A stretch of 64,000 nucleotides of DNA from an uncultured Acidobacteriota bacterium. Lineage in GTDB: Bacteria > Acidobacteriota > UBA6911 > RPQK01 > JAPXNP01. Position 1 is the stretch's first letter; every line of letters begins with the position of its first letter. The DNA lies in assembly GCA_963777605.1 (NCBI GenBank), contig CAVZRV010000013.1:150520-214519 (forward strand). The letters run 5' to 3'. A program made the translations under genes and the position numbers. The notes beneath the pieces are model-generated. The model searched no databases. It was not told the origin of the DNA and saw only the letters and a program-made list of their open reading frames with translations. Positions 1 through 64,000 of the stretch are shown here, piece by piece.

Positions 1-2
1 TT

Positions 3-134
3 TTGGCGGATTCCCGGTTTTGCGTTCTGTTCGCGGTCGATTTAGAGGAAAATAATGTTCGGGTCGTGACGGCATATCGCCCGGATCCCGATGAGTGGAC
101 CGAAGACCTGAGAACAAGGAGAACCAAGAAATGA
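3..134 (+). CDS. DUF4258-like protein, 3' part (putative toxin of a toxin-antitoxin pair), truncated by the window edge
   Basis: Frame from base 3 reads LADSRFCVLFAVDLEENNVRVVTAYRPDPDEWTEDLRTRRTKK*, with the typical VVTAYxPD...W C-terminus. Its stop overlaps the next ATG (ATGA 131-134). Confidence 0.7.
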   Translation: MADSRFCVLFAVDLEENNVRVVTAYRPDPDEWTEDLRTRRTKK

Positions 135-351
135 AGTGTCGTGTCTGCGGAAGTCATCTGGAAGCCACGACGACAGACCTCCCGTTCAAAGTCACGGAAC
201 ACACGATCGTGATCCTCAAGAAGTTGCCGGTGGCACAGTGCAAGCGATGCAGCGAATATCTGATTGAAGACACGGTCTTGAAAGAGTCGAAGAACTGTTC
301 TCCAAGGTAGACACATCAGCTGAACTTGAAATCATCCCATTCGCTGCGTGA
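131..351 (+). CDS. YgiT-type zinc finger protein (MqsA-like antitoxin), one apparent frameshift
   Basis: MKCRVCGS...VAQCKRCSEYL (two CxxC). After a 1-nt shift near 282 it continues RVEELFSKVDTSAELEIIPFAA* to 351. Confidence 0.7.
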
Positions 352-655
352 TTCAAGGAATCGAGCCAACACCCAGTCGGGGGCTGCTGGGCTCCCCGGC
401 ACGTCTCTCTATCTCTGAAGTAGTGGTGATCGCCCCGTTTGTCGATGCAAAATTTGAGGCCTTCTGTCCGATAAATTGATTTGTCCATTAGTAATGGACA
501 TGCAATATTAGTGGACGTTCGCAGGCCTTGGCCCGACTTGACTAGCCACGAGCAGGCAACCTCCAATCGAGGGATTTCCGTCCGTGGATGAGCCACGGTT
601 GAATGGCTGACAGAGGGCTCTCGACGCGGCGAATTGGCCGATTTACGATGCGTCT

Positions 656-1051
656 ATGCCTTACCAAACCATCACTTTTGATCGCGAAAAGTTGTACGAG
701 GAAGTCTGGTCGATGTCCGTCTCCCAGTTGGCTCCGAAGTACGGGTTCTCGGACGTCGGACTCGCCAAAATCTGCGAGAAGCTGAAGATCCCGAGACCCG
801 AGCGGGGTTACTGGGCCAAGGTGCAAGCCGGGAAGGCAATGGGTGTTCGCGAGCCCTCCGAATCATGGACACCACGCTCAAGGCGCTGGAGGAACGTGGA
901 TTTGCGATGGTTCTCCGGGAAACGGAACGTGAAGGTCAGAAGTGGGAAACCCGAGTCTAGGTACTCGGGGAGAGTATTGGGATCCGTCTCCGCGAGCGCT
1001 ATCAGCAAGTCCGAAACGAAGGAAAGAACGCTTATCCAAGAGTTGAGCTGA
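656..1051 (+). pseudogene. Mobile-element-associated hypothetical protein; N-terminus recognisable, remainder degenerate
   Basis: REKLYEEVWS...LAKICEKLKIPRPERGYWAK is a conserved HTH-like N-terminus common in integrative elements. Downstream sequence loses coherence. Confidence 0.5.
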
Positions 1052-1300
1052 AACGGACCGGCATCCTGGAACTCACCTATGGATACAGCTACTCGGAGAC
1101 GGGGTGCCGGGATGGAAAGAAATCGCTCGAAGAGCAGCTCAATGCCTTCATGATCAAACTCATCAAGCACCTAGCAAAACGACGAGGCGAATCGATTCGA
1201 AGTCAACGTGAGGAAGAGATCGAAGAACAGCGGCGGCAGTATTGAACCGCCATCAGATGTCCAAAGTGTTCTGCTTCTTAGATCAAGAGCCCCTTACCTC

Positions 1301-2851
1301 TCACGGTTCATGAACTCCGATGGATGGTCTTGTACCAGTCTTCAGTTCCTTGCCCCAGAAATCCTGGCCGCCGTTTTCCGCAATTGGTACACCCGCCCCA
1401 ATCGCCGGAGACCCTGGTGCCAGTTTATAGCCCTCAACGCTTTCGAAACTTTTAGATCCCTTGCCCGGATCAACCAGTTTTGGGTCGTTTATCATGGCTC
1501 TCCATGCCTCAGGAATATCCTCGAAATTGCCTTTCAGCATATTCGCCTCGAACACAATGTTGTTTGATCCCCCAAAGCCCGGTTCAGTGATGAAGGTACC
1601 GTCATCAGCCTCACCTTGCTTTCTCCTGAGGCCGAATCTGTTCCGACCCATACCGTCCGAGTAGAAGATATTGTTCTGGATAGCCACACTGGATGGCCAT
1701 ATACTGCCTTCGATAGTCCAGAGGAAGAGATAGGCGTCGATATCCTCCCCGATGTAGAAGAGATTATTATAGATTTGAACGTCCCGGGTCCGGCCGGCCA
1801 CGTGAAACAGGCGAGCCTTGTCATTCTGACTGATGTTGTATCGAACAACCGTGTCGGAATTATCGCCGCACATCAACATGAAACCACCGTCGTTGTCGTG
1901 AGAATAGTTATACTGGAAGGTCGTATTGTAACAGAAACCATCGGTGTCGAATGCCTGTCCATCCTTGGTTCCTTTAACTCCGCTGACTTCATTGAACTGG
2001 ATCACTGTATTGTCACAATTCCAGGGCCAAATCCCGGCGGCATAGTCATCACACCTTTGACGGGCGCCTTCAACCACGTTGTATTCGACGACTGCACCAT
2101 CACATGACCAGATTTTGATCGCATCACCGCCGATATCCAGCAACCTGTTTTTGCGGATTACCACGTTCAAACTCGGGTACCACTCCTCTCCACGTCCGCT
2201 TGGATAACCGGAGTATCCGCAAATGCCGTTGCGATCGGTACGTTCCAGGAGGCAGCCTTCGATAAGGAGGTCATCAAAACGGCTCAGCTTCTCTTTACCT
2301 CCAATCTGCCAGGTGATCCCATGCCCTTCACCTGAATCACGCTTTATCAGGGAGCCATTCACATCGTGGACGTGTAGATTTCGGAGGTGAATATGGTGCA
2401 TGGTTCCAAAGTTCCAGGAGCGCAAACGGACTCCGTAACGGAGTTCTTCTCGCGTGGGTCCCTGATTGGTTAGCTGAAGGTTGTTCAACTCCCAGTACTC
2501 CTGGTTTTCGAGTAGTAAGGCCTCGGAGAACTTGCCCTCTGCAGCAATAACCGGCTTTTCCCCGGTGTCATACATATCAACGAGGACAGGCGCTTCCATT
2601 GAACCGGAACCTTTCGGGCTCAATCGCCCTTGATACGCCGTTCCGGCCTGGATAAACAGACGGTCCCCGGGACCAAAAACGAAAGCATTGACTTTGTTGA
2701 GACTCTTCCAGGGACTTCTTTCGGAGAGTCCGTTGTTGCGGTCATCCCCGTTTGCACTGCTCAGATAATATGTTCGTGGCTGTTCCGTACAGGCAACAAC
2801 CACAAGGGTCAGAGCTGCGATAACCAAAATCGAATATAGTTGTGATCTCAT
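1301..2851 (-). CDS. Right-handed parallel beta-helix (pectate lyase-like) lipoprotein
   Basis: ATG at 2851 with GGAGG SD, lipobox-like VVAC, YYLSS.NGDD.N.G.S...PWKSL motif, and repeated IQxN/YNxS beta-helix coils. Confidence 0.8.
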   Translation of the reverse strand: MRSQLYSILVIAALTLVVVACTEQPRTYYLSSANGDDRNNGLSERSPWKSLNKVNAFVFGPGDRLFIQAGTAYQGRLSPKGSGSMEAPVLVDMYDTGEKPVIAAEGKFSEALLLENQEYWELNNLQLTNQGPTREELRYGVRLRSWNFGTMHHIHLRNLHVHDVNGSLIKRDSGEGHGITWQIGGKEKLSRFDDLLIEGCLLERTDRNGICGYSGYPSGRGEEWYPSLNVVIRKNRLLDIGGDAIKIWSCDGAVVEYNVVEGARQRCDDYAAGIWPWNCDNTVIQFNEVSGVKGTKDGQAFDTDGFCYNTTFQYNYSHDNDGGFMLMCGDNSDTVVRYNISQNDKARLFHVAGRTRDVQIYNNLFYIGEDIDAYLFLWTIEGSIWPSSVAIQNNIFYSDGMGRNRFGLRRKQGEADDGTFITEPGFGGSNNIVFEANMLKGNFEDIPEAWRAMINDPKLVDPGKGSKSFESVEGYKLAPGSPAIGAGVPIAENGGQDFWGKELKTGTRPSIGVHEP

Positions 2852-3121
2852 TAATCCTCCCAGGGATTTGCCGACCTGCGGGCGGATAGAGCTTTGTCGC
2901 AAGTCAGCGCGGGCCCCCCGGTTCGACGGGGATCATTCAATGGGTGAAACTCACAGATATCGAGGCCTCTGGAATCCTTTATTCTTTGTTCTATATTCTT
3001 TAATCCGACTCCTGAATTCTGCATTCTGAATTCTGACTTCTGTTCTTGAAGTTTCGGATCAGTAGATCAATGTTGTCCTCCCGAACATATTGGTTTCATG
3101 GCCATCCGGTTTTTCCTGGAC

Positions 3122-4111
3122 TTAGTTCCTGCCGTTGAGAACGCGCATTCCGGGAGGTCGGGACATCATTTCCTCGATGAGTTCGGCCATCTCGTCAGGC
3201 CGGAGTCTTGGCAGAACCAGGTGATGGTTCGCCCGGTCCACCCGGGGATTCCAGACAACCTGGCCGTCCGACTTCCGCTCCACGCTTCCGGAATCTTCGA
3301 TAGTGAAGAGTTCTGGTCTGATCACAAACAGAACAGCTACCTGGTCCCAACTGGAGCGACCTTCTGTGATCGCTGTCCCATTTCCCCACAGCCGATAGGC
3401 TTCACGGACAGGATTCGATTCAGGAGTGAAAGGCAGCAATCGATGCCCTGTTAGAATGTCTTTTCCGGCGGGTGAAATGTAAAACGGCTTAAACCATCTT
3501 TCGAGTAGTTCTTTGCAATAGGCAGACATTCCCATTTCCTGGAAGTTCCATCCTCCCATTCCCATGGCTACCCACCTTTTCACCTTGCTTCGCACCAGTT
3601 CTTCACCCTTGGAATCGCGCAAGAGATGGACTAGGCCATGCGGATGCCCGACAGTGCAGATCGTTACGCTCTGATTCGGCTGCGACAAGAGAATGGACTT
3701 GTAGACATCAACAAGATCGGGAGCTTGGTCCACAATGTCATGACCAAAACGTTTTGTGTCCCTGGCGATTTGTTCGGTGTAAGAATTATGATGATCTCCT
3801 ACATCGGTACCCTGGTACTGACCGAGAGGGAGGTCGCCCCGCCCATAATAAGTGTTAATTGCGTCGCACGTCCCGACCCCATAACGGTTCTTCCCGCTGC
3901 TGAAAACAACTCCCAGGATTTTCACTTCGCCTGCATCTGCCAGGGAATGCAGCACAGCCAGCGCGCCGGCATCATCGCAATCGGAACCCATATCCGTATC
4001 GAATATCACTGCAGGAACATCCGTCTCGGCCCCATTCAGGCCCATCGGGCAGAAAAGCAGAAGCATCAGAATAGTTGATGTAAACAGATAAAATCTATCA
4101 AAAGAATTCAT
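3122..4111 (-). CDS. Nucleoside hydrolase (IU-NH) family protein, secreted
   Basis: DTDMGSDCDDAGAL N-terminal aspartate motif, SWDQ motif, signal peptide. Confidence 0.8.
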   Translation of the reverse strand: MNSFDRFYLFTSTILMLLLFCPMGLNGAETDVPAVIFDTDMGSDCDDAGALAVLHSLADAGEVKILGVVFSSGKNRYGVGTCDAINTYYGRGDLPLGQYQGTDVGDHHNSYTEQIARDTKRFGHDIVDQAPDLVDVYKSILLSQPNQSVTICTVGHPHGLVHLLRDSKGEELVRSKVKRWVAMGMGGWNFQEMGMSAYCKELLERWFKPFYISPAGKDILTGHRLLPFTPESNPVREAYRLWGNGTAITEGRSSWDQVAVLFVIRPELFTIEDSGSVERKSDGQVVWNPRVDRANHHLVLPRLRPDEMAELIEEMMSRPPGMRVLNGRN

Positions 4112-4230
4112 AACTCACTAGTAGGCGATATTTTTGAAAGAGTCAAACAGAAAAGTGCCGTCTATGAGAGGAGTATCTTTCTCCCCTGGCCCTGACTCAG
4201 AAGGAACCGACAGATCGTCTCGGCTGTGAT

Positions 4231-4714
4231 GTGAAGGTTATCAACACCGAGTACTTTCGCATCCGGTCCGGCGCCGTGACCGACCTCTTCTACAGCCGAG
4301 TCTCCGGCCGCCGCATCAAGACCGCCGTCTTCGTCAGCCCGCCGCTGCTTTTCAGCAAGGGAAAGAAGCACTACATGACGATGTCTGAGCTCAACACTGC
4401 TGCAGCTGGATTTTGGCAACTCCGTTGGATATCTCTCGATTCCTTTCGTCGGCCCCGTTAATGTCGTGACGGGCAAGTGGGCGGAACGGGACTTCAATCG
4501 AATGCTTGCGGAACTGACGGCGATTGCAGGAGGTTTACCCTACTCTGCCGACTCTGCTACAGCATTACCCTATGATCGAATCGTGGCCTCGAGAGAGGAC
4601 GTTCTCTACCACGCGTTTACGTATCTACGCCACGTTCTGACGACGGACGATCCTGGTGAGCAGCTCCTCCCAGCCCTGCGATCCATTCTTGCCGACCCCC
4701 ATCGGAAGCTGTAG
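4231..4714 (+). CDS. Hypothetical protein, probably one gene split by a frameshift near 4445
   Basis: Two consecutive same-strand ORFs (4231-4461, 4466-4714). No recognisable motif. Confidence 0.35.
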
Positions 4715-5080
4715 CAGACCCGGCAATGAGTCGGATGGGTGTCTGAGAGGGAGAGGGGTACGGCATGGGCCAGATGTCGCTGGAGCCCGAACTTCCTGAA
4801 TGGCGGATAGCTCTTGGTGCCGACCCCACTGTCCGGGGATTTCTCACCAAAAGCGACTGGGAAAGATGTCTTTTCTGGTCACTGTTCCGGAGCAACTGTC
4901 TCGTGAGCGCAATTCTCCATCGTGGCTTGCGACGTTGCCTTCCGCTTGCCGACGGTCACTGCTGACTGATTCATGGGTGGGTTCACAAACCCTATATTAA
5001 GTACCTAATAAAGGGGTCATGGACCCAGTTGGTAGATTGCCGGCACCTCGAATGCCCTAGGCCACTCCTTGTGAATTCGC

Positions 5081-5638
5081 TCAGTCTGGGACTTTGAGCG
5101 TCTCCTGATTCTCGGCCACAAAACCACCCGGGCTCCAGTGATAGGTCGTCCGAACGAACTGGGTGGCGCAGCAGTCTCCATTGCTCCCCTCCGGCGAGTT
5201 GAGATCCACTACCAACTTCCCGTTCTTGACTCGAATACCTCTCAGGCCTCCATCCGCCCGGTCGCCGGTATTGAAATACCAAAGCGGATCCCGCTTTCCG
5301 TCGTGGAGGCTGTAGATGTAAACCAGTTGAGGAGCCGCCGAGCCCCCTGTCGTGATGTCCATTGTCAGCACGGCTTCATCATCCCCATCACCAGTCAGAT
5401 CACCGTATATGACGGCCTTCAGAGTGACCGGCATGTTCGAAAGGGATCCATCCGCACGCCGCTCAATGGGGATGGTTCCGTCGGTCAAGGTGAAGGTTCT
5501 GACCGGGGAATTTGGAATCATCAATCCCTCAGTCCAAGGGTAGGTGCAGTTCTCCCAATCGACGGAATGGATGTCCGCTATCGCTGTCGCGCCCAGAAGC
5601 CAGATCGCCAAGAAAAGGAACTTCATCGAAGCCTCCAC
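5081..5638 (-). CDS. Secreted hypothetical protein
   Basis: Signal peptide MKFLFLAIWLLGATAIA, YGDLTGDGDDEAV calcium-binding-like motif, DCC near the C-terminus. Confidence 0.6.
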   Translation of the reverse strand: MEASMKFLFLAIWLLGATAIADIHSVDWENCTYPWTEGLMIPNSPVRTFTLTDGTIPIERRADGSLSNMPVTLKAVIYGDLTGDGDDEAVLTMDITTGGSAAPQLVYIYSLHDGKRDPLWYFNTGDRADGGLRGIRVKNGKLVVDLNSPEGSNGDCCATQFVRTTYHWSPGGFVAENQETLKVPD

Positions 5639-5639
5639 C

Positions 5640-5921
5640 TCACTGTAAGCGATCCACCTCCAATAATTCTATGCCCCTGCGATACTCCCGGATCCATTCA
5701 TCAAGGTGGATGGGACGCTTCCCGCAGCACTTGGTGATGGCCTCTTCGATCTCCGTTGGCTCGAGGCGGGTATCTCCTTGTTTGAAAGCCTCGAGGATGA
5801 ACTTCTGGAACTTGCGCTGGTGGAGTGGATGGGGCATGGCCCAGTCGACGGTGCGGGCAAAGGCTTCGAGCTTCTGAAGCGTGGCCGGGTGCATGGTTGA
5901 CAATATACACCTTTTCTTCAC
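5640..5921 (-). CDS. Hypothetical protein
   Basis: 93-aa ORF directly upstream of 5081-5638 on the same strand. Confidence 0.4.
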   Translation of the reverse strand: MKKRCILSTMHPATLQKLEAFARTVDWAMPHPLHQRKFQKFILEAFKQGDTRLEPTEIEEAITKCCGKRPIHLDEWIREYRRGIELLEVDRLQ

Positions 5922-6235
5922 CTATGTGAACCGCCTCTTTCTGCATTGACTCGCCTTCGTGGCAGCGGTAGCCTCAACCAGTAGTCATGCCTGTAAAACG
6001 CCTGTTTGCACTTCTCTTCCTGTTGTCCTGCCTGTGTGCGAGTGCGTTCGCCCAAAGGCCTGTGGAGCTGGAGATATTTCTGACATCGGTTCAACCGACG
6101 CAATGCAAAGATGTCCGCGAAGTGGACTTTCGAAATCGGGTTTATGCCATCCATGACTTCGGCATGGGCTTCGTGGAGCTGAAGGACGGAAAGTGGGAGT
6201 TCAGCCCTCATACGATCACTCCTCCTCTGGCCAGT

Positions 6236-6415
6236 TCACCCGGAGATGGTGCTTTTGGAGACGCCGAGCCTCTCGGCAATCGCGCGGATCGAGTGACCTT
6301 CCTCCCGGAGTTTGAGGACCACCTTGGGCTTGATACCTGAGCTGGGACGGCCGAGACGCTTGCCCTGACTCTTGGCCCGCTCAAGGCCCATCACGACCCG
6401 TTCCCGGATCAGGGA
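6236..6415 (-). pseudogene. Serine resolvase/invertase C-terminal HTH fragment
   Basis: LIRERVVMGLERAKSQGKRLGRP...IRAIAERLGVSKSTI matches the resolvase C-terminus. The catalytic domain is absent. Confidence 0.7.
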
Positions 6416-6581
6416 TGTATTTCCGGTGGCCAAATTCGTCGGTGCAGACGGCGTAGTAGTAACCGGTGCTCTTGCGGAGGTAAATGTCGGCACTCACAGC
6501 CAAAATCGTAGCTCTCGGCAACGATTTTGCAACTATTTGATTGTTTGGCTGTAAGTTGTGGATTTTGAATGAGTAAAGATA

Positions 6582-6671
<90 letters not shown>

Positions 6672-6704
6672 ACAACCGTCATATACATCCCCGCATCCGG
6701 GATA

Positions 6705-6797
6705 CGGAGGAGGTGGGATTCGAACCCACGTGCCAAGCTCATCACCTGACAACCCGATTTCGAGTCGGGCCCGTTACGACCACTTCGGTACTCCTCC
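6705..6797 (-). tRNA. tRNA-Ser(CGA), CCA not encoded
   Basis: Reverse complement GGAGGAGTA...CCCGA-CTCGAAA-TCGGG, long variable arm, GGTTCGAATCC. Confidence 0.95.
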
Positions 6798-7023
6798 GCA
6801 CTCAGCCTGGAAGCATAGCATTAAAGCCTTCTGACGGGGCCAAGTCAAGCGGGCCGGGGGATTGGGAGCACTGGAAGAAAGGGATGAAGGTGAGGGACTC
6901 GAAGTCTTCAGGAATGGGACAATTTGACGAGCGCTGCATATCCAGGGCGCCCACGTTCCTCCAAATCCGAAACCTTCCAACCCCGGGCAAATCTGGTATA
7001 GTCTCCACTGGTTTATTTCTTGT

Positions 7024-7126
7024 CAGGTTTCGGGCCCTGTGCAACGGTCCCCCCGAACCATGTCAGGTCCGGAAGGAAGCAGCATTAAGGGGACCCGATC
7101 GTGTGCCGCAGGTAACCCGAAGCCTG
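7024..7126 (+). ncRNA. ffs: Small SRP RNA (4.5S)
   Basis: Conserved TCAGGTCCGGAAGGAAGCAGC domain IV, closing stem CAGGTTTCGGG/CCCGAAGCCTG, canonical position upstream of dnaX. Confidence 0.93.
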
Positions 7127-7175
7127 TCCTTCATGACTCTTCTCGGGTTCGGGCTGAAGTCGGTACCAGATCAGC

Positions 7176-8906
7176 ATGAGTTATCAAGTCATTGCCCGAA
7201 AATGGCGTCCCCAGAGTTTCGATGAGACGGTGGGGCAGGAGACCGTCACTCGCACCCTCCGGAATGCGCTCTCGACCGGCCGGATCGCCCACGCTTTTCT
7301 GTTTTCCGGAGTCCGCGGAGTAGGCAAGACCACGACCGCCCGAATCCTGGCCAAGGCGCTCAACTGCCATCGGGGGATCGGTGACCAGCCCTGCAACGAG
7401 TGCCCGTCCTGCCTCGAGATCACGGCCGGAAACTCGGTTGACGTGCACGAGATAGACGCAGCGTCCAACCGCGGAATCGACAGTATCCGGGAGCTTCGTG
7501 AAGGGGTCCGCTACGGAACCGCTCGAGACCGTTTCAAGATTTACATCGTGGACGAGGTCCACATGCTGACTAACGAGGCGTTCAACGCCCTCCTGAAGAC
7601 CCTGGAAGAGCCCCCCTCTCACGTCAAGTTCATCCTTGCTACCACCGAGTTTCACAAGATTCCGGCGACGATTACATCACGGTGCCAGAAGTACGATTTC
7701 AAGCCGATCCCCTTTAAGGCGATTCAGGAGCGGATCAGGCTGATTTGTGAGTCTGAAGCGGTCAAAGCCAGTGAGTACGTGATCGGAGTGGTTGCCGGCC
7801 TGGGCCAGGGGAGCATGCGGGACGCCCAGTCAGCTCTCGACCAGTTGATCGCATTTGGAGGCAAGGAGCTTCGAGACGAGGATGTCAAAGCCCTGCTGGG
7901 TGTCGTCGATCAGAGTGTTGTGGCCAACCTGATCGATGCGGTTCGCCTGAGCGATCGTTCCCGCCTGATTCAGGGAATCCAGGAACTTGCCGAATCGGGT
8001 ATTTCACCGTCGATTGTCTGCACAAAGGTGATCGAACGGGTCCGCTGCCTTCTGGTCTGCAAGGTTGCCGGTTGGGATCCGGTCCTGCTCCAGCTTCCGG
8101 ACAGCGAGCGGGAAAGCCTCCTTGAGCAGTCGGAGGGTTTTTCGGAGTTGGACCTGATCCGGTTCTACGATGTTCTGAATCGGACGCTCTCCGATCTCCG
8201 CTATCACTCCCAGCCGAGTGTCCACCTCGAAATCGCACTTCTGAAACTGGTTGAGGTGGGGCAACTGAGCCGCATCGAAGACGTCCTGCGAGAGATCCGT
8301 TCGGGTGGAGGCGGGAGCCGGGATACTTCCTCCTCACCGGGCCGGCGAGCCAGGTTTGAATCTCCGCGTCCCTCGATTGCCGGAAGACGACAGCGTGACA
8401 CTTCAGCGTCCGCCGTCGATACGGCCCGCCTCACCACGCCGGAGACGCGACCGGAGTCGAGTCCTTCCGCAACTCGTCCCGTCGAGAAGGTGTCGCCAGC
8501 CCCAAATCGCGAGCGGGAGGGGGATGATGCACCGGCCGGCGGGAGTGCGCCGTCCATGAACCTCGGGAACGGTCCGCTCACGGTTCGTACCCTGATGGGG
8601 GGATTGAAGGATCGCTTCAACTCGCTCTACGCTCAGCTTCAGACTGCGTCCGACATCCTCTATTCGGACGGCCGGCTGATGGTTCGATTTCCGGCCGGGG
8701 ACCAAATCCATGCGTCGATGCTGGATCGCGGACGGCTGTCGGCAGCTTTTGCTAGTATTCTCGGTTCGAAACCCGAGGTTGACGTGGAGGTTGACGAAAA
8801 CTCGGATGTGGAGGAGCCGGCCAAGGCTCCGACCGAGGATCCGAGGGTCCGGTCCTTTATCGACAAATTCCCGGGTAAAGTAGTAATTCGCAAACTGGAA
8901 GGCTAA
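7176..8906 (+). CDS. dnaX: DNA polymerase III subunit gamma/tau
   Basis: ARKWRPQ, GVRGVGKTT Walker A, EIDAASN, DEVHML, SRC motifs. Confidence 0.97.
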   Translation: MSYQVIARKWRPQSFDETVGQETVTRTLRNALSTGRIAHAFLFSGVRGVGKTTTARILAKALNCHRGIGDQPCNECPSCLEITAGNSVDVHEIDAASNRGIDSIRELREGVRYGTARDRFKIYIVDEVHMLTNEAFNALLKTLEEPPSHVKFILATTEFHKIPATITSRCQKYDFKPIPFKAIQERIRLICESEAVKASEYVIGVVAGLGQGSMRDAQSALDQLIAFGGKELRDEDVKALLGVVDQSVVANLIDAVRLSDRSRLIQGIQELAESGISPSIVCTKVIERVRCLLVCKVAGWDPVLLQLPDSERESLLEQSEGFSELDLIRFYDVLNRTLSDLRYHSQPSVHLEIALLKLVEVGQLSRIEDVLREIRSGGGGSRDTSSSPGRRARFESPRPSIAGRRQRDTSASAVDTARLTTPETRPESSPSATRPVEKVSPAPNREREGDDAPAGGSAPSMNLGNGPLTVRTLMGGLKDRFNSLYAQLQTASDILYSDGRLMVRFPAGDQIHASMLDRGRLSAAFASILGSKPEVDVEVDENSDVEEPAKAPTEDPRVRSFIDKFPGKVVIRKLEG

Positions 8907-8933
8907 CAGTCCGCCAGGGGGAGTAGTTTTTTC

Positions 8934-9236
8934 ATGAATCCGAAACAAATGCAGAAGATGCTGCGCCAGGCCCAGGAGATGCAGCAGCGTATGGAAGAAG
9001 AGATGGGCCAGATGGCAGTCGAAGGTTCGAGCGGCGGGGGGATGGTAACCGTCGTTATCGACGGCAAGAAGAATCTGAAGTCCGTGACGATCAAACCTGA
9101 GGCGGTCGATCCCGACGACGTGGAGATGCTGCAGGACATGATCGTGGCCGCCGTTCAGGACGCGAGCCGCAAGGCGGACGAGAGTCTCAGTTCCCAGTTG
9201 GGCGGCCTGACCGGTGGCCTGATGGGCGGCATGTAA
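8934..9236 (+). CDS. ybaB: YbaB/EbfC nucleoid-associated protein
   Basis: QAQEMQ...GSSGGGMV...EMLQDMIVAA. Lies between dnaX and recR. Confidence 0.95.
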   Translation: MNPKQMQKMLRQAQEMQQRMEEEMGQMAVEGSSGGGMVTVVIDGKKNLKSVTIKPEAVDPDDVEMLQDMIVAAVQDASRKADESLSSQLGGLTGGLMGGM

Positions 9237-9269
9237 CGTCGTTCAGAAGCGGCGGATTGGAGAACTGAC

Positions 9270-9866
9270 TTGTCGGACAAAGACCCGATTCAGACCCTGG
9301 TCGATGAGTTTCGCAAGTTGCCGGGCATCGGTCCGAAATCTGCGCAGCGAATCGTATTTCACCTGCTCAAACGCCCCGACGACACCTCGAGAGCCTTGGC
9401 TGAGGCGATCATCAACCTGAAGGCGCGATTGTGCCTGTGCAGCGTCTGCAACAACATTTCCGATGTGGATCCCTGCCGGTATTGCCGCAACGAAGAACGC
9501 GACCGCACGGTGATCTGCGTCGTCGAGGAGCCCTTTAATATCCTTTCTATAGAGAAGAGCGGCAGCTACCGGGGCCAGTACCATGTGCTGCACGGCGCCA
9601 TTTCGCCGATCAATGGGATCGGCCCGGAAGAGTTGAAGGTCAAGAACCTCTTGACCCGCCTTGCCGACGAAGAGGTCAAAGAAGTGATATTGGCGACCAA
9701 CCCGACTGCCGAGGGCGAGTCTACGGCCGTCTATTTATCCAGGTTGATCAAGCCTTCAGGCGTGAAAGTATCAAGAATCGGTTTGGGTATTCCGATGGGC
9801 AGCGACATCGAGTATGTCGACAGCCTGACGATTTCCCGCGCCCTGTCGGGCCGCAGCGATTTCTGA
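9270..9866 (+). CDS. recR: Recombination mediator RecR
   Basis: LPGIGPKSAQR HhH, C4 zinc finger, Toprim YHVLHG/ATNPT.EGE. Confidence 0.97.
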   Translation: MSDKDPIQTLVDEFRKLPGIGPKSAQRIVFHLLKRPDDTSRALAEAIINLKARLCLCSVCNNISDVDPCRYCRNEERDRTVICVVEEPFNILSIEKSGSYRGQYHVLHGAISPINGIGPEELKVKNLLTRLADEEVKEVILATNPTAEGESTAVYLSRLIKPSGVKVSRIGLGIPMGSDIEYVDSLTISRALSGRSDF

Positions 9867-10032
9867 TCGGGTCGGGCAGCCGATCAGGTTACGAAAGAGC
9901 GTTACCGGGAGGGTTTGGCCGGAAGTGATCCGAACCGCAAAAATGGTACCGACGCGAAGGTTCCGTTTGTTTCATTAAGCAAACTATCTTCGCGTTCTTC
10001 GTGACTTACCGGCCCAAGACTGAAATTCCAAG

Positions 10033-10458
10033 TTACCGCGGCGTTGGATCGGGCGGCGGCTCAACCCATGATTCGCCGTCGGGGGAGAATTCTTTCTTCC
10101 AGATTGGAACCTTCTGTTTCAGCGTATCGATAATGTACCGGGATGCGTCGAAGGCAGGGGCTCGGTGGGCGGAAGAGACTGCGATGAACACGCTCGAGTC
10201 TCCCACCTCCAGGCGGCCGATACGGTGGACGATCGCCACGCCTTCGAGAGGCCAGCGTTCGAGGGCCTCCCGGCGGATCGCTCTCATGACCTCCAGGGCG
10301 ACCGGAGGGTGGGCCTCGTAGTAGAGGTGCGTCACCGATTTGCCGGCCGAATGGTTGCGGACCCTTCCGTCGAAGGTGACCACTGCACCGGCGGCGTCGG
10401 ATGCGACTGCGGCAAGGACTTCTTCCTGGTCGATGGCCTGTTCCGTCAACTCGATCAT
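10033..10458 (-). CDS. moaE: Molybdopterin synthase catalytic subunit
   Basis: GAVVTFDGRVRN, HRIG, SSAHR, LKQKVPIWKKE. Confidence 0.95.
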   Translation of the reverse strand: MIELTEQAIDQEEVLAAVASDAAGAVVTFDGRVRNHSAGKSVTHLYYEAHPPVALEVMRAIRREALERWPLEGVAIVHRIGRLEVGDSSVFIAVSSAHRAPAFDASRYIIDTLKQKVPIWKKEFSPDGESWVEPPPDPTPR

Positions 10459-10715
10459 CGGGCACCTCCGCTCACGGGGGGATAAAAGGCCACTTCATCG
10501 CCTTCGGCAACCCGGGTATCCCGGGATGCCAGTTTCTGGTTGACGGCAATGCCGACTTGAAGCTGGTAGCGCGCGAGGCCGGGAGTTTCCGCTGCCAGGC
10601 GTTCGAAGACCTGCCCGGCGGTGAGATCGTCCGAACCGGAAGCCGGCATCGCGAGTGACAGTTCCCCGGCACCCACGACCTCCCGAAGCGATGCGAACAG
10701 CAATACGCGAATCAT
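10455..10715 (-). CDS. moaD: Molybdopterin synthase sulfur carrier
   Basis: VLLFASLRE...AVN...GDEVAFYPPVSGG followed by an AR extension. Adjacent to moaE. Confidence 0.93.
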   Translation of the reverse strand: MIRVLLFASLREVVGAGELSLAMPASGSDDLTAGQVFERLAAETPGLARYQLQVGIAVNQKLASRDTRVAEGDEVAFYPPVSGGAR

Positions 10716-10790
10716 TTCCTCAATTATAGGGGAGTTGACGGTGCAACCTGTCGTTGTGTCCAGGCCCGGGTGGAGGTACCATGAGGGCAG

Positions 10791-12080
10791 ATGAAACGCC
10801 TTTTCTTACTGGTCCTGATGGCTCTTACACTGTCCAGCGTGCAGGGCGAGATCCTGAAGGTTGACATTGATGGCGTGATCGACCCGATCACGGCGGAATT
10901 CATCCAGTCGTCGGTAGATGAGGCTGAAAAGGTCAACGCCGAATTCCTGCTCATTCAACTTCAGACGCCCGGCGGGCTGGGCATCTCTATGCAGCAGATC
11001 GTTCAGACGATTCTGAATTCCAAGGTTCCGATCGTCTGCTATGTCGCACCCAAGGGAGCGCATGCCGCATCGGCCGGGTTCTTCGTCCTGCTTGCCGCCG
11101 ACGTCGCCGCGATGGCACCGGGAACCAACACGGGTGCTGCCCACCCGGTCTTTCCATTCGGGATGGAAAACGATGTCATGCTCGAGAAGGTCAAGAACGA
11201 CGCGCTGGCCAGCCTGAGAAGCATCGTGAACCAGCGGAACCGGAATTACGAACTGGCCGAGAAGGGCGTGGTTGAAAGTAAGTCATATACGGCGCAGGAA
11301 GCGCTCGATGGCCACCTGATCGATCTGATCGGCGACTCCCAGGAAGACCTCCTCGCCAAGCTGGACGGCAGGGAAATCAAGCGGTTTACGGGAGAGACCC
11401 AGATTTTGAGAACGGCGGGCGTTCCGGTTCGCGTACTCGAGATGGGTTATCGGGAGCGACTCCTGTCGGAGATAGCCGATCCGAATTTCGCTTTGATTCT
11501 CGGAGTGGTTGGCCTTCTCGGGCTTTATTTCGAGTTCACCCACCCGGGGATGGTCGTGCCGGGTGTCGTCGGGGGGATCTGTCTGCTACTGGCCCTGTTG
11601 GGATTCTCCCTCGTCCCGATCAGCATCATCGGAGTTCTGCTGATCATCCTTTCGATCGGACTCCTGGTTGCCGAAGTCAAGGTACAGGGATTCGGAGTAC
11701 TCGGTCTCGGAGGAATCATTGCCATGGTTCTTGGAATCCTCTTCCTGATTGACAGCCCGTACCCCGAGTTGAGGATCGGTCTTTCGATCGCACTCGCGGT
11801 CGCCATCCCCTTTGCAGTGATCTTGGTTTTCCTGCTTCGACTCGTGATCCGATCTCACCAGCGGAAGGTGACTACGGGGGAGGCCGGGCTGGTCGGGATG
11901 ATCGGGCAGGCAAGAACGGAAGTCGGACCGACTGGTGGCGGTACGGTGTTTGTCGCCGGTGAACTGTGGCGGGCAACAGCGGGTAGTGCGATTGCTCCGG
12001 GATCAATGGTCCGGGTGGCCCGGGCTCGTAACCTCGACCTGTTCGTTGAACCTTGGACCGGGGGCGACAACTTTGATTGA
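10791..12080 (+). CDS. nfeD: NfeD-family membrane-bound serine protease (long form)
   Basis: TPGG, AASAG, PGTNTGAAHP ClpP-like domain, TM region, GELW.A OB domain. Precedes an SPFH gene. Confidence 0.92.
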   Translation: MKRLFLLVLMALTLSSVQGEILKVDIDGVIDPITAEFIQSSVDEAEKVNAEFLLIQLQTPGGLGISMQQIVQTILNSKVPIVCYVAPKGAHAASAGFFVLLAADVAAMAPGTNTGAAHPVFPFGMENDVMLEKVKNDALASLRSIVNQRNRNYELAEKGVVESKSYTAQEALDGHLIDLIGDSQEDLLAKLDGREIKRFTGETQILRTAGVPVRVLEMGYRERLLSEIADPNFALILGVVGLLGLYFEFTHPGMVVPGVVGGICLLLALLGFSLVPISIIGVLLIILSIGLLVAEVKVQGFGVLGLGGIIAMVLGILFLIDSPYPELRIGLSIALAVAIPFAVILVFLLRLVIRSHQRKVTTGEAGLVGMIGQARTEVGPTGGGTVFVAGELWRATAGSAIAPGSMVRVARARNLDLFVEPWTGGDNFD

Positions 12081-12189
12081 ATCTGAAGCAGAGGTGGAAG
12101 CCGGCCGGCCGGGTTGACTTGAAAGCGATTGAAAGGCTGGCGGACTTGAACATTGTCCTGGACTGAGCGGTCCGGAGGGGAGGGGAGAA

Positions 12190-12957
12190 ATGATTACACC
12201 AACATTCATCATCGTCGGAATCCTGGTGCTCTACCTGTTTTCGGTGATCAACATCCTGCGTGAATACGAACGGGGCGTGGTCTTTCGGTTGGGGCGTCTG
12301 CTTCCGGAAGCAAAAGGTCCCGGCCTGGTTTTGGTATTCTGGCCCATAGATCGCCTGGATAAGGTCAGTTTGAGGACGGTGGCCATGGACGTCCCGGCGC
12401 AGGACGTCATCACCCGCGATAACGTGACGGTCAAAGTGAACGCGATCGTTTACTTCAGGGTACTGGACGCCAACCGGGCGATCGTGAGCGTGGAGAATTA
12501 CCTGTACGCGACTTCGCAGTTGGCGCAAACTACACTGCGGTCGGTCCTGGGTGAGGTGGAACTCGATGATCTCCTCAGCCAGCGGGAAGTTTTGAACGCA
12601 CGGCTGCAGAACATCCTGGACGAGCACACCGATGTCTGGGGCATCAAGGTGTCGATGGTCGAGATCAAAACGGTTGACCTGCCGACCGAGATGCAGAGGG
12701 CCATGGCCCGGCAGGCTGAGGCCGAGCGGGAACGGCGTGCAAAAGTCATTCACGCCCAGGGCGAGTTCGAGGCAGCGCAGCGATTGCAGGAAGCGGCGAC
12801 CGTGCTGGCAGTGGAGCCGATTGCCATCCAGTTGCGCTACCTGAGTACATTGACTGAAATTGGCCTTGAACAGAATTCAACGATCGTCTTTCCCATTCCG
12901 ATTGACCTGCTGACACCCCTGCTCGAGAAGCGGCAGCCGACAGCTAAGAAAGAGTAG
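12190..12957 (+). CDS. SPFH/stomatin (slipin) family protein
   Basis: [37 protein letters not shown]. Confidence 0.93.
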
Positions 12958-12971
12958 AAGAGTCGTTTCCC

Positions 12972-13607
12972 ATGAAGCCAGTCTTTCAGGCCCGTCAGGC
13001 CTTTGCACTTTACGCAGTTTTGCTGCTCTGTTTTGCCGGACTCTACTTTGCCGGACTGGAATTCGGCCAAGGGGGAGAGGCGGCCTCGCCGGAACGGCTT
13101 GCAAGTTCTCCTGCCGTCCCGGCGGGCGCCCCTGCCGGAGCGCCCGTTGAAGTTTACGACGATCTCGGGCAGCTTGGGGACAAGTCGGCTGGCGGGCAGC
13201 CGGAGACGGGTACCGTGGAGACGACGGCCGCGGAGGCCGCAAAGAGCGGGGGAGTTTCCGTCCCGGCAGCCCGCGAGACCAGTCCGCCACGGCCGACGAC
13301 CCAGGGGGAGCGGTCCGCCCAGAATTCCAGGAGTGCCGTGAAGCCGGAACCTGCGACAAAGGCTCCTGCGGGAGAAACGCGCTATACGATCCAGGTAGCC
13401 GCGCACTCGAAACGGGAAGAAGCGGAGCAGACACTGCTTCGACTGGAAGACAAGCAGTTTATCGGGCGGATACGGCCGCCCCAGGGACCGGGTGACACGT
13501 ACTACCGGGTTTGGGTAGGGGATTTTGGATCTCGCGAGGAGGCCCGGACCATGGAAGACCAGCTGAAGGCCGCGGGCTTTCTGACGTACCTGCGAAAGAT
13601 CGAATGA
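12972..13607 (+). CDS. SPOR domain-containing membrane protein
   Basis: N-terminal TM, Pro/Ala linker, YTIQVAA...YYRVWVGDF C-terminal SPOR domain. Confidence 0.85.
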   Translation: MKPVFQARQAFALYAVLLLCFAGLYFAGLEFGQGGEAASPERLASSPAVPAGAPAGAPVEVYDDLGQLGDKSAGGQPETGTVETTAAEAAKSGGVSVPAARETSPPRPTTQGERSAQNSRSAVKPEPATKAPAGETRYTIQVAAHSKREEAEQTLLRLEDKQFIGRIRPPQGPGDTYYRVWVGDFGSREEARTMEDQLKAAGFLTYLRKIE

Positions 13608-15118
13608 AGATTGCCGCGCTCGGTGGGCTGGTCTCGGGCATCCTGTTGTGCCTGGCCTTCCCGGGTTTCTCGTGGTTTCCTATCGCCTGGTTTGCCCTGA
13701 TTCCCTACCTGTACGTCTGCGTCAAGCGCTCCGGGGGATGGAAGGGAATTTTGCTTGCCCATCTCCTGTTCTGTTCCGCCTTCTTCGGCGGGCTCCTCTA
13801 CTGGATTCCAGGAGTCCTGATTCACTACGGATCGCTACCGCCCGCACTCGGCTGGACGGCACTGTTTTTGGTCGTCTTGTTGCTGGCCTTGATTTCGGCG
13901 TCTTTTCCCATTCTCGTCGGATGGACCGCGCAGTGGTCCAGGGAAAGTGCCGCTTTCGCCGCCGCCGGCTTCTGGATCCTTTCGGAGTTGTTGAGAAACA
14001 AGCTTCCGTTCGGCGGCTTTCCCTGGGGCAGTGTCGGCTATTCCCAGCTGGGTTATTCATGGGTGATTCAGTCTGCCGACCTGGGAAGTGTTTATCTCGT
14101 ATCCGGGCTGGTCATACTGGTCAATGCCGGGTTGCTGTCGGCGGTCTGGTTGCGGCGCTACCGTTTGACGGTTGTCGCGGTTGCAATGTTCGGGCTCGCC
14201 AACCTTTACGGGTTCTACCGGATTAATGTCTGGAATCCGAGTCCCGCCGGCAGTATCACGGTTGGAGTCTGCCAGGGCGACATCGGGCTCAAGGATGACC
14301 TGGAGCACTACGCCGGAAAGTACTTCAAGACGCTCCCCCGCCTCTTTGAAGAAGCTGCGGGACAGGGTGCGCGTTGGGTCATTTTCCCCGAAGCGCAGAA
14401 CCCGTACCGCTTTGAACGGGATTTCTACTTCCGGGAATTCTGGTCGGCCAAGGCGAGGATCCACGGTACGTATCTTCTTTTCAATAACACGACGTCGGGC
14501 GAAGCAGGGTACTACAACAGCGCTTTGCTGTTGGACCCGCAGGGGGATATGGTCTACCGCTACGACAAGAGTCACCTGGTGCCATTCGGAGAGTACCTCC
14601 CGCTGTCGGGACTGTTTGGAACCTTCTCGGCACTCGTGGCCGAAGTGAGTAGTTTTAGCGCGGGCGAGCCGGGTGACGTGGGAAAAGTGGGTGACATTCC
14701 CTTTGGGACGCTGATCTGTTTCGAGGGGATCTTTCCCGAATTGGCGCGCGCTGCGGTCGATCGCGGCGCACTGGTCCTCGTCCAGATTACGAATGACGGC
14801 TGGTTTGGAAATACGGCGGCCCCGGCGCAGCATCTCCAGATTGCAGCCGTTCGGGCCATTGAAACGCGACGTCACCTGATCCGGGCGGCAAACACCGGGT
14901 ACAGTGCATTTATCTCTCCGTGGGGCGAAATCGAGGAGCGTACCGAGCTGTTCAAGGAGACCGAGATTGTTCGGACGATCCAACCCGCCACTAACACCAC
15001 GCCCTTTCTGCTCTTCGGCTACTGGCCTGCTTATCTGGTTATAATGGTGTCACTTTCAATGGCCGCCGCGGCCCGATACGCGGTTCGTGGGCAGGCCGCG
15101 GAGGAAGAAAGACATTGA
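13604..15118 (+). CDS. lnt: Apolipoprotein N-acyltransferase
   Basis: GFPWGSVGYSQ, FPE, YDKSHLVPFGEY, ICFE, TNDGWFG, RAANTG. ATG at 13604 overlaps the SPOR stop. Confidence 0.95.
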   Translation: MKIAALGGLVSGILLCLAFPGFSWFPIAWFALIPYLYVCVKRSGGWKGILLAHLLFCSAFFGGLLYWIPGVLIHYGSLPPALGWTALFLVVLLLALISASFPILVGWTAQWSRESAAFAAAGFWILSELLRNKLPFGGFPWGSVGYSQLGYSWVIQSADLGSVYLVSGLVILVNAGLLSAVWLRRYRLTVVAVAMFGLANLYGFYRINVWNPSPAGSITVGVCQGDIGLKDDLEHYAGKYFKTLPRLFEEAAGQGARWVIFPEAQNPYRFERDFYFREFWSAKARIHGTYLLFNNTTSGEAGYYNSALLLDPQGDMVYRYDKSHLVPFGEYLPLSGLFGTFSALVAEVSSFSAGEPGDVGKVGDIPFGTLICFEGIFPELARAAVDRGALVLVQITNDGWFGNTAAPAQHLQIAAVRAIETRRHLIRAANTGYSAFISPWGEIEERTELFKETEIVRTIQPATNTTPFLLFGYWPAYLVIMVSLSMAAAARYAVRGQAAEEERH

Positions 15119-16243
15119 ACGAAGATATCCAGTTGCAGTTTCAGGATTTAAAGGATAGGACCAACCAGCTCTGGGGGTATCTTTGACATAGAAGGCAAAC
15201 AGGCTGAGCTGGCGAAGATCGAGGTTCACATTTCTCAGCCCGGTTTCTGGGACGACCCGGAAGGCTCCCAGCAGATTCTCAAACGGCGAAGCCGGTTGCA
15301 GAAGAGCGTGGCTCTCGCTGAGTCCTGCCGCACGGCCCTGGGTGACCTGGGTGCCCTGATCGAGCTCCAGGAGGAAGGGGAAGAAGTCGGGGATGAGCTG
15401 GGCCGGGAATTGGGCCGGCTGCAGTCCCAGATCGAGCGGACCGAAACCCAGACCCTGTTGTCGGGTGAAAACGACGGGCTCAGCGCGATCGTGACCATCC
15501 ACCCCGGCGCCGGGGGGACGGAGAGCCAGGACTGGGCGGAGATGCTGTTTCGCATGTACTTGCGTTGGGCGGAAGCGCACGAATATCGGACAGAAGTGAC
15601 CGACTACCAGGTTGGCGAGGAGGCGGGCGTCAAGTCGGCGACCTTCTTGGTTGAAGGCGATTCCGCTTATGGGTATCTCTCGGCGGAGATCGGAGTCCAC
15701 CGGCTGGTGCGGATCTCCCCGTTTGACGCGGGCGCTCGCCGCCACACCTCCTTTGCGTCGGTTTTCGTGACCCCGGAGATCGAAGACGACGTCGAGGTCG
15801 AGGTCGAAGAGAAGGACCTGAGAATCGACACGTACCGGTCATCGGGTGCCGGAGGACAGCACGTCAACGTTACCGATTCCGCGGTTCGAATCACCCACCT
15901 GCCGACGGGCATCGTAGTCCAGTGCCAGAATGAACGTTCCCAGCACCGGAACCGCGAAGTCGCCATGAAGATCCTCCGTTCCAAGCTCTACGAGCTGGAA
16001 CTCGAGAAGCGGCGTGCCGAACTCCAGGGAATTGAAGACCAGAAAGCCGACATAGCCTGGGGAAGCCAGATCAGGTCGTACGTGTTGCATCCATACCGGC
16101 TGGTGAAGGACCATCGAACTAAAGAAGAGCGAGGAGACGTTGACGGGGTGCTGGATGGCGACCTCGACAAGTTTATCACCGCCTATCTCAAGCAGAAAAG
16201 CCGACTGAAACAGCAATCGCAGCGCCAACTATCGGAGGCCTAA
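15115..16243 (+). CDS. prfB: Peptide chain release factor 2 with programmed +1 frameshift
   Basis: TTG start at 15115, GGGGGTAT-CTT-TGA-C at 15173-15187, +1 frame gives DIEGK...GFWDDP, SPF and GGQ motifs. Confidence 0.96.
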
Positions 16244-16244
16244 G

Positions 16245-16955
16245 GTGACGCAGCCCGATTTTGCCGTCGAGAATCAGTCGCCGCAGGATTTGAAGCAGGA
16301 GGCTCTCCTGATCCGGGAGCGGTTGCGGGAGGCCCGGAAGTCGGAACGTGAGACTGGATTCCCTTCCGGGAGACGATGGCTCTTTGGGTTTTGCATCTTC
16401 GGAATCCTCGGAATCGCCCTGGTTCTGCTTGGCTCAGACGAGTTTAGGCGCCGCGCGGTAGACCCGGTGGCTGGTATCCTGGCGAGCAGAAGTTCGCCCG
16501 AAAACCAGGTTTTCGAGCTTCCGCCGCCGCCCCCGGTTGCAACCGAGACCAAAACCGGCTCGGCCATTCAGTTCCAGGGTGGCACCATCAGCTTCAGCGA
16601 CGAAGGGTTCCAGGGGGTTCTTTACGCGGATACCGATCCCACCCTCGAATCGAGCGACTCGGAATCTTCGAAGGATCAAGGCTTCGTTCCTCCTCCGAAA
16701 TCCCCGGAATCGGAGAAGGCTTTTGCGCTGCTGCAGGAGAAGTCTCCGGTTGCAGCCCAGATCGTTTCCGGAGAGAAAGAGGGCTACACCTTCAAGGAAT
16801 GGGCTCCGGTCAAAGCCGATCCTCCCGTCTTTTTCATCGACCTGGTCGTGAATCGGACCGAGACTGGAAAAGACCTTCATTTGGTCTGGGAAATCAAGAT
16901 GGACGCGGAATCCGTCACGCCAATGAGCCAGGCCGCACGTGACCTCGCCAAATAG
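16245..16955 (+). CDS. Hypothetical single-TM protein
   Basis: 236-aa ORF starting 2 nt after prfB, one hydrophobic segment, Pro-rich linker. Confidence 0.65.
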   Translation: MTQPDFAVENQSPQDLKQEALLIRERLREARKSERETGFPSGRRWLFGFCIFGILGIALVLLGSDEFRRRAVDPVAGILASRSSPENQVFELPPPPPVATETKTGSAIQFQGGTISFSDEGFQGVLYADTDPTLESSDSESSKDQGFVPPPKSPESEKAFALLQEKSPVAAQIVSGEKEGYTFKEWAPVKADPPVFFIDLVVNRTETGKDLHLVWEIKMDAESVTPMSQAARDLAK

Positions 16956-17388
16956 ACATTTTCGATTTGCGATCTTGGGGTGGTGTTGCCGAAATCGCCA
17001 TCGGCGCCAAATCTGACTCGTCTCCGCGCCCAATCCGTCGGCGAGCGCACGAAGCCCCCGGGCAAAGCCTCCGGCGGAGGCCAAACCCCTATCCCCATCT
17101 AGTATTAACGAACGTGTGGGAAAAAGTGCGAAGAAGCCGCGGAAAGAACGTGAAAGAGGCGCCGTTCGGAGGGTGAGGAAGCGAAGGGACCGTGTGGGAG
17201 AAAGGATGCGCAGACGATCCAGGGAGAGACGGTTCCTCCTTCGGAGTTTGGGCAACACACCATTGGATTTGTGATTTCGTATGGGGTGCGGGTCGTCAAT
17301 TCCCGCTTCTCGCTTCTCGATTTCCGATTCCAATACGGAACCCCGAAACTCCAGAACCCAAACCCGTTCGAGTGCCGGCCGGCAGACT

Positions 17389-17967
17389 TCAATCGGTTCC
17401 TGCCGACAACCGGTCGAGCAAATGGATCAAATTGGAATCCTGAATCTGTTCCCGGGCGGATGTCTTGAACTCACTCAGGTCGAGCGGGAAAGTTCGCTCA
17501 TAGGCCGCGGCCTGGAAAGCCATTTCGAGCTTGTCGATCTGTCGGACGAAGCGGGCTTCGGGCGTTTCGCCGGCTTCGTATTCATGCCAGAGATCGAGGA
17601 TTCGATCCCTCGACGAGAGGAGGCAGGCGACGCGCTGGACACCCTTGCTCTCCAACTCGTGTTTGGCTGCCGATGACACTTCGTCCGCCGGCGTGAGATC
17701 TCCAGCATCTATCTCCCCCAGTTCGTGGACCAGAGCCAGTTCCAGTACCCGGAGTCTGTCGAGGGCCTGGGGGGAGTCCTCACTCAAAAGAAGAGCCAGA
17801 AGAGCGGTTGCAAAAACGTGTTCGGCGACGCTTTCACAGTCTTCCCGGGAGACCCCACGAAGCAGCCAACCGCTCCGGAACAGTTTCTTCAGGGCAGTCA
17901 TCTCGAAATAGAACGCAAGAACTCCCTGCTCCGAGGCTTCCGCGGTTGAGGGTTTCTTCGAGTTCAT
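17389..17967 (-). CDS. HD-domain phosphohydrolase (YfbR/HDDC2-like)
   Basis: LKKLFRSGW...ESVAEH...HELGE...GD...DKLE. Confidence 0.88.
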   Translation of the reverse strand: MNSKKPSTAEASEQGVLAFYFEMTALKKLFRSGWLLRGVSREDCESVAEHVFATALLALLLSEDSPQALDRLRVLELALVHELGEIDAGDLTPADEVSSAAKHELESKGVQRVACLLSSRDRILDLWHEYEAGETPEARFVRQIDKLEMAFQAAAYERTFPLDLSEFKTSAREQIQDSNLIHLLDRLSAGTD

Positions 17968-17976
17968 CGGGCTATC

Positions 17977-18189
17977 TCAAAACTGTCGGTCGAAGTGCTT
18001 GCTGTCCAGTGGAGAACGGGATACCCAGCCCGGCGAATCCTGACGGTGGCTGAACAGGCGCCGGAGCAGGGCGATCGGCAGAACCAGCAGGTAGAAGGAC
18101 AGGATAATGATCAGCGAAGTGTTGATCGTCCCAATAAAATGACCGACACGCTGGAATCCCAGCCACAAGATCTGGATGCCCCGTTTCAT
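17977..18189 (-). CDS. SxtJ-like small membrane protein
   Basis: 70 aa, G.INT.LI...FYLL..PI...RQF C-terminus, as found beside NodU/CmcH carbamoyltransferases. Confidence 0.7.
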   Translation of the reverse strand: MKRGIQILWLGFQRVGHFIGTINTSLIIILSFYLLVLPIALLRRLFSHRQDSPGWVSRSPLDSKHFDRQF

Positions 18190-18375
18190 GGTTATGACTC
18201 TAACGGAAAATGGTTCCGGGTTCCGGGTTTCGAGGTCGGGAGGATTGACTCATCGGTGTTTTCCTGACCATCACGTGAAAGTATCTCCAAATCAAAAATC
18301 AAAGATCGTAGATGCTCCTAGTGTCCTGGCACGTATCCGGGGCTCTGAAAGCGTCATATGATGCGTGACAGGATA

Positions 18376-20103
18376 CTAGAGTCCGCACGGCTGTTCTTCC
18401 TTGCGCAGCACGTGGTTGCCGATCACGAGCAGATCCATCCCTGTGCGCATGAAGCAGTTGTAGGCATCCGCCGGAGATTCGACAATTGGCTCACCGCGCA
18501 CATTGAAACTCGTGTTGAGGACCAGCGGGCAGCCGGTCCGGCGGGCAAACGCCTCAATCAGGTCGTAGTAGCGTGGGTTCTGGCGGCGGTTGACGGTCTG
18601 GATTCGAGCCGAACCGTCAACGTGGGTAATTGCCGGAACCGACGATCGCTGCTCAGGTCGGACGGATGCGACCAGCAGCATGTATGGACTGGGATGCTCC
18701 AATTCGAACACCTCCGCCGTCCGGTCTTCCAAAACGGAAGGGGCGAACGGCCGAAAGGACTCGCGATACTTGATCCTCAGGTTGACTTCGTCGAGCATGC
18801 CGGGTCGTCTCGGGTCGGCCAGAATGCTTCGGTTTCCGAGTGCCCGGGGACCGAACTCCATCCGGCCCTGAAACCACCCCACGACGGCGCCGTCGGCGAT
18901 CCGCTGAGCCGTATAGTCGAGGAGCTCGCCGTCGCTCATCGACTCGCTTCGAGCCCCAACCCCGGAAAGAAAATCGGCAACTTCAGGATCCCCATACTCG
19001 TTCCCGACCAGCGACCACTGCTGCCGATCGTCGCCCTCCTCCGCCATGATGCGAGGGTTGTCCAGGTATCGGTGCCAGACGGCGAGGGCAGCGCCAAGCG
19101 CTCCCCCCGCGTCGCCGGATGCCGGCTGGATCCAGATCCGATCGAAGGGAGTTTCGCGGATGATTCGCCCGTTGGCGACACAATTGAGTGCGACGCCTCC
19201 GGCCATGCAGAGATTCCTTTCCGACGTCTGTACATGCAGGTGAGAAGCGGTCTGAATCATGACGCGCTCGGTGACTCGCTGGATCGATGCCGCCATATCC
19301 TTGTGGAACTGGGTAATCGGGTCATGCTTTCCCCTGACCGGCTTGCCCCAGTAATCGCAGAATCGTTGGGAAGCCATCCGCAGGCCGGTCTCGAACTCAA
19401 AGAACCCCGGGTTCAGCGTGAATGCCCCGTCATCCCGCAGTGAAATCAGGTCCCCGAGAATCCGTTCCGCGTACAGCGGCTTGCCGTACGGAGCCAAGCC
19501 CATCAACTTGTACTCTCCCGAGTTCACCTTGAAGCCCAGGTAATAGGTGAACGTGGAATAGAGCAGTCCCAGGGAATCGGGGAATCGAATCTCGTGGGTC
19601 AGCTGGAGCTGGTTCCCGGAGCCTTGCCCGAGTGCGGTCGTGGTCCACTCACCGACGCCATCGACAGTATAGATCGCGGCAGAGTCGAACGGTGAAGCGA
19701 AGAATGCCGACGCCGCATGGGATTCATGGTGCTCGGAGAAGAGAATGGGGCCTTCGTAGTCGAGTTGCTTGCCGAGTCGATCCTTGATCCACAACTTCTC
19801 CTTGGTCCAGACGGGGATTGCCTTGAGATAGGACCGCAAACCGCGGGGACTGTTGTGGAGGTAGGTTTCGAGGAGACGGTCGAACTTCGCGAAAGGCTTT
19901 TCGTAGAAGACGACGTAGTCCAAGTCCGAAATGGCACACTGTCCTATTCTCAGGCATTCCCGAATGGCCTTCGCGGGGAACTCGCTGTCGTGCTTCTTGC
20001 GCGAGAAACGCTCCTCCTGGAGGGCCGCGGTGATCCTGCCGTCCGTCAGGAGGGCCGCCGCGCTGTCGTGGTAGAAAGCCGAAATCCCGAGGATGCGGGT
20101 CAT
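18376..20103 (-). CDS. O-carbamoyltransferase (NodU/CmcH family)
   Basis: GISAFYHDSAA, EERFSRKKH, HHESHAASAF, GEYKLMGLAPYG, GGVALNC, EFGPRALGNRS, LNTSFN. Confidence 0.95.
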   Translation of the reverse strand: MTRILGISAFYHDSAAALLTDGRITAALQEERFSRKKHDSEFPAKAIRECLRIGQCAISDLDYVVFYEKPFAKFDRLLETYLHNSPRGLRSYLKAIPVWTKEKLWIKDRLGKQLDYEGPILFSEHHESHAASAFFASPFDSAAIYTVDGVGEWTTTALGQGSGNQLQLTHEIRFPDSLGLLYSTFTYYLGFKVNSGEYKLMGLAPYGKPLYAERILGDLISLRDDGAFTLNPGFFEFETGLRMASQRFCDYWGKPVRGKHDPITQFHKDMAASIQRVTERVMIQTASHLHVQTSERNLCMAGGVALNCVANGRIIRETPFDRIWIQPASGDAGGALGAALAVWHRYLDNPRIMAEEGDDRQQWSLVGNEYGDPEVADFLSGVGARSESMSDGELLDYTAQRIADGAVVGWFQGRMEFGPRALGNRSILADPRRPGMLDEVNLRIKYRESFRPFAPSVLEDRTAEVFELEHPSPYMLLVASVRPEQRSSVPAITHVDGSARIQTVNRRQNPRYYDLIEAFARRTGCPLVLNTSFNVRGEPIVESPADAYNCFMRTGMDLLVIGNHVLRKEEQPCGL

Positions 20104-21254
20104 CGCTCGAGTGACTCCTGCTGGTCCGGCCCGGCACCGTCAGAGCCCTGGTTCTCCCGGGGTGGGAACATTGCGGCGAGGCGTCGAGCCAGAGCCTGTC
20201 CGACAGCCTGGTTCCCGTCTTCGGTCAGGTGGGCAAAGTCGAAGAACATCGTGCTTCCGCCCGCCTCGCGCAATGGGGGCTCCATGTCGATCCAGTTGAT
20301 GCCGGACTGCCGGGCCCACTGCCGGGCCCGTTGCAAAAGGGCCTGCGCCGGTTCGGTATAGCCCGCCACGTTCTCGAAGACGTAGCGCGACGGCATCAGC
20401 ATCAGGAGAAACGGCATATCGTGGTTTCGCAACAGTTCTGCCATTCCTTCGATGGATCCCTCCAGGTGGCTCCACCCGATTTCGATCCGCTCCGGAGTCA
20501 GGAGGACCTGGTCAAATCCCAGGGAATAGAGAACCGGGGACGCCGGAGGCTGGTCTTTCTCAAAACGGGAGTAGAGGTTGAGCAGCCGTCGGACCAGCAC
20601 GGTGTATAGGTAAGTGCGCTGGAGTAGCCGGTTACTGGTTGTGTAGGTGCCGAGCAGGTTGCCGTCCCAGCTGACCTGGTAGCGTCCTCCGACGACTGCA
20701 TCAGGTCCGGTAGATGTCTGGCCTTTCCAGCGAAGGAGGGCCTCGTCGCTCAGGTCATTGCAGAGTTCGATCTCCACGATGACCAGGTTGGGCGACAGTT
20801 CCAGCCCTTCGTGTTTGAGGTAAACACAGTAACCCGAGGGACTGAACCCCTGCCCACCAGCATTAATTATGCGGGACCGGGTGCCAGGAAATTCGCTTGT
20901 GAGTATCCGTTCGGCTACTTTGGTGTAATGTGCCTTGGCTTCGACCCCGAGGCCGAAACCGATCGAGTCTCCCAGCGAGAGAACCCGGAATTCGTCCGGT
21001 TCCGGTTTGGTGGGAAAGTCTTCCTCATCCCGAAACCCGAAACGGTTGGTGTGAAAGGGCACTCCCCAGAAGACGCCGGAATAGTTCGGTTTCAGTCGAG
21101 CCGGGGTCCAGTCGGTCCGAACAACGTGGTCGCGCTTCTCCGAGGATTCGGAGAGGCTGCTCCAGCGCAGGGCGAGTTCCGTGGCGACCAGGACTACGGT
21201 CCCGATCACGGCGAAGAGTAGCAGGGTGAGCAGGTAGAGCTTGGCTTTTTTCAT
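20100..21254 (-). CDS. SGNH/GDSL hydrolase family protein
   Basis: N-terminal TM, TNRFGFRD, LGDS, DFAHLT. Confidence 0.85.
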   Translation of the reverse strand: MKKAKLYLLTLLLFAVIGTVVLVATELALRWSSLSESSEKRDHVVRTDWTPARLKPNYSGVFWGVPFHTNRFGFRDEEDFPTKPEPDEFRVLSLGDSIGFGLGVEAKAHYTKVAERILTSEFPGTRSRIINAGGQGFSPSGYCVYLKHEGLELSPNLVIVEIELCNDLSDEALLRWKGQTSTGPDAVVGGRYQVSWDGNLLGTYTTSNRLLQRTYLYTVLVRRLLNLYSRFEKDQPPASPVLYSLGFDQVLLTPERIEIGWSHLEGSIEGMAELLRNHDMPFLLMLMPSRYVFENVAGYTEPAQALLQRARQWARQSGINWIDMEPPLREAGGSTMFFDFAHLTEDGNQAVGQALARRLAAMFPPRENQGSDGAGPDQQESLER

Positions 21255-22267
21255 CAGTGTTTTCGGGCGACGATAGTGAAAAAGCCCCCCTCGGAATCGG
21301 GTTGCAGGGCCATCGACCACTCCTTGAGCCGGCTTTCCAACGGTCCACCGGGCTGGTCGGATTCGAACAGGCGCTCGCCCGAGGTGAGCGGATCAAAAAA
21401 GCGCGTGTTCGGGATCGATCGGACGAATTCCAATTCGGATTCTGGCAGCCAGTGGTGAACCTCCCGGATGGTGTGTTTGGATTCGTGAGGGTTCTGGTAC
21501 TGGTCGGCAAACCACGCGGCCCAGCGCCCTTCGCCAACCAGGCGGCGCCGGAACCTTGGGTCGAGAAAAGCCACCTTCTGGCCAAGAAGCCGAAACACGG
21601 TTCTGCGAAAGTCGGTCGCCAGGCGGCCGTACTGGTGATAGAGGCCGAATATGAAGTGGCCGCCGGGTTTGACGAGTCGCGCGAGTCGTTGGAGTCCACC
21701 CCTTGGGTCGGCGGTGTGGTGAAGGACGCCATTGCAGATGACGCAGTCAAAGAACCCGTCTTCAAAACAGGGCTCGAACAGGCTCATCTGTAGAAAGAAG
21801 ACCCGGTCGAGGTGATGACGACTGCGAAACTGCTCGGCGAGATTGAGTGATGCGGTCGAAAGGTCGGTTCCGATTACCGTGCGGTGGGCAATTCCAAGGA
21901 AATTGGTCAACTGGCCCGTGCCGCAACCGCAGTCGAGAACCCGCGCGCCGAACGGGATCTGCTCGTCCAGGAGGCGAGCAAAGACGCCTTCGCGCGCCTT
22001 TTCGATCAAAGAGGCGACGTCCTCAAATCCTTCGTAATCGGGAAACGGATGAGACTCGTAAAAGCTTCTGATGCGACCGGTGACATCGCTGCCGGTCTCG
22101 GGTTCGGGTACGAAGAGCTGGGGGATGCCTCCTTCGACGGGGTAAGCTCGGGAGCAGTGCGCGCACGACAGAACGTCTTCGTCGATGCGCGGCACGAGAC
22201 CGCAGCGGGGGCAACGAAGGATTCTCAGCAACGGTGTCAACCGGGAGAACGTCGCGAAATTTTCCAA
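21254..22267 (-). CDS. Class I SAM-dependent methyltransferase with N-terminal Trm112-like zinc ribbon
   Basis: LRCPRC...CAHC..YPV.GGIP, VLDCGCGTG, GVLHH. Confidence 0.88.
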   Translation of the reverse strand: MENFATFSRLTPLLRILRCPRCGLVPRIDEDVLSCAHCSRAYPVEGGIPQLFVPEPETGSDVTGRIRSFYESHPFPDYEGFEDVASLIEKAREGVFARLLDEQIPFGARVLDCGCGTGQLTNFLGIAHRTVIGTDLSTASLNLAEQFRSRHHLDRVFFLQMSLFEPCFEDGFFDCVICNGVLHHTADPRGGLQRLARLVKPGGHFIFGLYHQYGRLATDFRRTVFRLLGQKVAFLDPRFRRRLVGEGRWAAWFADQYQNPHESKHTIREVHHWLPESELEFVRSIPNTRFFDPLTSGERLFESDQPGGPLESRLKEWSMALQPDSEGGFFTIVARKH

Positions 22268-22662
22268 CCCGCCGATTCTAGCATCAACCGGCCTGGCGAC
22301 GAGGTGCCAACAGGGGGCTCGGAAAGCGGTTAAGTGCTTTGGATTGCCTTCCTTCAGCGAGCGTCGCGCACCGTCTGGTGGGAGGGACTGGACGACTATC
22401 AGACCGTCGGGGAAAGGGGTAAAAATGAAATTATTTTTTGGCGGGGGATCGAGGAAATCATGGGTATACCTCGCGCCATCAATTAGTTAGGGCGGTTTTT
22501 GAGCGACTTGAACAAGCCGTAGGGAACCCGTATAGTTAGCAACTCACGGCAGAAAAAGCCGATGAGGGCTTGCAGAAAAGCAAGCCGAGATCTTTGACAA
22601 CCGGAACGAGACAGGCGGAAAACAGCGCGAGAACCGGGAGTAGGACTAACTACTTAAGCAAT

Positions 22663-24174
<1,512 letters not shown>

Positions 24175-24386
24175 CAGGTGCGATAAAATCTACTCCCCTC
24201 GCGTTGTCGCCTTCTCGTCCGGTTGTCAAAAATCTTTAAGCGATGTTGAACTCGATCGTGCCGATAAGGTACGATTAAGTTTCGACCCGAGGTCACGAGA
24301 GAACGTGGCCAGGTTCTTTGACAATCTGGAGTGTACAGGGCAAATAGTCACAAGTTTACCCGGGAATTGCGGAAAGGCAATTTCTA

Positions 24387-27349
<2,963 letters not shown>

Positions 27350-27469
27350 AGAATTTGCCTTTCAGGCGAATCCAGGGTCTTGTGGCTGCCCTGACACTCC
27401 AGATTGCGTTTCGACTGGAGTCATTTCATGAGAACGAGATGACTCCAGTCGAGGCCGGAATTCTCGGTT

Positions 27470-27587
27470 TTCCGGCGATCGTAGCGAGGGGGAAACACCT
27501 GTTCCCATTTCGAACACAGCAGTTAAGCCCCTCAGCGCCGATGATACTGCACTGGTGACGGTGTGGGAAAGTAGGTCGTCGCCGGGA
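27470..27587 (+). rRNA. rrf: 5S rRNA
   Basis: CCGGCGA...CACCTGTTCCCATTTCGAACACAGCAGTTAAG...AGTAGGTCGTCGCCGG. Confidence 0.96.
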
Positions 27588-27596
27588 TTATTTAGA

Positions 27597-27627
27597 AGCC
27601 CCCGCCGAGTGCGGGGGCTTTTTTTTT
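27597..27627 (+). terminator. Rho-independent terminator of the rRNA operon
   Basis: AGCCCCCGC-CGAGT-GCGGGGGCT hairpin followed by a T run. Confidence 0.9.
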
Positions 27628-27762
27628 GTAGCGCGGTCCGCCGAGGGAGCAACCACTTGGGGGTGTGCCTGGCCGGAGCGCTCATTGGAGGGATGTCTCC
27701 TGTTGGTGCCGCATGAACCCCGACAGAGCATTCGTATATACTAAATTTTTTCGAAATCCGCT

Positions 27763-28269
27763 ATGGAAGTGACTGGCGAACAGATTATTGCAGCGCGAGT
27801 GCTCCGGGAGCTGGTGGGCGCCGGTACGGTAGCACTAGGTCCCGGGATGCCCGAGGCCTTGATTCCGTACATTACCAATGGAACGCGGTGGTTCAAGCTC
27901 GGGAAGGAAGAATTGCCCCCGGACGGCGTGGACGTCGTCGTTGTTGAGGCTCTCGAAGTCTCCGAGGTCGGCGATGTAGCCGTACCAGCTTCGACCCACC
28001 TGGAAGGTTGCAATGGGCGACGCTGGGTGGTGGCATCACCGCTTGCCCACAATAACGGGAATCCACTGATTGTAAAGGAATGCCGTTTCCCGGTTGGGAA
28101 AGAGCATTGTGTTGAACTGGTGGTCACCGACCTGGGTGTGATTGAGGTCGGAAGGGTCGGATTTGAGCTCACCGAGATTGCCCCCGGTTTCTCCTCTGAT
28201 GACGTGCGGCGCCGCGTTCGCGCCAGTCTTCACGTCGCCGACAACCTTGATTTGATCCGCACTGTGTAG
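27763..28269 (+). CDS. CoA-transferase beta-subunit-like protein (shortened, catalytic segment missing)
   Basis: IAAR..REL...VALG.G.P, EVSE.GD.A, P.IVKEC..P, VVTDLGV, TEIAPG resemble ScoB/AtoA. Confidence 0.7.
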   Translation: MEVTGEQIIAARVLRELVGAGTVALGPGMPEALIPYITNGTRWFKLGKEELPPDGVDVVVVEALEVSEVGDVAVPASTHLEGCNGRRWVVASPLAHNNGNPLIVKECRFPVGKEHCVELVVTDLGVIEVGRVGFELTEIAPGFSSDDVRRRVRASLHVADNLDLIRTV

Positions 28270-28546
28270 CGCAATCGTTCCTGACAGCAGCGAGATCAAA
28301 GGCTCGTCTCAGAATTCTGAGGTGTGGCCTTTGCGGACTGGCCAATCTTGTGGTGATGGGAGACGAGGCCGTGAAGCAGCCTAAAAGGTGGTTCTGCGGC
28401 CCGAAGGTGGCGGAAGCGTCCCTGCTGCTTGCGGCGTAATGGACATAGCTCCGGCGTTTGGCCGTAAGCTTTGCGCGTCAGAAGCCGGCGGTTGACCGGG
28501 GTCAGTGCCGGCTCCTCTGATCGTCAGCTCGGGACGGTCTTCCAGC

Positions 28547-29980
28547 CTAATAGCGGTAGTGATCCGGCTTGTAGGGTCCTTCGACCGAGACGCCGATGTA
28601 ATCAGCCTGTTCTTGGCGGAGAGTCGTCAGCCCGACTCCGAGCTGTTCCAGGTGAAGGCGGGCGACCTTCTCGTCCAGGTACTTGGGGAGCACGTAGACC
28701 TTGCTTTCATAGCGGTCGGAGTGGACCCACAGTTCGATCTGGGCGAGGACCTGGTTTGAGAAACTGTTGCTCATCACGAAGCTGGGGTGGCCGGTTGCAT
28801 TCCCGAGGTTGCAGAGGCGCCCCTCGGACAGAATGATGATTGCGTTCCCCGAAGGGAAGTGCCAGAGATCAACCTGGGGCTTGATGTTTTCCTTGCGGGT
28901 TCCCGGGAGCTTCTCGAGTCCGGCCATGTCGATCTCGTTGTCGAAGTGCCCGATGTTACAGACGACCGCTTTGTCTTTCATCTGAGCCATCTGGCTGGCG
29001 AGGATAACGCCGCAGTTTCCGGTGGCCGTAACGAAGATGTCGGCCTGGTCGACGACGTCTTCGAGGCGAAGAACCTGATAGCCTTCCATGACGGCCTGCA
29101 AGGCGCAAATGGGGTCTACTTCGGTGATGATCACGCGGGCACCCTGGCCCCGCAGCGCTTGAGCGCATCCCTTGCCGACTTCACCGAAACCGCAAACGAC
29201 CACGGTCTTGCCGCCGATCATGATGTCGGTGGCTCGGCAGATCGCATCCGGGAGGGAATGGCGGCAACCGTAGATGTTGTCGAATTTCGACTTGGTCACA
29301 CTGTCGTTGACGTTGATCGCGGGGAAGAGAAGGGTCTCTTTCTTGGCCCGTTCATAGAGGCGGTGGACTCCGGTGGTCGTTTCTTCGCTGACACCCTTGA
29401 TGTTTTCAACCATGCGATGCCAGTACTGCGGATCCTTCTGGAGCTGGGACCGGATCAAATCGAGAATAATTTGCATCTCGCGAATGTCGGAGCTGGCCGG
29501 ATCCGGCAGGCTGCCGTCGGCAGCGAAGCGCTCTTCCGCCTCAAACCCGAGGTGAATCAGGAGGGTTGCATCTCCGCCGTCGTCTACAATTACGGTCGGA
29601 CCTCCGTCGGAGAAGTCAAGCGCTTTGAATGTGCACCACCAATAATCTTCGAGAGTTTCGCCTTTCCATGCGAAGACCGGAATTCCGGCCTTGGCGATGG
29701 CGGCCGCAGCATGGTCCTGGGTACTGAAAATGTTGCAACTGGCCCATCGGACGTCCGCTCCGAGGTCCGCCAGCGTCTCGATCAGGACAGCGGTCTGTAT
29801 CGTCATGTGGAGGGAGCCGGTGATCCGGGCACCCTCCAGCGGTTTCGAGTCGCGGTATTCCGCACGGATCGACATCAGACCCGGCATTTCGTGTTCGGCG
29901 AGTTCAATTTCCTGCCGGCCGAATCCGGCAAGGTTAATATCTGCAACTTTGTAATCGGTTGCCAAACTGGTCACTGCCAT
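28547..29980 (-). CDS. ahcY: S-adenosylhomocysteine hydrolase
   Basis: [51 protein letters not shown] at 29980. Confidence 0.97.
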
Positions 29981-30047
29981 ACTTTTTCTAATCCTCCCAA
30001 CTAATGGTCGCGAATCAAGATAACACAGAAGCATTGGCCCTGCGGTT

Positions 30048-31496
30048 TCACGACGGCAGGCTGATCTGCTGGGTCCGCCGCGCAATTTCCCGGAGCATGC
30101 CGCGAAAGATCAAGGCGTGAACCGGATAAAGGATGTACCAGTAAAGGCGTCCGGCCAGGCCGAGGGGGTCGAAGATGGCGGTCTGGCGGATTTCGGCCCT
30201 TCTTCCGCTGTCTTCGTTAACCTCAAATTGCAGCCAGGCTCTCCCTGGTACCTTCATCTCCGCCCGCAAGCGAAGGAGCCGGTTCGGCTCGAACGCTTCG
30301 ACACGCCAGAAATCGAGGGCGTCACCTGGAAGGAGTTCCACCGGATGGCGGCGGCCGCGCCGCATTCCGGGGCCCCCTACAAGGAGATCCAGGAATCCCC
30401 TCAGCGTCCAAAGCCAGTTGGCATAGTACCAGCCGTTGTGGCCTCCAATTCGCTCTACGGGTTCAAAGGCACGACCGATGGAAACCGGGACGGTCGCTGT
30501 TCGAGAATCGAAGATTCGACCACCGGGAGCCATTCCCCCGTAGGCCCTTGGTTCGCCCGCAGAAGATAGGGCATCGGACCACCGGGTTTCCGCGTACTGC
30601 CGGTCTTCATTGGCAAGGGCCCGACTGATTGCGAATCGAATTCCAGTTGGGCGGACCGAAAAGACCTGGAGCGCACGCGAATCTTCCACCACCGTAGAAT
30701 GTTTGACACTCTCGATCAGCTTGCGCCCGACTCGAGCGTAGATGGGGGTGACCAGTCCCAGCCAGAGGCTGGACAGTCGCAGGCTGAGCACCGGAACCGG
30801 AAGGATCCAGCGACGGAGTCCGCGTTGTCGTGCGTACTCCCGCATGAGCTCGCCATAGGACACGCGATCGGCCCCCCCAATTTCATAGATTCCGGAAGCA
30901 CTGAACGGAAGGTCGAGCGCCTCGACGAGGTAGCTGATCACGTCCTCGATAGAGATGGGCTGGGCCTGGATCCGGACCCAACGGGGAGTGACCATCGCGG
31001 GAAGCTTGTCCACGAGCGCGCGGATCATTTCAAATGAGAGACTTCCCGACCCGATGATGATGGACGCCCTGAGTTCGAAGGTGGGAATTCCCGAGTCAGC
31101 AAGGATTCGGCCGACATGTTGCCGGCTGCGCAGGTGAGCCGAGAGCGTGTCTCCTCGCCCCAGTCCTCCGAGGAAGATGATCCTCGAAACCCCGGCTTCG
31201 CGCGCCGCCCGCGCGAAATTCTCGGCAGCGAGCCGTTCCTTCTCTTCAAAATTGCGTGAAGACCCCATCGAGTGAACCAGGAAGTAGGCCGTTTCGATAT
31301 TCTCCAGGCCCCGACGAACAGCGGGGTAGTTCAGCAGATCTCCTTCCACTACCTGGGTTCCCGGCGCAGTTCGAGCCAGGAGACTCTCAGGTTGGCGGCT
31401 CATGCAACGCAGGTGGCGTCCCTGCTCCTCGAGCACTCTCCTCAACCGCCCTCCCACGTAGCCGGTAGCCCCGGTCAGCAGTATCGCGTTTGTCAT
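30048..31496 (-). CDS. Atypical SDR/NAD(P)-binding protein with C-terminal DUF2867 (YbjT-like)
   Basis: [35 protein letters not shown]. Confidence 0.9.
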
Positions 31497-31564
31497 CGGA
31501 TTCCTCTGAGTTATGAATCGTGTTAACTCGTGTCCCTGGCCAGAATTTTACGAAATTTTGTAGG

Positions 31565-31597
31565 TGGACAAAAAGTGGACAAAATATAGATAAATAT
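31565..31597. promoter_or_regulatory. Putative CarH/LitR-type operator (11-bp-phased TnnACA repeats)
   Basis: TGGACA (31565), TGGACA (31576), TAGATA (31587) in the divergent promoter between the DUF2867 SDR and fasciclin genes. Confidence 0.55.
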
Positions 31598-31667
31598 GGA
31601 ACCTATGTGTTTCGAGACGCATATATAGGTGCAGATGAAGATTATCAACAGGAAATGGATGGAGAAG

Positions 31668-32171
31668 ATGAAAATGATTCGAAAGATTGGATTCCTTGTT
31701 TCGGTATTTCTTATGGGCTTGGCGTTTGCTGTGGCACCCGTAAGCGCTTCCGGCGCTGCCTCGGACGTGCAATCAAAGGATATCGTTGACACGGCCGTCT
31801 CCGCCGGCAGTTTCAAGACGCTCGTGCAGGCAGTGCAGGCAGCCGGACTCGTGGACGTCCTGAAAGGCGATGGTCCCTTCACGGTGTTTGCTCCGACCGA
31901 TGAAGCGTTTGCCAAGTTGCCTGCCGGAACGCTCGAGAGCCTGTTGAAAGACAAGGTGAAGCTGACCGCGATCCTGACCTATCACGTGGTTCCTGGAGAG
32001 AAGTTGGCTTCGGATGTTGTGGCTTCGACCGCTCTCAAGACGGTTCAGGGTCAGTCCTTGAAGGTCGACACTTCGGACGGTGTCAAAGTGGGCGGCGCCA
32101 ATGTGGTAAAGACCGACATCCTTTGCAGCAATGGTGTGATCCACGTAATCGACAGCGTGGTTCTCCCCTAG
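31668..32171 (+). CDS. Secreted fasciclin (FAS1) domain protein
   Basis: Signal peptide, [33 protein letters not shown]. Confidence 0.93.
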
Positions 32172-32489
32172 TAATCAGAACCTCCCTGGGTTTGCATAGG
32201 ACAACCGCCCTGGTTGTTTGATCAACGCGGCGCCCGGCTCTCTTGACCGGCCGGGTGCCGCCCCACTCCCTCCATCGCTAATCCAAGTCTCGCTAGTAAC
32301 AACCGAGGACATCCTTCCACGCTGTCGCGTGGGTTGGGCACCGCAGCCGGATGGTTCAGTGGCTCGGGAAACAGGCCACTGCCTGCCCTGCGGGAGAGAC
32401 TTCGATCGCGAGACACCCTGCGGGGACGCTTGTCCTACGCCCGGGCTCCGGGTACTATCGGCTGAAACCGTACGATAATCGGAGTCCAC

Positions 32490-33983
32490 ATGCATGACCA
32501 TGAAGCGGGTTTAGATACGATGAATTTCAGCGGATTCCTGCAATCCTTGGGGAGGGGCGAGGCGCGGGGAGTCAGCCGGCTCTACCTGGGAGCCGTCACG
32601 GCATTCTTTCTCCTCGGCGTGTCGCTCGCGGCACTGTTGCGCCTCGAACTCCTTGGCAGCGACGGGGGCATCCTTGGACCGGTGAATTTCGAGCGTCTCA
32701 CGTCGATGCACGGGATCATCATGCTCTTTCTGGTCGCATTTCCGGCCATTCCGGGTGTTCTCGGCAATCTGCTCCTGCCCGATATGCTGGGAGGGGGTCG
32801 ACTGGCTCTACCCCGCCTCAACCTCGCCGGGTTTTCCTTCTACGTGCTGGGCGGCCTGCTGTTGATTTCGGCGTTACTGAACGGAGGAATGGATGGGACC
32901 TGGATGATGTTGCCGCCCTTCTCGGTTCACGAGGCGGGAGGAAACCTGGTGGGCCTTCTCGGAGTGGCCCTGGTCGGCGTGTCGCTGGTTTGCCTCGCAC
33001 TGGTCTTCCTGGTGTCGTTTCACCGGGTGCGGGCAGAGGCCTGGGGTCGTCTTCGGCCATTCGCCTGGTCTGTTTACTGTTCTTCGCTGGTGACCCTCCT
33101 CTGTTTCCCGCTACTGATCGGCCTGGTCCTGCTGCTGGCTGCCGGACACCTGCTGGGTGGCTCGATTTTCGACATTGCAGGCGGGGGCGACTCGGGACTT
33201 TATCGAACCTTGTTTTGGATCTTTGCCAGGCCCGCTTTCTATGCCGTGATCCTTCCGCCGTTGGGCGTGATATCGGAAATTCTGGACAGCCGTCGTGGTC
33301 TCCAGTTCAGCGGAGACCGGATTCTCTTCGGCTCGATGGGAGCGATTTCCGTGTTCGGCCTGTTCGGAGCAGGAGCCCACTGGATGACGGTCGGGTCGTC
33401 CGGCCCGGTGGTCCTGATGTCCGGATTGCTCAACGTCCTGACCGTGATTCCGTTTTTCCTGATTCTGATCCGCTGGCTGCAGATTCTGCTGGCCTGTCGT
33501 GATCAGTGGGGGGCGCCGCTGATGTTTGCGCTCGCGAGTATCCTGCTCGCACTGATTGGCGGCTTGTCGGGGCTCATTCTAGGAGAGCCGGGAGCGAATC
33601 CGCACATCCATGCGACCCTCTTTGTGGTCGGCCACCTCCACTTTCTGCTGGCCGGAACGGTGCTGGCAGCTTACCTCGGAGGGTTGCACTACTGGTGGCC
33701 GGACCTGGCCGGCCGGTCGTTTTCAGAGGGAATGGGCATTCTCGGGGCCCTGTTGCTATTCGTAGGAGTGAATGTCACCTTTTTGCCCCAGTTCGCCGCC
33801 GGATTTGCCGGTCTTCCCCGCCGACTGGCGGATTACCCGCCTGAATTCGGCGGGTACCAGGTGCTTTCTACGGCCGGGATGAGCCTGTTGGTCATTGGCT
33901 ATCTGATGCCGATGGTCTACCTCGGGTGGAGTCTTCGTTTTGGCGAAAAGACCCGGGATCGACTGTTGCGGGCGCGGGCTTGA
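32490..33983 (+). CDS. Heme-copper oxidase subunit I-like protein with degenerate CuB site
   Basis: LLRLEL, SMHGIIMLF, GGGD..LY..LFW, HATLFVVGHLHF, G.PRR...YP, about 12 TM helices. Confidence 0.85.
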   Translation: MHDHEAGLDTMNFSGFLQSLGRGEARGVSRLYLGAVTAFFLLGVSLAALLRLELLGSDGGILGPVNFERLTSMHGIIMLFLVAFPAIPGVLGNLLLPDMLGGGRLALPRLNLAGFSFYVLGGLLLISALLNGGMDGTWMMLPPFSVHEAGGNLVGLLGVALVGVSLVCLALVFLVSFHRVRAEAWGRLRPFAWSVYCSSLVTLLCFPLLIGLVLLLAAGHLLGGSIFDIAGGGDSGLYRTLFWIFARPAFYAVILPPLGVISEILDSRRGLQFSGDRILFGSMGAISVFGLFGAGAHWMTVGSSGPVVLMSGLLNVLTVIPFFLILIRWLQILLACRDQWGAPLMFALASILLALIGGLSGLILGEPGANPHIHATLFVVGHLHFLLAGTVLAAYLGGLHYWWPDLAGRSFSEGMGILGALLLFVGVNVTFLPQFAAGFAGLPRRLADYPPEFGGYQVLSTAGMSLLVIGYLMPMVYLGWSLRFGEKTRDRLLRARA

Positions 33984-34017
33984 TATTTCTAACCGATCGA
34001 TAGAGGGAGCGTGGGTT

Positions 34018-34776
34018 TTGAAGCTCAAGGATAAAGTCGCGATTGTGACCGGTGCGAGTAGTGGAATGGGGCGAGCCATCGCGGAGCGCTTCGTCAGAGA
34101 AGGTGCTGCGGTAGTTCTTTGTGGACGAGACCGTCGAAAAGGGGAAGCAGCCCTCGAGGAGATCACTGCCGATGGTGGGGAGGCTCGCCTTGTCTGTGGG
34201 AGTGTTGCGGAGCCGGAGGTCAACCGGGAACTCGTGCGGACCGCCGCAGCTGAATTTGGCGGAATCGACATCCTGGTTCCGAATGCCGGACTGCTTGGGC
34301 TGGGCTCGGTCACGGGTGTTGATTGGGATACCTGGCACGAGACGATCAACGTCAACCTCAACGGTGTCTTCTATCTCCTCCGCTACGGAATACCGGAACT
34401 CCAGAAGCGGTCCAGCGGGGCAATCGTCGTCACTGGTTCGATTGCCGCTTACAAGGGATTTCCTAACCACGCCGCCTACTGTGCTTCCAAAGGTGCACTG
34501 GTGCCGTTCGTCAAACAGGTAGCCGTTGATTACGGCCCGGACATCCGGGCCAACATCATTTGCCCGGGACCGGTTGACACTCCGCTCATATGGGACTCGG
34601 CGGCAGCGTTTCCGGACCCCGAGAAGGCGGTCTCGGATGTCGCTGAAAAGACCTTGATGAAGCGCCTGGGGACGCCGAAGGACATTGCCGACCTGGTGCT
34701 TTTCCTGGCTTCTGATGAGTCGGCCTGGATCACTGGGGCCGCCTTAACGATCGACGGCGGCGTGACCTGTTTGTAG
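34018..34776 (+). CDS. SDR family oxidoreductase
   Basis: TGASSGMG, PNAG, YCASK, ICPG.VDT, IDGG. Confidence 0.92.
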   Translation: MKLKDKVAIVTGASSGMGRAIAERFVREGAAVVLCGRDRRKGEAALEEITADGGEARLVCGSVAEPEVNRELVRTAAAEFGGIDILVPNAGLLGLGSVTGVDWDTWHETINVNLNGVFYLLRYGIPELQKRSSGAIVVTGSIAAYKGFPNHAAYCASKGALVPFVKQVAVDYGPDIRANIICPGPVDTPLIWDSAAAFPDPEKAVSDVAEKTLMKRLGTPKDIADLVLFLASDESAWITGAALTIDGGVTCL

Positions 34777-34860
34777 GTTTCTGAAATCTCCAATCAGGGT
34801 TACGGGTCAACCCGGCTGCCACCGGCACCCTTTGATCAGCGACCGCATCTTTAACTGTTA

Positions 34861-37131
34861 ATGAGTAATGAAGCTCCTGAGAAAGCCGAACTGCCGGAAA
34901 CCACGACGGAAACACTGGCGATTACGGGAATGACCTGTGCCAATTGTGTGGCGGCGCTCGAGAAAGGCCTCAACAAACTGGATGGAGTGGTTGACGTCTC
35001 CGTGAACCTGGCCTCGGAACGGGCCCAGGTCTGCTACCTGCCGGAGCGACTCGGCCACGAAGACCTGGTGCGGCAGGTAGAACGTGTCGGCTACGGGGTT
35101 GTGGATATTCCGGACGAGATGGCCCCGGGAGCCCTTGACCTGGAACGGGAGGCCCGAGAGACCGAGGTTCGGCGTCAGGAGCGCTACTTTGTTGTCGGTG
35201 CAATTCTGACCGCACCGCTGCTCGCACTGGGCATGGCGCGCGATTTTGGTCTTCTTGGACTCTGGGCACAGGAATCCTGGGTCAACTGGCTTTTCTGGGG
35301 ACTGGCGACGCCGGTGCAGTTCTACGTGGGGCGCCAGTACTACGTAAACGGCTGGAAGTCTCTCCGTAACGGCTCCGCGAACATGGATGTTCTCGTGGCC
35401 CTCGGGTCGAGTGTGGCCTATTTCTTTTCCGTTGTCGTGACTCTTGGACTGGCTTCGGGACACGTCTACTTCGAAACCTCGGCGGCAATCATCACCCTGA
35501 TTGTGACCGGCAAGTTGCTCGAGGCCCGGGCCAAGGGGAGGACCAGCGAGGCCATCAAGCGCCTGCTGCGCCTCCAGCCCAAACGCGCCCTCGTCGTTCG
35601 TGCGGATGTGGAGGTTGAAGTCCCGGTCTCCGAAGTGCGCCGTGGCGACCTGATTCGGGTCAAGCCGGGCGAGAGTTTCCCGGTTGACGGAGTCGTTCTG
35701 GACGGGACAACGTCGGTGGACGAAAGCATGATTTCGGGCGAGAGTCTGCCGGTCTCCAAGCAGACCGGTGATCGTCTGATTGCCGGAACCCACAATCTCG
35801 ACGGATCGATACTTTTTCAAACCGAGGCGGTCGGGCATGACACCGTTCTGGCGCAGATTATCCGCCTGGTGGAATCGGCTCAGGCGAGCCGGGCCCCGGT
35901 CCAGCGGATCGTGGATCAGGTCGCCGCGGTTTTCGTTCCGGTGGTCGTTGCGTTGGCGATTCTGACTTTCGGAATCTGGTACCTGCTCGGCGCCGGGTTT
36001 GTGCCTTCGTTGATCCGTCTCGTTGCTGTCCTGGTCATTGCCTGCCCCTGTGCCATGGGACTGGCAACCCCGACGGCAATTATGGTCGGGACCGGACGGG
36101 GCGCCGAGTCCGGGATCCTGTTTCGGAGCAGCGAGGCATTGGAGCGAGCCCATCGCCTGAATGCCCTGGTCCTCGACAAGACCGGGACTGTGACTGAAGG
36201 ACGTCCCGAAGTGACCGGTTTCGTCGTTGATCCCGGTGTTGTGAAGGAGGATATTTTGCGCCTGGCCGCAGCGCTCGAGCAGCGCTCCGAGCACCCTATC
36301 GCGCAAGCCGTGGTGCGGGCCGCGGAAACCGTGGGCGGGAGCCTCCCGTCCCCGACGGAATTCCGCAATTACAGTGGGCGGGGCGTCGAAGGAATGGTAG
36401 AAGGTCAGTCCCTCTGCATTGGAACGCGGGAATTTCTTGAAGGGAAGGGAATCGACCTGCACCGCCTGGAGCGGGAATGGGCGGAGCTTGCTGGAAAGGG
36501 GGAAACCGTTGTCGGAGTTGCTATTGAGGGAGGCCTCGTCGGTCTCTTCGGGCTTGCCGATGCGCTTCGCCCGGAAAGTCCCGGGATTGTTGGCGAGTTG
36601 AAGGAGATGGGCCTGAAGGTGTTCCTGGTGACCGGTGACAATCGGGCGACAGCCGAGGCCATCGGCGCCAGACTCGACGTCGACGGTGTCGAAGGGGAGG
36701 TGCGTCCCGAAGGCAAGGCTGAATACGTCAAGCGTCTCCAGGAAAGTGGTCTGCGCGTGGGTATGGTGGGAGACGGAATCAATGACGCTCCAGCCCTCGC
36801 CCAGTCCGACGTCGGAATCGCCATGGGAACCGGAACCGACGTGGCCATTGAAGCGGCTGACGTCACTTTGGTCGGCGGCGGGATTGCCTCGGTCCCCCGG
36901 GCACTTCGGCTCAGCCGCGCGACCATGAGAACGATCTGGGAGAACCTGACTTGGGCGTTCGGCTACAACGTCATCCTGATTCCGGTTGCCGCCGGCGTTC
37001 TTTCCCCGTTCGACTGGGCCCCCGAGTTTCTTCGCCACCTCCACCCGATCCTGGCGGCCCTGGCGATGGCCCTGAGTTCGGTCAGCGTGGTCACGAACTC
37101 CCTCCGGCTCCGCCGGAAACGACTGGGGTAG
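34861..37131 (+). CDS. copA: Cu(I)-translocating P1B-type ATPase
   Basis: GMTCANC metal-binding domain, CPC, DKTGT, SEHP, GDGINDAP, YN and MALSS motifs. Confidence 0.95.
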   Translation: MSNEAPEKAELPETTTETLAITGMTCANCVAALEKGLNKLDGVVDVSVNLASERAQVCYLPERLGHEDLVRQVERVGYGVVDIPDEMAPGALDLEREARETEVRRQERYFVVGAILTAPLLALGMARDFGLLGLWAQESWVNWLFWGLATPVQFYVGRQYYVNGWKSLRNGSANMDVLVALGSSVAYFFSVVVTLGLASGHVYFETSAAIITLIVTGKLLEARAKGRTSEAIKRLLRLQPKRALVVRADVEVEVPVSEVRRGDLIRVKPGESFPVDGVVLDGTTSVDESMISGESLPVSKQTGDRLIAGTHNLDGSILFQTEAVGHDTVLAQIIRLVESAQASRAPVQRIVDQVAAVFVPVVVALAILTFGIWYLLGAGFVPSLIRLVAVLVIACPCAMGLATPTAIMVGTGRGAESGILFRSSEALERAHRLNALVLDKTGTVTEGRPEVTGFVVDPGVVKEDILRLAAALEQRSEHPIAQAVVRAAETVGGSLPSPTEFRNYSGRGVEGMVEGQSLCIGTREFLEGKGIDLHRLEREWAELAGKGETVVGVAIEGGLVGLFGLADALRPESPGIVGELKEMGLKVFLVTGDNRATAEAIGARLDVDGVEGEVRPEGKAEYVKRLQESGLRVGMVGDGINDAPALAQSDVGIAMGTGTDVAIEAADVTLVGGGIASVPRALRLSRATMRTIWENLTWAFGYNVILIPVAAGVLSPFDWAPEFLRHLHPILAALAMALSSVSVVTNSLRLRRKRLG

Positions 37132-37134
37132 GGC

Positions 37135-37233
37135 GTTCCTGGTTTCTGGTTCCTGGTTTCTGGTTTTGCCGGAGTAATTCAGGCAGCCTGCCTGGGATGT
37201 TTTCCGGGCAGCTTGCCCGGCGAATACATTCTC
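37135..37233. repeat. Dispersed composite repeat, copy 1 (heptamer tract plus two palindromes)
   Basis: (GGTTYCT)n, then GAGTAATTCAGGCAGCCTGCCTGG...CCGGGCAGCTTGCCCGGCG...ACATTCTC. Second copy at 38653-38753. Confidence 0.75.
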
Positions 37234-37415
37234 GAACCTGAAACTTCGTCAACATCGCTCAAGAGATTACCGGTGGCCTGACTTGTCTGGTCCCACAGAA
37301 TGTTACCCATGATCCTGACGGAGCCCTGCACCCCAGAAACCCGGAACCACGGAACCCGGAACCAGAATCTCCCCCGCAAGAATCCTGTATCTTAGAAAAA
37401 ACAGGAGGTTTTTCT

Positions 37416-37616
37416 ATGGCACAAGTTTGGGATGTTGTATGTGGAATGAAGGGAACCACGGAGAAGTGGAAATCCGTGTCGGAATATAAAGGAAAGCGTT
37501 ACTACTTTTGCTGTGACGGCTGCAAGGGAGCATTCGAACGGTCGCCCGACTATCACTTGGGAAACTTCGCCGAAGAGCATCCGAACGAGGCGGCAACTCC
37601 CTCGGAAAGTAAGTGA
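37416..37616 (+). CDS. YHS domain protein
   Basis: DVVCGM...YKGKRYYFCCDGCK..F...P..Y, AGGAGG SD. Next to copA. Confidence 0.88.
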   Translation: MAQVWDVVCGMKGTTEKWKSVSEYKGKRYYFCCDGCKGAFERSPDYHLGNFAEEHPNEAATPSESK

Positions 37617-37661
37617 ATCCTGTGCGGCGATGAGGCGCAATCAGAGAGGAAGGAGACGCGG

Positions 37662-38610
37662 ATGACTGGTCCCGTGGTCCACACCGTTCGAGGCCCGATT
37701 CCTGCCGATATGCTCGGTCGGACCCTCATGCACGAGCACCTGCTCGTGGACTTCGTCGGGGCCGGCCGGATCGGGCCCGGGCGATACGATCCCGACGAGG
37801 CATTCAAGGTACTGTTGCCCTATCTCAAGGCATTGCGCGACCAGGGTTTCGATGCCTTCGTGGAATGTACCCCGATGTACCTGGGTCGGGATCCGGAGCT
37901 CTTTCGCCGACTTTCGGCAGCTTCCGGGCTTCACCTCCTGACCAACACGGGCATGTATGCGGCCGGCGAGCGCGCCGGGTGAACCCGAACCCTACCTGCC
38001 CAAATACGCGTTCGAGCTGTCGGCCTCCGAGTTGGCGGGGACGTGGCTGAAGGAGTGGTACGAAGGGATTGCGGGTACGGGGATCCGACCGGGATTCATC
38101 AAGACCGGAGTGACTCCGGGCGGTTCACTTCGGCCGATTTCAGAAAAGATCATTCGAGCGGCGGCACATACCGTTCGCCGGACGGGACTGGCGATGGCCT
38201 GTCACACCGTGGAGGGAACCTCGGCCATGAGGATTCTCGAGATCTTCGCCGAAGAGGACGTTCCGGCTCACCGCTTCATCTACGTCCATGCTCAAGGTGA
38301 AAAGAGACCGGAGCTACCATCGAAAGGTCGCCGCGGCGGGTGGATGGGTTGAACTGGACGGAATCGGCCCTCAAAGCGCCGACCTTCACGCCGACGCCGT
38401 CATCGAACTGCTCGAACAGGGTTATGAGGACCGGATTCTGCTCAGCCAGGATGCCGGCTGGTACCGTCCCGGAGAGCCGGCGGCGGCGAGATCCGCGGTT
38501 TTACTTACCTGTGGGACGAATTCGTCCCGCTGCTCCGGCGACGGGGTGTTCCCGATGAGACCATCGACCACATCCTCGTCCACAACCCACGAGAGGCTCT
38601 GGCCGTCTAA
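37662..38610 (+). CDS. Phosphotriesterase-family amidohydrolase, three apparent frameshifts
   Basis: TVRGPI...TLMHEH, GFIKTG, CHT, YVH, LLSQDAGWY and ILVHNPREAL* are spread across successive frames. Confidence 0.8.
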
Positions 38611-38652
38611 ACCGAACCCGGGGCGGGGCTGACTGCAACTTCATCTGGCTCA

Positions 38653-38753
38653 GTTCCTGGTTCCTGGTTTCTCGGTCCTGGAGGGAGAGTAATCCAGGCA
38701 GCCCTGCCTGGTATGGCGGCCGGGCAGCTTGCCCGGCGGAAGTGAACATTCTC
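38653..38753. repeat. Dispersed composite repeat, copy 2
   Basis: Same heptamer tract and CAGGCAGCCCTGCCTG / CCGGGCAGCTTGCCCGG palindromes as 37135-37233. Confidence 0.75.
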
Positions 38754-38767
38754 AATCCAGGATACCG

Positions 38768-38938
38768 TCACTTCTTTGAGGGTAGCGACGCAGGTGAGTC
38801 GGATTTTTTGGGGCGGTGCGACACGTCGCACGACTTGCTCATTCAGGTAGGCACTCCCATCTTGGGGAGGATCCAGACTTGAAGAGCAAGCCAGAGGCCG
38901 ATGAAAAGAACAACCAGTATGAGATCGCCAAACTCCAT
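38768..38938 (-). CDS. Putative small membrane selenoprotein (56 aa, UxxxxC)
   Basis: GAGGA SD, then MEFGDLILVVLFIGLWLALQVWILPKMGVPT-UGA-MSKSCDVSHRPKKSDSPASLPSKK*. Perfect GTGCGAC-GT-GTCGCAC hairpin starts 11 nt after the UGA. Confidence 0.65.
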
Positions 38939-39031
38939 TTGAAACTATCCTCGGTTCTTTCGCTTCTTTAGATAATACCATTCAATTACCGAACCAGAAT
39001 TGCAAGATTTGTTCAGATAGGAGCCAATGCA

Positions 39032-39541
39032 ATGAGACTTTTCGTACCAGTGGCGGTGTTCTCGGTCTTGATGATGTCATTGTGGAGCGCGCCGGGAGTG
39101 GGAGATCAGGCGCCCGATTTCAGCCTCAAAGGTTCGGACGGGAAGACTTATCATTTGTCCGATTTCCGCGGCAAGATGCCGGTTGTGCTGGCGTGGTTCC
39201 CAAAAGCCTTCACCGGTGGCTGAACGCTGGAATGCAAATCGCTGCGTGACAGCGGTCAGGAACTCAAGGACCACAACGTTACTTACTTTGCCGCCAGTGT
39301 GGACGATGCCGAGACCAACCGGAAATTCGCCGAGTCTCTCGAACTCAACTACCCCATCCTGAGTGACCCGAATAAGAGTGTCGCCGCATCTTACGGCGTT
39401 CTCAATGACTCTGGAACCTACGCACAACGCTGGACCTTCTACATCGACAAGGACGGCAAGATCGCCCGCATCGACAAGTCGGTCAAGCCCGGATCGAGCG
39501 GCAGCGACCTGGTGGAGAGCCTGAAGTCCCTCGGCTGGTAG
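39032..39541 (+). CDS. Selenocysteine-containing peroxiredoxin (AhpC/TSA, BCP-like), exported
   Basis: ORFs 39032-39223 and 39299-39541 share one frame. The TGA at 39221-39223 occupies the peroxidatic position ([13 protein letters not shown]). SECIS-like hairpin at 39240-39254. Confidence 0.88.
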
Positions 39542-39704
39542 GACCAACCTGCCAGGTTGTCCTGTGGACTGGGCACGATCGTCGGACGATTCACCGGCTC
39601 GAAAAGCAAGCCTGTGGCAGGCTCCCGCTCGGGAGGTTCCGACCCCGAGGCAGGCGAGGACACTTGTTCAGCGCAGGCAGCGGTGTGCGCGTTAGAATAC
39701 AAGC

Positions 39705-40526
39705 GTGACCAAGACATTTCTGGAGCGGATTGCTCAGGTTGAGCTGGATCAGGTGAATTCGGTTTACGGACCGGTACGCAGCTGGCGGGTCGGGGCATCT
39801 TTGGGCATCGATCTTATCTGTGTCAACTCGGTCTGTTCCTTCAACTGCGGCTACTGCCAGTTGGGGACAATCCAGGTTCCCGTCAACGATCGTCATCTTT
39901 TCGTGCCGACAGAGAAGGTCCTCACCGACCTTTCCCACAGTGCCTGGCGAGACGCTGACGTGATTACTTTCTCGGGCAGCGGCGAACCGACACTCGCGCT
40001 GAACCTGGGCGAAGTGACTGAACGAATCAAGGAGGTCACCGAGAAGCCGACCCTGGTATTGACCAATGGAACACTCCTGCATCGGGAAGATGTCCAGGAA
40101 GAGCTGTGCCGTTCCGACCGGGTCTTCGTCAAGCTGGATGCGGTCACCGATGCCACCTTCAGACGGGTGAACCGTCCGGTCGATGGCGTGAGTCTGCCGG
40201 AGATCATCGAGAGCGTGGTGGCTTTTCGAAAGCGCTACCAGGGCTATCTCGGCATCCAGAGCATGTTCGTGCACTCGACCCGGGACCGGATCGACGACTA
40301 CGTTCGAGTTTTCTCTCGAATCGGACCCGACGAGATCCAGGTCAACACTCCGACCCGGCCCTATCCCGAGTCCTGGCACCTGGCCAGCCGGGGAAGTCAC
40401 GATGGCGTGGACTATCCGGCTCACGATCTCAAACCGGTCAGCACGGAACGCCTCCGCGAAATTGAAGCCGAGATCGCCACCCACCTTCCCGGAGTCCTGG
40501 TCCGGGGAGTCCGGCCCAGAGATTAG
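39705..40526 (+). CDS. Radical SAM protein
   Basis: VYGPV.S.R.G.SLGID, CSFNCGYC, SGSGEPTL, LTNG. Confidence 0.9.
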   Translation: MTKTFLERIAQVELDQVNSVYGPVRSWRVGASLGIDLICVNSVCSFNCGYCQLGTIQVPVNDRHLFVPTEKVLTDLSHSAWRDADVITFSGSGEPTLALNLGEVTERIKEVTEKPTLVLTNGTLLHREDVQEELCRSDRVFVKLDAVTDATFRRVNRPVDGVSLPEIIESVVAFRKRYQGYLGIQSMFVHSTRDRIDDYVRVFSRIGPDEIQVNTPTRPYPESWHLASRGSHDGVDYPAHDLKPVSTERLREIEAEIATHLPGVLVRGVRPRD

Positions 40527-40682
40527 CAGCCGTTGCGCCGGGCCCCGGGGCCTGCCCCCGACACGATTCAACAGGTTCCCTTTCTGGCTTGAAACGATTC
40601 GCGCAGGAAGTGCGGGGAGTTGCGGGGTGCGACGGGAAGGAAATCGCCGCAACTTTTGCTATACTACGCCTCTCCCGAATCC

Positions 40683-40759
40683 GGGCGGTTAGCTCAGCTG
40701 GTTAGAGCGCCGGTCTTACAAACCGGAGGTCACTGGTTCGATCCCAGTACCGCCCACCA
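40683..40759 (+). tRNA. tRNA-Val(TAC)
   Basis: GGGCGGTTAGCTCAG...CCGGT-CTTACAA-ACCGG...GGTTCGATCCC...CCGCCCACCA. Confidence 0.97.
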
Positions 40760-40766
40760 TTTAAAA

Positions 40767-41095
40767 TCAACAACTTACAGCGATTCGGAAAAGCAGTACG
40801 GTCCAGGCGTAAGGGCAGGGTAAAGGCATCGCCCATAAAGGCCCCCTCAGCGGCCCGTGACGGCGTTTTGTTTCCCCCCGGCCTAGCACCCGCTCGAACT
40901 CCGCTTCCGGCACCGCAGCATACTTCTGGGCACGGCTCGAGAGCTTCTTGTCGATCCCGGCTTCGGCCAAGGTGGGGCGGACCTCGGTTCCCGGAGAGTA
41001 CCGAGCTTTCATAGCGTCGCCACCGGTCGCCAACCCCACCGTCTGCTTCTGGAGTGCGATCAGTTCACCCAGGCGGCGCTCGGCACGGAACTGGA
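40767..41095 (-). pseudogene. Phage protein fragment
   Basis: RAERRLGELI...PTLAEAGIDKKLSSRAQKYAAVPEAEFE resembles a phage-associated helical segment. No proper start. Confidence 0.45.
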
Positions 41096-41312
41096 ATCAC
41101 TGGAAAAGCCCGAGGCCGAAGAACGGAAGAAATCTAGCCAACTTCAAGGAAAGAACTCTGACGGGGATCCCATCTTCGGTGGCGGTACCGTACCACCACC
41201 GAAGAAAAGAGGAAGAACCCGCGACATCGTGGGCGCTGCGGTGGGTATGGCCCTGGAGGCCGGGGGGGACGGCGTCACCAGGGCCGGCTTGCCGGTTCGC
41301 TGTCGGCAAGGT

Positions 41313-41798
41313 TCATAAATACCGAATCGCGAAGGTGTCTCCGGGCAATTCCGGCACCCACGGCCATGCTGCCAGCAACTCGGAGTCGCTCGGTTCCCGC
41401 ACTGCCTTCGGTTCATGCTGGAGTGCGAGGGCAACCTGGGCACGTTGACGTTCACGTTCTTCCCATTGATCGTGCGCCATCGCCAGGGCCCGCTGCTCCT
41501 CTTCGGGAGTGGTCTCGCCCAGTTCCATGAGCCGGCCACAGTCGCCAAACTGCTCTGCTTCCCTGGGTGTCCCGGTTTGTTCGTTCCACCATCGTGCCGG
41601 TCGGGTTCCGGGTCTCGCCTTGATCCGCCGCTGGATGAGCATATCCCGGTGAGTCTGCCAGGCCAGGCGCTCTGCACGCTCCGATGCGAACGGCGTCAGG
41701 TACGGGCCGCCCCGGGCGTCGATCAGCCAGCGCATTTCATCTTCGGACAGCTCAGTTCGCATCATTTCTCGGTCAATTCTCGTGCGTTTCGTCGTCAT
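41313..41798 (-). CDS. Satellite hypothetical protein
   Basis: 161-aa ORF 2 nt downstream of terS, with a RPGTRPARWW motif. Confidence 0.65.
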   Translation of the reverse strand: MTTKRTRIDREMMRTELSEDEMRWLIDARGGPYLTPFASERAERLAWQTHRDMLIQRRIKARPGTRPARWWNEQTGTPREAEQFGDCGRLMELGETTPEEEQRALAMAHDQWEERERQRAQVALALQHEPKAVREPSDSELLAAWPWVPELPGDTFAIRYL

Positions 41799-41800
41799 TT

Positions 41801-42130
41801 TTACACTCCCGACGGTCGCCCAGGGCGATCCCTGAGCGGTTCAATGTCCAGGTTGAGGGCTTTCAGGCTGTGCCGCTTCGATGATTCAGCATCCCTGATA
41901 CTCGCGAGCAGCGGGTGAGCCTTCTTTTGCCCGAAGCGATCCTCTACCAGGTCGCCCTCGACAGCGACAATGGCCCGCCAACGGGCGATGTCGTCTTCGG
42001 CTCGGCAGGCGGTTGTAAGGTGGGCCAGACCACCGGGATCGTCGATCTGATAGGCGTCCTGGATGGCCCGCCAGAGGGCTTTCCCCGGTTTTCGCAGGCC
42101 CGCCGGCGGTTTCGGGATCGTGTCAGTCAT
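41801..42130 (-). CDS. Phage terminase small subunit (P27-like)
   Basis: PKPP.GL...GKALW...DRFGQKKAHPLL...ALNL, typical of HK97/P27-type TerS. Confidence 0.8.
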   Translation of the reverse strand: MTDTIPKPPAGLRKPGKALWRAIQDAYQIDDPGGLAHLTTACRAEDDIARWRAIVAVEGDLVEDRFGQKKAHPLLASIRDAESSKRHSLKALNLDIEPLRDRPGRPSGV

Positions 42131-42412
42131 ATGTAAAGCCAAATTTTTTCAAAGCAAATGCTCAGTTCTGCGCGTGTCCTTGGCCCCAACCGGTTTCGCA
42201 AAACAAAAAGTTTTCAGGATTCACAGTAGCCCCCGGCCCCTCTTGTAGTCGGTCCTGGGCTCCGCCTCCCGTCAGAGACGAAGCCCGTGTGACCGTTCGG
42301 CGGCGTTGCCCACTCGAGGTGCCGCGCCCCTCGTCCACCTATTCCCTAAAGGCCCCGGTGGACTAGGGTGCCGGACTGCCAGCCGTGAAGCCGGAGCCCG
42401 GTCAGGAGAAAA

Positions 42413-43576
42413 CTAGATCGGGCTCGCCGTTGCCAAGCTGCCGTAAACGAACGCGCCGGCCCGGAAGATGGCAAATGCAATCCGCTCTTCGAGCCTCATG
42501 GCGATGAGATTCTGCGTGAAGTAGCTGTCGTGACTATTGCTCACCTCGAACACGGCCGCTTGCCTGTCGAAAATCTGGCACATTTGCGAGGATCCGACCA
42601 GGAAGGTGCCCGACGTCATCGCCGTGCTGACGATTGTCGGGATCCCCCAAATGCTGTACGCCGTCATCGGCTGATTGCTTAGGGGATCAACTGCCAGGTA
42701 GCGCCCGATGTTGCTGGACCCGGATGCGTCATCCTTCAACCCGCAGATCGCCCAGAAATCCGAAGGATTCAATACGATGAAGTTTGCTTCCTCGTCGGTT
42801 TCGGCGAGCTGGGAGATGGCGTGCCGAAGGTAATCCAAACGGTTGTCGCTGGTCGCGATCCGCGCCGTCTCGAAGGCGGTGGCATTCGTGACCAGTCCGC
42901 TGAGATGGACGCCCGTGCCGGAGCCGGTCAGAAGTTCGGCCTCCTCAACCTTTTTCAAGTCGTACAGGAGTTCCTGGTTGACGATCCGCTCCAGCTCGGG
43001 AAGGTCGTCGAGCACTTGTTTCGATGCGCTGATCCAGGACGCGTACAGTTGAACGTTCGAGTACTCGATCGTAAGACCGAGAGTCTGTTCAGCCTTCGCG
43101 CTGGCTTCGACCTGGGGACTGGCACCAGGAGTGGGTGCCGCGACTTTTAACCACTCGATCCTGTTGCTGTCGGTCGCCTTGGCCGGGAGGATATCCCGAA
43201 GGGTAAGCCGGCGCTTCGCGGCGGTTACGTAGTCGGTTCGGCTCGGCGTCAAGATGCCCGGGGTCGAGGATCCTGCACCACTTGAAGTGATGGTCGTGGC
43301 CCCGCGGGTCGGAGGAATCAGCCCCGGCAGCGCGATCGCGACGTTTCGCTTCACGTGTTTGAGCTCGGCGAACTTGTCGATGCTCCGGGAGAGTCCTCGG
43401 CCAGGTGAGGCCCCGCCTCCAGGCGGAACGTCGGATCCATCCGAAAACGTCTGCCGCGCGCTGATCTCGTTGAGCTGCTCGGCCAGAGCCTGACGGTTGA
43501 GGCCGTCTCCTCGCCTTGCGCCGGGCCTTTTTGAATTCCTCTTGAATTTCGGCTTTCGATATTGTCAATTATTCAT
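42413..43576 (-). CDS. HK97-fold major capsid protein; N-terminal scaffold/delta region apparently frameshifted
   Basis: E...K, ASKQVLDD.P.L, ELL.GSG, IVLNPSD, WGIP, F.QNLIAMR.EER...R.AF. The reading frame extends upstream of 43354 (QALAEQLNEI). Confidence 0.85.
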
Positions 43577-43777
43577 GATTATTCATCCAATCCTATAGTT
43601 GTAGAGGCACAATTTGTTTAGGGAAACGGATTGGATCGGCAGGAGCTCCCGACATCCCGTCGAGCAGCTTGCTGCGTGCATCCCGCGACACAGCATGATC
43701 CCCTTTGCGTTTCGTTCTTCCCGAACGTCTGGCGCGCCCGGCATCCCGCGCGAGTCGGCCCACAATATCCACGTACA

Positions 43778-44014
43778 TTATACGTTCCGATGCTGACATC
43801 TAGTTACTATCTCAATCTCTCGAGTTGAGCGATGCGGCGATCGTGACGCATTGATGATATTGAGAGCCACCCTGATCAGCTCATTCTGCGCCTTGATCAG
43901 TGCCACAACATCAGGAACGCGCTCGCCGGTGTCCTCGACCTCGCAAAGTCGTTGCGCGTGCTCGTGCGTTAATTGGGTCAAACAATCAATCGCGATCTTC
44001 GCTTCGTCGCTCAT
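43778..44014 (-). CDS. Satellite hypothetical protein
   Basis: MSDEAKIAID... preceded by a GGAGGAG SD. Confidence 0.5.
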   Translation of the reverse strand: MSDEAKIAIDCLTQLTHEHAQRLCEVEDTGERVPDVVALIKAQNELIRVALNIINASRSPHRSTREIEIVTRCQHRNV

Positions 44015-44465
44015 CGCTCCTCCAGTCGGTTCGGGTTGATTCTCTTCGATGCAACGCCCGCCGATGTCGTGATTCGACCCGGCGCGTGATTTCCCCATCC
44101 ACCCAATCAAGGAGAGTCACCGGGTTAATTTCTTCGCGGAACGCTCGATCCGTGATCTCTTGCAATCGTTTACGGAAGAGCGTTTGTCGATACTGGGATA
44201 AGTTCATTGCAGCCGCCCCATCCGTTTCAGGATCGCGACGATTGCCGATCCGGACTTCAGCGCCGAAAGTCAAGACGTCACCGTCGGCCAGCACCTCGCG
44301 ATGAACATCTCCAAACTCCTGAATGATCGCGTCCTCGAATAATCGCATCACCGGAAGCGGTCCCGATAACGTCATTTCGACCTGATCAAAATCCGAATCG
44401 CTGATTGAGCTACTGAGCCCTATTCGATTTAGGCTTCTTTGAATTTGCTCCGTTGTTTTTCTCAT
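43986..44465 (-). CDS. Satellite hypothetical protein
   Basis: 159-aa ORF coupled by ATGA overlap to the upstream gene. Confidence 0.55.
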   Translation of the reverse strand: MRKTTEQIQRSLNRIGLSSSISDSDFDQVEMTLSGPLPVMRLFEDAIIQEFGDVHREVLADGDVLTFGAEVRIGNRRDPETDGAAAMNLSQYRQTLFRKRLQEITDRAFREEINPVTLLDWVDGEITRRVESRHRRALHRRESTRTDWRSDERRSEDRD

Positions 44466-44728
44466 CCGAAGACCGTTTCGACTACCTTCAATTCCAGGTT
44501 TTCCGACGTCTTCGGTCGCCAGTTATCCGTAAGGTCTTCTTCGATCCAATCCGCGAGTTCACGTAGATAATCAAGTGCTGTGTTCCGGTCGGTATCCTGA
44601 AGGATCCTTACCACAATCGGCCGAAAGTCCGATGTTTCCACTTGGTTGAGGTGCGCTTCGTCAATTTCAACTGCGGATCTTGCTTTGTCATTAATCTGAA
44701 TTGCTTCCATTCTGTCCTCCCATTGCAT
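44462..44728 (-). CDS. Satellite hypothetical protein
   Basis: 88-aa acidic ORF within the co-oriented gene run. Confidence 0.55.
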   Translation of the reverse strand: MQWEDRMEAIQINDKARSAVEIDEAHLNQVETSDFRPIVVRILQDTDRNTALDYLRELADWIEEDLTDNWRPKTSENLELKVVETVFG

Positions 44729-44733
44729 AACTG

Positions 44734-44961
44734 TTATTCCTCATCCTCGGGCCAGCTCGAACGCCGGCCCAATTTGCGGCTTGCAGGCAATCCCAAATAA
44801 TCGTCAGCCGGCGTCTCGTGATCGAAAAGGCTCGGCTCGACCTTACGGGGTTGTCGTCGTCGTCGTCGTCGTGGTGACGGTTCCCTGGACTCCTGATCGC
44901 GCCGATCGTAAAACCTGCTCACCGCGCCCCGGATCCTCTCTTCTCTCGTTGGTTCGCTCAT
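44734..44961 (-). CDS. Satellite hypothetical Arg-rich protein
   Basis: 75-aa ORF with an RRRRRR tract, downstream of the origin region. Confidence 0.45.
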   Translation of the reverse strand: MSEPTREERIRGAVSRFYDRRDQESREPSPRRRRRRQPRKVEPSLFDHETPADDYLGLPASRKLGRRSSWPEDEE

Positions 44962-44974
44962 GATTTCCCCACGA

Positions 44975-45252
44975 AGGCTGCCAAATCAGGCGCCCAAGTC
45001 TGCCAAATTCCAGGCACTGGCATAGTTGGCAGGGTTGGCAGACTTGGAAGGCTGCCACGTTGCGAAGGCTGCCACGAAGACTGCCACGAAGGCTGCCATA
45101 CTTGGCATACTTGGTATAAATATATATATATCAATAACTTAGACATGGTATTTATAGCGAAGACTGCCAAGTTTCGGATGAGCCCGAGGTTTGGCAGACT
45201 TCGATGCTCCAGCACCACTCGCCCAAGAAGGTTTGCTTGGCAGACTTGGCGT
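44975..45252. repeat. Putative replication origin (iterons plus AT-rich core)
   Basis: More than 10 CTGCCA/TTGGCA motifs in both orientations, 3x12-bp GAAGRCTGCCAY at 45064-45099, (TA)n tract at about 45115-45131. Confidence 0.7.
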
Positions 45253-46927
45253 GAAGCTCTTTTTTTGCTCGCCATAGGGTCCGTTCGGAGATGCCGGCCC
45301 GGTTTGCTTTCTTCACGACTTCACGGGAAGGCATCGGCCCGTTTCGGAGTAGATCCGCCAGGAATTCTTTTGCCTCGTCGAGTTGCGAATGGTCCTCGCC
45401 GTCGCCCAGGACATCCTCGGCCCTGAGTGAGCTTTCCCCGGTCCAAAAGAAGCGCCCTTCGTCAATCTTGTATCCAAGCGCCGGCCCTTCCGGTGTGAGG
45501 TTGTGCTTGACGTGAAAGATGGCACCCTTCCCCGGTTCCTCGGAATCAGCGCCGGCCAGTAGTCCGGAGCGGGCCGCCGCCATGAACCCGATGCTTCCCT
45601 GGCCTCGGTAGATCGCCTTTCCCTTGGTAGCCTTCGTCAAGTGCCGCAGTACGAGGAAGGCGCATCGGTGGCGCTCTGCGAGTTCGGCCATTCGAGACAG
45701 GAGTGGCCTAACGTGATTGTCGCGGAAGGCGTCCACGTTCGCCCCCAGGTAAACCGAGAGCGGATCAATGACGGTGAGGACCGGCTTAACCGTGGTCAGA
45801 TATTCATCCAGTTTGTCGAGTCCGTCAGCCTCGAAGGAAAGCAACTCGGTCAGGCAGAACAGGCGCCGGAAGTCTGCACCCATCGCCTCGAATCGAGGTT
45901 TGATCGTGTCCGCTAATCCGTCCTCGCCATTCAGGAAAAGGACGTTTGCCGGTGCCCGATCGGCCATTCCAGGCACCCCTCGGCCCAGGGTTACTCCCGT
46001 CGCGATCGCCTGGGTGATGAAGGTCTTTCCGATTCCGGGATCCCCATCGAGCAGCGTCAACTTCCCGATCGGAAGATACGGGTAACTGAGGAATTCAGTC
46101 TCGGTGGGCACCACGTCAACCAGGCAGACCAGTTTGCTCGGTCCTGATTTTTCGGTTTCCGGCGCCCAGTCTCGAAGCCGATCCACCAGAACGCTCAGTT
46201 CCTCGCCGGCGTCGATAGGATCTTTGCCTGCGGCCCAATCGCTCACGTCGAAACCATCTTCACGGTCAGGAGCCAGGTCCAGCACCTTCACCGAGGCCGC
46301 CTTCCCGGAGAGAGCTTCGGCGATCTTTCGGCCACGCTTCCGGCCAGGGGCGTCGGAGTCCACCATCACGGTGACGTGCTTCCGGGCGAGCGTTGCGGTG
46401 TACGAATCGAGCCAGGGTGCCCCAGCGCCACCAGGTGCGGTTGTAGCCGTCAGGCCCATGCTCGTGAGCGTGTCGGCGTCTTTTTCGCCTTCCGGCAGGA
46501 ATACGTAATCCGCGCCAGCCAGCTCGGGCAGTCGATACAGCACCCGCTTGATGCCCTTCAGCCCCCATCTGCCATCGACGGTGTGAACCGGGAATTCCTT
46601 CCCCGGAGTCCGGCAGACATAAAAGAGCGGGTTGCCGGCCGAATCGGCGTACTCGTACCGCGCCAGGATCGGCTCCCCTTTGTAATCGTTGGGAAGTGTT
46701 CCGGGTTGATGTCCGTTTCCATTCGGCCAAGCTCCGAGGCCCTTCAGCGCCTCGATTACGGCTTGCTGATCGCATCCCGCGTGGCACTTGAGCAGCACTT
46801 TTCCGCCAGCCTCAGAAATGGACAGACTCGGGTTGCTGTCATCGTGGCCAGGACATAGTGCCGTCCAGCCGGCTCCGGTTTTCTTCACGCCCTGGAGTGC
46901 GGATAGAACGGTTTCGACGGCTGCCAT
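45152..46927 (-). CDS. Primase-helicase fusion (CHC2-like zinc finger, Toprim, RecA/AAA_25 helicase)
   Basis: CPGHDD..PSL...CHAGC, EGEKDAD, DSD.PG, GDPGIGKT Walker A, VIDP, LRH. Confidence 0.9.
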   Translation of the reverse strand: MAAVETVLSALQGVKKTGAGWTALCPGHDDSNPSLSISEAGGKVLLKCHAGCDQQAVIEALKGLGAWPNGNGHQPGTLPNDYKGEPILARYEYADSAGNPLFYVCRTPGKEFPVHTVDGRWGLKGIKRVLYRLPELAGADYVFLPEGEKDADTLTSMGLTATTAPGGAGAPWLDSYTATLARKHVTVMVDSDAPGRKRGRKIAEALSGKAASVKVLDLAPDREDGFDVSDWAAGKDPIDAGEELSVLVDRLRDWAPETEKSGPSKLVCLVDVVPTETEFLSYPYLPIGKLTLLDGDPGIGKTFITQAIATGVTLGRGVPGMADRAPANVLFLNGEDGLADTIKPRFEAMGADFRRLFCLTELLSFEADGLDKLDEYLTTVKPVLTVIDPLSVYLGANVDAFRDNHVRPLLSRMAELAERHRCAFLVLRHLTKATKGKAIYRGQGSIGFMAAARSGLLAGADSEEPGKGAIFHVKHNLTPEGPALGYKIDEGRFFWTGESSLRAEDVLGDGEDHSQLDEAKEFLADLLRNGPMPSREVVKKANRAGISERTLWRAKKELHAKSAKQTFLGEWCWSIEVCQTSGSSETWQSSL

Positions 46928-46928
46928 C

Positions 46929-47162
46929 TCAGCGGCCCGGCTCGCGGCGATGACTGAGCAGCCAACTATCGAGATCGGAAACCAGGTAGCGAACCGCCTT
47001 GCCCATCTTCAGGAAGGGCGGGCCGGGGGTCCGGTTGGCGAGGTCTCCATCGATGCGGGACTGGCGCAGAAACGAGACGGAGAGACCGATTCGGCGGGCC
47101 GCTTCCTTTTCGTCAATCACCGCGCCGGTACTTGCGTTTGTTTCGGTGGTGTTTCTTTTCAT
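46929..47162 (-). CDS. AlpA/excisionase-like HTH protein
   Basis: EKEAARRIGLS...GPPFLKMGKAVRY...DLDSWL. Confidence 0.85.
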   Translation of the reverse strand: MKRNTTETNASTGAVIDEKEAARRIGLSVSFLRQSRIDGDLANRTPGPPFLKMGKAVRYLVSDLDSWLLSHRREPGR

Positions 47163-47285
47163 GTCGAGTACATGATACACCACGGGAATGCACTAACGTA
47201 TTGCAAGCAAAGGACTTAGAGACTTATATCCTAGCGCGGAAATCAGGCTTTATGCGGGGTTGAGAAATTCCGGCGTAGTTTTATC

Positions 47286-47870
47286 CTACCTGGGGCCGGA
47301 AAGGTAGTTTTTGATCGCGTTGGAGAGTGGCTTGCCTCTCCGGGTGTCGAGCAGTTCAGTGGGAAGGGAAGCGGGGAGTCGCTGCGCGATCCGCTCCCGG
47401 AGATCTGCCGTGTTTCCGATATCGCGGGGCCTGCTTTCGATGACGTAAAGAGCCTGAACCGATGCCACGTAGAGGCCCGGAGGCCGATTCGCGACAGGAT
47501 ATCCGGGCAAGTCCTTGATTGCCCCCTTCTCAGCGTCGAATTGCCATCCCTGCTCAGCCAGGACAGCCATTACCCTGGCCGCTCCCCGGTCCAGTTTGGC
47601 AAGTCTCGCCCCGGCCTGAACGAGCCCCTTCAGTGTCGCCTTCCGGCTTTCGTCGATCGGACCTGGAATAGCCTTGACGGTTTCGAACGCCCGCGCCACC
47701 TTTTCGAGCTCGGCCTGGATCCCCGGCCGGCCCCCGATGGAGGCCAGCATAGGAAGGAAGCGAATCAGGAGCAATTCAAGCGGCTTCTTTCCGGGGGCCA
47801 TCCTGATCGGTTCTTCTACGTCGTCCGGTACGCTTCCAAAGAGCCCAAGCAATAACGCTCGATCATCCAC
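47286..47870 (-). CDS. Satellite hypothetical protein
   Basis: 194-aa ORF between int and alpA. Confidence 0.6.
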   Translation of the reverse strand: MDDRALLLGLFGSVPDDVEEPIRMAPGKKPLELLLIRFLPMLASIGGRPGIQAELEKVARAFETVKAIPGPIDESRKATLKGLVQAGARLAKLDRGAARVMAVLAEQGWQFDAEKGAIKDLPGYPVANRPPGLYVASVQALYVIESRPRDIGNTADLRERIAQRLPASLPTELLDTRRGKPLSNAIKNYLSGPR

Positions 47871-47930
47871 GATTCACCGCCTGTTCTTCAACATGGACAG
47901 AAACCACCAGTTTTTCAACGGCGGCCCGCT

Positions 47931-49106
47931 TTACCTGGGGGGCAAATGCGCATATCGCAGAGTCATTTTGAGATCAGAATGGCCCAGGAGTTCTCGCACC
48001 GTGTTCAAGTCCACGCCCGCCTGAACCAGCCGAGAAGCGAAATGATGCCGGAGATCATGCCAGCGGAATTTCTGGATCTTGGCAAGCCCCAGGACCGTTG
48101 CCCAGGACTTTTTCACGTTGTCCAGTGGTCCGCCCGATTCGGCGGGGAAGACATAGACCGCGCTCGGGTCGCTCTGCGTCTTCCATGATCTGAGGGTGCC
48201 GAGTACAATCAGTTCAGCGGGATATGCCGGGTCTGGCTGCTCTTGGCCGTGGGGCCGTGGATCGTCAGTAGTCCCTCCGCCAGGTTCAAGTCTGCCCACC
48301 GCATCCGGAAGAGCTCGCCCTGGCGGATTCCGGTGTGCATGGAAACCAGTACCATCGGCTTCAGGTAGTCGGCGAAGGGAACCGCTCTAAGGTCCGCGAG
48401 TAAAGGATATTTCCGGGCCGCTCTCCAGGCGTTCCCGCGATCCCTGGCTTGCCGCAGTTCCTCTTCCCGCGTGTCCAGCGCCTCGAGCAGGGCCTTCTGT
48501 TCTTTGGGGTCCAGGTAGCGGACGGGATCGTTGCGGTCTTCTTTGATCGGCTTCACGTTCCGCAGTGGGTGCTCTGCGATCTTGCCCCACTCGGCCGCCC
48601 GGCGAAGACAAGCCCGGATCGCCTGAACATCCCGGTTCACCGTCCTGGCCGTTCTCCCGGCCTTCAGCTTCCCAGTCCTGAACTTCTGAACGTGCCAGGG
48701 CGTGATGCCGGCCAGCGGCAGGGTCGAGAAGGTCCGCGAAGATGTTCCGGATCCGCGTCACCTGTTCCGCCCCGGATCGCGGATAGTGGGCCTTCATGAA
48801 GCTCTCGTAATCGTCGTCCAGGAACTTTTGTAGGGTGAGCTCGCCCGCTGTCGGTAATGTCGGCTCCTCGCCGATCTGGGCTTGCCCCAGCATCCCCTGG
48901 GCAACCTCTCGGGCCTTCTCTGGACTCATGGCAGGATAGCGGCCGAAGGCCTTGCGGCGGTGCCTGGCCCACTCCGCGTAATAGCTCATGGACCCGGAAG
49001 GCTGGACCCGGAGAACGAAGCCCTTCAGCCTCGTGTCGTAGACCTCGAACGGCTTCGAATTTGGTTTCAGAGTTTTGATCAGTTGCTTGCCGATGATGCC
49101 CTTCAT
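47931..49106 (-). CDS. Tyrosine integrase with arm-binding domain, two or more apparent frameshifts
   Basis: D..LKGF.LRV.PSG N-terminus, TGIRQGE, HDLRH, LLGH...MT.RYAH across three frames. Adjacent to the att repeat. Confidence 0.85.
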
Positions 49107-49290
49107 TTTGCCCCCTTGCCCTTATAAGGGAAGTGCCGTTATTGCCTTTATAACGTCAAGGTCATTGTAAAACAGTATACTGACAAGCACCACGGGGTAA
49201 AACAAGGGAGAGAGCTAAGACTTTGCAAAACAGTCACTTACGTCTGTTCTTTTGCACGGTCGTGCATCATGAAATACTGGCAAGATAACG

Positions 49291-49335
49291 CTTACAAACC
49301 GGAGGTCACTGGTTCGATCCCAGTACCGCCCACCA
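49291..49335 (+). repeat. att direct repeat (3' part of tRNA-Val)
   Basis: CTTACAAACCGGAGGTCACTGGTTCGATCCCAGTACCGCCCACCA, identical to 40715-40759. Confidence 0.95.
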
Positions 49336-49527
49336 CCTTTAAAATCAAAGAGTTAAAGAAATTTTTGCGACCAAGAAAATAGCCAAAATCGGCCTCTGAT
49401 CAACACCCGTCAACAGAACAAGAATCGAGGCCAGGTGTGTCTCTCGTAATCACCGCTACCTCTCCTGGGCCAGGAGTCCCGTTCGGGGGGGGGTGGGGGA
49501 GGGGGGAGTCTACGCCGGCGATCCTGC

Positions 49528-49950
49528 CTAGGCCGTCCCAAAGATCAACTCGTCCGTACTTGTCGCCGCTTCGGGATGAGCATCCTTAAGCAGGTGAGAG
49601 TAGACGTCCAGAGTGACGTTGATCGAGCTGTGCCCCATCTACAGTTGGACGTACTTGAGATTCTCTCCCTGGGCGATCTTGAGACTGCCAAAGGTGTGCC
49701 GCAAATTGTGAAATCGAAGCTTGCCGAGTTTTGCACTATTGACTGCCGGCTGAAATCTCCGCTTCACGAAGTTGTCTGCATCAACGGGATTGACTTCGGT
49801 GTTTATGAAAACTTGGCCCAGTGGGTTCTCCCGGACCTTGGTCATCAACTGGTGTTCAAGGAGAATCGTTTTAAGCTTGGGACTCAGGTCTACGGACCGG
49901 CGGGATGCTGCCGACTGGGGATCGTGGAAGACAGGCTTTTTCCTCTCCGT
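49528..49950 (-). pseudogene. Second tyrosine integrase, C-terminal remnant with internal TAG
   Basis: RFHNLRHTFGS...KYVQL*MGHSSINVTLDVYSHL. N-terminus missing. Confidence 0.8.
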
Positions 49951-50310
49951 TGAAAGATTGCCCGACGGACCTGAATCTTGTTTGATTTGAAATCGATGTC
50001 TTTCCACAATGGGATTTCCGGGTTGACGTCCTTCCAGAGATCCAGAAACCGCTTACAGGACCTTCGCGCCCAGCCGCATCTCCCATCATCGCTTTAGCCC
50101 GACCCAAACCCACCAGCGCCGCAGGATATTCGATGCAGTTCGCCTGTAAACGTTCGTCCGGATCAAGGAGTGGCACGTTTCGAATTGCTTCGTCCAACTG
50201 GCGGGGACAGACGTCAAAGAGTATAGTGCGTTCTCACTCGGAGGACTCCGCGATTTGACTGACGTGGCTGATCATCGTCATTTTTGGCCGGTCCACCACC
50301 AGAATAAAGA

Positions 50311-51159
50311 TCACGGAATCCAGCTCATCCGACTCTGGTCCCAGTCGAACTGAACCGAGCTGAATCCGAGCGAAGCCAACCCGGCGATACCGGCTATTCC
50401 CTGGTAATGATGAATCGGAGAATCCAGCCGGTAGGCGTCAACCTGCTCCCGCCTGCTGGACCCGACGGAGAGTTCCCCGTATCGCACCCACTTCAGTTCG
50501 TCCTGAACTCCAATGTGGTAGATGGTCTTGCTGCCGAGGACCTTCTGTCTCCGGTTCCCCTTCTGACGATCGCCGAAAACGATGAGTTGTTCGGCCCCTG
50601 AGTCCAGAAGGAGACAAACAGGCTCCCCTTCGAGGAGCACATTGATCAGCGGAAGATTGTCCTGATACTCGACACCGACAGAGAGTGGAAGGGAATCGGA
50701 TGGCCTCAGAGTGAGAACCCGTGACTCGAAGTCGATCCGGAACGGGACCCGGATCAGTGAATTCATCCCGATGACGGCATCGATGCGATTGCCGATCTGG
50801 GGCAGCAGGGAGGCGAGATCCGCGACAAGAACAGGGACTGGACCGAGTCGGGTGGCCCCGATGTACAACTCATGGATGATCGCGCTTTTCGTTTCGATCT
50901 CCCGGCCGTAGGCGACCGCCTTTCTCGATTGGCACTTCAGGCCCAGTCGCTTCGCAGTGTAGGTGCTCAATACCGGGGCGCTCGCACCGGTATCGATTAG
51001 AAACGCAAGACCGTCGAGCGGACCGATTCGGCCCTTGACGAGAATCATGTAGTTGCGGTAGAGCCGAAATGGAATCTCCTCGGACGGTTGCGATTCCGGG
51101 GCGGCGGGAAGGGGTGCGAAAGTTACCAGAAACAACAATGCGATCGGAAGGGTTTTCAT
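50311..51159 (-). CDS. Secreted double-domain retropepsin-like aspartyl protease
   Basis: Signal peptide, FLIDTGA and LLDSGA motifs, AVIG and GIAG flap-like motifs. Confidence 0.85.
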   Translation of the reverse strand: MKTLPIALLFLVTFAPLPAAPESQPSEEIPFRLYRNYMILVKGRIGPLDGLAFLIDTGASAPVLSTYTAKRLGLKCQSRKAVAYGREIETKSAIIHELYIGATRLGPVPVLVADLASLLPQIGNRIDAVIGMNSLIRVPFRIDFESRVLTLRPSDSLPLSVGVEYQDNLPLINVLLEGEPVCLLLDSGAEQLIVFGDRQKGNRRQKVLGSKTIYHIGVQDELKWVRYGELSVGSSRREQVDAYRLDSPIHHYQGIAGIAGLASLGFSSVQFDWDQSRMSWIP

Positions 51160-51494
51160 GGCCTTTTCTCCTTGGCTGTGGTGTTCGAGCCGAGGAGAAC
51201 AGGCCGGTACTCAAGGAGTCCTGAGGGGAGTCAAAGAAAGGGCTCACCTTTTCATCGGGGAATTCAAAGGAAGTTCAAAGGATCAGCAAGAGATTGCGAA
51301 TGAATGGTTTACGTCCATCCTGTTGACGCTCGGTGTTTTGATGTGTGAGCGTCCCGCGCAGTGTGAAGCGGTCAGTTTTGACGAATGGGTGAGTATGCCT
51401 CAGCGGTTGGACTGGCCCGACGCTTAAACTTGAATCGTTGTTCAGAGTTGAGTCGGCTGTTAAACTCGACCCAACGTTTCCAGAGGGGCGACTC

Positions 51495-53333
51495 ATGGAA
51501 CAGGGTTTCCGGGTCGGCGACTGGCAGGTCCAGCCGGATATAGGCACGATCACCCGGGGGGAGGAGCAGGCCCAGCTCGAACCCAAGGTGATGGAGGTGT
51601 TGGTTTATCTTGCCCGGCATGCCAACGACCTCCTGCCCAAAGAGAAGATCATCCGGGCAGTATGGCCGGATACCTTCGTCACCGATGAGGTTCTCACTAA
51701 TGCCATCTCCGAACTCCGGAAGGCTTTCGGCGATGACGCCAAGAATCCCACCTATATTCGGACTCTGCCGCGACGCGGCTACCGGCTGATTGCCCCGGTC
51801 ACTGGCTTGGCGGGGACGGCAAGCGAAGCTGACGCGGCAAACGAACCGGCTCCGAGGCCGGTCTGGCGACACCCGTTCATCCTTGGCATAGCTGGAGTCC
51901 TGCTCACGGTGATTGTTGCCCTGATGATCTGGCCCCCTAGCTCGGAGGCTCCCGCCGAAGAACCCATCGACTCGATTGCAATCCTGCCTTTCCGGAATGA
52001 CACCGGGGACCCGGAAGCGGGTTACCTTTGCTCCTCGATCCCCGCAAGTCTCAGTGCAAAATTGTGTGAGTTGGGGGGTCTGAGAGTCATACCTTCCAGC
52101 AACCTTTCTCGGTTTCAAGATGTGGTCGTAGAGGCTCATGTTGCCGCGGATCAACTCCGGGTTCGGAGTGTTCTTCAGGGTTGGATCCTCCAGACTGGAA
52201 ATGACCTGTCCATCAGGGTCGAACTGAGCGATGGGCCGAAGAACCGGGTCCTCTGGGGAGAGAGGTATCATCGCCCAGCCGGTGATTTGATTGAGATCGA
52301 AGAGGATATCGTCACAAAGATCACCAATGGCTTGCGCCTCAAGCTAAACAGAAGCGACGAAAGCCGGTTAGCTCGCCGCGTCACCGAGGATTCGGAGGCC
52401 TATCAGGATTATTTGAAGGCGGAATTCCTTCCTTGGGGTTCGACGATCGAAGAACAGAACGCCGGTGCGCTCAGGTCAATTCAGTACTTCGAACGTGCAA
52501 TCCAGAAGGATCCCAAGTTTGCCGCGGCTTACGTGGGGCTCTCCGACGTATATCGGGGCCTTGGTTTTCAGGCCACATCAACGGAGGCCTATTTGAAATC
52601 GAAGGATTTTGCTCAGAAGGCCCTTGAAGTCGGCCCTGAGGTGCCGGGGGTACACTCTTGGATGGCCATCGTCTTGGCCATGTTCGATCGAGACTGGAAG
52701 GGAGCCCAGACGGAGTTCGAGACTGCCAAGGACCTTGGCGGAAACCCGAGCCTGAACAACGACTACACCCGATGGTTGCTGTGGATGGGCCGCGTGGCGG
52801 AAGCGAGAGAGACGGCTGACGCGCAGTTTCAGGCGCGGGATCCACTCGATGTCGGGCAAGGAATCATTGTTTTCTATATGTGCCGTGAGTTCAACCGGGC
52901 ATTAGAACAGGCTATCGAGGGGGACTGGGTCTGGTTCCAGATCCTCGCCTATCAAGCTCTTGATCGAGAGCAGGCGGCCTTTCCCGCCGCTCTGGAGAAC
53001 TCCATGCGAAACGGAGAGCCGGAGACAAACTTACAGGAGTACAGGGAGGTCTTCAGGGAGAATGGCCTCAAGGGGTTCTGGCGGGTCTGGGCCGACAAGG
53101 CCATTGACCGGCAAGATAAACCCTACGACATTGCGGCGGCTTACGCCTATGCCGGGGAGACGGAGTTGGCCTTCAAATGGTTGAACGTGACCTATGAGGC
53201 ACCCGTCTTCATGCCCTTCGTCACCGACGCTCGGTTCGACTCCCTCCGTGACGATCCCCGCTACGAGCAGCTCCTACGCAAGCTGAACCTGCCGGAGGAG
53301 GCGATTGCCATCCACCTGAAGGCGGCTTACTGA
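51495..53333 (+). CDS. Winged-helix (CadC/OmpR-type) + TM + TolB-like + TPR regulator
   Basis: LEPKVMEVL...ISELRKAFGDD...YI.T.PRRGYRL, TM segment, SIAILPF.N, TPR repeats, DPRY..LL.K.NL. Confidence 0.88.
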   Translation: MEQGFRVGDWQVQPDIGTITRGEEQAQLEPKVMEVLVYLARHANDLLPKEKIIRAVWPDTFVTDEVLTNAISELRKAFGDDAKNPTYIRTLPRRGYRLIAPVTGLAGTASEADAANEPAPRPVWRHPFILGIAGVLLTVIVALMIWPPSSEAPAEEPIDSIAILPFRNDTGDPEAGYLCSSIPASLSAKLCELGGLRVIPSSNLSRFQDVVVEAHVAADQLRVRSVLQGWILQTGNDLSIRVELSDGPKNRVLWGERYHRPAGDLIEIEEDIVTKITNGLRLKLNRSDESRLARRVTEDSEAYQDYLKAEFLPWGSTIEEQNAGALRSIQYFERAIQKDPKFAAAYVGLSDVYRGLGFQATSTEAYLKSKDFAQKALEVGPEVPGVHSWMAIVLAMFDRDWKGAQTEFETAKDLGGNPSLNNDYTRWLLWMGRVAEARETADAQFQARDPLDVGQGIIVFYMCREFNRALEQAIEGDWVWFQILAYQALDREQAAFPAALENSMRNGEPETNLQEYREVFRENGLKGFWRVWADKAIDRQDKPYDIAAAYAYAGETELAFKWLNVTYEAPVFMPFVTDARFDSLRDDPRYEQLLRKLNLPEEAIAIHLKAAY

Positions 53334-53371
53334 AGCAGCAGGATATGCAGCAGTCGTCCTCTGCTGTGAGG

Positions 53372-53665
53372 CTAAACCTTGACGCGCTCCTTCAGCCCCT
53401 TGCCGGCTTTGAAGGTGGGCACCGTGCGGGCGGCGATCTGGATGGACTCGCCGGTCTGGGGGTTGCGCCCCTCCCGTGCTTTCCGCCGGGACGTGCCGAA
53501 GGTGCCAAAGCCGGGGATGGTCACGCTTCGTCCCGCATCCAACTCCACCGCGATAATCCCTTTGCCTGACTCGGTGGCGAAGATCGCACTCACGGCATCC
53601 GTGGCCTGAGCCTTCGTCAGCCCAGTATTCTTTGCCAACTTCTCACTAAGTTCCGTCTTGCTCAT
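53372..53665 (-). CDS. HU family DNA-binding protein
   Basis: MSKTEL...GFGTF...R.GRNPQTGE.I.I.A...P.FKAGK.LKE. Confidence 0.93.
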   Translation of the reverse strand: MSKTELSEKLAKNTGLTKAQATDAVSAIFATESGKGIIAVELDAGRSVTIPGFGTFGTSRRKAREGRNPQTGESIQIAARTVPTFKAGKGLKERVKV

Positions 53666-53745
53666 GCTCTTTCCGCGTTGAAAGGTCTGATGGTGATGCA
53701 GTGAGCGATGAATGGGAAGGTGGCTGACGACTGTTCCGGCGGGCG

Positions 53746-55578
53746 CTACTGCGGGAGATTCATTCTTCGCAGCAGTCTTTGGAAGCGGGGTTGGTCGTGA
53801 AGGTCTTTGTGGGCAAAGATCAATCCACAATGCGTCAGATTGGGATCGTGTTCATCAAATGCCCGTTCCAACCAGTCAAGCGCCTGCTGTTCCTCTCCTG
53901 CCAATGAGAAATAGATTGCAACAAAATGGGCGGGCATATATCTCTCGTTGGCGGATTTCGCTGCCCTCTCAGCTAATCCCGTCATCGCCCCTTTGAAGCC
54001 GCCATCGGCGTAATCACGATCGACCAGCTTAACCTCATCAGGATCCCGGAAGGTCTGCCTGAGTGCCGTGAAGGCCTCTTCTTCCATTCCTCTTGCCGCA
54101 AATGCCCGGAATAGCTTTCCCGCAACATGGTGATAGGGATTCGTTTTGAGTACACTCTGCATCTGCTCGATGGCAGCACCGTATTGATGTGGCCCGTACA
54201 AGAGTACGATCCCGTAATAGGATCGAACAAAAGGATTCAATGGATCCAGTTCTAATGCCCGCTCAATCTGTATCACTGCTTCGTCCGGGCGTTTCATGAT
54301 CAGCAGGTAGTCGGCGTATAGCGCCCGTGTTTCCGAATCATTCGGATTCAACTCGATGGCTCGGCGAAAACTGATTTCGGCAGACTTCCAGTCCCAATCT
54401 CCCCAAGCTCTCAGAGATGCCATTGCCTTGTGAGCGTCAGCAAGCTTGTCGTCCATCTCAACGGCGCGCAAGACAGCCTCTCTCCACTTCGGGATTACCA
54501 CTCGCGGCGGAGAAAGTCCCAAAAAGAGACTCGCCGCATAGACTTCGGCAATACCCGCCTGTGCAGGGGCATACTCCGGCTCGTTCTCCAAAGCCGACTC
54601 GAAGTATTGGCGAGCCGCATCGAGGTCCGCCGGAGTGGCTTTGTAGAAATGAGCCTTCCCTCGCAGGTAGTCTTCGTAGGCCTTCGAAGTAATCTCCTGA
54701 TTCCGGGCCAAGAGCAGTTCCTCTTCCGGCGTTAGCGTTGCCTGAATTTCACGGGCGATCTCCTGAGCTACCTCGCCTTGCAACACGAGGATACTGCTCT
54801 GGCTCCGGTCGTAACGATTCGCCCAGAGGTTACGATTCGTTGCAGGTTCGATCATCTGGATGGTGATCCGCACCCGATCGTTTTCCCGCTGGACAGTTCC
54901 TTCAATCAGAGCGTCTACGCCGAGTTCTGAGGCAATCTCATCGAGAGACAGATCACTTCCCTTGTATTTCATCGAAGACGAGCGGGCGATCACCTTGAGA
55001 TCGCGGATTTTCGAGAGGTCTGTAATCAGCGTTTCGGTCATCCCGTCGGCAAAATACTCCTGCTCCGGGTCACCCGAGAGGTTATCGAGCGCAAGCACTG
55101 CGATCGACTTGACTTTGCCCAGTGACGCGGTGCGCTGCCAGTTCGTCAGCATCCACCAACCGAGCGTGACAACCAACAGGATCAGAAAGACTGCAGTGAT
55201 GCCGACGATCTGGGAGCGACGACGCGAATCGGAACTTGATTCGGGCCCTGCGGGCAGCTGGACCTCGGCCACCAGTTGATAGCCACGACGCGGAATCGTC
55301 CGGATGTACTTGGGATCGTTGGCGTCATCATCCAGAACCTTTCGGAGGGCCACGATCGTGTACTTCAGGGCGTCATCCGTAACAAAGGTATCCGCCCAGA
55401 CTCCCTGAATCAGGCGTTCCTTGGCGAGGACCTCTCCCGCGTGCCGGGCCATGCAGCACAGGACGTCCATCACCTTGGGTTCGAGGTGGCGCACTTCGTC
55501 GCCTCGGGTGATCTCGTTGAGTGCGGGGCAAACCTGCCATTCGCCGACTTGGAAGTCGTCCCGCGAAATGGGTGCCAT
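53746..55578 (-). CDS. Second wHTH + TM + TolB-like + TPR regulator
   Basis: LEPKVMDVL...TIPRRGYQL, SIAVL.L.NLSGD..QEYFADG.TE, TPR repeats. Confidence 0.88.
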   Translation of the reverse strand: MAPISRDDFQVGEWQVCPALNEITRGDEVRHLEPKVMDVLCCMARHAGEVLAKERLIQGVWADTFVTDDALKYTIVALRKVLDDDANDPKYIRTIPRRGYQLVAEVQLPAGPESSSDSRRRSQIVGITAVFLILLVVTLGWWMLTNWQRTASLGKVKSIAVLALDNLSGDPEQEYFADGMTETLITDLSKIRDLKVIARSSSMKYKGSDLSLDEIASELGVDALIEGTVQRENDRVRITIQMIEPATNRNLWANRYDRSQSSILVLQGEVAQEIAREIQATLTPEEELLLARNQEITSKAYEDYLRGKAHFYKATPADLDAARQYFESALENEPEYAPAQAGIAEVYAASLFLGLSPPRVVIPKWREAVLRAVEMDDKLADAHKAMASLRAWGDWDWKSAEISFRRAIELNPNDSETRALYADYLLIMKRPDEAVIQIERALELDPLNPFVRSYYGIVLLYGPHQYGAAIEQMQSVLKTNPYHHVAGKLFRAFAARGMEEEAFTALRQTFRDPDEVKLVDRDYADGGFKGAMTGLAERAAKSANERYMPAHFVAIYFSLAGEEQQALDWLERAFDEHDPNLTHCGLIFAHKDLHDQPRFQRLLRRMNLPQ

Positions 55579-55687
55579 CGGGCTCCTCCCTGTTCCGGTT
55601 AAACCCGATGTTAATCCCGGCTTTTCTCAAAAGGCAACTGTTTTGGACCATCCAGTGACGGCAGGGCAGAAAACAGAGCGAACGGGA

Positions 55688-56288
55688 TTACTCTTCCCAG
55701 CCGAGGCGTCCGGCTTGGAGGTCGAGCTGAATTGCGGACAGGCCGAGGGACTGAATGCCGAGATTGCCCATGACCTGCTGGTTGCCGCTTTCTCCGTCCC
55801 GGATCACTCGCGGTCAGGTCTCCACAGGGTGTCTCACCGATCGCAAGGCCCTGCACGAGAACCGGGTCCATCTTGACTCGGCGCCCTGCAAAAGGCAAGG
55901 TCTCGGTGCTTCCGTTTTGAGGAAAATGGAGCCGCTCCCGGATGGCCTTTCCGTAGAGCATCAGACCCACCGCCCCTGTGTCCACCACGACCCGAAGGAC
56001 TTCGCCGTTCACTGTCAGGTTCAGCGGGATGAAGGGGAAACGGGCGTAGAAACTCTGCGAGTGGGGAAGTGGCGGGACCGTTCCGAACTGAATCGTCTGC
56101 GAACGAAAGTCGATCGTGAGCGGCATCCTTCGCAGAAGATCCAACCCAACCAGCCCATCGAGGCGAATCCCGTGCGATGCCGGAGGGTCGAGGATGCGGA
56201 TTGCGACATCCGAGAACCGGACCTCACCCAGCGCGAGTTCAGGGACGGTGGCCTTGTGTGCGTCGATTTCCCGTCCCCATGCGGAGAC
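55688..56288 (-). pseudogene. Second retropepsin-like aspartyl protease, 5'-truncated by IS1380
   Basis: SAWGREID...GLVGLD...IDF...VVDTGA parallels the 50311-51159 protein. The reading frame stops at the IS end. Confidence 0.75.
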
Positions 56289-56306
56289 CTTAGCCCGGAT
56301 ATTTCA

Positions 56307-58294
56307 GTGCGCCGTGGAAAGGCGGCGATTCTCAGTGGGTGCGAAACCCACCCGGCAACTGTCGCTCCAGCCGGTAGCAATCGGAGCAGCGGTGGAGGCA
56401 ACGAAACCGTTGAAGCCTTCGGTGTAGAGCGCCGCCTTGGGCGGGTGGCGAAGGTGCAGGCCGTAACGTGCAGTGAACGCTGAGCAGGCCTCGAAAAGGG
56501 CAATGCGGAAGCCGACCCGGCTGGAATTCGGGGAAGGCCGCCGTCAACGGGGAAGTTGGGCGACAGCACTCGTTGATTCCGCCGGGGTAGTGGCGACGGC
56601 ATGCATCGAAGAGGGAATCGCCGGCAACACGGGAAGCCCCTGTGGGCGAGAAGAGAGCCGCACGCTTCTCAACGGACAGCCCGCGAGGGTCAGGTTCGGC
56701 GGACAGGGGTGGCGGACAGGCTCGTAGTACTGAAGAAGGCGGCTAATCCCGCCGGAGGGAAGGGGCCTGAGTTCAAGGCAGACGTCTGTTGAAGCGACAA
56801 CGAGGAGATTGACCCGGATGGGCCTGAGAACTCCGGAAAAGGTTGGGAAGCTGCAAAGGACGTTGTACGCCAAAGCGAAGGAGAAGCCCGAACTGTCGCT
56901 TTCATCAACTGTACGACAAGGTGTGGAGAGAAGATGTGCTGGAGTTCGCCTACCGCAAATGCAAAGCCAATGGCGGTGCAGCGGGAGTCGATCGACAGAC
57001 CTTCGACGACATCGAGAAGTACGGGCGAGGGAAGTGGCTGGGCGAACTGGCGGCGGAGCTGAAAGGCAGAAGCTACCGGCCGGCAGCCGTACGCCGGGTG
57101 TGGATCGACAAAGCCGACGGAGGGAAGCGACCGCTGGGCGTACCGACGATCAAGGATCGAGTGGTACAAACGGCGACGATGCTGGTCATCGAGCCGATCT
57201 TCGAGGCCGATCTACAGCCGGAGCAGTACGGCTACCGTCCCCGGCGAAGCGCGCAGGATGCGGTCCGGAGCAGTCCACGCTCTGATCAACCGAGGCCACC
57301 GCGAGGTGGTGGATGCGGATCTGAGCGGCTACTTCGACAGCATCCCGCGGAAAGAGTTGATGCAATCGGTCGCCCGCCGGATCTGCGATCGGCAGATGTT
57401 GAAGCTGATCAAGATGTGGTTGAAGGCGCCGGTCGTGGACGACTCCCCGAAGGACCCGGGTGGGCCAAGAGGAGGAAGGGAGGAAAGGGACCCCGCAAGG
57501 GTCACCGATCTCCCCGCTTCTCGCCAACCTCTACTTTCGGCGCTTCATCCTGGGATGGAGGAAACTGGGACCGAAACAGTGTCAGGGAAGGATTGTCTCC
57601 TATGCGGACGACTTTGTGATCTGCTGTCGGCGCGAAGCCGGGGTTGCCCTGCAGGCGGCTCAGGAGATCCTGGATCGTCTGGGCTTGACACTGAACGAGA
57701 CCAAGACGACGGTCAAACGGCTTCCGGAAGAGAGCTTGGACTTTCTGGGCTACACGTTGGGGATCGTGCATCGAGGAAGAACCGGGACTCCGTATCTGGG
57801 GACCCGACCCTCCCGGAAGTCGATCCGCAAGATCTGCCGCGCAATCCACCAGGAGACGCGACCGGCAAGTGGGCTCAGGCAACCCGAACACGAGGTGGCT
57901 CGACTGAACCGAATGCTGGTCGGATGGGCCAACTACTTTTGCTTGGGTGGGGTGAGCAAAGCCTATCGGGCGGTGGATGCCCACACCCGATGGAGGCTTC
58001 GTCAGTGGTTGCGACGCAAGTACAAAGAGCGCGGCAGCAAGGGAACGCGGCGGTTCCCGGACCAGTACCTCTACGAAACGTTGGGACTGGTTCGTCTGAC
58101 CGAGCGGACTCGCGACCTTCCGTGGGCGAAAGCGTAGATGCCTTGTCCGAGAGCCGGATGCGGGAGAACCGCACGTCCGGTTCGATGAGCGGGATGTGGA
58201 AACGGAGCATGGCCCGGCTCGTGAGGCACCGGCAAACGAAAGGGCCGGAAACAGATAGGCCAGCCTAAACCACCGCGCCACATCTCGACTCTAC
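56307..58294 (+). mobile_element. Group II intron (retroelement)
   Basis: 5' GTGCG, domain V GAGCCGGATGCG-GGAGAA-CCGCACGTCCGGTTC at about 58151-58184, 3' end CTCTAC, RT ORF inside. Confidence 0.92.
56818..58137 (+). CDS. ltrA: Group II intron reverse transcriptase/maturase (no endonuclease domain), three apparent frameshifts
   Basis: RPLGVPTIKDRVVQ, DADLSGYFD, GTPQGSPISPLLAN, YADD, GWANYF. Confidence 0.88.
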
Positions 58295-58498
58295 CCAGAG
58301 GGGGATCACCAACGTCGTTTCCGCGGATTTCAGCCGTTCTCGGTCGGCTTTCAGGATCCTCCGAAGCGGAGTCAGTCGATCCGGCTGACGCACCTTCCCT
58401 CAAAAATGGCCGAAAATCGACCTATTTTTCATTAAGTCGTTATGTTTCAATGGCATTAAGGCACACTTTTCCTCGATTCTACTTGAAGCGTGACTGTG

Positions 58499-59921
58499 TT
58501 AACTCGTCCGACGGCGCTCGTTTCCCGTCAGCCGGGAGGTTCTCCACGCTCGGTGAAACAGGTCCTGGTCAGGACAGCCCGACGTCAGGGCCACCAACAC
58601 CCGCCGGACCGAGATCCGGATCAGCGCTCCGATCCGCAGCAGCCGCAGCCGGATCGTCCCACACTGTGCCCGCGCCATCCGGGTCCCCTCCAATCCCAGC
58701 CGGCGAAACCTTCCAGCAGCGTGTAGGCAAACGTCGAGAAGTACAGCCGCAGCTGGTTGCTCTGCATCGTTCCCGGTGCTGGTCCGATCCGCAAACAGCT
58801 CCAGTTGCTGTTCCTTGATCCGGTTCTCCATCTCTCCCCGCGCGCAGTAGAGATCCTCGTACAGGGCTCGCGCCTCCCACTCGGCGGCCGAGAACGACGT
58901 CACCACAAACCGCGGATTCTCCCCTCGCTCCAGATGTTCCGCCTTGCCCACCACCCGCCGTGCCCGGCTCCAGCTTTCCGCGTCCGGTACTCGAACTCCT
59001 CGAACACCCGGGCCGCCTGCCCCGTCTGCTTCATGCTGGCGACGGCCCGTCCATCGCCTCTGCCAGTTCCCCTTCAAGCCGCTCGTTCTTGGCCAGGCCG
59101 AAAACGTAATCCACCCCGTTGTCGCTTCCGCCCAGCGCCATCATCTCCTCCCGGCAGAACCCGCTGTCGCCCCGCAACGTGATGTGCACCTCGGGCCACG
59201 TTCCCGCAATTGACCCACGATCCGCTCGACCTCCTCCAGCGCTCCGGCCGAAGCGTCGATGTTCGACGGTCTCAGCCGCGCGCACAGCACGTGCTTCCCG
59301 CAAAGATATACAGCGGCAGGTAGCAGTAGTGCCGTAGTAGCCGTGGAAGAACCGCCCTTCTTGTTCCCGTGCAGCGGATCGTCCGTGGCATCCAGGTCCA
59401 GGATCACGTCTCCGGGGACCTCGTCCTGCGCCTCGATGTACGCGTCCACCAGCAACCGGTCCGCCGCTCTCGCTGTCGAAGGCGATCTTCTTGTAGCGTT
59501 CCCCCCTCGACCCGCTCCCCGCTCAACTCCAGCCGGTTCAGCGTGCTCTTGCCCGCCAGGGCCTTGCCCCGGTCCTTCTCCCGCCGCCGCGCTCTGCCCT
59601 TCCACATCCTTCTTGCCCGCCACCATCGCCAGCAGCGGATCGCGGCACAGAGCATCGTGATCGTTCAGGTCCTCGTAGCCCAGCGCCAGGCCGTAGACCC
59701 GCTGCGCCACCATCGATCCACCGCGTGCTCGATCCGATCGGGGTCCCGCTGGTCTCAAAACACTCGGCCAACCTGCGAATCACCCGATCTGCCGTTCCAC
59801 CTCTCGCAGCAGCACGACGCCTCCATGCGAGGTGATCATCCCGCCCTCGAAATTGGCTTCCACTTTGCGCTGAAAATGAGGGTGAAATCCGAAGCTGCTT
59901 TTGGGTACACTCTGTAGACAT
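58499..59921 (-). CDS. IS1380-family DDE transposase, multiple apparent frameshifts
   Basis: QRVYGLALGYEDLNDHD, LDLDATDD, RGDSGF, Y..RGEMENRIKE. Confidence 0.85.
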
Positions 59922-60128
59922 AAGGGCTGTTCCTTTTGTTGGCCTTAACTCTTTGTTGCAAAAGAATTTATGCCACAGAAGGCAGCCCTTTTCTACCCCT
60001 CTGGTGAGAAATCCGGGCTAGGCATGGGGGGGATGCTGCTCATAGCGATCGAAGGAAGGTCTCTTTTGGTTCCAACGAGGTGAGCTATAGAAGAGCATCC
60101 ATGGGATCTGAACAAACGGAGAGAAGCC

Positions 60129-60320
60129 ATGAAGCGATTGTTTCGTGATTACACCCTGACGTGGAGGGAAATTGGTTTACTCAAACTGACCTTGTTTATC
60201 ACCGGCCTGTTAGTGGGTGCATATTTCGCGGAGTTCCTTAAGGCTTACTACTTGGTTTTATTGGTGGCACTCGTTCTGACGATGATTTACTGGATATGGT
60301 GGTCGGCAAAAAACCTTTAG
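60129..60320 (+). CDS. Small two-TM membrane protein
   Basis: GGAG SD, 63 aa, two hydrophobic segments. Confidence 0.6.
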   Translation: MKRLFRDYTLTWREIGLLKLTLFITGLLVGAYFAEFLKAYYLVLLVALVLTMIYWIWWSAKNL

Positions 60321-60730
60321 CAAACCCCGAGGTTCAATTAGCAGGGATGTACAGGAATTAACGACACGCTGAACCTGCCGGAAGATGCGACCACCTGAAA
60401 GCGGCTTCCTGAAGTAGCAGAACCTGTGGCAGTCCACCTCTCAGGGGGAGCGTAGTCCTTCCCCCATCCATTGAGACCCTTGCCCAATTCCTATATGTGG
60501 ACTCTTCGCCCCCTGCATATTCGTTTCTCTGAATCAAATAGATCGAGTTACTTGTTGGCTGTAGACACCGGCTACGAAGTAGGCCGTTTTCACCGATAAG
60601 AAAGAAGGCCGCCCCATCGGCCAGGAGGCGGTACGAAACTCTATAGAAGATTTCTATAGAGAGGTTGTATAGACTCGGGCGAGCGCCGAGGCGCTTTCCT
60701 TCCGAGACGGACTCGTTGCAAAGTCGGCGG

Positions 60731-61186
60731 ATGGGAAGGAGTGCCGGCCACCGTTGCCCTTATTGTCATCGGGAGTTCCTCCCGTCCCCCTATTGCCCGC
60801 AACAGCGCATCTGCTCGGACCCCGATTGCCAACGTCGGCGCCGCCGGGAGTATCACCGCAAGAAACTGGAGTCCGATCCCGAGTACCAGCAGACCTGCCG
60901 GGACAGCCGGCAGAAGTGGCGCGCCCACAACCCCGACTACCAGCGCCGGTACCGGGAAAGCCATGCCCGGTACACCGAGGAGAACCGTCGAAAACAGCGC
61001 CTCCGCGATCGGCGTCGCCGGCTCGATCGTCTTGTAAAGAACAACGTAGCTTTGGATCTAAAGTCTTTGACTTCAGAAGTTTGGCTGATCCAACGTGAGG
61101 CGGTCGAGCTTGTAAAGAACAACGTGGCTCTCTCCGAACTCCTCATTTTCCAGAAGGTTGAAGGAAACCAAGAGGAGGCCGCGTGA
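60731..61186 (+). CDS. Zinc-ribbon, Arg-rich hypothetical protein inside IS21
   Basis: CPYC...C..PDCQ, basic helix, repeated LVKNNVAL. Confidence 0.7.
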   Translation: MGRSAGHRCPYCHREFLPSPYCPQQRICSDPDCQRRRRREYHRKKLESDPEYQQTCRDSRQKWRAHNPDYQRRYRESHARYTEENRRKQRLRDRRRRLDRLVKNNVALDLKSLTSEVWLIQREAVELVKNNVALSELLIFQKVEGNQEEAA

Positions 61187-61262
61187 TCTTGTAAACAACA
61201 TCGCTCTGGTCGGATCGACCTCGAACGGGGTATCAGGAAGCCTGAGTTCAGGAGACCTCGCT

Positions 61263-62733
61263 ATGGACCCGGCCATCCTTGATGCCATCTATCGACTCCA
61301 TCACGGCGAACACTGGTCGATCCGCAAGATCGCCGGTCATCTCGGCGTCAGCCGCACGACCGTCCGCAAGTACCGCAACGGCCCCGTCGCCCGGGCTTCG
61401 ATGCCGCCGCGAGCCAGTAAGCTCGACCCTTTCAAGCCGATCCTTCGCGATCTGTTGGAACGGGACCCCCGGGCCCCAGGCTCGGTCCTGCTTCAGCACC
61501 TGCGCCGGTTGGGTTATCAGGGCGGGGTCAGCATCCTGCGCGACTACCTGGCGCGGGTGCGGCCCCGTCGGCCGGCTCGAGCCTTTCTGCGCATGGACCC
61601 GCAACCCGGCGAGCGCTTCGAGGTCGACTGGGGCCACTTCGGCGGACTGGAATACGAGGGCGACCGCCGCAAGCTCTATGCCTTCGTCCTAGTCGACTGC
61701 ACAGCCGGCTCCTGTACGTCGAGTTCACTCACAGCCAGGGCTTCGAAACTTTTGTGCGCGGTCATATCCATGCCTTCCGGGCGTACGGGGGTGTCAGTCG
61801 GGAATCTGGTATGACAATCTTCTGACTGCCGTCGCGGAACGGGACGGTCGCCTGGTCCGTTTCCAGCCGCGCTTCCTGGCTTTCGCCCGCGAGTACGGCT
61901 TCTATCCCCGGGCCTGCAATCCGGCCGCCGGCTGGGAAAAGGGGACCGTCGAGCGCGCCGGCATCCGCTACCTGCGCCAGAGCTTCTGGCCGCTGCGGAC
62001 GTTCCGCGATCTGGTCGACGTCAATCGTCAGGTCCGCCAGTGGCTGGAGGAGGTGGCGCACCAGCGCCGCCATCGGGAAACGCGACAGACGCCCCGCGAG
62101 CGTTTCCAGCCCCAGGCTCTGCGGCCTTGCCGCCGCTCGATCCCGATTATCGCGACACGGCCCAGGTCCTCGTCTACAAGGATCTGCGGCTCCAGTTCGA
62201 CGGCAACCGCTACTGCGCTCCCCCTCATCACGTCGGCCATCTTCTGACCCTCAAGGCCGATGCCCAGTCGGTGGCCCTCTACGATCGCAGGAGGTCATCT
62301 CCTATCCCCGCTGGTGGCGCCGCGGTCAGACCTTCGGGGCCGAGCGCTTCCGAGAGGAACTCGTCGACAGCCGCCCGGCCGCCCGCACCTCCCAGGCGCA
62401 GCCGCGGTTCATCGCTTTGCTCGGACCGGCGGTCGAGACCTACCTGCGGGCTCTGGCCGAGACCAACCGCTCGCTCTCCCGCCAGATCACCGAATTTCTG
62501 GAGTTGGTCCGTCACTACGGGCCGGAACCGGTGTCCGAAGCCCTGGATAAAGCGCATGCGGCCCGCGCTTATGGCGCCGATTACATCGCCAATCTCCTCA
62601 GCCAGGAACAGCACTTGCGTCGCCCCAACCCCCTTTGCGCCTGAAGGATCCCCGCCTGAACCAGCTCGCCACCGATCCGTTGTCGCTGTTGGACTATGAC
62701 GCCTTCATCTTCGAAGAAGGAGACGACGCATGA
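61263..62733 (+). CDS. istA: IS21 transposase IstA, multiple apparent frameshifts
   Basis: HTH SIRKIA..LGVSR.TVRKY, SKLDPFK, PGE..EVDWG, YDN, EKG.VER, FDGNRY. Confidence 0.85.
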
Positions 62734-63500
62734 CTTCCCTGGAACCCAAACTCGAAGAGTTGCGCCTCGTCGGCATGAGAGTCGACTCGAGACGGTGCTC
62801 AACGAAGCCTCCCGTCGCAACCTCAGCCTGGCCGCCTCACTCGAAGGCTGGCTGATCTCGAACTGGAGCGGCGCGGCCGTTCGGTCGAGCGCCGCTTCCA
62901 CCAGTCCCGCCTGCAAGTCCGCCCAGCATCGACAACTTCCATTTCCAGCATCACAAGTCCCGCATGAGCAAGTCCGCATCCTCCGCCTGCTCGATCTCGA
63001 CTTCCTGACCAAGGCACCAACGTGGTGATATCGGCAACCCCGGGGTCGGCAAGACCTTCCTGGCCAAGATCCTCGGCTGGCGGGCCTGCCAGGCCAACAT
63101 CGCGTCCTTTTCACCTCGGCCATGGACATGCTCAATCAGCTGCTGGCCTCCCAGGTCGATCACTCGCTCGTCCGCAAGCTCAAGGTCTACACCGCTCCTG
63201 CCTTCTCGTCTGTGACGAACTGGGCTATCTCTCCCTCGACCAGCAGACTTCCAACCTCTTCTACCAGGTCATCTCCACCCGCCATGCCGAACGCGCAGCA
63301 CGGTCATCACCACGAACACTGCGTTCTCCGAATGGGGCAATATCCTCTACAACACCACCATCGCCACGGCCATCGCCGACCGGTTGGTGGAAAACTCGGA
63401 GATTTTTCTGCTGGGGGGGAAAGCCTGCGCAAAGCTCGGAAGACCCGGCCTCCAACCCCCGACCGGTTCTTCTCAGGCGCCGCTCTGTGCGATAGCCCTG
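62730..63500 (+). CDS. istB: IS21 helper ATPase IstB, multiple apparent frameshifts (3' end uncertain)
   Basis: GNPGVGKT Walker A, DELGY, TTN..F.EW, A..DRL. Confidence 0.82.
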
Positions 63501-63590
63501 ACCGGAGGAGTCCGGCGGGTGAACCCCTCAACGGCGCTGCCGATGAGGCGGGAGCGCTTCGTGCGCTCCCCCGTTCTACACCAATTCTCC

Positions 63591-63862
63591 ATGTTCAACT
63601 TCAGCGCCAATCACCTCACCTTGCTCTCGCGGAAGGAATACCGTTCCTGTGCGGTCTTGCTGCTCGACCATTCCACTCGCCGGGTTTATCGGCTGCATGA
63701 CTTCACCAAAGCCCACGCCATCAGGCCGGCTCCTACTACTGCGTTTCGGGCAAGGTCAATAGCGCCGACAAACTGTACCTGGTGATCGAAACGGTCAAAC
63801 CGGATACCCGGCACACTCCGGCTTCCACCCCTCGGCTTCCTCTCGACGGCGCAGGCAGGTAA
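63591..63862 (+). CDS. Small hypothetical protein inside IS21 (one apparent frameshift)
   Basis: MFNFSANHLTLLSRKEYRSCAVLLLD... continues after a shift as GSYYCVSGKVNSADKLYLVIE...GR*. Confidence 0.5.
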
Positions 63863-64000
63863 TCATGGTTTGATCACCACCCCCGATTCCATCTCAGATA
63901 CCTCCGCGTCACCGGGTGGCGATCGCCCCCCCGCGTCCAGTCATCCCCCTGGTCCCCTCTCAAACCGGCGATTCCGGACGACAAACTCGCCGGTGTCAAC

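Follow-up and report, generated by a model that had tools for sequence, protein, structure and literature searches.

SELENOK and SELENOS are small single-pass proteins of the endoplasmic reticulum (ER) membrane, with a short extracytoplasmic N-terminus and a disordered cytosolic tail that carries selenocysteine (Sec). AcrZ, the partner of AcrB, has about 50 residues and consists of an N-terminal helix and a cytoplasmic tail. In SELENOS, Sec188 is paired with Cys174 (PMC3628699). The prokaryotic selenoproteins were tabulated in a May 2026 review as 119 families and subfamilies (Table 1 of PMC13188914), and these include short bacterial selenoproteins of unknown function, namely TsoA (LULAXC, NF045695), the dual-CXXC family OS_HP3/DW (NF041197), and the CC/Se motif family (NF041239).

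Here we describe a minus-strand gene in a 64,000-nucleotide stretch of DNA from an uncultured Acidobacteriota bacterium (contig CAVZRV010000013.1; the whole stretch that was analyzed is referred to below as the window). The 56-residue gene is very probably real and, as judged from its sequence, encodes a tiny membrane-anchored Sec protein. Like the canonical fdhF-type SECIS genes, it has an in-frame UGA that aligns with Cys, a hairpin immediately 3' of this codon inside the coding sequence, and G or GU in a small apical loop; like canonical SelB-dependent genes, it lies in a genome with selA, selB, selC, and selD. It differs from the canonical fdhF-type genes in that the stem in the window is short (6 bp), the 5' arm lies on the codon of the partner cysteine, and the 3' arm pairs in different registers in different lineages, and it differs from canonical selenoprotein genes in encoding a protein family that is unrelated to any catalogued family. 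In its inferred architecture the product resembles SELENOK and SELENOS (with no Pfam match at E ≤ 10), but it is bacterial and about half their size, its Sec lies at the end of the helix and not at the C-terminus, and it has a tight U-x4-C motif. TsoA, OS_HP3/DW, and the CC/Se family are likewise short, defined by a Sec/Cys motif, and found through comparative genomics, whereas the U-x4-C spacing and the membrane helix set the window protein apart from them and none of their models matches it. Unlike AcrZ, the window family has a Cys/Sec motif, it shows no homology to that protein, and only 23 of 117 loci have an RND gene in the vicinity.

A preliminary description of the locus had noted a GAGGA element and given positions for the start codon, the in-frame TGA, and the final stop, all of which were confirmed on direct reading of the sequence (Table 1), as was a length of 56 residues with the TGA at position 32 (U32, with C37 following). 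With TGA read as U, the reading frame translates as MEFGDLILVVLFIGLWLALQVWILPKMGVPT up to the in-frame TGA at 38845-38843 and then as MSKSCDVSHRPKKSDSPASLPSKK to the stop. The predicted layout is that of a short N-terminus, one hydrophobic helix, an interface motif, and a charged, variable tail of ~20 residues. Of 121 distinct Sec-form homologs, 85 have a Shine-Dalgarno-like tetramer ahead of the start codon that was assumed for them. The same description expected the gene to be missing from standard gene calls or shortened in them, and this was borne out: the public protein collection holds only a 31-residue form of the product from this contig (P0003), so the gene has been shortened by standard calling.

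Table 1. Positions of the features of the Sec gene and of its divergent neighbor in the window
Feature	Positions	Strand	Description and basis
Shine-Dalgarno-like GAGGA	38948..38952	minus	9 nt 5' of the ATG; read from the sequence
Coding sequence, predicted 56-residue selenoprotein	38768..38938	minus	ATG 38938-38936, Sec codon 32, stop TGA 38770-38768; translated with TGA = U
Predicted single transmembrane helix, ~residues 6-24, LILVVLFIGLWLALQVWIL	38867..38923	minus	hydrophobic stretch in the translation
In-frame TGA, predicted selenocysteine U32, in the motif LP[KR]xG[VI]xT-U	38843..38845	minus	aligned TGA/Cys in homologs
SECIS-like hairpin	38816..38831	minus	stem GUGCGA/UCGCAC (38831-38826 with 38821-38816), loop CGUG (38825-38822)
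Cys37 codon TGC, partner in U-x4-C, also in the 5' arm of the hairpin	38828..38830	minus	translation; homolog alignment
Divergent AhpC/TSA-type peroxiredoxin-like selenoprotein (predicted)	39032..39544	plus	in-frame TGA 39221-39223 (FTGG-U-TLEC); translation and Pfam

Of the 41 related genomes searched in six frames, 13 had a clear homolog (E ≤ 3.5e-4); every match contained a single TGA and extended well beyond it. With TGA read as U, the motif [LM]P[KR]xG[VIM]xT-U-xxxx-C was common to all 13, and L19, W22, L24, P25, G28, T31, U32, and C37 were invariant in a 13-sequence alignment (A1), C37 being invariant in a second alignment (A4) as well. When a profile of the 13 sequences was used to search 401 genomes that sample the phylum Acidobacteriota, 110 were found to carry the family; 109 of these carried the Sec form, and the remaining carrier (G382) had a Cys form. 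The matches of this search filled 111 rows, of which 98 contained one TGA and 13 contained no stop; 12 of the latter were matches that ended just before the TGA, and 1 was the genuine Cys form (locus L056 of G382, with CMSGAC at the site). TGA stood at the expected codon in all 15 partial matches for which sequences were fetched (those 12 and three further short matches) and at the aligned position in 35 of 36 phylum loci that were checked, the exception again being the Cys form L056. The position of the TGA was thus verified individually in 35 Sec loci, and the other rows rest on the stop count of the search program.

The family was not confined to Acidobacteriota. When 185,579 species genomes were scanned with a sequence pattern, at least 545 of the 600 candidate stretches listed proved to be relatives. 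In the best 80 of these loci, which come from named genomes, TGA was found in 76 of 81 motif matches and Cys in 5. By title, the same best 80 belonged to Acidobacteriota lineages (30), Planctomycetota (16), Desulfobacterota or "Deltaproteobacteria" (13), Melainabacteria, Obscuribacterales, and other Cyanobacteria-labelled metagenome-assembled genomes (MAGs) (10), Myxococcales (3), Spirochaetes (2), Acidimicrobiia (2), Dormiibacterota (1), and others (3). A full HMMER search over 1.84 billion representatives returned 1243 proteins at E ≤ 1e-3, and Cys forms (T-C-MSGxC) proved to be abundant in the protein databases. Among the best 150 of these, 97 had T-C-x4-C (consensus W[VI]LPxxG[IV]PT-C-MSG[AS]-C), 24 had W at the Sec site, which we take as TGA translated under another code, 9 ended at the Thr before the Sec site, and 20 were other variants.

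The preliminary description proposed to look for homologs with TGA or Cys at position 32 and with conserved coding sequence past it, and this pattern was found among the homologs. It named as the opposite case homologs that end at this codon in TAA or TAG without conservation downstream: neither codon occurred at the Sec position in any of 128 distinct homolog sequences, and in all 122 distinct Sec-type sequences the frame ran on past the TGA for 14 codons or more (median, 27), although the homologs are mutually related and such counts overstate the independent support. The proposed UxxxxC motif held for most members. The Cys was at +5 in 104 of the 122 distinct Sec forms and at +6 in 2, and it was absent from a subfamily with no Cys nearby (LPRLGVPT-U-[AG]-[VM]-P-x-P), which accounts for most of the 15 partial matches.

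The machinery for Sec insertion, which the preliminary description had listed as a check on its reading, is all present in the genome (6.73 Mb in 53 contigs, 96.7% complete). We found selA (528 bits; cutoff, 268), selB (354 bits; cutoff, 242), selD (363 bits, with one in-frame TGA of its own), and tRNA-Sec (selC; 70.5 bits), the last of which ARAGORN called as tRNA-SeC with anticodon tca. Across the 401 sampled Acidobacteriota genomes, selA was found in 301. The family and selA were both present in 107 genomes, the family without selA in 3, selA without the family in 194 (191 without the three unpublished genomes G018, G063, and G182, on which no other claim rests), and neither in 97. Among carriers of the Sec form, selA was found in 107 of 109. 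One of the exceptions (G256; 95% complete) had no selA match but did have selB (363 bits) and tRNA-Sec (71.6 bits), and the other (G355) is a 64%-complete assembly with a tRNA-Sec of 70.7 bits. In G382, the sole Cys-form genome among the 401, selA, selB, and tRNA-Sec were all without a match over the cutoffs.

A hairpin at the SECIS position with G or GU in its loop had also been proposed, as a perfect 7-bp stem closed by a 2-nt loop. The inverted repeat at 38831-38816 does begin 11 nt after the TGA, but a 7-bp stem cannot close on a loop of 2 nt; the fold is a 6-bp stem with a tetraloop, one pair having been counted too many, and the distance from the UGA to the apical loop is 17 nt. Taken alone, the window hairpin was close to chance (z = -0.06 for 81 nt; z = -0.20 for 55 nt, with 71 of 200 shuffles folding as well), and it gains significance only because of the comparison with homologs. 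A perfect stem (score ≥ 6) within 45 nt 3' of the TGA was present in 80% of 121 distinct Sec sequences; the share was 11% in codon-shuffled controls and 29% in an upstream stretch of 45 nt, and none of the 6 Cys forms had such a stem. The loops of the 121 Sec sequences contained G in 119 and GU in 87, with GUC (26), GGUC (20), and AGUU (13) as the commonest, and the distance from UGA to loop was 16 to 24 nt in 116 of them. The distance criterion of bSECISearch is reportedly a stem-loop ~16 to 37 nt after the UGA with G in the apical loop. A stem-loop with an apical G after the UGA is present for the family, and the window copy fits this geometry yet is not significant alone.

The pairing in this region was kept while the sequence varied, so that the hairpin was found to be conserved in the family through compensatory changes. 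The Cys codon always lay within the 5' arm, and the rest of the stem encoded varied residues (DVSH, EVPH, AGEH, QLTD, DLGSRD, and SVESRR) with pairing retained. In an ungapped alignment of 23 sequences with a more distal hairpin (A3), 76.6% of cells were paired, compared with 54.4% after shuffling, and 37 cells were changed on both sides, compared with 14.3 in shuffles; 0 of 500 shuffles reached either value, although these statistics are drawn from related sequences and the figures are not probabilities. When the registers of A3 were slid, 30 to 52% of cells were paired, and an independent RNAalifold prediction gave the same helix as the pair counts, with 6 of 7 pairs compensated. The signal was weaker in a 13-sequence alignment that includes the window (A2; 75.6% paired, compared with 68.8% shuffled; 3 of 500 shuffles reached it). 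Here the lineages differ in the register of the 3' arm, and the fixed register was therefore only marginally above those slid by 2. Whole-segment minimum free energy (MFE) z-scores for the 121 sequences had a mean of -1.05 (Sec versus Cys forms, Mann-Whitney p = 0.066), and we replaced this weak statistic with the stem-length statistic and the pair counts.

The homologs, the family-wide hairpin, and the Sec machinery together support the initial reading of the locus as a gene for a selenoprotein, with a predicted single transmembrane helix. From this comparison of sequences, we consider it highly likely that the window gene is a genuine selenoprotein gene and that it belongs to a large, unnamed Sec/Cys family of at least 8 phyla, with members in bacteria of soil and sediment, whose Sec forms are truncated by gene callers at the Sec codon.

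No characterized family could be assigned to the protein in the preliminary description, and our searches agree with this. The Sec form had no match at E ≤ 10 in Pfam or among the 18,950 models of NCBIfam, and for ten Cys forms the same two collections gave nothing at E ≤ 1 that rose above chance. PADLOC gave no match for Sec or Cys forms, a PDB profile search gave only chance matches to transmembrane helices (E > 0.2), tblastn against plasmids gave no match, and an Rfam search around the locus gave only three chance matches (E > 1). In the ESM Atlas the protein fell into an unnamed cluster (score, 0.88), and every name given to members by any source was "hypothetical protein." A small membrane protein with U-x4-C is in none of the 119 rows of Table 1 of PMC13188914. 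That table has an NCBIfam model for each of the three new hypothetical families named in the deep-Sep paper (PMC12013277), and none of these models matches the window protein. Full-text literature searches with the spelling of the motif and for small membrane selenoproteins returned nothing relevant within the texts that they covered, the family list of BSepDB (PMC13326102) lying outside this comparison. On the evidence of these searches and alignments, the recoding mechanism is the ordinary bacterial one, and the protein family is new, widespread, and unannotated.

The distribution of charges around the helix gives a prediction for its orientation. In 160 members, the N-terminal flank averaged 0.41 K/R and 0.91 D/E, and the 19 residues around the helix end averaged 1.69 K/R and 0.24 D/E; K/R was higher on the C side in 78% of members and lower in 4%. 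Membrane proteins tend to be oriented according to the positive-inside rule, and with this charge bias the rule predicts an N-out/C-in topology with U-x4-C on the cytoplasmic face.

In three Planctomycetota-type loci (L108, L129, and L132), no stop codon separates the Sec motif from a classical thioredoxin domain that follows in the same frame. The Cys-form database protein P0153 has the same fusion, and its thioredoxin domain, which belongs to the classical TrxA type, exceeds the TIGR01068 cutoff with 105.7 bits. At another locus (L092), the gene order is thioredoxin, Cys form, and a gene for a CcdA-like membrane protein.

To describe the neighborhoods, stop-to-stop frames within 3.5 kb were collected at 117 loci (five of which duplicate each other and many of which are related) and clustered, and one representative per cluster was annotated. 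At least one of the 15 annotated clusters occurred at 75 of the 117 loci and none at 42, and no partner occurred at more than 23. The most frequent was an RND permease gene, which was found at 23 loci of Acidobacteriota, Planctomycetota, and Melainabacteria-type genomes and at most of them lay immediately upstream on the same strand. Other partners included an ECF sigma factor (15 loci) and a zf-HC2 anti-sigma factor (10 loci), a metallo-beta-lactamase-rhodanese fusion (13 loci), often with ArsR (8 loci), DUF302 directly upstream on the same strand (12 loci), an FmdB-type zinc ribbon directly downstream (11 loci), Usp (11 loci), thioredoxin (9 loci), FeoB (8 loci), hemerythrin (7 loci), and HlyD-type adaptors (6 loci), along with sigma-54 activators and protein kinases. 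The divergent peroxiredoxin-like selenoprotein was a neighbor at 8 loci, those of the window and 7 near relatives; in the window, it scored 124 bits on the AhpC-TSA Pfam model with the TGA read through, its N-terminus is signal-peptide-like, and the 55 nt after its TGA folded with z = -2.55. In the window, on the copA side of the Sec gene and 1.6 kb from it, lie a gene for a CopA-type P1B ATPase with an HMA domain and a YHS-domain gene. In the complete-genome record titled Desulfoluna limicola ASN36 (locus L101), the gene encodes a 51-residue Sec form (L101:5995-6150) and stands directly before the genes for an ECF sigma factor and for a small protein of the zf-HC2 type, a pair that we take to resemble the thiol-stress pair SigR/RsrA. 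The links to thioredoxin, peroxiredoxin, rhodanese/persulfide dioxygenase, and a SigR/RsrA-like pair suggest a role in thiol or sulfide stress.

Because thiol, peroxide, and sulfide stress is the common theme of the neighbors, we propose a selenenylsulfide at the membrane that is cycled by thioredoxin. On the comparative evidence, the UGA is very probably decoded as Sec by the SelB/tRNA-Sec system, directed by the short hairpin that overlaps the Cys37 codon. The product would be a single-pass membrane protein of 56 residues with a short, acidic N-terminus facing outward. The interface motif W-[IV]-L-P-[KR]-x-G-[VI]-x-T-U-M-S-x-x-C would lie on the cytoplasmic face, followed by the charged, poorly conserved tail of ~20 residues. 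Sec32 and Cys37 would form a selenenylsulfide/selenol-thiol redox pair at the membrane surface, which thioredoxin would reduce and which would act on oxidants or sulfane sulfur near the membrane in defense against thiol, oxidative, or sulfide stress. We advance a thioredoxin-cycled Sec32-Cys37 pair in membrane-proximal stress defense as a tentative reading of the sequences, to which we give nearly even weight. The heterogeneity of the neighborhoods, the metal genes (CopA, YHS) near the window gene, the subfamily without a resolving Cys, and the signal-peptide-like N-terminus of the neighboring peroxiredoxin speak against this reading.

If the TGA were instead an ordinary stop, the gene would encode a 31-residue membrane peptide, and ribosomes would re-initiate at the adjoining AUG (UGA-AUG) to translate the conserved frame downstream as a tiny ORF of its own. 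The 31-residue form is what gene callers report, and ATG directly follows the TGA in 83 of the 122 distinct Sec-type sequences, including that of the window. However, the next codon is a different one in 39 of the 122 (GCG, GCC, and CTG among them), so re-initiation at an adjacent AUG cannot account for the conservation, and the Met after the Sec site behaves as a conserved internal residue that is also M in 78 of 97 Cys forms. Moreover, the Cys forms hold both halves in one uninterrupted protein with Cys at the TGA site (C...C in 97 of the best 150), the presence of the TGA goes together with that of selA, and the hairpin at the SECIS position is found in TGA forms only. We regard an ordinary stop as extremely improbable and read the TGA as a Sec codon. 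The product could also be inserted the other way around (N-in, C-out), with the Sec motif in the periplasm, where it would work with CcdA/DsbD-type electron import and with an exported peroxiredoxin-like selenoprotein encoded next door. The signal-peptide-like N-terminus of that divergent neighbor, at the window and 7 related loci, is consistent with this arrangement, as are the gene order at L092 and the database protein P0158, which has a zf-HC2 anti-sigma domain of a cytoplasmic type before the helix; if this fusion is real, the motif would face outward. But P0158, the only protein that a search for longer fused forms returned, is a lone sequence from one contig, in which two neighboring genes may have been joined by the gene caller. 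In the thioredoxin fusions the domain belongs to the classical TrxA type, and the charge bias points to a cytoplasmic C side in 78% of members and to the opposite orientation in 4%. A periplasmic motif thus seems quite unlikely, and a Sec motif on the cytoplasmic face is the orientation that we retain.

Two further interpretations concern what a motif in that position would do. Sec/Cys pairs bind soft metals tightly, and U-x4-C might bind soft metals or metalloids (Cu(I), Hg, As, or Se) at the membrane and hand them over to exporters such as CopA or RND pumps. The CopA-type ATPase and YHS-domain genes 1.6 kb from the window gene point in this direction, as do the RND genes (23 of 117 loci), HlyD-type adaptors (6), ArsR-family regulators (8), and FeoB (8) nearby. 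However, CopA adjacency among the recurrent clusters is found only at the locus of the window, and the RND proteins, which fall below every curated NCBIfam cutoff, score higher on multidrug RND permease models (407 to 466 bits) than on the CusA/CzcA heavy-metal model (211 to 290 bits). The thioredoxin fusions and the peroxiredoxin and rhodanese neighbors argue for thiol chemistry, and we consider metal handover unlikely. Metal binding and redox activity are mutually compatible. The association with RND permeases also invites a comparison with AcrZ, in which the protein would be a small accessory subunit that binds to an RND pump and modulates it, with the Sec/Cys motif as a redox switch. At 23 of 117 loci the gene adjoins an RND permease gene, which it mostly follows directly on the same strand, and the protein is like AcrZ in its size and in having an N-terminal helix and a tail. 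No Pfam family, AcrZ included, matches it at E ≤ 10, however, and 94 of the 117 loci, that of the window among them, have no RND gene within 3.5 kb, so that a pump subunit appears very unlikely.

Inventories of selenoproteins have been built from Cys/Sec pairs in annotated proteins. When the Sec form of a protein of 50 to 60 residues is cut to ~30, it falls below most gene-calling and clustering limits. Recognition of this family would correct the annotation of hundreds of genomes and would extend the bacterial selenoproteome by a class of membrane-anchored proteins, and the family offers a short, testable model of a minimal SECIS embedded in partner-cysteine codons. By extension from the thioredoxin-cycled pair, the protein could be the first bacterial architectural counterpart of SELENOK and SELENOS, in which a selenol at the inner face of the membrane, recycled by thioredoxin, would either reduce oxidants close to the membrane or shuttle sulfane sulfur or selenium between enzymes of the membrane and rhodanese/persulfide-dioxygenase systems of the cytoplasm; judged from sequence comparison, we think this extension doubtful. 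If it is true, the protein, whose Sec form is present in about a quarter of the sampled Acidobacteriota genomes, would be among the commonest overlooked selenoproteins of soil bacteria and would be one reason why Acidobacteriota, Planctomycetota, Desulfobacterota, Myxococcota, and the non-photosynthetic relatives of cyanobacteria keep the Sec trait.

The small selenoprotein gene has a second selenoprotein gene beside it. Its divergently transcribed neighbor encodes an AhpC/TSA peroxiredoxin-like selenoprotein with a signal-peptide-like N terminus and an in-frame TGA (39221-39223), and gene calling breaks the gene into two. The fold of the 55 nt 3' of this TGA had a z value of -2.55, and the same divergent arrangement of the two genes was found in 8 related loci. 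The selD gene of the source genome (G000) also contains one in-frame TGA, and selenophosphate synthetase is therefore itself a selenoprotein in this genome.

Homologs of the small selenoprotein in other genomes differed in what follows the Sec position. At three loci (L108, L129, and L132), and likewise in the Cys-form database protein P0153, the frame of the small protein runs stop-free into a thioredoxin domain, which in the fused forms carries WCPPC or WCGPC. The predicted product is a membrane-anchored U/C-x4-C-linker-thioredoxin protein of ∼190 to 210 residues. A second subfamily (loci L070 to L083 and L138; e.g., G274:C56:1620-2290) retained the helix and LPRLGVPT-U, followed by [AG]-[VM]-P-x-P, with no Cys at position +5, and has its own GC-rich hairpin ∼15 to 17 nt 3' of the TGA. 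What the members of this subfamily conserve is Sec by itself, with no resolving Cys close to it.

Adjoining the small selenoprotein locus, a plus-strand cluster (32490-37616) contains genes related to copper and respiration, and a phosphotriesterase-family (PTE) gene (37662-38632, plus strand) is split across three reading frames. The first two PTE pieces matched successive stretches of the Pfam profile. Either two frameshifts have turned the gene into a pseudogene or the assembly is wrong here. Two copies of an intergenic repeat, 1.5 kb apart with 83 to 86% identity, lie just past copA and, in the second case, just beyond the small selenoprotein gene on its 3' side. Each is made up of GTTCCTGGTTTCTGG-type units and then CCTGCCTGG...CCGGGCAGCTTGCCCGGCG, and the repeat could represent a REP-like element or a terminator. 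Elsewhere in the window, phage-like genes on the minus strand come after tRNA-Val, and the region from 40683 to 49106 looks like an element integrated at this tRNA gene.

Features of the window, with selD and the thioredoxin fusions from other sequences
Feature	Position	Strand	Remark
SRP RNA	7028-7125		
rRNA operon	22663-27587		complete (16S, 23S, 5S)
Heme-copper oxidase subunit I	32490-33983	+	
SDR	33940-34776	+	
CopA-type P1B ATPase	34861-37131	+	HMA domain
Intergenic repeat	37135-37222, 38653-38738	+	∼90 nt, two copies
YHS-domain protein	37416-37616	+	
PTE gene pieces	37662-37982, 37957-38352, 38288-38632	+	
Peroxiredoxin-like selenoprotein	39032-39544	+	
tRNA-Val	40683-40759		
Capsid protein	42413-43354	-	
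AAA_25 protein	45152-46927	-	
Integrase-type Arm DNA-binding domain	48387-49106	-	
Group II intron	56333-58294		domains D1-D4, 56333-56471; catalytic part, 58149-58294
selD	G000:C7:931111-932034	-	
Fusion frame	L108, L129, L132		∼96 nt 5' of Sec codon to TAG

A 51-residue Sec form is encoded in the complete genome of a cultured organism (locus L101, from a chromosome record with the title Desulfoluna limicola ASN36). There it directly precedes, on one strand, genes for an ECF sigma factor and a small zf-HC2 protein of the HxxxCxxC type (L101:5995-7000). This arrangement in cultured Desulfoluna limicola provides a handy system for experiments.
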